A stretch of 63,887 bases of DNA, counting the filler, from Hausera hauseri (Eukaryota), in the NCBI GenBank assembly GCA_046269625.1. It is 11 parts of 11 records of this genome, joined end to end, with 100 filler letters (N's around TTAATTAATTAA, not from the genome) between each part and the next. Parts side by side here need not be neighbours in the genome. Positions count along the whole stretch, not along the records: positions 23,319 to 27,712 come from JBJURY010603888.1; 10 more parts are not named here. One strand, given 5' to 3'. The first letter of the stretch is position 1. The number at the start of each line of letters is the position of its first letter. This document shows, piece after piece, positions 1 through 63,887 of the stretch. Below the pieces are notes generated by a model. It was not told the DNA's origin. It searched no databases and saw only the letters and a list, made by a program, of their open reading frames with translations. The translations under genes were made by a program, and so were the position numbers.

Positions 1-509
1 GTGTAACCTGGAGTCAACGTCGGTTTGGTTTCTAAAACTGACTACTATGCACCTTAAAGCCATCAATAGTCTATTCTGATCTTATTCTTTTAGTAATTAT
101 GTCAATGCTTTATTTAGATCTCCTTTTAATTTATATTTTTTAATAACTTTCTAATTTGTGATGAAAATTTCCTGGCTGTTTCTATACTTGATTTCAATGG
201 AACTGTACTATTTGTTGGTATTTGTTTAAGTTGATTAGGATTAGCTTTCTTAATTAATTATTCCAAGAGTTAGTGTGTTGCAAATGTTATTTTTGGTGTA
301 TTGATAGTAAGGTTTACCGGAATTTCATTTTGGCTCGATGTTTCTGGTACACGGTCTTTTCTTTGCTCATTTTTCTTGTCACAGATAGTGATTTTTGTGA
401 ATTTTTGTATCTTTTATTATTTCACGTTGCTCTCATAGTTTAATTGATATAAACCGTTTTCTTTTGTCCTTTTCGTGCTATTCTTCATCAGGATATTCTT
501 CATCATTAC

Positions 510-964
510 TTATAGAGTTAAGGTCGCATTTCTGTAATCTGCTTCCTTTTCTTTAACCCCAAATTCTATAGTGAATTGGGGCATACGGTCCGTTAGAAGT
601 CCATAGTTAACGATGTAGTCATTATCTATGGCTAGTCGTCCGTAAACATCAGCTTTTGCTATTAAGTTTGTTTCCGGCTTAAATTCGTCCCATTCTTTTC
701 TTCGGAGGTCTGTAAATTTAGTAAACATTCCAACCGTTACGTCTAGCGTTCGCTCATATTTGTTGGTATTAATTTTTATACTTACAACATATGGTTGTTT
801 TTTTGTTCTTTCGTCATATATCTCTTCCAAGCATTTTGAGCAGTTTTCTTGCTGTTAAAAAGCAGAATACATCCTCTTTCCTCAATGGTAAAAGGAATGC
901 GGCACATTCTATTTGATTTAAGATTGTAATTGTTTATATTTTCGTAGTGCATTTCATATTGCAT
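510..964 (-). pseudogene. Frameshifted ORF of unknown function, possibly element-borne
   Basis: ORFs 782-964 and 510-830 overlap and join at 'NAW/EEIY'. Weak resemblance to 21775-22284 (DLRRKEWDEFK vs RLKDQKWDSFQ; FTIEFGV vs YELEFRV). Confidence 0.35.
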
Positions 965-2208
965 AAGATGCTCAATCCGTTACTGGTATTTTAGCTTTTG
1001 TTATTTCATTTGTTAATTCTGGTGATTTATCGTAGATTATTGAACGTTCCGCTGTCTTTCGAGTTTTCCTATTGCGGGAAAACTATTCGTAGATTTTCTA
1101 AAATTCTACTGTAAATGGTATATTATATGCTACTAGTACAGTTTTGATATTCACCGAGATATCTGTGTGCTATTACTTCTCAGTTATGACTGTGGTATAA
1201 ATCTAAACACTTATAGTTTCGGTTTATTTGTTCTATATTATAAATAGCTATTAAATTTACCGGATTTATTTTCAACGTATTCAACAGAATTTGCAGTTGT
1301 CGACCAATAATTATTTTGACTGGTAGATATTTGTTCATAAATTCACTTATCGACGGTTGTCATTAAGGAGCAAACCGTTTGCTGCATTCGGTATACTTTG
1401 TAGTGTCGGGTATATACGGATATAGGTGAATATTAATAACAGTCTTTCCTTCTAGATTCTTCGCTGTAATTTGAATGAATCCTTTGTCATCGTCTTTGTT
1501 TACTCATCTACTGTCAGTATTATTTCTTTATCTTGAACTACAGGTTCATCCAAGGATGGTGGGGTGTTTCTTTAAGCAATTGTACTAAATATAATAAGCC
1601 GTTGTCTAATTGTTTAATTTGGAAGTCTCCCTTATAGGGCTAATTAGAATGTAGCATAATTTCTCTTGGGATTCTTTCAGTCTTTGGTTTATTTAAATGT
1701 TTTTTGATTTTCACGATTTGTGTATAAACCTATTGCTCATATAAAAGATGCCTTTAACCTTAGATAACTTTGACCTTAAATGCATTCATGTGGCAATGGT
1801 AAGAAATAAATTCCAATTCACCCAATCGGGGAATAATGAATAAGTACTAATTTTGAATAACCCAACCGTCAATTTGACATTTATTTTACTGAATCAACTT
1901 TATTAACAGAGCTGAGGTAGATGTTTGTACTAGAACCCTCATTTTCAATTACTTATTTGAGATGATAATTGGTGAATTAATAAAAATGTAAACTTATAAA
2001 TTAAGAAATATTTTTGTTTAAATGAGGTAGTCAGTTAAGTTTTTAAAAGTTATATAAAAGCATGAAAATAAACGATAAAATATTACAAATAAAATTCAGG
2101 AAATTAATGATTTAAATTTCATCCAATATTAAATAAGAAAATATTTTTTAATCTAAAATATGAATTCATTTGTTTAATAATTTTTTGCAAATTAGTAGTG
2201 CATTAGTA

Positions 2209-2868
2209 ATGGACAATACAAAAAATTATGTAAAACCATTTCATTCGTATGAAGAAATTGCACAAAATATGCGACTAAACGTAATCAGAAAATATGATGA
2301 TTTTTGTATGAAAATAAAAAGAAGTTTCGATGACGTCAAGCTATATTTCAATGTTTTAGATGGAATAATGGATGTAAATTACGTTACAGGTACTGCTTTT
2401 TTCTACAAAAGAAATAATGTTCCTTCATATGGGTTTTTATTTTTTAATAAATTCTCCGGCAGTACAGAACACAAGATGTAACTGAAATTAATTGATAATC
2501 AAGTCTCAGTAATTATGACGGATCGTTTAGTTAAACTTTACATGTGTAATGAATTTTGTATTTCAGCTGGATTTTGTAGTAATGAAAAAGCAAAAGATTT
2601 TGTTAATGCTGTAAACACAATTTCATCTTGTCAAGATAAGAGAAATGCAATGGTAAAAAGAAGGAGTTTGTCACCTGAAAAATGTATCAATTATCAAACT
2701 AAATCCAAAAAACGTGCCGACAATTACAATTCATCAAACAATTATTCATCCAACAGAAATTACAACAAAACATACAAACCATACAACAAGACGCCATCAT
2801 CATGGAGATTTACTCACAAGGATAAAATAACTTCTGATAATTGGCGATCTGCAAGGATTAAAAGTTGA
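2209..2868 (+). pseudogene. DCP1: DCP1-like mRNA-decapping cofactor (EVH1 domain) with one in-frame TAA at 2479-2481
   Basis: MRLNVIRKYDDF...VKLY...VTGTAFFYKRNNVPSYGFLFFNKF matches the Dcp1 EVH1 pattern (MNLxxLxxxDPY...VALY...EGTLFVYxRxxxPxxGFxIxNR). ORFs 2170-2481 and 2515-2868 share a frame. Confidence 0.7.
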
Positions 2869-5264
2869 AAAAATGTTTTCATATTTCAATACATATCTAT
2901 TTTCTTATTCGGAGTCTTTATTATGTTTTTCATAAATATTGCCACATTTTAGAATATTTATTTATTTATATCTATGCAAAGTGGCTGTTTCAAATATAAT
3001 TTCGGAATTTAAAAAAAATTAATTTAAGTTTCTGAAAATTATATTCCTATAAACGTTTTTTAGTGATTTATTATTTAATTCTTTTGTTATCCGTTAATAT
3101 CATAGAGACAAATTCTTGAAATCGAAGTTATACATTAATTGTGTAGACAAATTGATTTGGCACAAATTGATTGTACTTTAGAATGTACCAATCAACCTCC
3201 AAAAGTATATAGTACAAAAAAGAAGTAAAACAAATTAAAATAAAATAAAATTTAAAATAAATAAAGTAAATTAAAAATAAAACATTCCAATAAGAGAAGT
3301 AACATAACTTTTATTTAAATTCCTTATTGTCGAATTTAAATTTAATTAAAGTTAAATTAAAGTTAAAATTCAATTAACCTCAAATTTAATTAAAAAATGT
3401 ATTTAATACATGCTACATGTTTACTTATTTCCCGTATGTTCATGATATTTGTTCAGAGATATTGCAATAATTTTAAGCGTTGTAAGTTGCATTTTGCAGA
3501 TGTCAATTTGCACTACAGACTAAATGACGTTGATTAGTGTTTTCTTTGGTAGTTGGGGTAGGGGTGAATGTGCCAAATTTATACCACACATAATGTGGCA
3601 TGTTTTAAACATACATGTTTGACAATGGATATGATTTGCAAATTGATACAAAACAAAATTATACCAGTATTAAATTGATGCTATTAAACAAATTATTATA
3701 ATTTTATCTCTGTTAAGTTTTAGAGGTCGGGAAACGGTTTCGGTCTTTCGACCTTAAAACCCAAGCTTCATTTGTCTATTATTTATTATTCTTAGTTATA
3801 AATATAAAATAAATAATAATAATAAATAATAAATAAATAATAATTTGATATAAATCAAACAAAAAAGGATGTAATTATACAAATCTTTAATCTATGAAAT
3901 GATAAGAGGAAAAGATGTTCTATTTTAACAATCGAAATATATAATAAGAATATAATAAAAATCATTTACAACCATCATAAAAGCCTTGGATCGTAATTAC
4001 GTCAAGGGTCAGAGTCAAGGTTTGAAAATCAACTATTATTATTATTATTTAACGAAATGTCTCTACTATTTATACAAATTTTCTGACAGGGAAAGATATC
4101 CATAAAAGAAAATTTATTGCCAAACCTAACCAGAAAATAAAATATATTTACAGTTCGTCAATAATAAAACAAGAGAATTATATTAAATCTAAAGTTGTCA
4201 ATGCTTTGACCAATAATTATCGCAAAGTCCATTTATCATGTGTAACGGTTATCACAGGGTCTACTTACCTCGAAATTAATTTATCATTCTATTTGACATC
4301 TCTATCTGATAAAAATCTCAAACTCCAAGAAAACCAATCGATTTGAATAATTTTTCAAGCATTCCTATCGAATGAATTTGCTAAATAATTCTGCGTAAAA
4401 AATGAAAATACTTATGAAAAACATACTGAAGACTGAATAAGAAAATTACGATCTCATTAAAACTCGTGCTTGGAAATAATATTAAAGTGTGTCTAAGAGG
4501 GTTATGAATTTATTTTCGCAGTTTTAAGAAGAATGTAGAAACGTTTGATGAGCTTTTGTATTTGTGTCTTGAATTTTGAAGTAAGATGATTGTAATAAAA
4601 TAAACATGGGTCAGATGAGTGCCAAACGTTAGGAAATTGAAATTAACATATTATAATCACACATTTAATTTAAATGCAGTTGCCATGTGTGCCTAAATCT
4701 CTTTCGAAAATATTTTAATAAATATCTGTGAAAGACTCGAATATAAAAATATAAGTTTAGTTGTTTTGGTTTGTGTAAAAGCCTGATACAGGCTGCACAA
4801 TGTAAGTACTAAAAGCCATTCGAGTAAAATGACTGGTAAAAACGTAATAGAGAACAATAGTTCCCGGTCAGAAGGTTTATTGTTCAAAGACAAATCTGAA
4901 AACGCATTTTGACGGAAGCAATCTCGACGTCGTAGATTGTGTTGCTGGAGTTGAACTCGACACCGTATAAGAGGCTTGAAGAGATATACTCGACGCCATG
5001 TGGTACATACCCGTGAATATTTAGTATTTCTTTTTGGAATAATTTGGGATTAATCATCGTCTATAAAGGTCGGCTCACCATTTCCGGAACCTATCACTAA
5101 GTACATCTGCATGACTGTAGCACGGCTCTTCTGAGTGATCGGCTCACCGGCCATCACAATCGTCTTCGCACTTTTCGCGGTTTGTTGTTTTCGGCATAGT
5201 AAATAGATGTGAGGGCACTGGATCAGACCCCCCAGGGAAGGAAAGTAACTAATCAGAGGGGGAC

Positions 5265-5364
5265 NNNNNNNNNNNNNNNNNNNNNNNNNNNNNNNNNNNN
5301 NNNNNNNNTTAATTAATTAANNNNNNNNNNNNNNNNNNNNNNNNNNNNNNNNNNNNNNNNNNNN
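5265..5364. other. Artificial contig linker (N44-TTAATTAATTAA-N44). Identical linkers at 10572-10671, 14755-14854, 18834-18933, 23219-23318, 27713-27812, 31797-31896, 45037-45136, 49410-49509 and 59180-59279
   Basis: The same 100-bp spacer with six-frame stop codons occurs 10 times; ORFs are cut at each one. Confidence 0.98.
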
Positions 5365-5409
5365 TCAATTTATAGTATTTATAACTTAATATAAAACATT
5401 TATTTTATT

Positions 5410-8400
5410 TTGTTTTCCATTCAGAAGTGTACTAATTATCCCATGTATTGCGTCTCGCGCACACATGTGGAGCAGGAGAAGTGCCACCAACAGAGAGCTA
5501 AATATTACTCCGTTGGCACGGACTCATATTTGTGCCCAACGTGCGGCAGTATTTCGGCCCTTTGTCCATACCCCGACTTTTATGCGATGCACAAGCATCA
5601 TCTTGACTTGTTTCCGCGTGCCAAGAAGATGGTGGTTGTGCACTGCCACACATACCGGCGATACTGCAGTAGTAGAGCGCATGACGTTGTTGGTTGCCAT
5701 ATGGTAATGGAGCAGTACTATGGCGTCACAATGGTGCAAGGTAAACGGGCCTATGTTTGTCCCGGTTGTTCTATAGTTGATGAAATCAACTATGAACAAT
5801 TTTATAAACAGCAAAAGGACCACTTAAACCAGTTTCAGCGGTCCAAAAAGGAAATAATGTTGGTGACAAGAAAAACCAGTATCCACTCTACAAGTAGGAA
5901 ACGTCGGGCCTCAACAAGTCTTGACGACTTAATCAAATACAGTACCGAACAGCAGAAGCAGATGCATATGCAACAGGAACAGCAGGAGCAGATGCAACAG
6001 AAGAAACCTTCCACTATTGTCAAGTACGATCTAAACAAATCGGACATGGACGTGAAAGTAAACATGTCGGGATCAACAACACTACAGCTGAGGCATGTTT
6101 CGTCCAGTGTGTGCAGCCGGTTGGAATTAGAGGTGGAGAAATTCAAACGCAACAACTGCGAAGTGCAATATTATGCACTTGCAGAATTTGAAAACGTTGA
6201 AGGTAATAGGAAACAATAGTATCTGTCACATCGAACCGTACCGTATTCCGAAGATTTTACTGCCGATGTAGAGGAAAAATCGGATGTGAAAATCGCCAAT
6301 TATACTGAAAAGGGTAGTGGATGGCGAATTATACAAATTGTCACACTCGACTTTATTATAACAAAGTCGAATGGCGTGGTACATTTGTCTGGTCGGTCGT
6401 TTATACCGCCACCAGTATCTTTAAATTAGTCCCTGGCGGTAGAGAATGTACAAAATAGTGACGACGAATACTGTTTTTGCACAGTATTCTGGCTGTATTG
6501 AAGTACAGAAAAGTGAACAGATATCATGCACATCGTCCAAATCAGTATAGGCAGTATTTTTCCGAATTGCAATTTGATAAATGCTGGATGTCGATGAAAC
6601 TGAAAACCATTCGGGTTTTTGAACGGCGTAATCCAACGCTGTCAATCAAGGTTTTCCGGTATAACACAATAATTGAAATAGCGGAAGATGAAGAAATTTA
6701 TAAGAACCCTCATATGGACATAATTTATCACAGTCGAAACTGAAATGGACGCTCGGTAAATTTGTTACCGTTGGAGCAGGCCGAAAATTTTTATTACGTG
6801 GCAGTGCCAAATGTGGATAGACTGTTGAACATGGAGCATTACAAGTTCATCAAAAAGCGAATACGATGCAAATGGTGTCCTGTATGTCTGTATGGATTCA
6901 GATCGGAAACAACGTGGGAGAATATGTTACGCTATGCAGGCAAAAGGCATCAGGGACAAAAATGTACGTCATTCCCATCAAAGAAGAGCTCAGATTCAGT
7001 GATTTGTCTAAAACGGACATTTCGGCATATGTGATGTATGCCGATATCGAAGCAATTCTACCACACCACAATGTATACGATCAAAAGCACGTTCCAATTG
7101 CCGCCGGTATGTTACTAGTACCAATAAAAGCCGCCGGACAACCACATTATTACGCTTTCCATGGTTAAAACTGTGTACGTTATTTCCTGCAGGAGTTGGA
7201 AACCATAATAGAAACGGAAATCTCGCCATGGTATTGCAACAATTGCAATAAGCCATTGATTTGGGCAGACGAATATCAACCGTTGCTTTTCGCCGTCACC
7301 GATGAACGCTATCTGTGACAAAATAATACCGTTTGATACACAGGAATGGCTCGTACCGGATCACGACCATTTCACCGGTCGATACTTTGGAGCAGAATGC
7401 AATTCATGCAATTTAGCATAGCGAGTGCGACCATTCCTGCCGGTGATCTTTCATAATTTTCGAGGTTATGACTGTCACTATATTCTTAAATTGGCCATTA
7501 ACGGCTTTCCGCACTGCCAAATGTCCATAATCTTAACGGCAATGGAGAAATACCTATCGCTGTCGGCACGCGTAAACCGATTCCAGGTACGCTTCCTTGA
7601 TTCATTGCAATTTCTCAATGAATCATTGGCAAAGCTGGTATGTGCTCATAGCACTGACGCAGTTCTCTGCACATATTTCACGCAACAAAGGTATATTTCC
7701 ATATAACTTTGCAACATAATATGAGCGACTCCGGACAGCAGGTAAATTACCGCTGCGATGGACAGGTATCGCAGAAGATGAATATTGGAGAGCACAAGAA
7801 TCTTGGACAGAACTGGACTGTAGAAACATGTTGGATTACATGCTCCAGTACATTAAACTGGACGTGTACTTATTAACCGACGTTTTTGAAGCATTTCTGA
7901 CCAAAGCGCTGGCGGAACATAGGTTGGAGCCACTCAACTATTTATACCGGGAATGAGTTGGGCGTTAGCTCTAATGTCACTGGATCGAGACATTGAGCTG
8001 CTGCAAGACCCGGAAATGTACCAGCTGTTTGATGTTGCTTTTTGCGGCGGCATGACATTCGTCAACAAGCATCAGGTCAGTGTTACCGATACCACATCAT
8101 TGCTGTATATTGATATTAATAACCTCTACGGCTGGGCGCTTTCGCAACCCTTGCCGTACGGTTCATTTGAATGGGTAGTCGACAGACAAGATCTGGACGA
8201 CATAATGGTCAACCTACCACGAGCGGACATGGGAGGCTCAGTCGGATACTTGATGGAGGTCGATCTCGTGGTACCGGATGAGATGCATTACGTTTTTGAC
8301 GATTTACCGGTCGCACCATTCAATCAATGTCCGCCAGGCTCAAAAGTGAAGAAGCTGCTCATGACGCATGAACCGAAGCTGAATTACGTGGTCCATTGGC

Positions 8401-9336
8401 GTCCGCTATAGTTCTACATGCAGCTCGGTGTACGCGTTACACATCTGAATCGTCCAATCCGATTTGCTCAGGCTCCCATATTCAAGCCGTACATAAATGG
8501 AAATTCGGCGAAACGAGCCTCAGCTTGTATAAAGTTCGAGAAAAACTACTACAAGCTGAAAAACAATTCTCTGGACGGAAAACAGTGGAGAATCTGAAAA
8601 AGCGGCTCAATATCCGCCTATGTAACTCGGAAAAGCGGCTGGTTACGTAAACCAGCAAGGCACAGTTTCGGCGGTCAATGCACATTGCCGATGGATTGGT
8701 TACGGTGCTGTTAAAGAGGGAAGACGTCGTACTGGACCGGCCAAGTTATATAGGACAAGTGGTATTGGATCTGAGCAAGTTGCGGATGTATGAGCTGCAG
8801 TATCGCGATTTGGCACGTTAACGATAAATGTTCGGCGGCTGCAATATTGACATAATTGCCGGTGACATTGATAGTTTTTCTGGGAACTGGAAAACGTCAA
8901 TCGCGAACAATTGATGCAGCAAATGATAGCAGACTGATTACTGGACACGTCCAATTACCCACAGAATCATCCATTGTACAGCAACGCCATAACAAACAAA
9001 ATCGGCTGCTTCAAGGATGAAAGTGAAGGTCGCGTTCAGTATTGGGAATGGATATTTCTACGGCCAAAATGTTATAGCCTTTTCACTGAAAGTGGACCAA
9101 AAATGCGCGCGAAAGGAGTTCAGTTGGTCCAGACGGAAATAAACCACGGTGACTATCTCCGTGTCTATGATGAAGGAGCACAATCAAAGGATGTTGTGTC
9201 TCAAACGATCATCCGATCATTTGAGCATTAGCTGTATACGGTGACCAGTACAAAAGTTGTTTTATCATGCAATGATAAGCGAAAATGGGTGAAGCGAATT
9301 AAGACTTGGACGTACGGAGATTGGCATTTGAGATAA
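5410..9336 (+). pseudogene. polB: Protein-primed family B DNA polymerase (pPolB) of a Polinton/Maverick/adintovirus-like element, with many stops and frameshifts
   Basis: Motifs in order: GSGW; NxDDExCF; YADIEA (ExoI); DHDHFTGRYFGAECNSCN (endonuclease VII-like insert); FHNFRGYD (ExoII); FLDSLQFL; KGIFPY; DVYLLTDVFE (ExoIII); YIDINNLYGWALSQPLPYG (motif A); YKLKNNS (motif B); DIDS (motif C); GCFKDE; LRPKCYS; AKGV. GC content is higher than in host-like contigs. Confidence 0.93.
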
Positions 9337-9621
9337 CACAAGTTTAGTGTTCACAAACAGTTAAGTGCAAACATGCAATTCAGTCCAGCTAAATCGTTGA
9401 CATTTATGATCTTTATTTTACATTCAACTGCTGTACGTGTTTTGTTATACATGATCAATAACATATTTGTACACTAGCTTTTGTCTTCTGTTTTATAACA
9501 ATGAAATGGGGCTTAAGTTGGGTTATTGAAAATAAATTAAAAACCTCATTACTCAAAAACTCCAATACTTTTCATTATTAATCTAAAACACAACACCAAA
9601 AACTAAAAAGAGTACGTCAAA

Positions 9622-10050
9622 TCAATTCATTAGGGTAAACTTCCCCAACTTCCATATTGGCGATTTAATATTGCGCAGTTCCTTATATCCTTTCAGCTTT
9701 ATTGTCAGACATCCTTTTACCCCTTCCGTTGGCAAAATTGCTGTTTGTCCACTTGCACTTACAATTTTCGTCATGTCACATTTAAGAAAAAGCGAGATGT
9801 GTCCCGAATATCATTGGAAAACATCAAATCATTATCCACTTTCTTTACCCTTTCCTCCAATGCATCCAAATCACGGTCACCGATTTTCTTTGCCAATAGG
9901 CCATATTTTACCTACTTCATTTTGGTCGGTGTTGATAATTGCACTAGAATGGGGATTTGCAGAAAGTGTAGATTGTAGCCGTTGTACACTCTGGACTGTC
10001 TGAGAGAATACGGGCCGTACACGGACTCACTGTTGCTTTCTAAATACATA
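9622..10050 (-). pseudogene. Decayed ORF convergent with pPolB; probable Polinton accessory gene
   Basis: Reads across one stop and one frameshift: ...KKIGDRDLDALEERVKKVDNDLMFSNDIRDTSRFF/LKCDMTKIV...CLTIKLKGYKELRNIKSPIWKLGKF. Confidence 0.4.
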
Positions 10051-10103
10051 TTAAGGACAAAAAGTAAAAATGAAATGGACTTACTGCAACCTGACACGAT
10101 TGA

Positions 10104-10155
10104 ACTGTCGCTGTTGTTGTTGTTGTTGTTGTTGCTGCTGCTTCTTCTGCTGCAG
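10104..10155. repeat. (GTT/GCT)n trinucleotide microsatellite
   Basis: ctgttgttgttgttgttgttgttgctgctgcttcttctgctg. Confidence 0.85.
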
Positions 10156-10759
10156 ATGCTGTTGTTTTGTTGTGCAGACATTTTAGAGACAAAGTGAAAT
10201 GAAAAGATATCCATATTTATACCAAATTTGTTGAAATCGGTTTATTTTCGTTGTAAACAGTGAACCAAATATGTACCAAACGGTTTGCTTTCATTGTAAA
10301 CAGTAAACAAACGGTCAATAACGCTTGTGACACCGTATCTATTAAAAGTCATTCGTAGTAACTGCTCTTGCTGCTCTCGTAACCAAATTACTATCGTGTG
10401 CTTTCCACCATCGTACCAAGTCCGAAATTGATAATCCATCAAAATTTCGCAATTCCTTCAATTTATCAACTATTTCCATGATTATTATTATAACCTATCT
10501 GTATTTATAGTTTAAAATTATTCAATTGACCAATACGGCGGACCTTATTTACAGTAAGAAAAAAACAGAGANNNNNNNNNNNNNNNNNNNNNNNNNNNNN
10601 NNNNNNNNNNNNNNNTTAATTAATTAANNNNNNNNNNNNNNNNNNNNNNNNNNNNNNNNNNNNNNNNNNNNAACTGAATCAGCTTATTTCATCAATCACT
10701 ATTTGGATAAATAAAGATTTGTAAATGTTATGTAAATAAATTTTTATTCCTTATTTCTC

Positions 10760-11039
10760 ATTAAAGGGAATACCGCTTTGTTCCAGGGTACGACTTTCTT
10801 CCAGGGTAGGACTTTCTTCCAGGGTAGGACTTTGTTCCTGGGTGGGAATAGTGAAACCCAATTAAAACCAGTGCTCTCTGATTAGTCCTCTACTCCTATT
10901 GGCTTACTTCCTTCCCCCCGATGACGTGTCCTCTTCCCATCGACAGTTTCCCTTCCCCTCGATGACGTGTTCATTTCCTATTGGCTTCCTTCCTTCCCTG
11001 GGGGGGGGGGTTGGGGAGAACTCCTCCCTTCCAACTACT
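10760..11039. mobile_element. Probable Polinton/Maverick terminal inverted repeat (right end)
   Basis: GC-rich repeat-containing block ending in ACTACT at 11034-11039 (AGTAGT on the minus strand, the canonical Polinton terminus). Tandem repeats, two TGACGT and two ATTGG motifs lie inside. Confidence 0.55.
10776..10847. repeat. Four tandem 18-bp repeats (CTTTSTTCCAGGGTAGGA)
   Basis: Units at 10776, 10794, 10812 and 10830. Confidence 0.9.
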
Positions 11040-12236
11040 CTCCTTTGCTGTTAATGGTTTAAATTTACTAGGATATAGTGATTGTTTATCAATTGTGCCA
11101 TGAGGTAATTTGATTATCAACGTTGTAGAGGAGCATTTTGTGGTTTAGTTTACATTTTCGATCGATATCAGTCGACACAGACTTAGTATAACAGCTTCGT
11201 ATGGTGGAAATTCTATGGTAGATTTTATCACATGTTGATACTGGTTCATCAAAATAGTTCCAAAATTCCAATAAAATTTCACATGAATGTAAGTACAAAA
11301 TCCACGCTGATTAAAAATATGGACAGCCAATGTCGAAATGCGCAAATTGTTTTCTTTTTGATTCGCGGTAAACGGTAGCAAACTACTCTCATTGATTAAC
11401 TTTGTTTTGTTCCACAGAACAAAAAGGGCTGTACTGAAGAACATACCATCATCTGTCGATGTCGAATGACCTAAGATTTTCAGTTTCGGTTTGTAAATTA
11501 CAAATTTTTCTTTTGATTCGCCTCGGGAAGTAAAGGCCGTTTGGGTCTGTATTGTATTCCAAGGTAAATATAAAATTAGGATACAAACTGTAAGGTTCTA
11601 CCTTACAAAAAAAGGGAAAAAAGGAAATAAAAATAAATAAATAAATATTAAATAACCAAAACATTCAAAATTAATCGAATCCCGTACCAGTCCTACTCGG
11701 ACTTTCTCACGGTACGGGAGCTACTGCAACGGAGCCTCTTCGTACGGCACTTAACCAGGCTGGGGCGGAACGACCCCTATTCTTTACCCTGTGGAACATT
11801 CCATAGGTTTTATGAGGACGGGGAAAATCGGCGTCTTTTCGACTTGTCGGTTTTCCTGCCGGTCTTCTTAAGACTGATGGCTGCCGCCGACCATTTCTAC
11901 GAATCGCTGGCTCCATCAGAGAGCCAGATGATATCTGACCGTCGAACCTCTGACAAGCCGCAGGCTAGGACAGTGAGCTCCAGCCCAGAGGAAGGTCCCA
12001 TACCGCGCCGTCGACGTCGGTTGGAACCGACAAGACTTGAAACAACATCAACTGATTCCAGTTCGGACAACGTTACGACTTGTCCGCGCGGAAATCCGAG
12101 GATTAACCCGGCACTCTTCTCAGCCGAGGATTCGTACGCCTCGGCGGACGATTTACACGAACTGAATAAAAATTATTTTCATTGTTTTTTTGTCTTATAA
12201 GCGTTTGTTTCAGTCGTTTTATTCGACTATATTCAC

Positions 12237-14450
12237 ATGTTTGTCCTTTTAATATTTAAAAGTTCGATCCACAAGGATATGAACACTAAAATGGTGGCAG
12301 CGAATACCGCACACATGCCCTGGTCCGTGAATACTGGTCCGGGTATTTCGATAAACACAGCCGCTGAAAACAATCGGGTTCATACTTATAGAAACACCAT
12401 AAAAATTAATCCGGTGAATACACTCATTAGTGCCGTCGAAAACAATCCGGCCACAAATGCTCACATCAGTAAACGTGATGATAACTATACGGCTGTCAAT
12501 CACAAAATCACAACAAGCGATTCTGAACAAGTGATAAAATATCTTAGCACTATTACACGCACTGATATCGTAAAATCGGAATACAAACCCTATTATACTA
12601 GCCGTGCCAACATAGCACACATAACAAGCGAAAATTCGCTACTTAACTATTTATCTAATCGTCAGTCGATTGAACTCGCCAAAATAATTCACTATTGTGA
12701 AACGACACCGGCCGATAGTATGCCAAACGAAGTACAACTCATTGTACAAAATTGGTGTCATACGAAAACTCATCGCTTTTCATCTACTCTAGACATGTCG
12801 GGAATATAGAAGTTTTAAAACAACAATATCCCGAGCATATATTTTCTGATAATGGAAAATTATTGAGTAAGTATAATTGCGTAATTAGTGCAATTTTTAC
12901 ATCAAACAACACTATACTGCCGACTCCCAAAATAAAAGGAGTCGTTGACATACATACGCCTGGAAAAATGCATAAACTGCTTCATCAGCCCCGGCTAAGC
13001 CATCCAAATTAACGTGTCCCACCTTCTTCATAGGTTCGGACGGAACTCCATTGAAGTGGCTCCATGTGTATGAAGCATGGACTACTCAATGCAGCATCAC
13101 CGGCCAACAAAACAAGGCCTTAGATTTGATACAATATCTCCACACAACAACGCTTGCAGCAATAACGGATCTGGACACGTTATTGTCAGACGAAAAACCG
13201 TTTGACAAGATCAAAGCAGCTATGTGCAAAGCATATCTGCCATCCAAACAATACCAATTCAACCTGGTTTTCACCAAGCGACAAAAAAGGAACATGAAAC
13301 CTTCTGATCTGCTCCAAAAATTACGCTCAGAACAACCAGAACATACTACGGAGCTACTTACTCAGTAGTTTGCCTAAGCAAATCCAAGCGACACTTGTAC
13401 TATTACCGTCCGATATTACATTGGACGATATGGCATCAAAAGCCGACAAAATATATGAGTGCACTAAAGGCACAGTAGAATCCGCACTAACGGAAAACAT
13501 CAACTCCGTCACAGCGACCCAGAAAAATCTGCTGGTCACAATTATTCAGGCACTGTAGACACTTGTAACGCATAAGAATCTGACAGCCAGAGACAAACCG
13601 TATTCTCGGTGCCAATCTCCCAAGAGAAAGAGAGGCATCCTCAATATATAAAAATGCAAATATAAAAATGCAAAACACTTGTATTTATCACAATCACTTG
13701 GGTCCAGATGCAAAAATCTGTCGACTTGGCTACAAATTTTACAAGCTATCAAAAAAACTAAATGGACCCAGGTGACGAACGGCAAGTAGACTGGAAACTC
13801 GATCACCACAACTGCCGTATGCAAATATCGAACGCATTGTCGATGCTATTTTCACTCTCGAGGTGGAGCCACTACATTCTAATATCTCGAAACAACTCGA
13901 TTTTGTAATCAACACTGGTGAAGCTTTATCGCTGATACCTAGCGCATACTTTAGACCTACGCTGGTCTCTCATTCATCGCTCAAAGCTGCTAATAGAACT
14001 CGAATAGCATCCACAGTTACAATGTACCTACAATTTTATCTACAAGGCCGACCATACGCTTGGTCATTCACATTGGTTGATGTTATGCAACCAGTCATAG
14101 GTACTGACTTCCTAAGTCACTGCCATCTCACAGTTGATTGCCAAAATCAACAACTCGTCAGCCAGAATAATCCAATACCTCCACTCGCATTCACGCTAAC
14201 CATAAACGTGGTCTCGGGCATAAAAATCGCAAATCCAATTGACATCGCATCATTGCTCCAAACGCAATACCAAAACTTGTTGAAACGCTCAACACAACCA
14301 ACACTGAAAGAGGTGAAAACTTCACACTTTCTCGTCACATGATGTGGTCGACCAATTCGGCAACCCCGGAGGGACCTTGACCCCGTCAAGCGAGCAGCGG
14401 CGGAAGCCGAATTTTGACGCCCCGAAGAAACTGATATAATTGGCCGCTAG
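12237..14450 (+). mobile_element. gag-pol: Degenerate Ty3/Gypsy retrotransposon: N-terminally extended gag, protease, start of pol
   Basis: Gag-like KWLHVYE...KPSDLLQKLR...LPKQIQATL...LDDMASKADKIYE; protease LDFVINTGEALSLIP...PVIGTDFLSH (catalytic D changed to N); stops and frameshifts. Confidence 0.8.
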
Positions 14451-14854
14451 TATGTAGATGTGGGTTCGTGGCCCCAACCCCCCCCCCGAAAGGAAAATTG
14501 ATGTGGTTCGAGGATTAGTTATGGGGTAGAAAAAACGATGCACACACGTACGATTAATAGGACGGAGATGGGAGACACAGTCACAAAGAGGATACACACA
14601 ATCACGGTTACTGCATGGATTCGGGCGGTATAAAGTTTTACTTTGGCGCCAAAAAAAATTCGTTTAAATTTCGCAGTAGAAATTTTTGTTTTAATTTTGA
14701 TTTTGGTGTAATGTGATTGGTCGGTGATTTTGTCAGTGAACAAAGCATTTTCTGNNNNNNNNNNNNNNNNNNNNNNNNNNNNNNNNNNNNNNNNNNNNTT
14801 AATTAATTAANNNNNNNNNNNNNNNNNNNNNNNNNNNNNNNNNNNNNNNNNNNN

Positions 14855-16236
14855 GGCACTGGTTCTCTTTTGGGCATTCTAATCCATTTGTCGTTGTCGA
14901 TCTTAAACATTGGCGACATATTGAAGGTGCAATTGTATAATGGAGTAGGCTTCACGTTAACATTTAATAATATTCTAGTTACTGGCATCGCAAATCTCGG
15001 TTCTGTATGGTAATCCACAGGTAATTCCATTGTACATTTTTCTGTTGGTCTGACTGATACTTCTATCTTCTTACATTCTATTCTTATCAAAACCTTGCCC
15101 ATCACTCTGCCAATAATTCCATCGCCGAAGGGCATTACGGGCGCTACCATGTCCGGATTTGTTATTACCAATGCCATTTAATGCGCATTATTTCATAATT
15201 CATCTTACATTCATTCATTATTATTTCTCTATATAAACCTCTAATTTCTTTCTTTACGCAATTGATTAGAAAATCGATTTTATTTTCAAAATATTGCGTC
15301 AACTTTATGTCTTGTCTATTTTGATTTTCGCACCGGATATTTCTTTTCTGGATAAGAAAATACACTTGTAATTGGTTTTTGATATTTCTTCGCCACATTC
15401 AATTGCCACTCCCGTGATTTTGAATCGCGCCATTTCTTCCGGATTTTCCTAATATATAATTGTAGATACTTCTGTCATCTTGACTTCCTTTGTTCCTTCT
15501 TTATATGTGGCTGTTTTTTTCCCTCCGTTTTCCCTACCGTTTTATAAAATTTTCCTTCTTTCAACAGCGTTAACTGACATTTACTTGCCGAGGTTTCCCA
15601 TGTCATTTTTAATTCTGCAGTATCATATTCGCCATTATCATACTCAAACTCACTCATAATCGTCATTAATTTTGTCTGTGAGTCGAATAACACTTCATAT
15701 TCTTTCAACTGGATCTGATAATTTTCGATGACTACCGTTCTAGGCGCACATCATAATCCACTCCTTTACAAGTACCTTCCATTGTTTTATCTATTCTTCC
15801 TGCCCTGAATATTCTGGTATATTTTATCCGATTTGGAACTGCCGGTATATGCGCGTTTTGTATAGTTATGATACCAATATTAAAAGCATCTTGACATTCC
15901 GCTCGCAATATAATGATTGGTTCGAACGGTGTCGTGGGCTTAATTACGGCTGAATTTCCAGAATAATAGGCACAATTTAACAGAAAAAAATGATCTTTTT
16001 ACGTAACATTCCCTGATTTTTGCTTTTATGAATTCGGATTCTTGATATACCCAGTATGTAAGACCACTTGCCGTTGTTAACTGTTCTGGGTCACCTTCTG
16101 GGCATTTCTCCAAATCCACTAGATAGTACTTCTGACCTTCACTAGGTTTAGAACGATCATAAGCTACTATACCTACAGCTTTCGGCATTAACAATGACAT
16201 TATTAGGAGAATTTGAATAATCTCCATCATTGACAT
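14855..16236 (-). pseudogene. env: Chuvirus-like (class III-type) envelope glycoprotein, N-terminal two thirds, frameshifted
   Basis: Hydrophobic signal peptide MEIIQILLIMSLLMPKAVG then IVAYD(R). Later motifs CxVKRS, C-x-L, KIDF, C..NYEI, GRVMGKVL..C, C..ELPV, PVTRIL, C...MSPMF, WI. Closely parallels 23319-24800. Confidence 0.85.
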
Positions 16237-16239
16237 ACC

Positions 16240-17890
16240 TGTTATGTCTGGTCTAGAGGTGTTTGGTTAAGTCGTGTTTGGCGTATCTATTAATCTTTCT
16301 CGTTCCCCTGACCTTACTATATTGGTCATCAGACTGGTCAGTCAACCACCTCTACACTGAGTCCAACTTCCTAACGTATCTTTTAAGATCTTCACGACTG
16401 TCCTTATATTCCGCTCAATTTCTTCTAGATTTTGAGTCTGATGATTAATTACTATTATTTTATATAGAACATATAATATAGCCATTCGAGCTTTCTCTCA
16501 TGTAATTCCAGTTACAAACATTTTTTTCTAAAATATTCAGCTCATGTAGTTCATTTATCCGTTCTTCATCTAAGTTCTCACAGAATTGTCTATTTATTCG
16601 TAGCATATTATTATGTAACGTTGTGAACGGTTTGTCTGGGATTATTGCCTGCATGTCAAATGAAGCAAATGACGTATACAGCCTAGCCAATAACGTTCTT
16701 AGTAATGGACCTATGTCCACCGATTCGGGAGTACCATTTGTTCCTGCTAGTAATAAACGTCTTACTGTTTCTTCATTCCTATTTTTTCTGTTACGAATGT
16801 CACTTATTTTTGTCCCTTTCGGCCTACCTCTTCTCTTGGCTTCCGTTTGAACCGTGACATTTAGTGCATCACCCACAGGGATTTCTTCTACTCCGTGTGG
16901 TTCCATTTCCCTTAGGATATTCTTTACTGTTGTCTGTGCTCTTGCTTCTGGATGTATTTCTGTTATCGTTATAGGATTGTAGTTCTCACTTCTACATCCA
17001 ATTCTCAATAATTTATCGTAATTATATAACATCCTTCCATAATAATTTAATCCATAAGGGCTCCCTTGATAAAAAGGTTTCAGCTCCTCAATCTTTTCTC
17101 TTAATATTTGTATATCATCTGCTTCGTTTATCCTAATGACTCTCATATCTTGGTTTTCTTTCTTTATTGTTATACGTATGACTTCATTTCTTCCTTTCTC
17201 GTCTTCGGCAGCTTTGGCCAACACTGTCCTGGCTATTTCTCTTACAGGACTCTTATCTTGGGCTAATAGTACCAACTGAGGTAAGATCTCATTCATCCTT
17301 TCCACCGTTACTTTATTGGTAAGTATCTTCAATATTGTGGTAGTCGTTTTATCCACATCGATTATATTATCAAGATCGACAGTCATTACTGAGTGAATGA
17401 TATCTTCCTCTTCGCCTAAATCTACGCCTGGGTTCTTTATTACCTGGTCTAATATAACGTCATCAAATATTGGCGTAGCTTAAGTTTCTTCTGGACTAAA
17501 TGAGGGTGTACTGAGGTTACTCTTCTTTCTTCCTCTTTTCTTTTCCTTTACTACCTCTTCCCTCTCTGTTGATGTTTCTCTTGATTCAACCTCTATGTCA
17601 ACTATTTTCTTATTGCCTTTCTTTCTTCTTTTATGAGATACTTGTTTCTCTTGTTGATTTTCTATTATATAAATGCTACTTTCTTTCAATCTTTGCTGCT
17701 ACCTTTTATACTCCTTTAGTTCTATTTCTAATTGCTTCTTCGTGCGTTGTGATAATGTATCGTTGCTATAATTGACACTTTCTTTCTTTTTGTCTTTTTT
17801 CTTAATTTCTTTTTCACTAACACTATCATTTATTTCGTATTCCTTATCGGAGGATTTATCTGACGTGGCCAGTGTATAATCTTTCGTTTG
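16240..17890 (-). pseudogene. Unknown extension 'X' between gag and env (K/E-rich linker plus a helical domain with an RRGRPKG motif)
   Basis: ORFs 17480-17689 and 16460-17386 are in the same frame as the gag zinc-knuckle ORF, separated only by single stop codons. Homologous to about 28830-30060. Confidence 0.7.
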
Positions 17891-18833
17891 TTATTTCTTC
17901 TTATTACTTGATTTCGAGGAATTTCCTATACGTGATCTACATGACTTGGCTATATGCCCATATTTATTACAATTAAAACATTTCAGTTTTCCTTCGGAAT
18001 CTATGTTAGGTAATGATCTTCCATGCTTCTTAGATTTCTTCTTATAACTTACCTTTTCCCCATCATTCCGTAAATTAAATCTTACTTTCTTTTCCACATT
18101 TGACTCAGCTTCCGTGGCTGACGTTTGTGAAGGGCTTCTGTTTCGTTCATATCGTTGATACCGTTGAGTACTATTGTTTCTTATTTTATCGTAACCATTG
18201 TTATTACTTTTAGACTTGTTCCACCTATACAGTTCCGCATTTAGTTCGGCTTTTCGCGCCTTTTTTATTGCTTCTTGGAACGTAGGTGGGTCTGCTTGTG
18301 AGATTATCATCCTTAATCATTCTTCTAATCCGTATTGAAATTGGGCCAACAAGGCGTTATTCCTTATCGTAACGTCCGGATATGCTCTTCATGCAAGTTT
18401 TCCAATGCGCATACAAAGTCCTGGATTGTTTCGTCTTTACGTTGGCTCCTGCTTCTGAAATCTCCAACTCTTCCCAGAGGGATCTATTAAAAACTTTTGA
18501 GGCAGTCTTTCTTTAATTACTTTCCAGTCCTTCTTGTCTTCATCCGGCATCTGGAAATAAATCATAAGAGCCGTCCCTTTGAGATGAAGGGGTAATCTTT
18601 CTACTCTTTGTTTGTCGTCCCAGACGAAACTTTTGGAATATACTTCATATTCCATCATGAAATCCTGTATATCTTCTTTGCCCGAAAATTTTTTCATCGG
18701 TAAGGTGAAATCAGCTTTCGACTGAATTACCTGCTCTACGTTATGGTTAGCCATTAGTTCGTCCTCACTTAGATTTCTTAAATACTCTAGTCCGAATGGT
18801 TCCTTTTCCTCTGGGTAATAAATTGTTCCTTTC
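17891..18833 (-). pseudogene. gag: Retrotransposon Gag (capsid region and CCHC zinc knuckle)
   Basis: KKFSGKEDIQDFMMEYE...WDDKQR...LPLHLKGTALMIY (retrotransposon gag); PPTFQEAIKKARKAE; KCFNCNKYGHIAKSC (CX2CX4HX4C). Confidence 0.92.
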
Positions 18834-19987
18834 NNNNNNNNNNNNNNNNNNNNNNNNNNNNNNNNNNNNNNNNNNNNTTAATTAATTAANNNNNNNNNNN
18901 NNNNNNNNNNNNNNNNNNNNNNNNNNNNNNNNNTCTCCTATATCCTTCCTTCTAGCATGCCCAACACTTTAATCCACTATTTGGTGGTCTAGTTGGCTTC
19001 ATGTTGTCGGCGCATCCGCGCCATATAGTACGCCTGCTTGTGTGTATCGCTTTACAAAGTCAATATTTACTATTTTCACCTATTAATCATGCATATGTGT
19101 ATCGTTTTGGCTTACCCACAACCCATCTATGAACCACATCGATTTTAGTCAGTAGGAGGAAAATGTAAGGAATCGGCATTTCCACCAATCAGGTTTCGTA
19201 ATACATTTAAACTAAACAAATTTGGGGAGTGTGACCAAATGGGTATTTCCCCAATAATTTTCCGTATGAAATGTGTTATATATTGGGGTGGCCCTTATTC
19301 AACTCCCGCTATATAACAATAGTTACTCTTGAAATTTCAAAATGTTATGCAGGTCGGTCTATCGTAATCGAATAGACAGAATGTACCTTAACGATTTTAA
19401 ATTGCTATGCAGGTAAATTGCTTGCGGTCCTGTGCCGATAATTATCAAGGCTCTCTCAGCTATATAAATTAAGTATTAGTTTAACCTTAATGACGTCAAA
19501 TCACCCTTAATGGGGTGATGGAAATTATATGCAGTTTAGAAGAAAATTTACCAAAAACACGAACACAATTTTCGATAATTAACTGAATCAACAACAAAAG
19601 AATAGTCAGTAAGTAGTTCTCGATCGAATCTGTCGTTACTGAATTTAATTCAGAAATTCGCAAATTCTCAACTTCTCTGGTCAACACTGTCCCTTTCATT
19701 CAGTCTTCTCTCTTTATATAGTTTAGGTCGCCATAATTTATTAATTTGACATTCTATTATTTTCTTTGTTCCATGCATTATTTAGAATTAATTTTCATGC
19801 TCAACTATATACAATTCATTTTTTTCTACGGCTATTTTATAATAATACATTTCTAACTCGTCTATTTTCATTAATAATATATGGCTTGATTCTGTAACGC
19901 AGCCTAACTACAGTAATATTATACATAATGTATTCCAATTCTAATTAATTATTCACAGCGTTGATGATTGCTTTTGTTTGCTACTAT

Positions 19988-20510
19988 TCATAACATTTCT
20001 CTTCCCTGAGCGGCATCCTCGGATGTGCCCATTGCGTCAGGAGAGGTGCCGTGGGAACGAGGCCGTCGTAACATTTCCATACGTCTTTTTAGACTGGGGC
20101 CGGAACTGGTTCTAGGCTGGTCTTCTCTGGGATTCATTTCCAGTTCATAACTATGGTAGGGTTTTATCCTCACTATTCTAGTATAGCTACTGTTTGAGTA
20201 ATACTTCAAGTCAGCAGCCTGAGCTCTGCATACTGCAAATGTGGTTTTTCCATTATCCAACGTCCATTTCTCTAATCAGTCTGCATTATTTGTGTCGACA
20301 ATCAGGGTTATTCAGTACTACATGTCCTTGTTTCAGGTTGGCCTCACACATGGGGCATTCATTTTCTTCTCTTTTCCAATTTTCATCGTCCAAGTCAACT
20401 CTTAGCATAATCTCAATCGGCTGTATTATCAATCCTTCATCATCTTGGTACAAATAAGCATATATTCTCTTCTTCGGATTTATGGAACTTTTCTTGGGAT
20501 CACATCCCAC
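19988..20510 (-). pseudogene. RING-finger domain at the end of a decayed accessory polyprotein
   Basis: ECPMCEANLKQGHVVLNNPDCRHK*C...NGKTTFAVCRAQ gives RING-type Cys/His spacing, partly eroded. Confidence 0.55.
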
Positions 20511-21383
20511 AGGTATTAGAGTCTAATCGCTGATAGTGTCTCGATCTAAATCGGGAACTTCACCAGTCGATTGGTATTTTTTATATTGCTTCATTAATAA
20601 CAACTTTATTGATTTATCCACGGGGACCAAAAGTTTCCCGTTCCGTCTGGACTGAAATATCGGGGCAACGTATTTTCCGATCATAGGATTTTCCCAGACA
20701 TGCGTGTTCTCATAAACTTGTCTGGCAGGCATTAATTTGACGAAAAACATCGCCTCTTTAATCTTTTGTTTGCTATAATATTCGGTTGCTATTAACATCC
20801 TGGGATAATCTGCCGTAGTGGCGTAGTGTATATCTTCCGTAGAGTTCTTTTTCCGTAATACGTTTATTTCTGTTATCTGCTCTTTCTGTTTGCTCAGTAT
20901 CGTCATGGACATCTAGGATCGGAACTGTAGGTTTGTTCTTGATGCTTCTGCTGGTTTTCTTGGATTATCTTGTTTTAGTTTTAAATTCTTGTCATCTTTT
21001 AATCTCTTTTCACCTTCTTTACTTTTTTCTTAAAGAAATAATCGAGGAAAGAGGTTTTCCTTTTTTGTCTTCCCAGTTTCGATCTCTGAAATCCTATCCT
21101 TTCCTTTCAGATGTCTCCGACGAATTTGGGGTATTTTAAACAGATTTTCGGTTGTTGTGACGCCATAACTTGTACTTGGTCTCTCATCCGACTGTATTTT
21201 GCCTTCTGTCTTCTCCGTTTTCAACCCTTTTATAGTTATTTGATAATTCCATTTTGGCGTGATTTCGACATTCCTGGGTGGAGAGTATGGGCGGAAATGT
21301 TTTCGGTATCGTGTGCTGAGTCCTTCGGGCTTGGGGAAATTCCGTAGATTTTGTCCGGGGTTGCTGGGAATCCATTCATGTTC

Positions 21384-21880
21384 TCACTTCAATCCATCAT
21401 TTATATCCCTTAGATATTGGGATCGTTGACTAGCGGACAACAGTCGGCTTATTTTTATATTTCCTCCAGTCATGGCCTCTACCATTAACTTGAATCGACC
21501 TTCCACGGTCGGTGGTAGATGACCCTTCTTCTCTTTGACCTTAATTCCCATTTGTCCCATAACAGTTGGGTGTATTTCTATCTTAGTCCAGCTGTGTGTG
21601 TTACCGGTATATCTAATTTTTTTATCATCCTCTGTCTGATACCCCACTAAGATGTATCCGTAGAGGCATTGTGCTACTTCCTGTTTCACTAACTTGGAAT
21701 CCTTCCCATGATTTAATTGTTCCCTTTTAATCCCGGTAACTTCTGCATAAGTTTCTAGTACTTTCTTTCTCGGGTTAATTATTTTCGAATAGACTTCGGT
21801 CCCGTTTTCTTCTCGGATGGATATTTCGATTGGGATATAATTTCCCTCCATAGTTTATTGCGACAATCCTGAGATTCCTA
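21384..21880 (-). pseudogene. DEDDh 3'-5' exonuclease-like domain (REX4/ISG20-like), degenerate
   Basis: RIVAIN.../EISIREENGTEVYSKIINPRKKVLETYAEVTGIKREQLNHGKDSKLVKQEVAQCLYGYILVGYQTEDD follows the REX4 pattern (VAxD..RVSIVxxxGxxVYDxxVxP....xSGI...L......VxxEVxxxLxGxILVGH...D). Catalytic residues appear altered. Confidence 0.7.
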
Positions 21881-22586
21881 TCATCGGTTACCAATCTAAA
21901 CGAATGTAGATGTGCGTCCTGTTCTTTTTCAGTGGGTCTTTGCCTAAACTCTAAGGGCGGAAATGAGATGGGTATTGTCTCCTCTTCAGTTATTTCGACC
22001 ATCATTTTTACAGGTAAGGCGGCTACACGAAATTCCAGCTCGTAGTTATGGAAATTCCTACTGTCAAATACAAACGTGCTAAACCGGCTTTGCTTTCCTT
22101 GGAAAGAATCCCATTTTTGATCTTTCAGCCGATAGTAGATCTCGTCGGCCAAGTGTACATATATCTTCTGTTCCTTGTCCGTTTGGTGCTGGGTGATCTG
22201 TTTCAAAGGGTATGTTCTGGCATCCTTATTCTCTCTCCAGGCATATAAATATATATCTCTGGCCTCTTCAGTCGTTCCTTTCAAACTGTTCGGTATCGTT
22301 AATTTTTCCGTATTGAACGAAGTTCTTTCTTTGTAATTCTGTATTGATTTGCCTATAGATGGCCTTTGAATTCGGGACCCGTACGGTCACATTGCTGCAA
22401 AAATCCGTCGATACTAAGTCGACTCGTAGTTCCCTCGGTGTCGATTCTAAGTCGGCTCGGGTTCATCTGGGTTTGATTACTTACCAATCTGAAAAAGAAA
22501 ATATAAAGGTTAATCTTAAAACAAAGGATGGTCTTAAACCCAAACCAATTCTTTGTGTGGTGACAGAATAACCTGATCTGTAATTG

Positions 22587-23218
22587 TCAGGTTATTTTAT
22601 CATAGGGGTCTATAGGGTCCTCCAATTCCCTTAGTTTCCATTCTGAATTTTTGTGACGCTTAGAATAACAGTTTTTGGCGACTAATCGAAAAATAGCGAT
22701 TGACATAATGAGAACAAACGTTGACAGTACTGCAATAGATATAATCGGTAGGGCAGTTAATCCTGGTGGTGCTCGAGTAGTTACAGGCGTTGTAGTTTCG
22801 TCGTCTATATTTTCAGGTGTATGCGACTCTGCGTGAGTTTCGTCTAGGGTATGCAATGTAATTGTTTGGGTTTGTTTATTCTTTGCATGCACTTGTATTA
22901 TCTATTCGGATTGCGGTTTTAGCAAGTTGCACTCTATTTGATAATTATTCTTAAATAATGTTACAATTTGATTATTATATATTGTCCGACAGCTTATGTG
23001 TATATCATAATTTTGTTTCCTTTCCACAAAGAACACGATTTTATACTGATGAGCCGAAAAACTGATAGGTATACTCTCCAATTCTGTTTTAGGTATGTCG
23101 TTTATAGTGACAGTTGGACTAATCTTTTTGGTCGTGGTTTCCACTAAAATTTTCCAAATTCTATTTTCTGGATAGTAAGTTCGTAATTGTATACTTGGTT
23201 GATTAGGCCGTACCTCGT
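22587..23218 (-). pseudogene. C-terminal part of a type I membrane protein (beta-rich ectodomain, Thr-rich stalk, TM, short tail)
   Basis: ETTTPVTTRAPP, then LPIISIAVLSTFVLIMSIAIF, then basic RLVAKN. ORFs 22902-23144 and 22587-22892 share a frame. Confidence 0.65.
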
Positions 23219-23318
23219 NNNNNNNNNNNNNNNNNNNNNNNNNNNNNNNNNNNNNNNNNNNNTTAATTAATTAANNNNNNNNNNNNNNNNNNNNNNNNNN
23301 NNNNNNNNNNNNNNNNNN

Positions 23319-25190
23319 TCGAATAACTATACAAAACGCGCAGATACCAGCAGTACGAAGCAAAATAAAATATTCTCGAATCTTTCGAGCCGGAAGAATA
23401 GATAAAACGATGGAACGTATCTGTAAAGGAGCGGATTATGACGTGGGAGGTACGATCGCGCCAAGAACAGTTGCCGTCGAAGATTATCAAGTTCAATTGA
23501 AAGAAGATGAAGGACTATTTGACTAGCAAACCAGGCTCATGACTAATTTGCAAATATTATAATGGGGAATGTGATATTGAAGAATCTAAAATGACTTGGG
23601 AAGTTGGTGCGAATCGGTGCAACCTTACAATACTAAAGGAAGGGAAATTCAATAAGACGGTAGGAAAAACAGCCGAATGAGAATTGATAACATATAAAGA
23701 AGGAATTAACGAAGTAAAGATGATAGAAGTAGCAACGGTAGTATATTCAGAAAAACCCGAAGAAATGATGCGATTTAAAATCGTGGGAACGAGTAATAAG
23801 TGTGATGAAGAGATGTTTAAAAACAATTATAAAGGCATATATCTCTCCACTGAAGAAGTAGCTCAAGCCAAAATAAAAATAGATAAGAAGGATATAAAGT
23901 TGACGCAATACTTTGATAATAAAATCGATTTTGTAATCAACTACGTCAGGAAAGAGATCAGAAGTCTATATAGGGAAATTATACTGAACGAATGCAAACT
24001 GAATTATGAAATAATACGGAATAAGATGGCGTTAGTAATAACCATTCCCGACATGGTAGATCCGGTGATGCAATTTGGCTATGGGGTGATTGGAAGAGTA
24101 ATTGGAGAAGTATTGATAATTATTGGGTGCAAAAAGGTAGAAGTAGCGATTAGATCTACGGAGGAATGTACTTTCCAAATACAGGTAGTTTACAATATGG
24201 AGCTTAGGTACGTGGTGCCGGTAACAAGAATATTACTAGACGCTAATACAAGACCAACCCAACTGGATAATTGTACTTTCAATATGTCACCGATGTATGA
24301 GTTGGACGATAAATGGATTAGAATGCCGAAAAGAGAACCGGTAACAAAACCAGAAACGTTAAGTCTAATTAATTTACAAAATCAGAAATTTGAACCACTT
24401 ACCGGCATATCACAAAGAGGAATTTATACACAGCAGAATTTAGAAGACTACAGACGAATGTTACTGTTTCCCCAGCAGAGACAACGAGTAATAACGGAGT
24501 TAACAAGAAGAGTGATGTGGAACGGAGAAGGTTCACCACAATGGGAAAATTTAATGGGAAGAGATTATTTGAAGAAAGTCACCAGAAATGTTATGAAAAA
24601 GATGTGGGGAAAATTCCTGTATTTTGGTCAGGCTGCTTCAGGATTTTTAGCAATATATTTCATCATTAGTGCCTTACGAACGATATTCACTGCACTTGAT
24701 AAAGCTTACGGAATACATGCAGCAGTAGGATGCTCATGGGAAATCCTTATAGTGGTAATATCAGCAGTTGCTAGTTGTTTCCTAGCAAACCATGACGCAA
24801 GATGGAAAAGGAAAATACTTAAAGAAAGAAAAAACGATATCGAGAAGAATTCGCCATATGGTACTTTAAATGGTAAAAATAACGATGACGAAAATGATTC
24901 AAATATCAAATTTAAAAGTGGTAGATATCTAACAGGATTTAGACGATTTTCATTAAAATCACGAAGACAGAAGTATAAACGAAAACTGGTTACTGATTTA
25001 CCTCAGTTAGATTCTGCAGACGAATATCACGGACAAATATATAACAAACAAATGTTAAGTCCATTAGCTCCTCAATATATGAAACATAGAGGAATGTATT
25101 CCACGTATCAGGTATTGCGCCTAAAACAGGATTACGAAGAAAATCCGGCATCATATAGTCGTGAACCTACGTGCAAAATGAGTGATAAGA
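23319..25190 (+). CDS. env: Chuvirus-like fusion glycoprotein (env) with C-terminal hydrophobic segments and tail, continuing in frame into the protease
   Basis: 548-aa ORF 23684-25330: CxLTILKEG (just upstream), KIDFV, C..NYEI, GRVIGEVL..GC, C...VPVTRIL, C..NMSPMY, GIYTQQNLEDYRRMLLFP, WGKFLYFGQAASGFLAIYFI, YGIHAAVGCSWEIL. This pattern is typical of chuvirus-like G proteins. Confidence 0.88.
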
Positions 25191-27712
25191 ATGGGCCCCA
25201 GTCGGCGTTGAGACCAGAAATAGGTATCGAAGTAGATAAACATACCTTAACGGCCCTAATGCATACGGGATCAACCATCACAATAATGGGGAAAAACCAA
25301 TTACCCAAAGAATTAGTCAGTAAATTATGAAAGCCTGAAGAAACGTTGATTAACGTCGGAGCATTTGGTATGGCGGAAGAGATAAAGATGGTTTTGGATG
25401 CAAAAATCAAAATCTGTGGCCAGACAATAAACCATACCATAAGAGTGGCCAAAAATTTAACAAATGAAATACTGATTGGATGTGATGTATTATATCAATT
25501 GGATAACGTGTATATAGATGTTAAAACTGGCCAACTTAGAGCGTTTGAAAATCGATATGAAGAAGCAGTTACATTAACTAAAGATGTTTTAATTCCGCCA
25601 CGTTTAGAGATAGTAGTGCCCGGTAAAATAGAATACAGACCATTGACGAGCTATGTGCACTTTAAGCCGTTTCCACAAATAATGGAGAAACATAACATCC
25701 TTGTTGCACCACACATAGACAGGATAAGGGACGGAAAAATCCATTTGAAAATTTGTAACACGGGAGCAAAGGAGAAGTGGCTGAAAAAGAATGAGACTTG
25801 GGAAAGCAATAGATGTCGAAGAAGTACCAAAAGGAAACGATTAATTCGGTAATCTCAGAAGTAGATGAGATCGAGAAACTAATGACGAAGAAATTGAAAG
25901 GAAAACTAAATAAAGATAAAGAGAAGAAAACTACCCACATTAGTTGGGAAGAAAAATTACAAAATTGTAATATATCTAATGAAGAAAGAAGAATGCTCAT
26001 CCAGCTGTTGGAGAAAAACAACAACCGATTCGCTCAAAATGACTATGATTATGAATGATGAACGTAATACAACATGTGATCAAGTTGAAGGAGGGTCAAA
26101 ACAAATCTATAAAGAAGCGGCCATACAGACTGGCATACGACAAAAAGAAAGAAGCTCATTAAAATTTAAATGAAATGAGGGAAAACCAAATAATACGACC
26201 CACATGCTCCCCATGGACGGCTCCAATAGTGATGGTTAAAAAGAAAGATAGAACTATGAGATTCTGCATAGACTATAGAGTGTTAAATGAAATAACGGAA
26301 ACAGACACGTACCCGTTACCAAGTATTGACGAAATATTAGATAAACTGCATGGCTCAACCATATTAAAAACAATTGACCTACAAAAGGATATTGACAAGT
26401 AAAAGTGAAGGAGGAAGATAAGCCGAAAACGGCCTTTTCTATAGGCGAAGGGTTATGGGACTTCAATAGAATGCCATTTGGATTAAAGAATGGACCCAAA
26501 CTTTTCAAAGAGGAACGTAATTATTACTTCTAGATGCACCACATGCTATAGTGTATATCGATGACGTAATCACAGCATCATCGGATTTCCAACAACACTT
26601 AAAGGACTTACAAGACATCTTTTATAGTTGTGTAGTAATGGGTTTAAAAATAAACCCGAAGAAATGCTCATTTACTCAAACCAAAGTTGACTTTCTCGGA
26701 CATCGACTGGATAGGTACAATGTAAAACTTCAGGACAGACTATTAAATAAAATTAAAGATTTTCCAAAACCCACCACCGTTAAAAAATTATGCCGATTTT
26801 TAGGACTAGCAAATTACTATCGAAAATTGATAACAAATTTTAGTAAACTAGCCAAACCGCTATATGAATTACTACGTGATGATTTAGAAAAGGTAATATG
26901 GACAAGTGATTGCCAAAAGGCTTTCGAGGACCTGAAAGAAAAATTATTGACCGCCCCTATTCTGATATACCCTGATATGACTAAACCGTTCATATTGGCA
27001 ACGGATGCAAGTGACTATGGAGTAGAAGCGGTGTTATCACAAAAGTGCGAAGATGGTAAAGAATATCCAGTTGCATATGTGTCGAGAAAATTAAACAACT
27101 GTCAAAAGAAGTATGCCGTTATTGAAAAAGAATTGCTAGCGGTAATATTAGCACTGGAAGTATTCTCACCGAATATTAGTGAGAATAAACCGTTAGTAAT
27201 TTATACAGACCATCGACCACTGCAATGGCTGAAGAAACACGAAAACCCCAATAGTATACTACTACGATGGGCTTTAAAACTTCAACCTTATGCGTTAGAT
27301 TTTCAATATAAGCCTGACACACGAAATGCGAATGCGGATTATTTATCAAGAATGCCACAGAAAGAGATAGAAAAGAAATAAGTAATTGCAGCGGTATGGA
27401 GTATGGATAAATCGGTAGAGAAGATAAAAGAGAATTAACGAGAGGATGAGGAAATAAAGCCATCAGAAATTATATACAAAATAAAATTATACCAAAGGAT
27501 AGAGAATTGGCTCGTCATTTAACCAGATTTAGCTACGCATACGAAGAGAAAGATGGATTGCTGTATTATATTCATCAAAATGGGCATGCACTAGTAATTC
27601 CAAAGAAGAATATTACGGTATTACTGACCAAATATCATGACGCATTACTAGGTGGGCATCAATCAGTATGAAAATCAATAAACAAATTGAAAAGAAAATA
27701 CTTCTGGTCTAC
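25190..27712 (+). pseudogene. pol: Ty3/Gypsy pol: aspartic protease, spacer domain, reverse transcriptase, RNase H, integrase zinc-binding start
   Basis: TALMHTGSTIT...ILIGCDVL (protease, D to H); SPWTAPIVMVKKKD..RFCIDYR.LN..DTYPLP; MPFGLKN; VYIDDVI; TDASDYG..AVL; KELLAV; TDHRPL; RWAL; YHD.LLGGH...KYFW. RT-RH-IN order. Confidence 0.96.
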
Positions 27713-27812
27713 NNNNNNNNNNNNNNNNNNNNNNNNNNNNNNNNNNNNNNNNNNNNTTAATTAATTAANNNNNNNNNNNNNNNNNNNNNNNNNNNNNNNN
27801 NNNNNNNNNNNN

Positions 27813-28827
27813 TGGCATATATAAGAGCCAATTTTGTTCTCATGATCTTGGTATCTAATTTACAGTCATGTATTATCATTTTATGATATAATTCAGTTAT
27901 TCCGACTTGCTCTTTGTAATAGAAATAATCGTCTCTGTTTTTCAGATAATCCTCAATTCGGACATCTTGCGTTTCTAGTTTGTATGTCTTTGCATTTATT
28001 TTCGTTTCTGAGACGAAAAATGCCTCATAGTTAGTAGCGAACATCTGATTAGTATAGTGGGTGTAGGATGTTCTGATATATCCTCGCGAGTCCTCGACTT
28101 GGTATTAGATTTATCCACGTATCGCTTTCCGGTAGTTGCGTTAAACTTCAGTTCCTTAATTTCAATAAAATTACAACTTCTTCCAAATGGAGGTTTCCAT
28201 ATTATAACAGAACTTCTAAAAGCACAGGTTCCATATTGTAAATGACATTTCTGATTCTCAGTGTATAACTTAGTGATACTATGAAACATTACTTTCTGTG
28301 ATCGCATCTTTTATTCGTAGAAATCCACGACTATCACATTCGCTTGTAGTCCTTTCCCAGTGTCATATTTTGCTCCGTAACAATGTCCGCTATGCATATC
28401 TAACCTTCCGACCACTACCTTGTATGTCCTAATTATCTTTCCTGGTTGCATTTCTAATTGCATATTATCCCATTGTATCCTTCTAGTCTCTTTAACTTGC
28501 TTGCAATGTTGGCGTTCTAAATTCATTGGAATTAGAGGAGTTGTTAATTTGATTATTGAGGAATGTCCGTGTCCTAGTCCACAATGAAAAATGCTACAAG
28601 ATCGTCTCAGCATACATTTTATTCCATCTAACGATATTAGTTCTTGTTGTTGATACAGGAAATAATTTTTCTCTCGTGTTTCCAACTTGTGCAATCTGAC
28701 ATCTTCGCACACTTTCAGATCCATTAGGAAATAACGTATCGCAGTCGTAGACGGTAACAGCGCTTATGTGCTTTATTAACATCATCAAGGTGAGTAGGCT
28801 GATTAGCCAATTCGATTTATTTTTCAT
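27813..28827 (-). pseudogene. env: Second, divergent chuvirus-like envelope glycoprotein (N-terminal part)
   Basis: Signal peptide MKNKSNWLISLLTLMMLIKHISA then VTVYDC; LYQQQ; KCMLRRSCSIFHCGLGHGHSSII; GHCYG; CHLQYGTC...IIW; HDCKLDTKIMRTKLAL. Confidence 0.85.
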
Positions 28828-31796
28828 TAGCCAACATCCGCCGTTGTCAAATTACATAACATATCGTCGATTTTGTTACCCATCCGTCTGTCTTCTTCCT
28901 TGTCAAATAGTCTTGCCCAATTTACTTCGCAGGGCAATCTTCTCGCCGCTTTTCGTGCTAAGCTTACAGCTCTATTGATTCCATTTTCTAGATTGGGGTT
29001 ATTTTAATAGCTAAATATAGTAATACTTTCCTCAATTCCTCGTTGGTGTTTTTTACCATGATCTTTTCAATTACCCATTCATCGGTTAAGTTACTTTTCG
29101 ATAGTTTAAAACGTCAACTTCTCATCATTCTGGCTGCCTCGAATATTATCTTTTCTTTATCATCTAACATATCACCTTGAAAGCTTGAATAATTTACAAT
29201 TCGTATTAAATTCGTCATTAACTCATTTAATTTTTCATTGTACTGAAAGCATAAATCGACATCTGCCTCAATTCTCTAATCAATTCTCGATTGTAGTCCA
29301 TTTCTTCTCGCGTTTTCTTACGTCTACCAACTGGATGTTTCGACCTTGGGCCCTTAGTGGTAATTTCACTTAGTGGTACTAAATTTATATCGTATTGTTC
29401 CTTTTCCTCGTCCGTTTGTAAATACTCAAAATACATTGCAGCATCTCAGATTACACTTAATTTGTCCTACGCATTGCTGTGTCCTGGCCTTACGCGTGGT
29501 TTCTTCTTTCGTCTGTTTGTTAGTATTTATTGCTACTACCCGATTTGTTTTGTCGGGGATAAGCCCTACATCTATTAGTTGTTCTAGGTCGTCGAGTATT
29601 CTACCTCAAAGTAAAATCTGTAATTTAGCTCATTTGTTTCGCAATTGTTTAATAACCATTCTCTTACGTCTTTTACAAAGGAATATGTAGTTAACTCGCA
29701 TTCTTTTTCGTCCATTTACTCGGACAATATCATTACTTTCATAAATACCTCAGGTTTACCCCTCAAGATTTTAGCCTATTTCCTTATCAAGAGTTTCGGC
29801 ACCGTGCTATAAATTGTATTCTCACTAGATAATTTAGTTAATGTCGGAATAAGTTGTCTTAACTTACTTTCAGTAATGCTTACGTTAATTAGTTTGATTA
29901 AATCTGTTTCAGTTAGCGCTAAATCCAGTAGCATATTTACATTAAGTCTCCTGTTTTGCGGACATGTTTCTGTCTCATTTAGCTGTACTGGAGTCCCGGT
30001 TTTTTGGCAATTATCGCATCTAAGTATGCATCCCATTCCGGCTCGTTTCCAACATCTGGAAGTCTATAGTCCACTAAGGCTGTATTTGTTCTTTGCACAT
30101 TTTCTCGGATTTCTTTCAATCTGGGCTGTATTTCCTTCATCTGCATAGTTCCGAAACCTATTCCGTTTCCACAGGCATACTGAATTATTTTCAGTAATTC
30201 GCCTAATTCATTAGAATTAATGAGTCCCTTTTGGTGATAATCTGTTAGTTCAATAATTACATCTCTTTGCCATCTTTGTACGAATTCGCGCTTGTTTTTG
30301 ATCTCTGATTCGATAAAAACATACTTATTCCGGTAGATTTTGAGCTCTTTTGCTAATTCGTCTAACCTTTGTTTGGTTTTAATGCAGGTTTCTTTAACCT
30401 GTCTTATTTTAGGCATCAATTGCCTCATCTTTTCATCGTTAATTTCTACCATTTCTACTAATAGGAATGCTAGTTCGTGCGTTTCATTTATGACTTGTGA
30501 GTCGGGATCTATGGCATCCAGCAATTTCCTTACGAACTTAGATTCCTGAAAACTAAGACGCTGATCATGTCTTATCTTCGTCAACTCTGTATGGAAATTC
30601 TCATCTGATCCGGCCATCCATTCTTGTGGTTTATGAAGAAATTTTATTGCGTCCGTTAAAACGACTCGATGTTCCGGACAAATGTCTAGGGTTTCAGTAT
30701 CTTAAACAGAGATGTCATCGATAGGTTTATCTGTAAAATGTTGAACTCCTTCTAGTAGGACATTCCTTAACCTTGGATGGAAATTGCAAGTCATATTTCG
30801 CTTTTATGTAAAATTCGTCTCTTCGACCATTTTATAGATGTCTTCCAGTATAGTTGCTTCTTGTTTCTTCTTCATAAATTTAGTCGTCGTAATCTTCGAA
30901 TTGAATTCGAATGTCTATTTCCGCATTTATTGTGTCTAAATTACATCCGCTTTCTTTTAATTGTTTCTTTATAGAATGCTTACTCTCTAAAAATTCTTTC
31001 TTCCGGTTTTCTACTAATTTACTTAGTCGCGTTACTAATTCGGACAATTCCGACAACTGATTGGCGATTATTGGCTTTGCCATTATAGCCTTGTCTAGCA
31101 TTTTATATTCCTCATCTGGGCCTTTAATAAAGTTCATAACCCGGCTGACGTACTTGAACTCCTCTTTGTACTCGTCAAATTCTACGAGGCAAGCTTTTAC
31201 TACGTATTGTGTCTCCTCGTGGTTCGGTAACATAATTCGGTTTCTCATGCTGTAAATCTGTGCTCGCTTTTCATTTTCCGTTTTTATTCGGTTCTCCAAA
31301 TTCGTATATCGTTTAGGTACGGTAAAAGAAACTTTTATCATCGCCATCAGGGAAGGAATATCCACTGGTTCTACACCCAGTATTTCCAAATCGATATTAC
31401 TTCGATTAATCATTGCACAACGAATTTCATTCATCATGCGCTCTAAATTGCGGACCACTCTCTTCAGTTTTGTGTTTGTTTCCAAGGTAGACAGTAGCGT
31501 CTGAGTTTTAGTGACTTTCACGTCAACAGTATCTTCGTTTTTACTCCATCCTTCTAAAAATTCTACTCCTCTTTTAATCCACAACTCTAATTCGTGGTTT
31601 CATTTTATCAACGTATCTCGTGGCATATCTTTCGGTTGTCTTATTTCAATTGCTTCATCGAGTTTTCCTTCACTCCACAATTTTAAACTCTTGTATAATT
31701 TTTCCGAAAATTGCTGTTTCTTGCCAGATATATCTGTTTGTTTACTAATCTGCTTGAGCCTTTTCAAATTGTGTCTGAGTATTTCTGGATTGTGAC
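28826..31796 (-). pseudogene. Long decayed ORF upstream of env: coiled-coil-like region plus a homolog of domain X
   Basis: K/E-rich helical ORFs 30880-31584 and 29979-30617. PEWDAYLDAIIAKKPG...LIKLINVSITESKLRQLIPTL parallels PIFDDVILDQVIKNPG...ILKILTNKVTVERMNEILPQL of contig 14855-18833. Confidence 0.65.
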
Positions 31797-32835
31797 NNNN
31801 NNNNNNNNNNNNNNNNNNNNNNNNNNNNNNNNNNNNNNNNTTAATTAATTAANNNNNNNNNNNNNNNNNNNNNNNNNNNNNNNNNNNNNNNNNNNNTTCT
31901 TATCTGTGAGGCTTTGTCTGGAGTACTGGAGAGTTTTAAGCTAAAGACTTTCATGAGGGTCTATAACTTAGAATTAAGAATAGAACTCTATCAATATATT
32001 TCTTCTTTTTTAATTACTTGTTATCTGGATGACTTCGAATTGCTGGATCAAATCCTAGCAGGGAACCTCCCTGGGTGGTGTTTACATATTCTCCCTCTGC
32101 TTGAATGGGTTTGTTACATATTTCCAGTTTCTCTCACAGACCAAAAACCTGTATATTAGCTTCACAGGTACACACTGTACATCTCAAATAAATGTTTGTA
32201 AATGTAATTATTTTGAATAATGTTGTTATTTTGAACATATATTTCTTGCACAATGAACAGAAATTTGTTTTCGCGGGGCTGTTAAATGTCTTGTTTTTAA
32301 AAGTAATTGCATTCACAATTAATACTTCACTCTGAAAAAGGCTAATTTTAAAAATCATTAATATGCATGAATGAAATGAATATTATGAATGTTCATATGC
32401 ATGTGACTTACTTCATAACTGGGAACCGGATGATACAATTGTTAAAATGTCATGCTTTTATTCTTGTCTTTTGCCTCAAAATAGTACATGGAAAGAAGAC
32501 ACGGAAGTGATATTTTTATTAACAGAATAATCAGCTTTACTTGAGAAATTCAAAATACCAACTCACAAACATCATTTCAAACGATGTCATATGTTACATT
32601 ATTCAAAATTTGTAAACATTCCTATAATAATAGGAACGGAAGCTAAACGGACAAGGATTTCATTGTCATAACATTTTTTTATGTCCTTACTGTCTTATTT
32701 TAATGTCCAACATATTTTCCATCCACTTATTCAGTCAATTGTTCAAATTTTCTCTGAGCCTTATAGTAACTTCAGTTAATCATGCAGCTCTACTCATGTT
32801 AATTTGTGCTAATGTGTACAATTCTCTTTTTCACA

Positions 32836-33054
32836 GCAACACCAGCTATCCTGGAAAACCTCATCAAGTTTTGGGTTGGGTGGGAACATCCAACAGGAAA
32901 CTTGACGGTTGAAGTTGTTGAGTCATGTTATCCTGTGGCTCTCACCTGCTTTATGACACTGAAGCTCCCAAGCAAATACAAAAACTACCTTAGTTTCAAA
33001 CAGGAGTTGACTATGGCGCTGATGTCCATTGACTCAGGCTTTGGATTGTTGTAA
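32836..33054 (+). CDS. Last exon of a HECT-type E3 ligase-like protein (C-lobe)
   Basis: Acceptor ttttcacag, then LIKFWVG...YPVALTCFMTLKLP..Y..Y..FK..L..AL...GFG, the HECT C-terminal signature with catalytic Cys. Confidence 0.75.
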   Translation, partial: ATPAILENLIKFWVGWEHPTGNLTVEVVESCYPVALTCFMTLKLPSKYKNYLSFKQELTMALMSIDSGFGLL

Positions 33055-33214
33055 AAAAAATAAGTTACATCTGCATTTTCTGATCCTGGCCACGATTCTC
33101 AATGTACGAAAAAGTGAAGTTCAAATGTTTTACGGTATCATGTTCTGTTTTGGTTCAGAAGAACTGATAGTAATAGCCATCATTACAAAACTATGATAGT
33201 TATTTTACATTCTG

Positions 33215-35500
33215 TTATCTGGCATCTATCATGTTCTCAATGTATTGGACCGAGTTAATATAAATGTCTGTTCCAAAAGAGTCAGATTGCTGCAATGGAT
33301 CAGCGTAATCTTGGAGTGCAGCGTATTCCAGTTCTGAAAGAGGAATGTCAAGTTCAGGAACATTGACACATGTATTATGTCCATTCGTGTAGCCGCTGTT
33401 CTCCCATTGAAATTCCGAAAGGGGTATTACCTAAATGACATTGATGCAGGGAAACAAAAACGCATAATAAATGTTGGAGAACATAATTACAATTGTGTGC
33501 TTTTTTTAATGTAGCACTTCTTTGAAAAAAGAAATGTTCGAGGTAACAGAGCAATTACAAATTTAAGGTGATAAACATAATTTTACAAGCAAAAAAAGAA
33601 GGCTTAATGAGAGGTACAGAACATATCCTTCATAGTCTGTTATCACAAAATAACATTGACTTTCTTGTAATTAACATGTTAATAGATTAAAAGTCAACAG
33701 TATGAATGCAGCATTTACCTCATGAACTGGATCTCCAACAGGGTTAAGGGCTTGGCCCACCTGCCACAATTGATTTGGGGTGAGGTTCTGCTCAGTTCTG
33801 ATGGGGTGGTTGTTCCATGCATCAATAAAGACATCCAGGCTGGCCTGTATGCGTGGCAGGAACACATAATGGCAGCAAAAGATGTGCAGGACATTGCTGA
33901 TGTCAAGGAAGTGGCCATCCTCAAGAGAGTGCAGGATATTGTAATACACTCCTGTGACACTCATGAACAAATCTCGCCAGAGACGCTCAATCCTGTATTT
34001 CAAAAGACAAAAAAAGAAATTCTATTTCTTTTTTTGGAATTATTAAAAATTCCAAAAAATTATTATTACATTGCATTATAATTATTATTATTAAAAACTT
34101 GTCACTGAATGTTGTCTTTATTGGTGAGAATATGAATACTGTAACAGTAGCTTATGGTATATGTTTTAATGGAAAATTATATAAATATAAGCTTCCAAAA
34201 TTATGAACTCACCGCTGATTGTGCACGCTTTTGCCTGCAATGAAGCTGTTGGTATCAGTTCCACGAACTGAGAACATCAATTCAGCTATCTTCACATTCT
34301 CCCCTCCGTGATCTCCTCTTACTCTGAGAGTTAAGACATGATTATACAAATTTGATTAATTGAATACAATAAATGTTTGTTGTCTTTTACACATGTGTAA
34401 AGGACATGGCATTGTTCTTAAAACATCTAGCAACTTCATGTTATATAAAGCGTCATACGTACATTATAAACCACTGTTGGCGTGTAACATAAAAGAAGAA
34501 CAATGTTGCATTGAATTCCTCATGCAAGGTAAATGTCAGATATGGCTAGCATTTGTCATTGATTAGTGTCAAATTCTTGTGTTACAATAATCTGTTGCAG
34601 AGTATTACAAATTAAAATGATTCAAACAAGTAAAGGAGACATAGGTGTTTATTTGTAAGTTTAATCTGTGATTCTGCCATACTGGACCATGTTTGGGGCA
34701 AAAGAGGTAGGAGTTCATTATGCAATCTGGAATTTTCCCGTTTACGCCCTTGTCTGCCTATGTTGCTGTGTTCTTTTGCAAGACACTCCACCTCCCTTGA
34801 AAACTGTTGGTGGGCAGAGTACCTGTTGGCGTCATAAGGCAGCCTTACAGATATCTGACTGTCCCAGGACAGCTGTAGCTGTATTGTAGCTCACCATCTT
34901 CAATGTGAATATGTGTGTGATGAGGAATGAGAGATGTAATTGTAAAGCATCTTTTAGTGTTCATAAAAGTGGAAGCAAATACCCCATTGCAGTTTATTCA
35001 TGTTACACACAGTAATTTTTAAAATAGCCCATGCCACGTCAATAAATGGGAACGTCCCAAAAGTATGTAATTCAATCTTGTTTATTTCCACTGGTAAGTA
35101 ACAATATATCTTCATAGTGTTTAAAATAACAAGAAGGTACTATTGCAGTTGTGGGAAAGTGTGTGCCACCTTCCTGTTGATCTTTAGCTCCCTCAATAAT
35201 AAGGACTGTCATTAAGAGAACAAATAGTATTGACATGGGATGTATTAAACTAACGCATGGGTTTGTTGTTCCAAAACACAATGTTTTGAAAAATCATAAA
35301 AAATGGAAATCAGTAAGGGGTTAAAGGACTTTCTCACACTGCAGTTTACCCATGACATTTGGGATTTGTACTGTAATCAAAACAGAACATACAATGACAT
35401 ATCAGTACCTCAGAGGAAACCCATGGTCATGAACAGCTTCATTGAAGAACTTCAGGTGGGTGTCAGATCTGTTGTTGTCTGCTACTTTAAGATACATAAT
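33215..35500 (-). CDS. Spliced integrase-core (IS3/IS481-like DDE) transposase gene, last four exons: 35409-35500, 34213-34323, 33719-33992, 33215-33430
   Basis: All junctions are GT-AG and phase-consistent, giving an uninterrupted [31 protein letters not shown]|VRGDHGGEN...GKSVHNQR|IERLWRDLF...[15 protein letters not shown]...|...FGTDIY..*. The 5' exons were not found. Confidence 0.85.
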
Positions 35501-37711
35501 CTAAACATGGAGAAACAAATACAATAAACATTAATATGGTTGAGATGTTATTCTGTAAAGTAACAGGACCGAAAAAGTTTTATTTGTAAAAAATGTACTA
35601 CATAGCAGTTGACCAAAAAATGACTTATGTACTGATTACAATTCCAAATGTACTGTGAAGACATGAGAAATTTTGGAAATTGTTCATAATTTCTTTATGT
35701 AGTAGAAATGATAATTGGTTTCGTATTTTGAAATGTTATTCACTAACTGATGAATTTTGCCATTTCTTATTTTCTACTCGTTCATGCAATTCTCTTGTTT
35801 TTTCTTACGAAATCAAACAAAACATTTTACTAGATGTAGATTAATACTTTAGAAAAGATTTTTTCAAAAATATAGAAATGCAAAAGAGATGTAGTGCCGC
35901 TGTATAGATCTGAACACAAAAGCTTTATATTTTCGTATTGGTCTAGTTAAATGATCTGAAAATTCGAATTGTTGTTTAGGTTAAATCATATATTTTACCG
36001 AAAACAAAACTAATAAAATTAAATAACGAATAATGATATTTTAAAAATTATATATAAACCACGTGTAGCAAAAAAATTTTAAAGTAATTGGCTCGTCGGA
36101 CATTAAATTTTATCAAAACAGTTCAATTTTGAATTGTTGCGTTTCAAAATGTTTGTCTCTATCTAAAATAAGTAGGTTTCAACAAAAAAATCTGCAGAAA
36201 TATTCATTAATATGCATGGAGACGTAGTTAAACTGTAAACAAATTTCATTGCAGAACGAATAAAAATACTGAAATTTATAGTTTTGATATGTAGTTTATT
36301 GATTTGCACTAGATTTATAAATAGATATATTTTCTTTTTATGAAGATTGTTCAAATTTGATTTTATTACATTTTATAAAGAATGATGAATTTCAGATATT
36401 ATGATTATTTATTCATTTTACTTTTGTTAGTTCCATTGGATGAAAGAAATTCTCCTGAACTGAAATCAAAACAGAAAAATGATAATAGTTTGCTGACATT
36501 TTGGAGTTTGGCAACTAATCCCAAAATTCGGCGTTGCAAAACCCCGAAGTCTTCTTCATTTGAAAAAGTGGGGATTTGGAAATGAAAACGTATATCGAAA
36601 ACGTATATATATCAATAGTCGCAACGAATTAGGTAAACTGCGAGATTGACCGAAAAATCTTGATTGACCGAATTTTTTAAATTCCTCTAGTCTGTCAAAA
36701 TTAAATTAGGGTCAGTTTTGAGCTGGAGCGGATTTGTTCTTTAGTGGATTGAATTTTAATTCCTTCCGGATTGAATTTGTTCTCAATAAATACTATCTTA
36801 ATTTTTTCATTAGATTCGAATTTTGACGCTAAACATCCTCGGGAGGTTTTATCGGAATTTTTTGTGGCATTTCAACAACAGCATTGGGATAAATTTCTTT
36901 AATATTCACTCATTTGGTACTCGATACCTTTGATGGGCAATTTTGTCAAATTGAAATAATTGAGGTTTTGTGAAATTAATGATTGAGCAGCCTTGACTGA
37001 AAAACAGTCCTCCGAGGGGGAAAACGAGTCCCAGAAAGCGGCGTAATCGAGGCGAAACGAATGCGCCCGATTGTGTCCGGCTGAAATAGGCCACGGTGTA
37101 TCAACGCACGAAAGGTACCGCATCAACTTCTCGTGGCAAAATAAAAACTGAAGAAACAAAACAGATGGAAACAGAGGCGCCGAAAAGGAAAATGTGTGTA
37201 TTTAATCAGTCTTATTGTGAACAAGACGTGGACAACTATCAAACAATGAAATAGGCATAGACGGTTTTGAAATTGACGCCAATGGTTCCATACTTGTCTT
37301 TTAGCTGGCCAATAGTTTCCCTTCATACTCACACAATTGAGTTAAAAGAACAATTTGGCCGATACTTGTCTCATCAATTTCTGTGCGTTGGATTGTAACG
37401 AACGGATGTAGGTTTTGAATTGGTGAGAACTCTGACGAAACGACTGATTTCATTTTATGCGATTCTATATTGTATAACTGCTGAATTTCTTTTGGATTAT
37501 TTTCTTGTTGTGACAGATTTTCCGAATTCTTGGTGATAATCAATTCGATGATAATAGTAATAATCAGACCGGTTCACCCAACGAAAACCAGCAGGCGGAG
37601 ACTGAGATGCGTTAACACGCCGGTCTAATGGCACCTAATTGTTAACCGGCTGCCAAAAGTTGTGGCGACACCCGTAACTGCGGCGCCACAGATATACCTC
37701 TATAATCGTCA

Positions 37712-39900
37712 TGTGTTCAGTTGACGATAGTCGCCACAAGGTCTGAAGGTACCGTTTTTCTTGGGTACGACGCGTAAGGGTGAAGCCCAAGGTGATTTAG
37801 AATGTCTTCTTATGCCAGCGTTTTACGGGGTTAGAAACTAGTCATCAACGGCTTTTCTGCGACGTGGGAAGAGGTCGCACTTTCTGACGAATTGGTCGTT
37901 AGTTAAATGTTACTATATGGTGAAATGTGTTGGAGGGAGGCTTGAAGAGTGGATCTTTCTTAAGAATTCTTGGGCAAGTAAATCGTTATTAATTGAAGAA
38001 TTGTGTGTCAGGAGATGTTGAATTTAAGATAGTTGAAATTAACAAAATATTAGAACAACCAACAGAGCTTTTCATCAAACGACGCTATCTGCAGTCGACT
38101 AGTAGATTGTAGTGTGACAGAAAATCTGACCCGAGGATCGGATTTTCGACATTTGCTATTATAAACTTCTATGAAAAAGGATTAGGAAAGTTTGATAGAG
38201 AGAAAGTGAGCTGTATTGTGCCAATGGTTTGTAAAATGGCAGTAAACAATCGTTTGGTGATCAAAGATGTTTTTTTATTTTTAGGAGAGAGGAAGTAGTT
38301 AGACTGTAGCTCGAGTGCCAATGAGAAAAGAGACAGAAGAAATTTTTGATGCAAGAGTAGCCTTTAGAGTAAAAACAGCAAAGAATACATTACGACTATT
38401 TAGTGATGAGCTGGCCCCGTGACCAGACATTGCCGTTAGTTCTGGTGGCATTATAAGTTTTTTGAAGGATTTGTGAAACTGGATTGTGAAAATAAGATGT
38501 AAAACTTACAAACTGACAAAAATTTGCCAGCATTGTCACGAAATTTGTTAAAATAGGTGCAGATGGCGTCGTTTGATTAGAAGTTTTGATTATAAAGTCG
38601 ACATCCTATGCTGTATTTGTTTACATCATTTTTGAATTTTGTATAAAAGAAGCAAATCGCACTGCACGTAGGTGAATTGTTACGCGAAGAATTATTCGGT
38701 GTAGAGGGGAATTCCCGGTTCCCAGAAAAGGATCGACGTGACCGGATGATTTGTTTGAGTTTATCTGTAACATTCGTGATTGCTTGACGTAGTGCCAAAT
38801 TTTCTGTGTGTAATGATTTCATTTGATCATTAATGTTTGACATTATATTTTGATTGTGAATTGTTGATGTTGCAAATTCTGAATTGTTTGGCTGTGTAAA
38901 ATTTCATAACTTTTATCATCTAACTGTACCAATTTTTCCAGTGTCGCATTGTTTTCAACGACAGTAAGCAAGGCACGAATCTCTTTGGGCAGTGATTGAA
39001 GAAAACAGTGACGTAGAAGATCAAAGTTATGGTCTTGGGTCACACCTAGAGTGCTTTGTTGGGCAAGGGAATTACGGAGAAATTCGAATTGTTTTATATT
39101 ACCATAGGTGTTCTCATTGAAGTATTTTTGTATAATAACATCAAGCTTGAGAATTGCGGCGTAGATAGAATGGTAGGGGCAATTTTGACGAAGATTTTGT
39201 TTAAATTTGACAAACACGACTTTAAAAGAGCAGGTAAGTAGACGCACAGACTGTTGGCTTTTAGAAAAAGGATGAATAAGGTTATGAGCATTGAGACAGC
39301 GGGCATGAAAATCTGACCATGTTCATGGGGAATTCTGACTGGAAAGAAGGAGAGTTGGATGCGGATTTTGGCAGATGGACAACTGGGTTTGTATGAAGTA
39401 TTTTACGCTCAGAGATGTCTTGATTAAGGTCAGAACCACCAAGAAGTCTGGGTGTGATGGAGATCATTGTTGAAGCAGAGTGGAAGGATGTTGAAAGAAA
39501 TGAATCATCCGAGGGTTGAAATAGAATACTATTGAGGTGAATATAGAAGTTTGCGAGAGGCAGGTGTTTTGCGACAAAAGAGTGTAAGTGCTGCAGTGTT
39601 GTTTCTGTTTGTGTATAGTAGATGTGGTGATATTTATTTAAAACAAAAAAGAAACGTAAGTAGGTAACATCATTCCAGGAGCATGACGTGTTGGTCCCGT
39701 TCGTTGAGCAGCCCACCTAACGGCCCTGAAACAAGGAACCGAGGGTGGAGTCCCGCCACGGTGGCAAGGGATATCAGGGATGGTAAACCCGCATTAGCAG
39801 ATCTGGCTGCATTTTGAGCCAAATTAGTGAGAGCGCTCGAAATTTGGTTGAGTTTTTTAACAGGTACAACGAACGAATTATGCGATATGAGACAGGAAAG
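37712..39900 (-). mobile_element. gag-pol: Degenerate, internally truncated Ty3/Gypsy element (gag, protease, RT start), related to 46529-49409
   Basis: TLGVTQDHNFDLLRHCFLQSLPKEIRALLTVVE matches TLGVTKEHNPKLLRHYFLNALPIQIRALITVME. RT start [25 protein letters not shown] ends near 37712. Confidence 0.82.
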
Positions 39901-40069
39901 TTCAACATCTATTCGCAGATTTTCATTAGCAATTAATGGACAATCCCATAGATCCCACTAGTAGAAAAACTTTTTTCACTCCAAAAATTTTGTTGGTTAT
40001 ATTTATGACACTTGTTAAGCATATACAAAAATTAGCGTTTCTCACTCACAAACTTGTCAGGAAAATCAC

Positions 40070-42305
40070 ATGTTTCCTGTAAGAAACATTGTGATCTCCT
40101 GGTTTCGCCAAGGATCAAGTCAATAATATATTACTTATAAACGTTCAGGATAAGGTATAAAACAGTTCTTTTGTTTTGAGCAGCACAAATTAACCAGGCA
40201 TTTTCTACAGGTTAAATATACCACAGATTGGCAGTCTTTGCAACGATTTTTTTGTCTTCATATGTGGGAAAGTGATCCATTTTGTTATACCTGCCTTAAT
40301 TAATGATTAATAAAGGTGGTTTTTTAGTAGTTGGTGGGAGCAGCGATGGTTTGTTTGCATGAATGAGAGCTTCAGCTATATTGAGAATAAATTTTCTAAG
40401 GATTAACAGTTTTTCAACTGGTGACACAATTGAAAGATCCCTTTTGTACAACAACCATGAGTTCACTACGCATGTATGAACAAAATGGTAAAATAAGTAC
40501 ATATACCACCGTTTACTGATGAGATTATATTTGCATTTTGATACAAGTTAATTGAGCATATCCACTCCTCCCATAAATTTATTATATTCGTTAATACCAT
40601 GCAACATCCTTACTTCAATTTTTTGCTTTATTTTCCTGTCAGATCGTTCCTTTATCTGTATCGCTTCAATACTAACATTGGTTGTTACCAGACGAACAGC
40701 TCCGTCATTAAACCATTTCACAGTTTTCACACCAATTGTTAGTATAAACTGAATACGATCCTCTACCTTCTTTTTACATTTCACGATCTGACTTCAAAAT
40801 CATTTCTTTTGGCAGGCAATTTGTTCTGATAGTTCACAAGTTGATATGTTGGTTTTCTTTCAGTTTCAACACCAAAGGAATGCTGCTAAACAAATTGTCA
40901 GCATATATCTTGTATGGTTTATAATTCAGGCTTTTGCAAAGATGAAAAACAGTTGAGCCTATAGCTCCCAGACTCTCCAGAGTTTCTACTTCCACGCTTT
41001 TTCTTTGATAGATCTCAAAATCTCTAAGTAATCCGGAGTCTGGACACCTAGCCAATACTTTGAATCCCTGTTTGTGTGATTTGTTTGGCAAATACTGTCT
41101 GATTTGTGAAATTTTTCCTTTAAAAGAAATGACTATATCATCAATACTAACATGTTCAGTAGAGGATAGTGCATTGAATTTCACCTTCTAAACCTTTAAA
41201 AGAGGTCTTATTTTCCCAAGCTTGTCTTGTTTATCTTCTGTTTTCTTAAGTTTTCCACAAAGTGCAAATTTCTTGCTGTTTTGGAACCGATTTCGGCTGA
41301 ATAAAAATGAAAATTGTTTTATTTCAGTACTAATTTCCTAATATGAACGAATATTTTCTTGCTGGATCAACCATGTCATTAGACAGCACCCTATGTATCT
41401 TTCAAATTTGTCACAATCAAGCTGCAATTGTTGACCACTTTCAAAACAGTGTCTATTGCTCCTATGACAAATAAAATATATCATCCCTTTACAAGCATTT
41501 GATAAAAATAATAAAAATGAGCATTACTGTCCTCTAGAAAACACTCATCCATTTCAAATTCTCTATCAGAAACTGGTTGTAATGATTAATCAACCATCTC
41601 CCATTCATTTCCAAAACTAGAATCAAGTACACTAACCTCGTTCATTTCGCTGTCACTGACAGAGGATTGTTGACTTTCAATTATTTCGTCATCTTCAGAT
41701 TCTGAACAGCTTTCATTAGAATTAATATTCAAAAGGATATCGTTTGCCGCAAATTTAGCTTGCCTAGTTGGCATATAATAAATGGAGACTTAACCTAGCA
41801 ATAACTTAAACAACTAAAACAAAATTCAACCTTGTAACATATGATCTCTACTTTGCATAACGTTCACACTGATGAAGAGAAATTTATAATATTTCAATGC
41901 AGAGCCTAATGCTTCCTACAGGAAACAGTCATTTTTGAACTTCAGTTATTTACTATTGCAAATGTTTGTTAATGAATGATATGATGTACAAATATCATAT
42001 ATATCAGCCAATTATATTTCAATGTCAACTGCAAACAATAACTTGTTTTATGGTTACAAATTCATTAAAATATTAGGATAACCTGATAAATAAATAGCTA
42101 TAAGTTCACAATTGTTGAAGGCATACTTAAACCAAACACTATTCATTTTTTATCAAAGCAATGTTTTCAGGTAATCATCTTGTATTAGAAGAATAATAAA
42201 TGGCAAGAATCTGGTTATCCTAAAGATTGCAGGTCACCAGAACAACTATTTTAAAATGTCTTCACTTATGATTCCTGTTGGAAACATTGGGCAATGCGGG
42301 CTTAA
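40070..42305 (-). mobile_element. piggyBac-like DNA transposon with a decayed transposase (about 40140-41774)
   Basis: SIDDIVISFKGK..IRQYLPNK; ADNLFSSIPL; YNKFMGGVD; C-terminal Cys-rich tail. One end reads GGGC-TTAA at 42298-42305; repeated TGTTTCC..GGAAACA-like subterminal motifs near 40070, 41908 and 42270. Confidence 0.88.
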
Positions 42306-44694
42306 AATAACAAGGATACGAATTCAACTATGATGTACAATTCATAAAAATTTTATTGGTTTTTATCAGACAAAAGATAAAATTTATACTTGCGTATCGG
42401 GTAAAATTTCCAATTACAATTCGTCATGAGTTCCGTTATCCATTTGACGGAGATTTTGAACAATGTGTCGAGAAAACCCGACAAATGTTTGACAAACACC
42501 TCTATATTGCCATGTATTGGTTTATATAATGTGACAATTAGTACGGTACCGTAATTGGAAATCATGGGTTTTCATTATATAATATGGCTGATTCGTACAC
42601 GGTATGAAACGGATTCGTCGATTGATATCAAAAAGGCCATAATGTAAAATACAATCGAAAAGAGTTAAAGAATTTATCATATTTTATTTACAATATAATC
42701 AATGGTTGGTGAATAATGGGGTAAATTTAACAAGGAGGCCAATTATAAAGTTTAACTTACATGATGCTTACCAAAAAATAAGATATCAGTTAGTGTAAAT
42801 AACCGACACTAACATCCGATGTTTGCTAATCACCATATAACTTACATCAACGCATTTCTCATCAAAAATTCTGCAGATTATAGTAATAAAAATTTGTTCA
42901 TTTGTTATTTTTATATTGCTATTGTGATGATGTTTGACGATTATAGTGGCATTGGCCAATCATTTATCGTTCTAATTCCTGACTATCTGACATTATATTG
43001 ATTTCCTGATACTAGAAAATAATTTACTGAAATTTTCTTCTGTAAGATAATGTGACGTTATATCTTGTCTGCCGTTGAAAAATAAGTTAGCGAATTTTGT
43101 TCTTGTGGATAGGAAAAATTTTCATATTTTTCACTTTATTTGGACATGTAGTCCTAATTTGGACACTTTTATGTTTTTTGTCATTAGATATATAAACAAG
43201 TAACTTGGACGTAAAAGACAGACATTGTCTATTTGTTATCACGATATTTTCAGCATGAATTGTAAGTTTTATGCGATTATGTTTTAATGTGTATGTATAA
43301 TTTCATATCATCCCCATATTGTCATTTGCATTAAAAATTATAATTTTGTGGTACTGGTTGTTTCTTCTTAAGTAAAGAAAGTAAATAAGTAATTGTTAAA
43401 TAATTTGGAAATTGGTCGTCTAGGTCTAACTCTACCTAACGACCGCCCGTTTAATTACCTAACTAAAGTTATAAGATAATAAACCGTAGTAATTAAAGTT
43501 TAATAACTTAATCGAGTTGCCAACTACACATTACCGACTAACAGTTAGGTAGGTCCACATAAAGCTTCTCTGCACAACGATTTAAATTAGACAAAAATTG
43601 TTCTCTTCACTAATTAAGTATTAAGTTATTGCCATTTTAGAAATAAATTGGTGAAGATTAAACAAAAGGTCAAAAGTCGATTATTTTGGAAAATCCAAAG
43701 ATAATCGTTTTACAATTTTAAAATTGGAATTTGAATTTTCGTTGTTCATACAATGCTCAAAAACCAAATTTGTTTTAATTTTGAAATTCGAAATTGAAAA
43801 TACCGTACCCATGAGAAATGTCCGAAAGCTTAATTTTATTTATCGGAATTTTGAAATCTTGGGTTTACGTGCAACATCCGAAAACCAATTAAATTAATTT
43901 TTAAAATTGAATTTTAAAATTCCAATCTACATGGACAGACCCGGAGAATGGATTTTGCAAATTACTGGAATAAATTTTAAATTGCAGCAAAATAGGTATA
44001 TAAGCTACCTCATTTGGAACCCAATAGTCATAAACTTTTTCTACGACATAATGAATATTCATTGAAAATTTTTTCAGAACACGACCCACCGGTAATTGGG
44101 GTAAGTCAAATTTTTTTGGTGTTTTATTTAATTCTTTAACAGCATTTTCAATTTTCATTTGCAAGACTTAAGAAATGAATCTACAATATTAGTCTCATGA
44201 CCAAGATATCAACGAACGAGGGTGAATCTTGAACGATCTAGACAATCAATTAGTTATTCAAACATCAACATCAAATGAATTGGAAACCAACATGGCCACT
44301 GGTAAAAGATTTTTATAACGTTAATTAATAATCAAATACACTCACCCAATATTATTGTTAAATTTTGTTATTATAATAAAATTTGTTTTCTTGGGAATTT
44401 TATAATTTTATTGTATGTTTCCCTCACATTATAGCAATTGTATGTGAAAAATAAATACCATATAATACAAATAACTAAGATATAAAAGGTGCAGGTTAAT
44501 CAGGAATTAGCCGGACCACCAAGCGAACTCACTCAAGATCATTCTATAATATAATGCAAATATCGATTATACTATTTGGGCGTTGAAGTGCGAACCGCGT
44601 TCCCATAACATCTAACTGGCACATAATTTGCGCATATCGGCAACACTCGAGAGGTTAATAAATGCTCAAGAACCAGTAGCAGTAAGAAACGTCG

Positions 44695-44900
44695 GTGAAT
44701 CACAAGTCATACGATATATCATTTAAAGTTAAAGTTATTGAACGAGCTGAAAAAGAACGCAACCACGTAGTTGCAAAGGCAATGAATATTGCCCGCAAAA
44801 TGGTTATTACGTGGCGCTCACGAATGGCAAAATTGGTCAACATGATGGAATTAGAGGAAAAGCAAAGCAACAATTGCAGAAGGCTTGATTTCGGTTGTGA
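44695..44900 (+). pseudogene. pogo-type transposase N-terminal helix-turn-helix fragment
   Basis: SYDISFKVKVIERAEK..NHVVAKAMNIARKMVITWR resembles the Brinker-type/pogo HTH. Confidence 0.6.
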
Positions 44901-45142
44901 ATTTCTATCATTTCGTTTCGATCACGTTTTATAAGAAGATTTACAATATCCAAATTTGGTTCATTTCGCTGCAGATTGGACAAATTTATAAATAAGTTGA
45001 ATTTTGAATCCACAATCAATGGTGAAATGTGTCAGANNNNNNNNNNNNNNNNNNNNNNNNNNNNNNNNNNNNNNNNNNNNTTAATTAATTAANNNNNNNN
45101 NNNNNNNNNNNNNNNNNNNNNNNNNNNNNNNNNNNNAAGTGA

Positions 45143-46337
45143 TTCAAATATTCTTTTATACCCGCGAATTATCCGATACGAGGCTCATCTTTCATTTGTC
45201 ATATATGGTCTTTAAGCACCACCAAACTGGCAACAATACCACCGTTAATTTCGGAGGTTAAACGTTCTAATGAGGGTGTTTTTACCTCTTTATGGCAATC
45301 AAATCATCGTGCAGCAGCTAAAATTTATACCAAAAACACAGCTACTGGTCGTATTGTATATTGCAACGTTACTCTTGACGTCACTAAGCACTTACCGATT
45401 GGAACCCGAACACAGGAGTTATATTTGCATGAAACTCCCAACGCTCTTATCATCAAGCCTTCCGAAGAATTCGGTAACACATTCTCCACGTTGAACGATT
45501 CACCATTTGAATGGTCAATACATGCATCGGGTTTAAATAGCTATGCACAGGGCGTTCTGAGATTTATAACGCGGACTGAATTAGAATACTCAACGCTAAT
45601 GTCGATTGGAAATTTGCAGCAGCAAGGCCTTCAAGATTATATGCAGCTAGTCCGTGGTTTGAAATTAGGGTCCGCTAGAATTTCTTTAACATTTCGCGAC
45701 GAAAACGTCAGAAGTAATGTGCATAGTCAAAATGTTAGGCTTCTAGTCATGGCTAATGCTGCTTTATCGCCACAATGCACATACTTGCCTCCTAAAACTT
45801 ACATATCCTATAAAATACACTCTCATAGCCAAGGATCAACTATAAAAGCTAAACTTTCGAGACGTCAATATGCCCTCCTGGTTAACAACAGGATAACACA
45901 GCTCTTGATACGAAGTTATTAATTATTACTGCAAAAAATACGGCCAAACTGAACTTACACTTATCGACAGACATATCAAAGCAGAATTCCGACATACGTT
46001 GTCAGTTTTATTCGTCGTTGAAACGGGATTCTTGTCATTTCAAATTCCACCGGGAGAGAAAGTTTGGGTTTTACAAACAGCCAAACAAAATATGTATACT
46101 TTACCTGTTAAACCGTATGATTCTAATAGTCGTCAGATATACATGCCCGATAATACGCGTCCCGAACCTATTATTTCTGCAGGTAGCTCGGTTACCACGA
46201 AGTTTGTTATTCGCCGCGGCGGGGCTGAAGGCCCGGCCGCTCACCCTGTGCCACTGGATCGGACGGCACCGTTCGCTGACGCCCCACGACACGCCCCTGG
46301 CTATACATCCACATCGTTTTCTCGCTTCTTTTTTTAA
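45143..46337 (+). pseudogene. Unknown beta-rich ORF upstream of Gypsy gag
   Basis: Frame open from 45143 to 45922, followed by ORF 45999-46337; composition similar to the adjacent retroelement. Confidence 0.45.
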
Positions 46338-46528
46338 ACAAAAAACACATTTACACAATTGCATTAACACACGCAAACACTACACATATCAACAATGCCA
46401 TCTCCACTTTTCTTTGCACATCTGACTTTTACATCACACACAACAACTCTACAATACCTATCGCTGGAACCCTACAATCTTCTTTAACTGATATCTACCT
46501 CCATATACACTTTGGCATCCGTGTTGGC

Positions 46529-49409
46529 ATGAATTCATCGCCAACCATAAACACCACGGATAAAACCATCACGAAACCAAAATCTGTTATACTGCTTCAA
46601 AAACCCATTCCTACTTTTGCTAATAACCCTTCACCTACTACCCCTTCCGCTCCTTTCCCTCACTGCACTGAATTCTTTATTGGCAACGAAGGCTCCAGCA
46701 AAACTTGGTTGCAATTCCACCAATTGTGGCTACAAGTCAATAACGTGACGGATTCTTTAACTAAAGCACACAACCTCCCCTTCTTACTCACTAACAATAT
46801 CAAAACACGAATTCACAACATTATTGAAATCTCTGAACTTCCCGATCCATATTCACAACTCTTCAACGCTGTTCTTAAAATTACAAAACCCTCATTAAAC
46901 ACGATCATACAACGCTTCTTCCACGACAATGATATAGGCACACAACGATTATCAGACTTTTTACGCACCTCTCTAGCACATTTACAAACACTCGGCGTCA
47001 CTAAGGAACACAATCCAAAACTACTGCGCCACTACTTCCTCAATGCGTTACCCATCCAAATTCGGGCTCTAATTACCGTAATGGAGGACTCCACGGCTCT
47101 TGAAAAATGGGCCGAATTATTCGATAAAACACATGACGTTCTACACTTAAACACCCCATCAATAGTTTCGGCGGCAGTTGCCGCTACCGGTATCCGAAAC
47201 AACAACACATTAATACAGCAACAACTAAATTAATTACGTGACGAAAATACCGCACTACACGCAACAATTAACAATATTAACAACACATTACATGAACTTT
47301 CCCTCTCCCATTGAAGGGATTTTGTCACTGACCGCTTCCATTCTGTATCTACAAACCGATCACCATCACCTGCGCTGTTATCTATCTCTTATTATTACAC
47401 CAGATTCAATAAAAGTGACAAAAATGCTCTTTAGGGTGAAAATTTTATAACAACAGTTTTTCTTCAAACACTGTTGTTTGCATCTACCATGCAAGGTTTA
47501 AAAACCAAGCTGCACTTTCAAACAAGATACGAACAACGGACGTGCTACCTGTTCTTCTAATAGTCGTCCTAGTTCACCTTTTCAAAAAAAAACTAAATTT
47601 GCCGCCAGAAGTCAAGGCAAACTGTGGCAAAGGCCTACACGCCTCTTTTGCTGTCTTTACTCTAAAGGCTGCAATCACCGCTCCTGCAACGCAATCCGTT
47701 GATTTCCTCATTGATACAGGTGCAGCAGTTTCTTTATTACCACAAACCTTTCCTGTACAAAATTCACAATTTAGAATTAAGCTCTTATACACCGCTTCAG
47801 GTCAACCGCTGCACATCTCTGGCATAGCTAAGCTCTCTTTTATTTTACAAAATTTACTTCACCTTTCCACTGCACGTTCACAGTTGCTAACGTCTAGATG
47901 GCAATTCTAGGGTTTGATTTTCTATCACATTACAATTTATTGGTTGACTGCAGTCAACGATGTCTGAGGAGTGGCATCACTGGCAACGTTACTGAGCATG
48001 TCAATAGTATTTCGACTACCGCGCAGTCGATTGAGACGCAAAGATCAATTTTGAGAAAACCAAAAACTTCTTTGAATTTTCGTAATATTCCACTCCGTAA
48101 ATTTTTAAATAATAATGTTGAAATTCAGTCGAGGTTCGATGTCGCCAATTGTGGTACTGTCACCAACGTTAATTCACTTGACGAAATCACTTCATCCAAC
48201 ACCATTTTCAATTCGACCATCTTGCATCAAATACCACTTGACTGCACATCACCAAACAATTCACAAATTGCATCAACTACTACTCAAGCCGTTTCACCAT
48301 CATCACCAAATCTCTCACAGTTGCCTACAACATTACAGCAATTCGTCTACACATCATGTCCACGAGTACTCAAAACAGATCGTACGTTTACTCCTGCAAA
48401 CAGCATTGTACATCACATAATTACACAGCATCACGACCAATACTCCAAAAGATACGACCACTGTCACCCAGCCGTGAAAAGACCTAGAAACCGAATTTCT
48501 TGAACTAGAACGCTCCGGCATTGTACGCCGTTACAAATCTCCTTGGTCGTCACCTTTACATGTCGCACAAAAAAGGACGGAACTTTTAAACCATGTGGTG
48601 ATTACCGACAGTTGAACAACGTCACAATTATGGATCTATACCCCTTACCACTCATCAAGGATATCTTGCGTCGCCTTAATTCAATCTCAGTTTATTCGAC
48701 CATCGATTTGGCCAAAGCATACCACCAAATACCGGTGGCACCCGAAGACATAGAAAAAACTGCTGTCGCTACTCCTTTTGGCTTCTACGAGTACCTGTTT
48801 ATGCCTTTCGGTTTGCGAAATGCCACACAGACTTTTCAGCAACGTACAGACTCAATTCTCTTAGATTTTCCGTTTGCGCACCCTTATATTTATGATATTC
48901 TGATCGTTTCCTCTTCGGCCGAACAACACGAGGAACACCTTCGCGCAATATTCCAACGCCTTAACCACCATAATCTCCAAGTCCATTTTGACAAATGCCA
49001 TTTCTTCAAAAAACGCATCAACTTTTTAGGCCACGTTATTTCACCAGACGGCCACTCTCCTCAACCAGACCGAATTGAAGCCCTTAAAAATACCCAGTTA
49101 CCACGTACGACCACCAAAATGCGCAGCTTCCTTGGTACACTACACTTTTTACATAAATATGTACCATATTGCTTTGAATTGACAGCATCATTTTCACACT
49201 TAAGCTGCGGCAAAAACATCAGTCAATCCAGTGGACACATGAATTGGTTGACAAGTTTGATAAGCTACGCGAAGGAATTAAAACCGTCGACATTCTCTCT
49301 TTCCCCAAGCCTCATGCCGAACTCATCTTTACTACAGACGCTTCAACCACTGCAGTAGGTGCTGTACTCCACCAAATCCACAAAGGAGAAAATCAACCGC
49401 TAGAATTTT
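46529..49409 (+). mobile_element. gag-pol: Degenerate Ty3/Gypsy element: gag, protease, RT, start of RNase H
   Basis: gag 46529-47233; FLIDTGAAVSLLP; ILGFDFL; [10 protein letters not shown]...YPLP...IDLAKAYHQIPV..KTAVATPFG.YEY..MPFGLRNA; YIYD (mutated YIDD); TDASTTAVGAVLHQ. Confidence 0.93.
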
Positions 49410-49509
49410 NNNNNNNNNNNNNNNNNNNNNNNNNNNNNNNNNNNNNNNNNNNNTTAATTAATTAANNNNNNNNNNNNNNNNNNNNNNNNNNNNNNNNNNN
49501 NNNNNNNNN

Positions 49510-50002
49510 GGTGGGATTATTGCAAAGAACATTACCGATGTATCTCAGTTTCGGTTCAGATAGAAATGAACATTTGAAATTATCTGCTGTAAAAGCATTG
49601 CTATCTTTATTTCAAAAATTTGAAAATGACAGTCAAATATTAGTTCAATTGTTCAATTTTATTTTCAATGATAATGTGCCCGAAACTACCCGAATTAAAG
49701 CTATTAGTTTTATTGCTACTATGTTCAGAAAAATTTCAAATCACGACATATATATGACACTCCAGGGAATCAGTCAAAAGCTTATCGAATATATATTAAA
49801 AGAAAAATCACACGGATTGCGTATAGCATATTCAAATTTATTAGATTCAATCAACAGTTTGAATAAAGTAAAAGTAAAACAAATTGAAAATTTGGTTTGG
49901 ACAGAAGATATCAGAAAAGAAGAAAACAATTTTATTATAAAAGACTTTGAAAACAGATACGATTTTCATTTAAGTGACGAAAGTGAAGACGAATTTAATT
50001 AA
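49510..50002 (+). CDS. TAF2: C-terminal part of TFIID subunit TAF2
   Basis: LKLSAVKALLSL...LVQLFNFIFNDNVPETTRIKAISFI aligns with the TAF2 C-terminal helical region (IRIAALEAVVDY...LQWLLNMIQNDPVPYVRHKILNML); AATAAA follows the stop. Confidence 0.6.
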
Positions 50003-51289
50003 AACTCTTTTATGTTTTGTTTTTCAATAAATACCTTTTGCTACAAACATTTTATGATTTCTGTTTAAAAGAATTTTTCCGTATTTTAAAATATACTTTA
50101 TTCGCATTTCACTATCAATTTTTCCCTTTGATAATGGAGTTCGCGAATTGCCGTTTTTCTTAATTCACTGCTTGTGAATTTGTAAATTCACTTTAAAGCA
50201 ATGTTAATTTACATTGTAACAGTAAATCGATAAATGTGAATTTACCCTATACAAGTTAGTCAACGTTAAATAAATGCATGTTAATTTATACTAAAATTGT
50301 AAATTGATAAATGTGAATTTACATTAATACATGTTAATTTTCGTTATTTGTAAAGTGAAAGCTTTACACCCACAAAATGCATAACATTACTTTCTTAGTG
50401 TGGAGGCTTACTTTTGTCAATGTCTGTGGAATACCAAGACCTGTGAAGCACAATGTATGCTTATGAGCTCATATGATGGTTCGGCAGTGAATGAAATTAG
50501 ATTGCACTCTTTTTTGCCTCAGTCTCAATTCCACTTAATTTCTTATAAGGTCTTGGTTCAACTTTTCCTCCTATATAGTACTATTTTAATATATCTAATT
50601 TAATGCAGTGTCCTAATTTAAAAAACGATTAAAATTTATTTTTACAGAAATTTATTTGTGTCAAAAGAAAATAAGCTTTACAATTTCTAACAGCTCAGAT
50701 AATAGTAATACAAGTAAATAATAAATACTTAAATTAGTAGAAATTTATTTGTTACAATGAAAGTAACATTTATTAACAATATAAAATAATACAATCGAAG
50801 TTAAGACGGCTTAATAATTTTATTTTTTAATATTCATAACTGTAGGTAATAATTAAATGATCACAAAATCAATTTAGTTTATCCCTCAACCAAAAGTTTA
50901 AAAATTTAAAATTCATTACCTACCCGCTGTGTTTTGTTGATCACTTGGTATCGCATCGCGTCCATTTGGTGCATCGGAACGGTTTCGTTCGATGGCATAA
51001 TTTTGGCTATTCGTCATTATTTATTTATTTTATTTTCAACTGTGACAGAGGGTCAACTTTCGGTACCTTAGACGTTTCAAGAATGTCCATTCGTTGCTTG
51101 TAGAATATAAAGCAAATGTGTGAGTCTGGATGACTTCCGAAATTAAAAAAAATGGTTGATATCCTTTGACTAACGTTTGGCATCTTATGGCCGAAATGTA
51201 ATTTTGTGTGTAGACAACTATCCTGTACATCCGTTTGTTCCAAATCTTAACAACACAAAGAATATCTTTTAGCTTCAAATATCATGTTT

Positions 51290-52403
51290 ATTACACAACC
51301 TTGTGATCAAGGAAAAATTAAACTACTAAAAGTACAGTACAAAAAGCTATTGGTCACATACATACTTCATAATTTGGACACAACAAATGCTTTAATCGCC
51401 ATAAATTTAAAACAGTGCATCGATTTCCCCATGCTGCTTGGTTAAATGTCAGTTCAAACAACATTCAGAGATGTTTCAATAAGGCTAGCGTTTAGTTCCT
51501 TGCACCTTTGGAACCAAATAATATTCTTGTCAAGCGTGAAAATTCCCCACAAAATTAACTTCCAGAAAATTGGGAAGTTTTGACAACAAGTAGAGAAACT
51601 TTTAAGAAATTTGTTGAAGTAGATGATGATCTAACTACTACAGAAATTCCGACGCTGGAAAATCTTACTTCATTATTGTCAATTCAATCAACAGAAGTAA
51701 TAGATGATAATAACAATGATCCACTGTCTTCATAGCCTACAACCAGTTCACAGACTCCGGATGCTCTTGATACACTGTTTGCCTACCTAAATTTTAAACC
51801 TACTGTCAGCATGTCGCAATTTTATCTGCTGGCAAAGCTGAGGGATTGCGTAGAAGACATTGTAATGGCGAATAGCAAGCAATCTACGATAACTAGCTGT
51901 TTTTAAATAATAGATAATTTTCTTTTGCTGTATATTTTGTTAAACACCCTTGATGAGTTATATAATATGTACTTTTGTCGAAACTCCGCTTAAGTGAAAA
52001 TCCGGTTAACATCACGATTTTTTGCGGTCCCTTACTTTAGATCAGGCCTTCTTAAACTATGGGTCGCGACCCCAAATGGAGTCGCGTAGCAAAATTCTGG
52101 GGTCGCGAGAGATTTTAATGTCAAAAATTTTAAATACTCAATTTTATAACATCTAGGTGTGTATTTGTGCAGAGTCACACTTACACACCTGCACACAAAC
52201 AAAGGTTGAAATGCGCGAGCACACGTGCAGCGAGATAATAATTCAATAACACTAACTGTAATGTGAACTAGATTTTTGTTTTTTATTTTTTATCGTTCTT
52301 TTATATTTATATCGGGTCGCCAAGTAACTCGCAATCATAAATGGGGTCGTGAATGAAAACAGTTTAAGAAGCCCTGCTTTATATGTTGAGCGGGTTCAGC
52401 TGT
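51290..52403 (+). mobile_element. pogo/Tigger transposon remnant (transposase C-terminal half and 3' end)
   Basis: QPCDQGKIKLLKVQYKK; AAWLNVSSNNIQRCFNKA; FKKFVEVDDDLTTTE; the end reads ...gcgggttcagctg-TA. Confidence 0.7.
52043..52376. mobile_element. Non-autonomous hAT (Charlie-like) MITE
   Basis: Inverted termini caggccttcttaaact / agtttaagaagccctg; 8-bp TSD ctttagat / ctttatat; internal GGGTCG repeats. Confidence 0.88.
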
Positions 52404-53384
52404 ATATATGGAAACGATGTGCATAATAATAATAATAATTATGATTCACAAAATTGTTCGAATATCTATTAAATGTGTGCATTCTTGTTATATAGTATTT
52501 AAAATATTGAATCTATGATATTTTATGAATCTCTTTTCTTCAGAATTTCATCTTCAGCACTTTCTGATTGTAGATAAAAAATCCTCATGACATTATCTAT
52601 GTACATGAATATTTCACGGTTGGGAGTTTGTCTCTACTATGATAGTTCCTCTGAAACAACCGTTTTCATTTTTGACATTCAATTTTATATACCACGCGAT
52701 TGGTGTGGCAGATCCAGTTATTTTCTGTAGGACAAGCTTTCCAGCTATATTTCTCGTGACACTTGTTGTTCAATTCATCTTTGATTGTCCATGTGTAAGG
52801 GTTTATCATACAATTGCTGTGCGAATTCGAGAATAAAAATAAAATATAAATTTTTTCAGTAAATAAAAAAAGTTATCAATAATCGTATCAAATATTTAAA
52901 TAATGCAAATACAAAAATACTTTAAAATTACGGATTTGTCCAATCCAGAAATACAAATTGGATTTAAAAAATAAGTAAAATTAAAGTAAATATTATAAAT
53001 TGTTTAAATAAACAAAATCATCAGTTTATTATCTTTTAGAAAAATACTCAACATGACTTTAACATGTCTTCAAACGAGAATGTCTGGAAAAGGAGCTAAG
53101 AAAGGAGGACAAGCGATACGGCGTCGAGTATATTTCCTCAAACTATTTATAGGATATCGAGTTCAACTTTATCAATATAATCTACAACGTAGAGATTGCC
53201 TTAAATTTCAGTTATAATTTACATTATAACTGGAAATCGATAAATGTGAATTTACCTTAATGCATGTTAATCTATGTTAAATTAATGCATGTTAATTTAC
53301 ATTGAAATTGTAAATTGAAAAATGTGGATTTGCAATAATGCGTGTTAATTTTCGTTATTTGTAAAGTGAAAGCTTTACACCCAC

Positions 53385-53735
53385 CAAATGCATAGCATTA
53401 CTTTCTTAGTGTGGAGGCTTACATTTGCGATATCTGTGGAATACTGCCTGATTTGGACCAAAATCTATGGTGCTCAAAGTTGCTATACATGATGCATTTT
53501 TCATCCTGAAGAAAAGATCTAGTTCTATTTCTTTTAATTAGCCTATCACAAATCAGTATCCGTGGATGTCAAGTGACGTTCCTTAATGTCATGCAGAATC
53601 CACACATCTGCACAATTGACGTACCCTTCTGCCTGAAAGTGTCTTTTAACGGTTGTATAAGACACTCCGACGATGTCAACAACTTCTCGTAATGTAAGGT
53701 ATGGGTTTTGGTCCACTACAGTTGTTATTGTGGCT
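53385..53735 (-). pseudogene. mariner transposase fragment
   Basis: VVDQNPYLTLREVVDIVGVSYTTVKRHF...VWILHDI (WVPHEL-like)...DEKCIMY...KKVMLCIWW. Confidence 0.8.
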
Positions 53736-54165
53736 ATTAGTGTTATGCAATATTTTCATCTTAAAACTTTTGTTCAAATTTTTCAACTGAAATTAATCAC
53801 ATGCTTCGTTATTCTTTACAATTGCATTTTAGTAGTATTTAAGTATTTGAGTTTGTATGGTGGTTCGGCAATAAATGAAATTAGCATGCACCAGTTTGTG
53901 CCTCAGTCTCAATTCCACTTAATTTCTTATATAATGTCTACGTTCAACTTTTAACTAATTTAATGCAATTTCCTAATTTAATAAATGACTAAAGTTTATT
54001 TATTACAGAAATTTATTATTGATACAAAATTTATGCGTCACGAATAAGTTTCCGTTGCGCTTAATAACCGCAATGGCCACAATCAATAAGTGACATTTTT
54101 GAAAGACATTCGGACAAGATGCAGACTAGCTTTAGGCATTCTGCTGGTGTGATTTTTCCAACATA

Positions 54166-54430
54166 CAGTCGTGATCAAAAATTAGCATAATTTCCACAAA
54201 AGTGTTTATTTGTAATTAACACATAATGAAGTACAGAAACGTCAATGAAATTGTTTTAATACTTGGTATTACAATCTTTGGCACTAATAACTGACTTAAT
54301 GCGCCTTGGTAATAAATCAGTAAGCTTTCTACAATGGTCTGGAGTAATTTTTGTGTACCAGAACTCCAAAATAATTCAACGTAAATCTGTGACACTTTTG
54401 GGATTTTGAGCGGCTACAATTATTTTGAAT
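54166..54430 (-). mobile_element. Tc1-like transposon end with transposase C-terminus
   Basis: TA-CAGTCGTGATCAAAA terminus; minus strand ...HCRKLTDLLPRRIKSVISAKDCNTKY*. Confidence 0.78.
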
Positions 54431-57400
54431 TACATTCTTGAATTCACTAGAAGATTTAAATTCTATTTTGTACAAAAATTTTGTTCTGAGTTTTATATCT
54501 GTGGTTGCAAATGTTCATTCATGATAAAATACAACAATTTTTTAAAAATAAATATCCAATTAATTTACATGGTTTTTACTTTTGTAATAGAATATGTACA
54601 CGTAATTCATAAACAAATCTTCATGAATATGTGGGTTTTTTGAGGGGTCACAATGGGATGAACAAAATTTGGTGTCATAGATCCAATTTGATAAAACAAT
54701 TGACTGGAGTTTATTCATTAATCAATAATTAAATATTGACACCTTCTACTCCACGTCGGAAACGATCTTCCATTTGTATTAACAAAAAATGTACTTCTAA
54801 TTGATATGTTGTGTGGAAAACTCCAACACCAACCGTCTCAGTAAACTACAGATATTTTTATTTATTGAATTTAATGTCAAAACTTTGGGGTCTCGATCTG
54901 TTTATAGGAGAAAATGAAACATTTTTGGGGTCGTTAGAAAAAAAGGTTCAGAACCACCGATTTAAGCGAAGATAAGTACAAGGTCAAGTAACATTATCTG
55001 ATGACTTCATGACACTTTTGTTGTTTTTTAATTAATCGAGCAAATTATGTAGGCAATTTAGTGAATCTTAGATATATCTCAGACATATCTCTTTGTTAAA
55101 GCATGTCCACTGACATATTTAAATAACGTCCCAAATAGGCTCGAAATGCGTTATTTTTCTTTCTCGGCAAAAGTTGTCTTCATATTATTAATCAGCATTG
55201 TATTTACAGTAAAATTCGTTTCTTTGTTAGCAGATGTTCTCAAAACATTCCGTCAAAAAGCTCTAGATGAAAACTGATTATATAAAATTGAGAGAAACAA
55301 AATTTTATCCAATAAAAATTGCTACAAACAAAATATTCAAATTTATTCAAATTTCAAATTTTCTGTTCCAGAAAACAATCCTTCATCGGTTGTTTCGATA
55401 ATTTGAAAAGTTATTAAAATCCCCTCCAAATACAATAAAAATAGCACAAATAATTTTTAGATGATATTCAAAGAAAATTTTCGATCAATTCATTAAAAAA
55501 TTTATTCCTTGAATTTTGTTTGCAAATAATTAATATTCGAATTTTAATTTTATGACGCTTTTTAAATTAAATTTTGAGTTAAAATACAATTTAAAATAAA
55601 TAAAATAATCTTGAATAAAATTATTCGAATATTTCAATAATTATATTTTCCAAAGAATGTTTGAATTATCCTTTTTGAGCAAAATTGGACAGAAAGGATC
55701 GTTGGCTAAAATTGATTGAAAGTCATAAATAATATTATAGAGCTTTGTGATAATTATGTTGAATAATCGAATTATTTGTTTAAATATACTCATGATTTAG
55801 TTACTGACAAATTTGGCAGCAGATGAAGTTGAGATAAAATTTTAAAATAATTTTTCCAAGAGGGACTGTCTATTTTTAATCGAATCTCAAATAATCATTT
55901 ATCTCATTCATCATACCATTCAATTCCATATAAATATCGAACTCATATCACTTTAAATAAACAAGTATGGTAACATTTTGATAAAATGTAAAAATTTGGA
56001 TAATTATTTCAGTACATTTCGTATGGTAAAAATTGTAACACAGGAATTTTATAACAAACAGTCAGTGAGGCGTGCAAAATATAATACTGTTTAATAATAT
56101 GAAAATAGAATAACCTGGAAACATGCAGGAATCTTATTTATCGAATCAAGTACTAAATCTTTCAATTTGAAGTATAAATAATTAAGGTATTCACGGCAGC
56201 AGAATGTTTCTAAATAAATAAATAAATAGTAGAATAAAATGACTGGTGGANNNNNNNNNNNNNNNNNNNNNNNNNNNNNNNNNNNNNNNNNNNNNNNNNN
56301 NNNNNNNNNNNNNNNNNNNNNNNNNNNNNNNNNNNNNNNNNNNNNNNNNNATAAATAATTAAGGTATTCACGGCAGCAGAATGTTTCTAAATAAATAAAT
56401 AAATAGTAGAATAAAATGACTGGTGGATGTGAAGAGAAAAGGAGCAATGTAATGATAAGCCGTAGAAATGAAAAATAATTAAGGTAAGCGTAATACTTTA
56501 ATTGACATTGAGATAGTAAGGAAAATTTAAAAATAATTCTACATATTTTTGTAATTTGATGTTTTTATAAGCAAATTTTTGTTATATATTTTTAGATTGT
56601 TTATTCAGCTATGCCATAGATTAGTTTGGCCACAAAATTTACGTTATATTTGATTTGATTAAATTATACAAAATTTCTATTGCATAAATAAAATTATTTT
56701 TTAAATTTAAATTTAAAATTAATTCATAATTTTATTTATTAAATTAATGCATTTTACAAAAGACTGTAGACTCAATCAAAATTAAATATTCATTACTCGA
56801 AATCATTTTATTTTAGTCTTGAATTTTATAAGCATATAATTGAAAATCATTTCAGCAATAACATTTGTTGTACGATTTAAATAAATTACAATCATTGGAT
56901 TATTTAATTTTAATTTTAACTTTTATATGGTAAAAAATGTTTATAGTGCCTATTTACTTATACTAGAATTATTTAATAAACAAACCAAATACTCCATTTG
57001 GCATATTTAATGAAATCATTAAATGAAAAATATTGTATTCAATTGAAAGAAAATTATTTGACATTTAAATAACGAGAAAAAATAGGATAACATATTAGTG
57101 GTGTTCGAAAGAAAGTTGTCGAACGGAAACACACAAAACTGGACATTTTATAAGAAATAGAAAAGTTATTTTACGTCATATTGATTATTCTCAAATTTTT
57201 AATTTTATTAATTTACCTACTGACAATTTTTCTACAAATTTTGTCAATTTACAAAGTTTGTTTTGCATTGTTTTCAAGACCATTGTAACTGTACACGTTA
57301 TTCGGGACATAAATGTTAAGAATTAGTCAGAAAATTCCAATTGTTGATCAAAAAAATAGAAAATCCTAATTTTCAAGTAGGTAGTAGAAACCGTAAAAAT

Positions 57401-58253
57401 CGATATTGATTTGACAATTTTAAACAAAATTCATATATAGTTAATTTTATAATATTTTCCGGGTACTACGGTGACACAGATTGTGATTGTGATTGTGAAA
57501 ATAATAAATTTAATTCAAAAACAAAATACTAATGAAGATTATTTTAACGAAGATAATTTTATTGATGCTGTTCAAAAATATGTGTTCTTAATAGATATTT
57601 AAAACTTTTGAAAAATTAAACTTCCTTTAAGTGTAACATTAAACTTAAATTTTTTTACTAAAATCTGTTAACATTTTATCATATATTATTCTAATTCTAA
57701 TATTTTCAATAATTTTTCATAACAGGTAAGTAAAATGGAGTATTAGGAGTTTAAATAATTTTATAACTAAAAGGCATACTGAAACTAAGGAAACTATAAA
57801 TAATACTTGATGAATTGTCATCAAGATAAAATCCTGTAATACGATTACATTCAATATGAATATTGTGTTTATTTGTAATTTGGACAATTCTATTACTTTC
57901 ATGTTTTCCTGTTTTATATTCTTTTCATTGAAACCTAAAACAGTATTGAAAAAAGAATTTTTATCAAATTTAAATTTGCATTACCATTTAAAGTCATATT
58001 ACATTATATTGTTTCAGGGCAAAAGAATTTTGTACAATCGTCCATTTGGTTCATTTGAAATTTTGTCAATTTATATAATTGGTTGAGATAAATTTTATAA
58101 TATAACGCTTGAAAAAATGAAAATACTGCAATTAATGATGAAAAGCAAACCAAAATTATGATTATCCAATAAATTTTAAAATAAAGATTTTTATATTAAA
58201 ATATTATTTCATTCTGGAAAAATATTATTTTAAAGTTATACGTTTAAGGAGAA

Positions 58254-59179
58254 ATGAATATTTCAGCAAGTTATATGATTGAAAATCAACAACTTTATAT
58301 TTACGAAATTAATATAGTTGAATCATTTATCCAAGGAAATGTGAGCATAATTGTAAATACGCTGGGCAATTTTATAAGTGAATTTGAATTAGATTGTTAC
58401 GAACCGCATATTTCTCAAATTCAAATTTCTGATATATTTCAAAACAAGAATTCAAATTGTTATTTTGATCGGCTGAACCAAAACAAAATAGTCGTAAAAG
58501 TGCCAGAACCGTATTGTGCATTAGATAAATTTAACGTCAAAGTCGCGTTTAAAAGTCAAGGAAGTAAATGTGGAATAAGTTTAGTTATTAATTCAATTGA
58601 TTTTAAAACCAGTTACCTATATTGTACACCGTATAACCACTACTCAGGTCAAATATTTCCATCTGCTGGGATTGGTCACGCATCCACTTGGGATATTTTG
58701 ATTTATTGTCCCATGAATGGATTTACAGCCTTAAGCAATGGTGAACTAGTTTCGATAGATCGAAACATATTTCATTATCGTCTATCAACAAAAATTACAT
58801 CAAGGTATATTTCATTTGCAGTCGGACCATTTCAAAATGTCGAATCTAATCTTGATCTAATCAGCGTATTTTGCTGCGATAATATTGATCATTATGCTCA
58901 TGATTGTATTAAACTGATAAAAAGTATTTTTGTCTATTTAGAGAAAAAATATCAGCTTAAGTTGCCCTATAATTCATTAAAGTTTTTATTTGTAGAAAAT
59001 TTACTGGATGAATATTACAGCATGGCTTCTTTCATATTTTCAGATATCAATATTTTGCATGATAAACGACTATCAGAACCAATGAAATTTAAGTGCAAAG
59101 CAATTGTATCAGCAATTGTTGAACAGTTTTTTGGATGTATCGTTGAACCAGAAACATTCACAGATTTTTGGGTAAGTTG
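58254..59179 (+). CDS. TAF2: TFIID subunit TAF2, N-terminal M1-aminopeptidase-like region (cut by contig end)
   Basis: STWDILI...ALSNGELV...FHYRL...ISFAVGPF...LPYNSLKFLFVE...MASF...NILH...AIVEQFFGCIV....DFWV matches TAF2; no HEXXH motif; no intron evident. Confidence 0.88.
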
Positions 59180-60223
59180 NNNNNNNNNNNNNNNNNNNNN
59201 NNNNNNNNNNNNNNNNNNNNNNNTTAATTAATTAANNNNNNNNNNNNNNNNNNNNNNNNNNNNNNNNNNNNNNNNNNNNCCATTTCTAAAAATGGAAACA
59301 AACGGTATGGTGTCGAACGACCCAGTATAAATACCTTTGCAAAACTCTCTCAAAAACTCTCGAAATTCTTGGAACTTGAATCTATTTAATTTTGTTCGAT
59401 AGATCACCGATAAGGTTAGATCTTGTGATAAAAGAAATCATTATTGTATTATTATTAGAACAATGGCCGAAAGAAACAATGACAATTATGGTGGATCCTC
59501 AGAGGGAATAACAGGTACGCATCCTTTCGGATTACTTACGATTATATATTTTGTTTTGTTTTTGTATAAATTTGTTTTATAATAAATGTTTCAAAAATTA
59601 AATAAATTTGGTATGCAATCAGTGTTATGTCAGGTAATGTGCGCAGGAGGAATTGAAATTGAAGATGTTGGTTACTGGACCTCCGAAGACTTATCAAATC
59701 ATCCGAAAAACATAGATCGACGGGACACGAGGCTTGTGATGGAACAACATACATCGAAATATATTTGATGATCCAATATGATGAATGACTTTATCCAGTA
59801 GGTGTCATAAATGAATGATTTGCGGTCATAGATATATTGATGAATTAATAGTTGTGGTTTTGTCATCTATTAATAGTAATATTGCGTCGGATTTGTTTAT
59901 GGAATTTAGAATGCAAATTGTACGTTCCAGATTGTTTCATTACAGTCAAGTTTTAGAAGAATGCCTGTATTATAGGAATCCGACCAGGGATAAGTTGATG
60001 AATGGACTGAAGAAGGATGGAAATATGCCAGCATGCACCTTTGCGGTATTGATTCAGCACGCGTTTCCGTTGTGGAATGAAGATGGTTATGTCGTTAAAA
60101 GTGAAGTTGATTTACGTATGTAAATTTAATTTGAATCGAACTGCGTTCTGGTAGCAGTTATAAATAAAGTGCATTTGATTTACCTTTGTATATTTGATCG
60201 AGCTGCATTCTAATATCAGCTAT

Positions 60224-60290
60224 AAATAAAATTTATTCGGGTTATATCGAACAATAAAATTTATTCGGGTTATATCGAGCAATACTCGGG
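60224..60290. repeat. 28-bp tandem repeat (2 copies plus a partial)
   Basis: aataaaatttattcgggttatatcgaRc twice. Confidence 0.85.
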
Positions 60291-61955
60291 TTGTAATATA
60301 TAAATAGAATGATGTTCGGTTTCTAATATTTGATTTCGATTACGTTATTGCGGTGTGTTTAATTACCTTAATATGTTATGTAATCCATTTTTAAAGGTAA
60401 TATTTTTAGAGTAATATACAGTATGTTTTAACTCTAGCCTGGTGCGTGTACTGTCGTATCGGGTTGTATTATTGAATTTGAGATCAAAAATAGCGATGTA
60501 ATCGTTGCGGGACTGGTATCCTAAGATGTTATAATAATATTCTCCCATTCCCAATTATTATTATGTTTAATCACTATTTCCAATGTTTGCATACGACTAG
60601 TATCTAATTACTATCTCCAATTATTGTGTTTTAACGATGATTGCCCTCGTATTAGACCACAATCAGTAATTCAAATGTTTCCGGGTGAATCTCAACACAG
60701 GAGTTTGAGAAAATAGAAATCAAATGGCCTATGTTTTTGGATTATTCAGTATTAAACATGTGTTTTATAGACTTCCTTTTATGGCCAAGGATTGCATAAG
60801 AAATTTGGGAGCCGCTTGGGTAACATTGCCTCCTGGCTATTGTGTAATTCCGGAATGTATGCTGTAATGATGGGATCAATGGAATTAGAAATTAAAAGTC
60901 CTGATTGGTAAAAACAAGAATTATAGAAGAGACTCCTTTTTACTTGGGTGTTGAGAAACCGGGTTATTGTAGCGGAGGAATCATCGGAAATTTTCTAAAA
61001 ATTTTCGTTTTCCTTCTCAATCAGCATTTTATCGTGGTTGTATTCCTAGTCCATCGTTAATATTATGTCGAAGTACAATGTGTTCGTCCAGTTATCGTGA
61101 AGACAAGGGTTAAACTTATGGGATCGAGGAAATGGCGGTGAATTGGAAAAATCATTATCAAGTATAGTGGATGATCGAGTAACTAATGGGATGAAAATTT
61201 TGGGACATTGGAATTCAGGTTTATTGTAAATAAATGTAGAATCGAATGATTATTGGTTTCGCATTTTAACTAATGAGATAAAAGATATTTGGAAAATCAG
61301 GGTTCATCGTTGTCATGTGGAAAAGTTAGCCATTTGGCGGAGGTGGATAATGTTGTGATATATCGCTCAATCAATTACAGTCAGAAAAATGGAGTTTTGG
61401 GAAATCATGCATGAGTTATGGTCTGTATTCGCTTTGTTCCCCGGTCGCCTAATGTTTTCACGCCTACCTTAGTCATACTAGTTGTGTAGAGTTTTTGTAA
61501 TTTTCATGTGGTCACATTGGATTATGGATGCCAATCATTCAAGCTGGACGTGATTTTCAGGATCAATACCTGTACATAAGAAGAAACACATTGGATAATA
61601 TGTTAACTAGTCTCGTTACCAAGTATCATTAGTGACCTGCATTTCTAATGAATATATATAGCTTATTATTATTATCGCCAATAATCGAAGGCGCAGGTAT
61701 TTCGTATACCGGACCGCCATCGAACTCCCCCTTCAGAGTTTCCATGGATCTTTATATGTTACTGGGATTGACAGAGAAGTTGGATATATCTAACTATGTT
61801 TTGAGCAAATTAGAACCTAACATAACATCATTAGTAACATATAAACTGGTGCCCCGAGTGAGGAGCACTGCGAGTTCGATAGTATTTACTGTTGCAGGAG
61901 AATATTATTTTTAGACATGTAATTTTGGATAATAATTAAGGTCTAATTATTTTAG

Positions 61956-62260
61956 ACAAGCAACAGGAGGAATGTCCAATATGTTTTACGAATTTGGGTC
62001 TTAAGTACGCCCTATTTCGGTGCACACACTATATGTGTACACGATGTGCAGATACATGGCTCTCAAAGTGCCAAAGTTGCCCGTTTTGCCGACGGAAGAT
62101 ATCCAGTTATAGGATGTGGGATATTACTGTTGTTGTCTTACTTGATGACGACGAAGAAGAACCCATAACAATAGAAGAAGAGGCAACTGTTGTGACCAAC
62201 GATTACCCAGCCGATCTGTATATAGTCGGCCCAAATGGACTTGTATACATGGAAATATGA
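61956..62260 (+). CDS. Small C3HC4 RING-finger protein with acidic tail (probably spliced at the 5' end)
   Basis: CPIC...CTHYMCTRC...W...CPFCRR; AG acceptor at 61954-61955. Confidence 0.8.
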
Positions 62261-62381
62261 AATCATAATATATGTTTATTTTTTTTGAATTATTCTGGTA
62301 AAGAGTATCTCATAACTATTAGAGAAATGGATAATTGATTAGGAAGTAATAATTCGATAAATTAAATAGCAATAGTTTTAG

Positions 62382-62617
62382 GCTGTGCCATCTGTAAGAA
62401 ACTTACGGCAGCTTATAAGGAAGAAGAGAATTCCTGCCCATTGTGCTACCTCGTTGAAAGAATGAAACATCGGGAAGATCTGTTCGAGTGTGCATACTGT
62501 GGGGAGGAGGCCAATATAAGTATTATGATTATGGACTCAAACTGTTTTTTGATATGTCCTATCTGCTCCCTGTCGTGGAGTGATTTGGAGGAAATTGGCA
62601 AATTGACTAATTTGTGA
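62382..62617 (+). CDS. Small protein with four CxxC pairs (zinc-binding), absent from the ORF track
   Basis: CAIC...CPLC...CAYC...CPIC in one open frame; AATAAA after the stop. Confidence 0.6.
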
Positions 62618-62841
62618 AATATGTAATAAAAGTAAATTGACTATTGTGCCTCACGAAATTTGGTTTTGCATTACATATGTGCCCTAATAAGTGGAATCAC
62701 GAATTTGTAAATGATTATAACATGATATATAGAAGTTGTTTTATTGGAAGAACCTGTTATTTGTCAATGAATGAATACTTGTAATAAACTATTACTATTT
62801 AAGGTAACGAGAACAGAAATGAAAGTAGAAGTGAACATAGG

Positions 62842-63264
62842 ATGGAACCCGAAAAATGCCCCATCTGTCTTGAAGATATGATGGAGGAAAGGACCACACT
62901 TCCATGCAAGCATAGCTATTGCAGTTCCTGTATTTACATCTGGTTGGGGGAACACAACAATTGCCCCTGTTGCAGAAGAAATTGTACCTTCTGTTGGGTG
63001 TGCTCCAAATTAGTAGCCGAGGACGTGGCCACCCTATCGTGTAGACATGTATTTTGCCAGTCGTGCATTCTCGAATATTTGGCGTGTTGTCAACTATGCC
63101 CTTACTGCCTGGAAACGGTGGACTTCTACATTATCGAAGGATTAATCACCTACCTAAACTTGGATAGTCAACCCTCTATCGTCTTAGTGATCGATGAAGA
63201 TGACGGCAGTTGGCCAGAAGCGTGGAGAAATCCACAACCATACACAATATTAGATATAAACTGA
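62842..63264 (+). CDS. Tandem double RING-finger protein
   Basis: CPIC..LPCKHSYCSSC..W..CPCCR and CWVC..LSCRHVFCQSC...CPYC; AATAAA after the stop. Confidence 0.88.
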   Translation: MEPEKCPICLEDMMEERTTLPCKHSYCSSCIYIWLGEHNNCPCCRRNCTFCWVCSKLVAEDVATLSCRHVFCQSCILEYLACCQLCPYCLETVDFYIIEGLITYLNLDSQPSIVLVIDEDDGSWPEAWRNPQPYTILDIN

Positions 63265-63338
63265 AATTAAGTTATCAATAAAATTGATCGTAGCAAATCG
63301 TTTATTTTCTTTTGTTATTTTAAGGTTATTTCCCCGAG

Positions 63339-63620
63339 TTGAATTCTATGCCCGTTCTATCACATGGATTCCAACGCAAAACAATACACCATTATTCAGT
63401 TTATAACCCAAATGGAACTTTCACCGCGATAGGAAAGGAGTGCACCATTTGTCTTAGCGACTATTCAACCAAGCCAGTAGAGCTAGTTTCCTGCAAGCAC
63501 CAATTCTGTCGCTGCTGCATAAGAGAGTGGTTTCTCCAAAATAACACTTGCCCGACGTGCCGTACAATTAACAAACTGTTTTTGTACGAATATAAATATT
63601 ATACAATAAAAAATTTATAA
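63339..63620 (+). CDS. Small C3HC4 RING-finger protein
   Basis: CTICL...SCKHQFCRCCIREW...TCPTCR; AATAAA at the stop. Confidence 0.88.
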   Translation: MNSMPVLSHGFQRKTIHHYSVYNPNGTFTAIGKECTICLSDYSTKPVELVSCKHQFCRCCIREWFLQNNTCPTCRTINKLFLYEYKYYTIKNL

Positions 63621-63887
63621 ATAAAATTTGTTTAATATTTTGACTCTCAGAAATATAATGTATTGTAGATGAGATACAGAAAATGAAAAAAGTTCAATTT
63701 CAAACTCCCAGACACTGTGAATATACCAGACCAATACAACCTAATACAGTACAGTATATGTTACATTATCAAAATAGACAACTCGGACCGGCAGCATTCA
63801 TTAAAAGACTGACAAGTTACTCCAGAATGACAGTATTGGACAACTCCATGAGAGATACACAGAACAGGAAAATATCATTCCTTGAAT

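Follow-up and report, generated by a model that had tools for sequence, protein, structure and literature searches.

A decayed Ty3/gypsy retrotransposon of Hausera hauseri carries cargo and a gB-type env after gag and probably descends from a single-polyprotein element

The giant gypsy retrotransposons of planarians known as Burro/GYPSM1 encode the order Gag-CCHC-...-Ubi2/SUMO-like-BCL2-Env-PR-RT-RH-IN in one open reading frame (ORF); their env is akin to mononegavirus fusion proteins, and an insert is present between the protease and the reverse transcriptase (RT) (Arkhipova and Yushenova 2019, PMC6431247). An anti-apoptotic role has been cited for the cargo of Burro1 (PMC13465017). Additionally, GAG-ENV-POL elements with an HSV/gB-type env were described from Nematoda, Bryozoa and Platyhelminthes (Chary and Hayashi 2026, PMC13524379). 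An in-frame position of env, after gag and before pol, is already published in the 2019 study, and the gene order with this env type in the 2026 survey. In the parts of the survey available to us, the element spans are given from the GAG start to the POL stop with 3000 nt added on each side, and we found them to be divisible by three in 43 of 45 GAG-ENV-POL elements vs 37 of 61 controls (Fisher p 2e-5). This comparison used 53 of the 55 GAG-ENV-POL rows, from which 8 were dropped as truncated by contig ends, and 65 control rows taken from two portions of the file, from which 4 were dropped. The excess indirectly supports single ORFs in the published elements, a support weakened by a control rate (61%) that is itself well above one third.

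We analyzed a stretch of 63,887 nucleotides of Hausera hauseri DNA (assembly GCA_046269625.1), referred to here as the window, in which contigs are joined with N spacers. The contig under study occupies positions 14855-18833 (JBJURY010843302.1) and was read on the minus strand. With a probability of roughly three in four, we consider this contig to be one of the many copies, now decayed, of a Ty3/gypsy retrotransposon with the order gag, cargo and gB-type env, whose working form was likely one membrane-threaded, cleaved Gag-cargo-Env-Pol polyprotein. The element is a compact relative of the planarian Burro elements, and a flatworm host is likely. With Burro/GYPSM1 it shares the in-frame placement of env after gag and ahead of pol, a ubiquitin-like domain (modest here) ahead of env, and an insert between protease and RT; a possible BCL2-like domain (weak here) lies where Burro has its BCL2 module, directly before env. 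In contrast, the region ahead of Env comprised about 790 residues in P0001, a stop-free relative described below, and at least 866 codons in the window, compared with a giant ORF1 of approximately 5000 residues in Burro, and only one zinc knuckle was present rather than two or three. No Pfam match to BIR, RING, MATH or ankyrin domains, all of which belong to the Burro cargo, was found in the contigs or in P0001. Nematode NERVs, reportedly described by Sacco et al. in 2022, are said to encode an RNA-virus-type glycoprotein within one uninterrupted gag-env-pro-pol ORF; they would resemble the proposed working form of the present element in that ORF and differ in their nematode hosts.

The gene order and the env type also resembled those of Smed_errantivirus_1-5 in the available rows of the 2026 survey (PMC13524379). 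The coding spans of Smed 1-4 (2848-2974 codons) are compatible with the 2451 codons visible in our composite, from which both ends are missing. The motif YQES of the window env occurred in four rows of the env table of that survey, all of them planarian. Judged by eye, the env described here is a distant relative of the rows seen and represents a separate family, the window copy being decayed.

The Gag capsid region, truncated by the end of the contig, was located at 18241..18833 and showed 40.6% identity to residues 21-224 of P0001 (53% and 50% in two segments). It contained stops at 18391 and 18319 as well as a short out-of-frame patch at approximately 18475-18397. Residues 25-178 of P0001 resembled the Arc2 capsid (E 0.0068), and a single CCHC zinc knuckle was found in the window at 17936..17983 (PF00098, E 1.3e-5, above the cut-off). 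The combination of a Ty3/Arc-type capsid and a CCHC knuckle that characterizes the Gag of Ty3/gypsy elements (Metaviridae) was therefore present. The Atlas neighbours of Gag were retrotransposon Gag clusters with scores below 0.9, which we treat as a lead at most. The knuckle was followed by a charged linker at 17483..17923, which was 30% identical to residues 216-372 of P0001 and contained stops at 17893 and 17701. In P0001, this linker was partly predicted to be a coiled coil, with helices modelled at residues 244-299 (pLDDT 57-87 per 10-residue block). The budding motifs PPxY, P[ST]AP and YPxL were absent from the 140-residue Env tail, from residues 1-790 of P0001 and from the Gag frame of the window. 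As the sequence-only reading of this DNA had noted, the zinc knuckle is not followed by a protease; there was no Pfam protease match in any of the three minus-strand frames of the contig and no D[ST]G motif from the knuckle to the end of X, the region between the linker and Env.

The CCHC knuckle, the charged linker and a 338-codon X ORF lay in a single frame of the minus strand, which was broken by single in-frame stops at 18319, 17893, 17701 and 17482. Between 18319 and 16525, this frame contained four stops in 598 codons, whereas in 2000 shuffled sequences even the best frame had 40.9 stops on average and at least 25. Chance collinearity of gag, linker and X was excluded on these counts, and the earlier proposal that the three are collinear is borne out. 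Past approximately 16523, the open reading continued in another frame, which contains the beginning of env and, ahead of it, a hydrophobic segment. A 1-nt slip had been proposed near 16521-16527, and tblastn with P0001 as the query indeed placed the switch at 16523/16524; the reading quoted at that time belongs to the env frame, in which three stops (16500, 16344 and 16269) precede the hydrophobic segment. A homopolymer A-run sits at the frame switch near 16523.

A scan of X against 1.84 billion protein representatives returned two proteins, P0001 and P0002, of which P0002 is a chitin-binding repeat protein and was rejected as a likely spurious match. P0001 is a single sequence on one contig and consists of 1130 residues in one ORF without a stop, ending in the middle of Env. 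Its order was Gag, knuckle, linker, X, hydrophobic segment and Env, with PF24664 matched at residues 793-980; a single Gag-X-Env ORF with an internal signal-like segment, as had been suggested for the window, is thus found intact in this relative. Beyond the capsid, the window aligned with residues 192-688 in the gag frame (28% identity) and with residues 688-1022 in the env frame (33.5%). Identity by segment amounted to 30% in the linker and 36% in X, and it reached 49% both in the X-Env junction (residues 688-752) and across the signal with the beginning of Env (residues 787-870). Five of the six stops between the knuckle and the signal stood opposite a P0001 residue, and the sixth (17893) stood opposite a gap. 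Word-seeded searches, which are weak, returned no relative of P0001 residues 370-800 among proteins of up to 620 residues, none of X among proteins of 593-2000 residues and none of Env-PR among proteins of 962-2745 residues, the last search missing P0001 itself. X gave no usable match in the ESM Atlas, neither X nor Env was found among viral contigs, and P0001 was not found among metagenome contigs, in which env similarity accompanied none of four RT loci.

The cargo region X was composed of several parts. The first was a four-helix domain at 17197..17479, corresponding to residues 381-460 of P0001, which were modelled with pLDDT 78-86; a comparison with known folds returned nothing for this domain at E<=0.001. 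The second, at 16943..17200, is a candidate ubiquitin-like domain. A two-row profile of the window and P0001 matched the RAD23 UBL (E 0.0019) and gave ubiquitin-like proteins in 12 of 16 PDB matches, the region having been picked after a weak hit. The P0001 row alone matched PF00240 with E 0.0043, below the cut-off, and the window row gave no match. We regard this sequence evidence as modest support for a ubiquitin-like domain in X. The motif RGRP at 16817..16831, which was found by motif scan and alignment and is kept in both the window and P0001, is one that we take to be AT-hook-like. The last part of X and the junction, at 16344..16636, possibly form a Bcl-2-like domain just before Env, as suggested by a match to PF00452 (E 0.055). 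This region crosses 16523/16524 and contains the stops 16500 and 16344; its junction part was more strongly conserved relative to P0001 than X was (49% vs 36%). The match spanned positions 6-100 of the 100-position profile, lay about 35 residues ahead of the hydrophobic segment, and ended in a W-x4-GGW motif that is presumably BH2-like. A PDB search and a fold comparison of the P0001 model gave no further support for the Bcl-2-like domain. When P0001 alone was compared with Pfam, ubiquitin at 473-522 (E 0.031) and Bcl-2 at 651-748 (E 0.055) were both below their cut-offs. Neither the AlphaFold model of X (pLDDT 42) nor that of P0001 (mean pLDDT 42) matched a known fold at E<=0.001, and in the latter neither the ubiquitin-like nor the Bcl-2 region was folded as expected.

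An internal hydrophobic segment, predicted to be the signal or signal-anchor of Env, was located at 16165..16236. With a Kyte-Doolittle peak of 2.18, it was the only peak of at least 1.5 between Gag and 15945. The highest and only hydrophobic peak of P0001 (1.77) was found at residues 784-802, and this segment is internal to the protein because P0001 contains no methionine between residues 713 and 801. The Env ectodomain followed at 14857..16164 and matched PF24664 in two places (profile positions 1-80, E 1.1e-4; positions 351-445, E 3e-14), which assigns it to the gB/chuvirus-type fusion proteins; it contained several frame changes and stops and was truncated by the contig end. A gB/chuvirus-type ectodomain flanked by hydrophobic segments was evident from the hydropathy peaks and from the sister contig described below (PF24664, E 6.4e-64), with the gB fold itself lacking a confident model.

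The junction of env with the enzymes was observed in a second contig of the window, 23319-27712. On its plus strand, an open stretch of 549 codons at 23681..25327 comprised the Env ectodomain, two hydrophobic segments (24614-24790) with a basic run after the second, a 140-codon tail and the start of the protease (RVP, E 0.0017), in agreement with the earlier proposal that Env is joined in frame to the protease. The 140-codon tail was open in none of 20000 shuffled sequences. Read across an in-domain stop at 25328, the protease matched RVP positions 4-97 of 101 (E 7.1e-8). The decayed Pol at 25211..27707 (Pfam and PDB matches) continued with an insert that stayed open over at least 115 codons, followed by RT, RNase H and an integrase zinc finger (Integrase_H2C2); the PR-RT-RH-IN order of Ty3/gypsy elements was thus seen in the sister contig only. 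The corresponding insert of Burro contains a dUTPase-like domain; the one observed here had no Pfam or PDB match. Ty3 Gag-Pol was among the two best PDB matches (E 2.6e-37), and from the third-ranked match on, the RT/RNase H chains reached 1e-25 at best. A BEL/Pao element was rejected, as no such Pfam family was matched and the RT was nearest to Ty3.

Upon comparison of the Env regions shared by the two contigs (14855-18833 and 23319-24340), we found a nucleotide identity of 71% over 1031 nt. Over 187 codons, pS was 0.71, pN was 0.15 and dN/dS was 0.08, an imprecise value with dS near saturation; three of the four listed blocks were used, and the fourth overlapped another. As judged from these values, the contigs belong to two separate subfamilies, which have diverged under purifying selection. 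The sequence-only reading had described the two env copies as a close match and had stitched the contigs into one element; with synonymous sites near saturation, the first statement is too strong and the second does not hold, and the stitch is a composite. The full gene order is therefore pieced together from two overlapping halves that belong to separate records. Gag to env was seen in the contig 14855-18833 and in P0001, both of which end within Env, and env to protease was seen in 23319-27712, the contig of the other subfamily; the contigs stop inside the coding region. Additionally, a third, distant env copy was present at 29952-29459, with a weak collinear X-like signal ahead of it (17.9 bits, compared with a highest value of 7.8 in 150 local shuffles).

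In the single-polyprotein reading, Gag, the linker, the ubiquitin-like domain and the possible Bcl-2-like domain would remain cytosolic. The Env ectodomain would be directed into the lumen of the ER by the internal hydrophobic segment, at which signal peptidase would cleave. Near the end of Env lie two hydrophobic segments, and the second of these would span the membrane and, with the basic run behind it, return the tail and Pol to the cytosol, a topology that is predicted from hydropathy only. The element's own protease would then release the tail, protease, RT, RNase H and integrase in the cytosol and trim Gag. Gag and Pol would initially be tethered to the Env-bearing membrane, which would aid joint packaging. 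A further suggestion, which we consider possible but doubtful, is that the hydrophobic segment at 16165..16236 serves both as the tail anchor of the Bcl-2-like domain and as the internal signal of Env. Cleavage by signal peptidase would then leave a Gag-UBL-Bcl-2-like protein held in the membrane next to Env, where it would stand in for a matrix protein and might also block cell death; compact and giant flatworm elements would have this UBL-Bcl-2-Env core in common as their conserved centre. Such a double-duty reading was not found stated in the portions of the literature that were searched.

Other copies were surveyed in one public run (run X1) that contains part of the stretch and is possibly related to the source of the window; no RNA runs carrying the stretch were listed. 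A total of 15363 contig pieces of this run mapped to the stretch, 804 of them at 99% or more and 5690 below 90%. Because pieces mapped at all levels of likeness, the element belongs to a large repeat family, with the caveat that depth in this run does not equal copy number. At the first base of the stops 18319, 17893 and 17701, more than 99% of the summed depth differed from the window (77, 33 and 49 contigs, respectively), among the 40 of 898 rows listed. The stop right after the knuckle (17893) is thus private to the window copy. It had been asked earlier which stops are shared across copies and which are private; these three were nearly absent from the other copies in run X1, and 17482, 16500, 16344 and 16269 lie outside the rows listed.

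These copies bear on an unlikely alternative, in which Gag-X is an ORF of its own and ribosomes enter Env-Pol through programmed frameshifting on the A-run near 16523, yielding an excess of Gag-X and a minor fusion. Ty3 uses a frameshift between gag and pol, and a shift of this type would remove the difficulty that a single ORF has with the ratio of Gag to Pol. A homopolymer run is present at the site, and a length difference at 16521 was seen in just 5 contigs (32.8 of 268.2 in depth). However, the depth at 16521 was only 268, far below the 3056 at 16484 and the 2227 at 16581, which is consistent with, though no proof of, a private lesion too disruptive for short pieces to bridge. P0001 crosses the same region without any shift, the window copy shows several other frame changes in its capsid and env, and a switch at this point would split the possible Bcl-2-like domain.

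We also give a low probability to an arrangement in which one ORF exists in the DNA and the main products arise by splicing (Gag only, Gag-Pol without Env, or a subgenomic Env), the full polyprotein being minor; this arrangement is compatible with the polyprotein reading. Particle assembly does not usually involve Gag, Env and Pol in equal amounts, related elements commonly produce spliced env or gag messages, and the window copy contains methionines shortly before the hydrophobic segment. In contrast, P0001 has no methionine before its segment, and the junction, at 49% identity, is kept as protein.

It is highly improbable that X, as a nucleoprotein- or matrix-like protein, was captured together with the glycoprotein from an RNA virus and inserted between gag and protease, as the sequence-only reading had inferred: Env does fall in PF24664, a glycoprotein family of negative-strand RNA viruses, and the X-like signal before the third env suggests that X and env travel together, but such joint inheritance is also expected from descent of the whole element, the ubiquitin-like domain and the weak Bcl-2 match are host-type modules in the order of the Burro cargo, and X had no relatives in viral contigs and only P0001 and one likely spurious match among the protein representatives.

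The preferred reading of a single Gag-cargo-Env-Pol polyprotein raises the matter of how one chain is passed through the membrane, cleaved and kept in proportion so that a particle can form, of which no test was found in the portions of the literature that were searched. The flatworm-type elements in which capsid, envelope and enzymes share a single frame gain one more family from the present results, along with two additional subfamilies or relatives from the window and P0001 as an independent relative free of stops. Owing to the compact size of the element, its proposed UBL-Bcl-2-signal-Env junction is simpler to study than that of the 5000-residue Burro protein.

Another env copy, distant from the others, was found on the minus strand of the contig at 27813-31796, where it matched PF24664, the gB/chuvirus-type env family, with an E-value of 3e-10 and showed 27.5% identity to P0001, the stop-free single-ORF relative of the Gag-X-Env element. 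This third env contig also contained a hydrophobic segment near 28806, and two weak, collinear X-like matches were present upstream of env (29952-29728 and 29671-29459). These were in turn preceded by approximately 600 codons of helical-looking ORFs, in which no zinc-knuckle match was found. The contig perhaps represents the same kind of element in a larger form.

In the contig at 18934-23218 (-), a decayed ORF encoded a stalk rich in Thr and Pro along with a hydrophobic segment (approximately 23216-22620), and the long frames following it gave no match in a Pfam search; this region could be the accessory cargo of a similar element. A weak DUF7041 match at 12976-13365 (+), with an E-value of 8.8e-4, fell below the cut-off. 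It was located among several collinear ORFs (11652-14342), which together likely represent the gag region of another retroelement.

An unbroken ORF at 45143-45922 (+) matched NUP210 Ig-like domains 1-3 (best E-value 1.2e-22) and may be either a host exon or a captured piece. Downstream, unassigned ORFs and an RT (48504-49358) were observed within 46280-49358 (+), and a within-window comparison revealed that 46613-47155 and 39379-38885 were 36% alike.

Ten of the 11 contig joins in the window were N44-12 nt-N44 spacers, and the remaining one was a run of 100 N flanked on both sides by a 77-nt direct repeat (56174-56427); contigs that adjoin in the window are not linked to one another.

In the sister-subfamily contig, the interval between protease and RT contained an open insert (25505-25849, +), which had no match in either Pfam or the PDB. 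Burro, a giant planarian gypsy element, carries a dUTPase-like domain between protease and RT (PMC6431247), the same position as this insert.

Follow-up and report, generated by a model that had tools for sequence, protein, structure and literature searches.

A decayed Ty3/gypsy element of Hausera hauseri whose gB/chuvirus-type envelope glycoprotein reads in frame into the protease

The reading that we favour, with moderate confidence, is that the element described here is a decayed Ty3/gypsy copy in which an envelope glycoprotein (Env) of the gB/chuvirus type runs in frame into the protease, that its intact relatives encode Gag, Env, protease, reverse transcriptase (RT), RNase H and integrase within a single frame, and that this chain is, by prediction, threaded through the ER, with Pol likely carried on the cytosolic tail of Env and released by its own protease. 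The window, a stretch of 63,887 nucleotides from Hausera hauseri, consists of 11 joined contigs, and the element (positions 23319-27712) corresponds to one entire contig of 4,394 bases. Since the element coordinates are those of a single contig, the sequence does not include Gag or the LTRs, and it lacks the beginning of env as well as the greater part of the integrase.

A long ORF (23681-25330, plus strand, as are all features of this contig given below) extends over 549 amino acids from stop to stop, and holds in the same frame the C-terminal half of Env, the membrane region, a tail open over 138 codons and the start of the protease. This agrees with an earlier sequence-only reading, which had described an ORF of 548 residues with a tail of roughly 140 codons. 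Residues 24-397 of the ORF matched PF24664 (Monjiviricetes_fusion) with an E value of 6.4e-64, over profile positions 254-628 of 653 only; the glycoprotein ectodomain claimed for the ORF is thus present, but as its C-terminal half (23681-24613), env being broken upstream. In the upstream direction env continues, but with a stop codon at 23678-23680 and a change of frame near 23525-23550. The first ectodomain piece upstream (23549-23680) shares its frame with the long ORF and ends with this stop, which is crossed by a single tblastn stretch to residues 567-1013 of the relative P0005; at the stop codon most of the aligned depth differs from the contig copy. The second piece (23323-23523) is in a different frame, is truncated by the contig start at 23319, and was matched by tblastn to P0005 (510-561), P0008 (257-322) and P0152 (675-692).

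The ectodomain block was modelled by AlphaFold with pLDDT values mostly above 80. When the model was compared with BFVD by Foldseek, the best match was chuvirus G (E = 7e-19), and all matches listed from the PDB were herpes gB, the best being HSV-1 gB (E = 6e-4), which bears out the chuvirus-like fusogen proposed earlier. VIA-align also placed HSV gB at the top, but with a Z score of only 6.7 and an rmsd of 8.1 over 238 aligned residues, and the Env sequence gave no match to the sequences of solved structures. By its predicted fold, Env is a class III (gB/chuvirus-type) glycoprotein. The ectodomain is followed by two hydrophobic segments (ORF residues ~312-340 and ~342-373): segment A (24614-24700; Kyte-Doolittle value, KD, 1.83), the predicted membrane-spanning helix of Env, and segment B (24704-24799; KD 2.11).

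Env and protease are linked by a basic tail of 138 codons (24800-25207), predicted to be disordered (pLDDT below 50 for residues 391-510). It contains no in-frame stop, compared with 9 and 16 stops in the other two frames, and was open in none of 20,000 base shuffles. The retroviral-type aspartic protease follows at 25208-25558 (RVP, E = 0.0017, under the family cut-off) and is interrupted by a TGA at 25328-25330. As had been claimed, the protease remains in the same frame on either side of this codon: one tblastn stretch aligned residues 1084-1264 of P0005 with 25214-25759, and P0008 behaved likewise. The motif ALMHTGS, reported from the sequence, is present at 25253 but lacks the catalytic aspartate. 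Between protease and RT lies a conserved domain (25559-25789) that was detected with a profile of eight relatives, the window excluded (E = 2.5e-11). It is weakly dUTPase-like: hhalign comparison with two dUTPase domains gave a score of 24 versus 8-13 in 20 shuffles, at a probability of only 12.7%, and the fold model of the protease/dUTPase region had a pLDDT of 41.

The RT (26061-26712; RVT_1 and tblastn pieces, YIDD at 26554-26565) is spread over three frames with stops and is not in the frame of the protease. It is followed by RNase H (26974-27291; PF17917, E = 5.3e-35) and by an integrase H2C2 zinc finger of which only the first half is present (27597-27712; positions 1-22 of the 59 in PF17921, E = 0.008, and tblastn); this half contains a stop at 27669 and is truncated by the contig end. 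The downstream domains of the sequence-only reading were found, the finger as a half, but with RT in another frame and with stops. The order protease-RT-RNase H-integrase is that of Ty3/gypsy elements (Metaviridae). The best solved match of the RT was Ty3 RT (E = 2e-37), retroviral enzymes reaching 1e-25 or weaker among 12 solved matches; judged from these comparisons, Pol is Ty3-like.

Damage to this copy comprises the broken env, the protease motif without aspartate, and several stops and frame changes in pol. Relative to the intact relatives, tblastn revealed at least five frame changes in pol between ~25790 and 27380; additional stops lie near 26160, 26395, 26518, 27408, 27447 and 27669 (all places approximate). 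The Hausera hauseri copy is decayed, a dead element separated from an intact one by more than one TGA, and cannot itself make any of the polyprotein products proposed below. In two sequencing runs 13,809 and 1,723 contigs aligned to the repeat family, with continuous depth in 30 of 30 bins in both; among the aligned pieces listed from the two runs no single one spanned the whole stretch. The TGA at 25328-25330 was not among the 40 differences between copy and runs that were listed out of 1,279.

Relatives of Env were collected by a full HMMER scan of 1.84 billion proteins, in which the closest ones were long polyproteins; a word-index protein search with Env yielded nothing, near or longer. 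Env continued into the protease in one chain in 11 independent relatives (P0002, P0004/P0152, P0005, P0006/P0154, P0007, P0008, P0009, P0010, P0011/P0156, P0043 and L002), and through RT in P0005, P0008, P0010, P0043, P0152, P0154 and L002. Intact natural relatives include L002, a 2,693-codon ORF reaching from capsid to beyond the integrase, and P0005. The matches listed from a metagenome scan held at least one locus, L002, and no LTR pair was found within its 9,022 bases. The GTDB genomes contained no relative of P0005, and among viral contigs only a chuvirus-like genome (L001) was found.

Gag had been missed by the sequence-only reading. Five of the 11 independent relatives, namely P0005 (with a CCHC motif), P0007, P0009, P0011/P0156 and L002, carry it in the same ORF in the order Gag-spacer-Env-Pol. 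The other six start after Gag, so that some members may have a break between Gag and Env. A decayed sister element on a separate contig (14855-18833, minus strand) contains a capsid-like Gag, a CCHC knuckle (zf-CCHC, E = 1.3e-5), a spacer, an internal signal sequence and env, the front part missing from the main contig. Its env is 71% identical to that of the main contig over 1,031 bases and matched PF24664 in pieces, and its gag matched L002 (E = 1e-14). The sister copy is heavily broken, with the env signal and gag in different frames.

In the Env tree (10 of 156 sequences left out for short coverage) all 15 protease-fused sequences fell inside one 19-member clade (support 0.98), versus none of the 127 sequences outside it. 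The four clade members without protease (P0003, P0012, P0013 and P0019) have chains that end before or soon after the membrane region, P0012 37 residues beyond the matched region. In the RT-RNase H tree (129 members; WINotherRT and P0028 left out for short coverage) the window Pol grouped with 6 of the 8 Env-linked Pols in a nine-member clade (support 0.96), the Env-fused Pols of L002 and P0043 lying outside. The shared junction in 11 independent relatives, the agreement of the Env and RT trees and the shuffles of the tail argue that the frame joining Env, tail and protease, as first proposed from the sequence, is genuine: it is a family trait and not the product of chance or of nested elements.

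Membrane topology was judged by Kyte-Doolittle hydropathy only. Segment A had KD values of 1.79-2.54 in all 16 relatives with the anchor motif; segment B was less hydrophobic than A in all 16, and reached 1.6 or more in only two. The contig copy is reversed, B exceeding A, and taken alone would permit a hairpin with the tail in the lumen. More likely than a second crossing is that segment B forms a helix next to the membrane. At the other end of Env, 75 of the 86 stand-alone relatives (600-760 amino acids) carry the motif [AGS][YF][DN]C near residue 23, directly behind a hydrophobic stretch at the N terminus; the clade members with this motif (14/14) have it after an internal stretch of similar hydropathy (KD12 of 1.9-3.5 for the internal signal stretches versus a median of 2.4 in stand-alone viral glycoproteins). 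The hydropathy of the relatives fits Pol on the cytosolic side of Env, where the sequence-only reading had put it. At least two hydrophobic segments were present after the integrase in 6/6 full-length Env-fused proteins versus 1/55 other Pols, the lone exception being P0159, of the same RT clade. In all six, the integrase is followed by a signal-like hydrophobic stretch, an ectodomain and a membrane segment. These second ectodomains do not align with each other (best E = 0.05), and the window piece 22905-23270 matched a profile of them with an E value of only 0.17.

On the favoured reading, the first internal signal would be cut by signal peptidase, which would leave Gag and the spacer membrane-anchored on the cytosolic face. 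Segment A would stop transfer, so that the tail and Pol would be cytosolic, and the second signal, after the integrase, would re-enter the ER, so that Pol would become a loop fixed at both ends. Gag, Env and Pol would be present in a 1:1:1 ratio, Gag and Pol coming together on one membrane; trimers of Env would gather several proteases, cleavage would free RT and integrase inside the budding particle, and the second glycoprotein may act in attachment. Recruitment of the enzymes via Env instead of Gag, as first proposed, is a reasonable but putative reading. If Pol is packaged on the Env tail, this would be an enzyme-loading route without Gag-Pol fusion or frameshift, each particle receiving Gag, Env and Pol in a fixed, equal proportion, and the conserved membrane protein after the integrase is a candidate attachment protein. 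A wider model can be offered only tentatively: these would be enveloped retroviruses built like flaviviruses, whose polyprotein crosses the ER four times, with signal peptidase separating Gag from Env-Pol and the Pol loop clamped between the fusogen anchor and the signal that precedes another glycoprotein, which would serve attachment and evolve fast; Env trimers, not Gag-Pol, would drive packaging and protease activation, and entry would use two proteins as in herpesviruses.

Packaging as Gag-Pol is the rule for LTR elements, and internal signals can be skipped by ribosomes. Together with the five relatives, out of 11 independent ones, whose ORF includes Gag, this speaks for an alternative that we regard as rather unlikely, in which the ORF is continuous but effective Pol reaches the cores as Gag-Pol, either from a spliced RNA skipping env or, the internal signal being ignored, as a cytosolic chain cut by the protease; Env-tethered Pol would then be a by-product. 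However, the internal signals match those of stand-alone viral glycoproteins in hydrophobicity, and the second signal, past the integrase, is consistent with the entire chain being threaded in an ordered in-out-in-out manner. Joints skipping env were seen in the two runs as single low-depth contigs of unspecified run type, and therefore give no evidence of splicing. It is less probable still that Env is kept for cell-cell fusion or as a membrane assembly platform, the element moving within cells and the Pol fusion placing reverse transcription at the membrane. Many host-like modules in the relatives, such as the ankyrin repeats in P0154 and P0159, would suit such a role, and the passages on such elements in PMC13524379 and PMC6431247 offer no evidence of particles; but the fusogen domain is whole in relatives of only 26-40% identity, in which cysteines C150, C163 and C198 do not vary (10/10), and a second surface-type protein is also kept, both of which fit an entry machine without proving it. 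That the in-frame junction is an accident of one copy (nested or mis-assembled env and pol elements, or a lost stop) is scarcely credible and largely refuted by the shared junction in the 11 relatives, the concordant trees, the open tail and the continuous depth, although the copy is decayed and belongs to a repeat family, on a 4.4-kb contig for which no spanning piece was listed.

The design had been called apparently undescribed, a claim that must be withdrawn: in-frame env in Burro (PMC6431247) and GAG-ENV-POL elements (PMC13524379) precede it. Since both gene order and in-frame Env were known, the contig copy mainly adds another host record. The planarian Burro/GYPSM1 elements are gypsy-like and giant, with internal regions of up to 25 kb and, LTRs included, more than 30 kb in all; their env lies in frame, flanked by gag and pol, and has matches to mononegavirus fusion glycoproteins (Arkhipova & Yushenova 2019, PMC6431247). 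Compared by that description, they share with the contig family the in-frame Env upstream of Pol, the whole chain being one polyprotein in the relatives of the contig, and an Env resembling mononegavirus fusion glycoproteins; relative P0154 is also Burro-like in its ankyrin repeats and its size of ~4,800 amino acids, and Burro too has decayed copies that carry stops and frameshifts (PMC6431247). The Burro slot between protease and RT is dUTPase-like, where the contig has the conserved domain of weak dUTPase likeness, and section 7 of PMC6431247 makes no reference to how Pol is recruited, to topology in the membrane or to a second membrane protein downstream of the integrase. Ubiquitin-like and BCL2-like domains lie between Gag and Env in Burro (PMC6431247), a likeness that is only weak in the contig family (P0003, Bcl-2 E = 0.00096, under the cut-off); PDB profile searches for the Bcl-2 and ubiquitin folds were blank, and a piece of the sister contig (16345-16497) ranked first among 1,132 window pieces against a three-sequence profile (E = 0.009).

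The order GAG-ENV-POL is given for 55 elements by Chary & Hayashi (2026, PMC13524379), with HSV/gB-type errantiviruses of this order in Nematoda, Bryozoa and Platyhelminthes. Like the contig family, these have a Ty3/gypsy Pol and a gB-type Env upstream of it, in several lineages rather than one clade, and the ectodomain is sometimes flanked by two transmembrane segments (PMC13524379). They are described as three ORFs, ENV-POL gaps of up to 2,000 nt being allowed; supplement 1 gives coordinates, not frames, and the passages on these elements make no mention of an in-frame, fused, single-ORF or polyprotein Env (PMC13524379). Of the features of gB-type errantiviruses, the contig has the class III Env and its position upstream of Pol, and Gag was seen in the sister contig and in 5/11 relatives. 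Nematode endogenous retroviruses (NERV) reportedly have a continuous gag-env-pro-pol ORF and are said to be restricted to nematodes. In these metaviruses ENV precedes POL, and the glycoprotein was acquired by capture from an RNA virus (Sacco et al. 2022, J Gen Virol 103:1739). In the literature searched, whose coverage left most subscription journals outside, neither the wording env-pol fusion or gag-env-pol polyprotein nor a Pol held as an Env-anchored cytosolic loop with a second membrane protein was found. Troyka was rejected as a match, as it encodes no envelope (PMC12440569). Anakin elements also bear a chuvirus glycoprotein (Dezordi et al. 2020, PMC7642597), but have a BEL/Pao Pol with env after the integrase, and this type was rejected for the contig, in which Env is upstream of a Ty3-like Pol. 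The BEL/Pao-type layout with env after the integrase was seen in P0117, where DUF5641 is followed by env.

The contig at 23319-27712, one whole contig of the 11 that N-spacers separate in the window, is the exact extent of the finding. It contains an ORF of 549 aa, stop to stop (23681-25330), whose residues 24-397 matched positions 254-628 of 653 of the Pfam profile PF24664 (E 6.4e-64), which represents the fusion glycoprotein that chuviruses share with related negative-strand viruses. An AlphaFold model of the ORF, built on a 141-sequence alignment, had a mean pLDDT of 73, with residues 391-510 below 50. The fold search of Env proposed by the sequence-only reading gave the expected families: Foldseek returned chuvirus glycoproteins from BFVD, the top one at E 7e-19, and herpesvirus gB from the PDB, at best with E 6e-4 (gB in all PDB matches listed), and in VIA-align HSV gB was weakly top (Z 6.7, rmsd 8.1, 238 aligned). 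After two hydrophobic stretches (A, 24614-24700; B, 24704-24799) follows a tail of 138 codons without a stop; the other two frames contain 9 and 16 stops, and no shuffle out of 20,000 gave an open tail. The protease adjoins the tail, and RT, RNase H and half of the integrase finger follow in that order (Pfam); the nearest solved enzyme to the RT is Ty3 RT. The single frame described earlier for env, tail and protease was confirmed, also across the TGA at 25328, with the corrections that the ORF is 549 and not 548 aa long and that the front of env lies outside it.

The retroelement copy on this contig is dead: env is broken by a frame change near 23525-23550 and a stop at 23678, the aspartate is missing from the protease motif, and at least five changes of frame plus six additional stops interrupt pol. 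Related copies were abundant in two public sequencing runs: 13,809 and 1,723 contigs aligned, with depth in 30 of 30 bins, the depth being summed over copies and not a copy number, and one run may be the window's own source. In X1, one of these runs, 1,326 of 1,346 of the depth at the env stop (23678) and 485 of 502 at the protease motif differed from the studied copy. Since nearly all aligned depth differs at both sites, the two breaks look private to this copy. The TGA at 25328 was absent among the 40 differences listed of 1,279, and none of the 12 insertions or deletions listed of 19 lay between the membrane region and this TGA.

Judged by sequence comparison, Env-protease fusion is a trait of the family. 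A HMMER scan with Env gave 765 matches, and long polyproteins top the 150 listed. By Pfam, Env was followed by protease on one chain in the relatives P0002, P0004, P0005, P0006, P0007, P0008, P0010, P0011 and P0043, also in P0152, P0154, P0156 and the metagenome locus L002, and weakly in P0009 (14 sequences, forming 11 clusters at 90% identity). In the Env tree (146 regions) the fused sequences and the window fell into a 19-member clade with support 0.98; no protease motif followed Env in the 127 sequences outside it. The remaining four clade members end short of the membrane region or just past it, and P0012 may genuinely lack the fusion. The RT phylogeny, also proposed earlier, placed the window's Pol with six of the eight Env-linked Pols (support 0.96, 129 RT-RNase H regions), the Pols of L002 and P0043 lying outside this group. 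The contig's Env and Pol thus have the same relatives in both trees, evidence against a nesting of two elements.

In 75 of the 86 stand-alone relatives, a hydrophobic N-terminal stretch leads up to a short YDC-type motif at about residue 23. All 14 clade members with the motif have ahead of it an internal stretch about as hydrophobic, and we infer that this stretch is an internal signal peptide. Of the two segments, A was the more hydrophobic in all 16 relatives compared; in the window's own copy the order is opposite. On the pattern of the relatives, a single membrane crossing is preferred, which would leave the tail in the cytosol. The cytoplasmic tail suggested earlier is therefore favoured by the hydropathy of the relatives and not by that of the window's copy.

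In all six full-length Env-fused proteins the integrase is followed by two more hydrophobic stretches, the second of them last in the chain, and between them lie 250-400 residues that include cysteines and sequons. Among 55 other Pols a single one had such a unit, and it belongs to the same RT clade. This second signal-ectodomain-membrane unit was located after the integrase in P0005 (2259-2575), P0008 (2486-2750), P0152 (2592-2915), P0154 (4363-4740), P0043 (2780-3200), P0159, the one among the other Pols (1447-1880), and L002 (ORF residues 2421-2693), and forms the end of the polyprotein in all seven. The seven ectodomains neither aligned with each other nor matched Pfam. A second signal after the integrase would fit a Pol that lies on the cytosolic side. 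The last residues of P0152 and P0154 are T-x-V, a PDZ-binding pattern. Two to six protease motifs follow Env in P0002, P0004, P0006, P0007, P0008, P0011, P0152 and P0154, some of them located after the integrase; the contig at 23319-27712 shows one.

L002 contains a single ORF of 2,693 codons that begins with capsid and a CCHC knuckle and goes on into Env and Pol, and the chain reaches back into Gag also in P0005, P0007, P0009 and P0011/P0156. Gag is in the same frame in five of 11 independent relatives; the other six begin in the spacer or in Env, perhaps through truncation or decay, or because of a real break. On the window's sister contig (minus strand, 14855-18833), whose env is 71% identical, the order is gag, knuckle, spacer, signal, env; one frame serves gag and spacer and another the env signal, in a copy too heavily broken for its frames to carry weight. 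A GRP-type basic motif similar to an AT-hook recurs in the Gag-Env spacer (window 16463-17479, minus strand; P0006, P0007, P0008, P0154).

In the simplest model the polyprotein would thread the membrane in-out-in-out: the first signal would anchor Gag, Env would lie in the lumen, Pol would be a loop held at both ends on the cytosolic side, and the chain would end in the second surface protein. Signal peptidase would separate Gag from Env-Pol, and the element's own protease would release the enzymes. Flavivirus polyproteins are processed in a similar way, and the packaging of Pol in foamy viruses does not depend on a Gag-Pol fusion. Delivery of Pol as Gag-Pol, through splicing or signal skipping, is unlikely. 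Retention of Env for a non-particle role is still less probable, and an accidental Env-Pol frame, set beside the fusion in 11 clusters, is scarcely credible. The testable part of the threading model is the topology and what it means for Pol packaging.

Sacco et al. 2022 reportedly described nematode elements with a continuous gag-env-pro-pol ORF. The layout, earlier thought undescribed, has been published as to its GAG-ENV-POL order: the study of Chary & Hayashi 2026 (PMC13524379) gives gB-type elements of this order in three phyla, cites Sacco et al. for nematode elements, and lists in supplement 1, without frame information, 10 bryozoan, 9 flatworm and 36 nematode rows (nematode by occurrence count). 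Neither Pol recruitment through Env, where the claim of novelty stood, nor a second membrane protein after the integrase was met in a paper in the literature searched, most subscription journals being outside its coverage. We class the element among the GAG-ENV-POL gB-type Ty3/gypsy elements, working like Burro, the planarian elements with env in frame between gag and pol (Arkhipova & Yushenova 2019, PMC6431247); Burro membership is not claimed because Burro-specific modules are weakly supported in the relatives and the window.

Further sequences were observed. Window 27813-31796 (minus strand) carries another decayed env, the third and a more distant one, recognised by PF24664 pieces; it has a signal stretch of its own (28594-28851), and two coiled-coil-like ORFs come before it (29979-30701 and 30880-31599). 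At window 138-1684 (minus strand), a decayed match of 38-55% identity to the pre-Env spacer of P0013, another relative, places a fourth contig in the same element family. Window 18934-23218 (minus strand) has an ectodomain-like piece with a membrane segment at 22587-23216, possibly a post-integrase protein (profile match E 0.17), and further ORFs after it, one weakly exonuclease-like (RNase_T E 0.035). Although P0005 is a retroelement polyprotein of eukaryotic type, NCBI lists it as a protein of a Flavobacteriaceae MAG; it likely comes from a contaminating contig. In P0028 a glycoprotein of the same family stands immediately ahead of an RNase H domain; in P0117 it follows DUF5641, and in P0141 it comes behind a gypsy-type integrase on one chain. 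L001:1-10815, a chuvirus-like genome whose glycoprotein stands alone beside ORFs of 489 and 2,161 aa, served as stand-alone comparison only. Elsewhere the window contains an rva_4 integrase (33674-34021, E 1e-28) and, labelled by eye, a DNA-polymerase-B-like remnant (6821-8408), a piggyBac-like remnant (40837-41187), an env-less gypsy element (45137-49409), a TAF2-like host gene piece (58248-59177) and two RING-finger ORFs (61940-63261).
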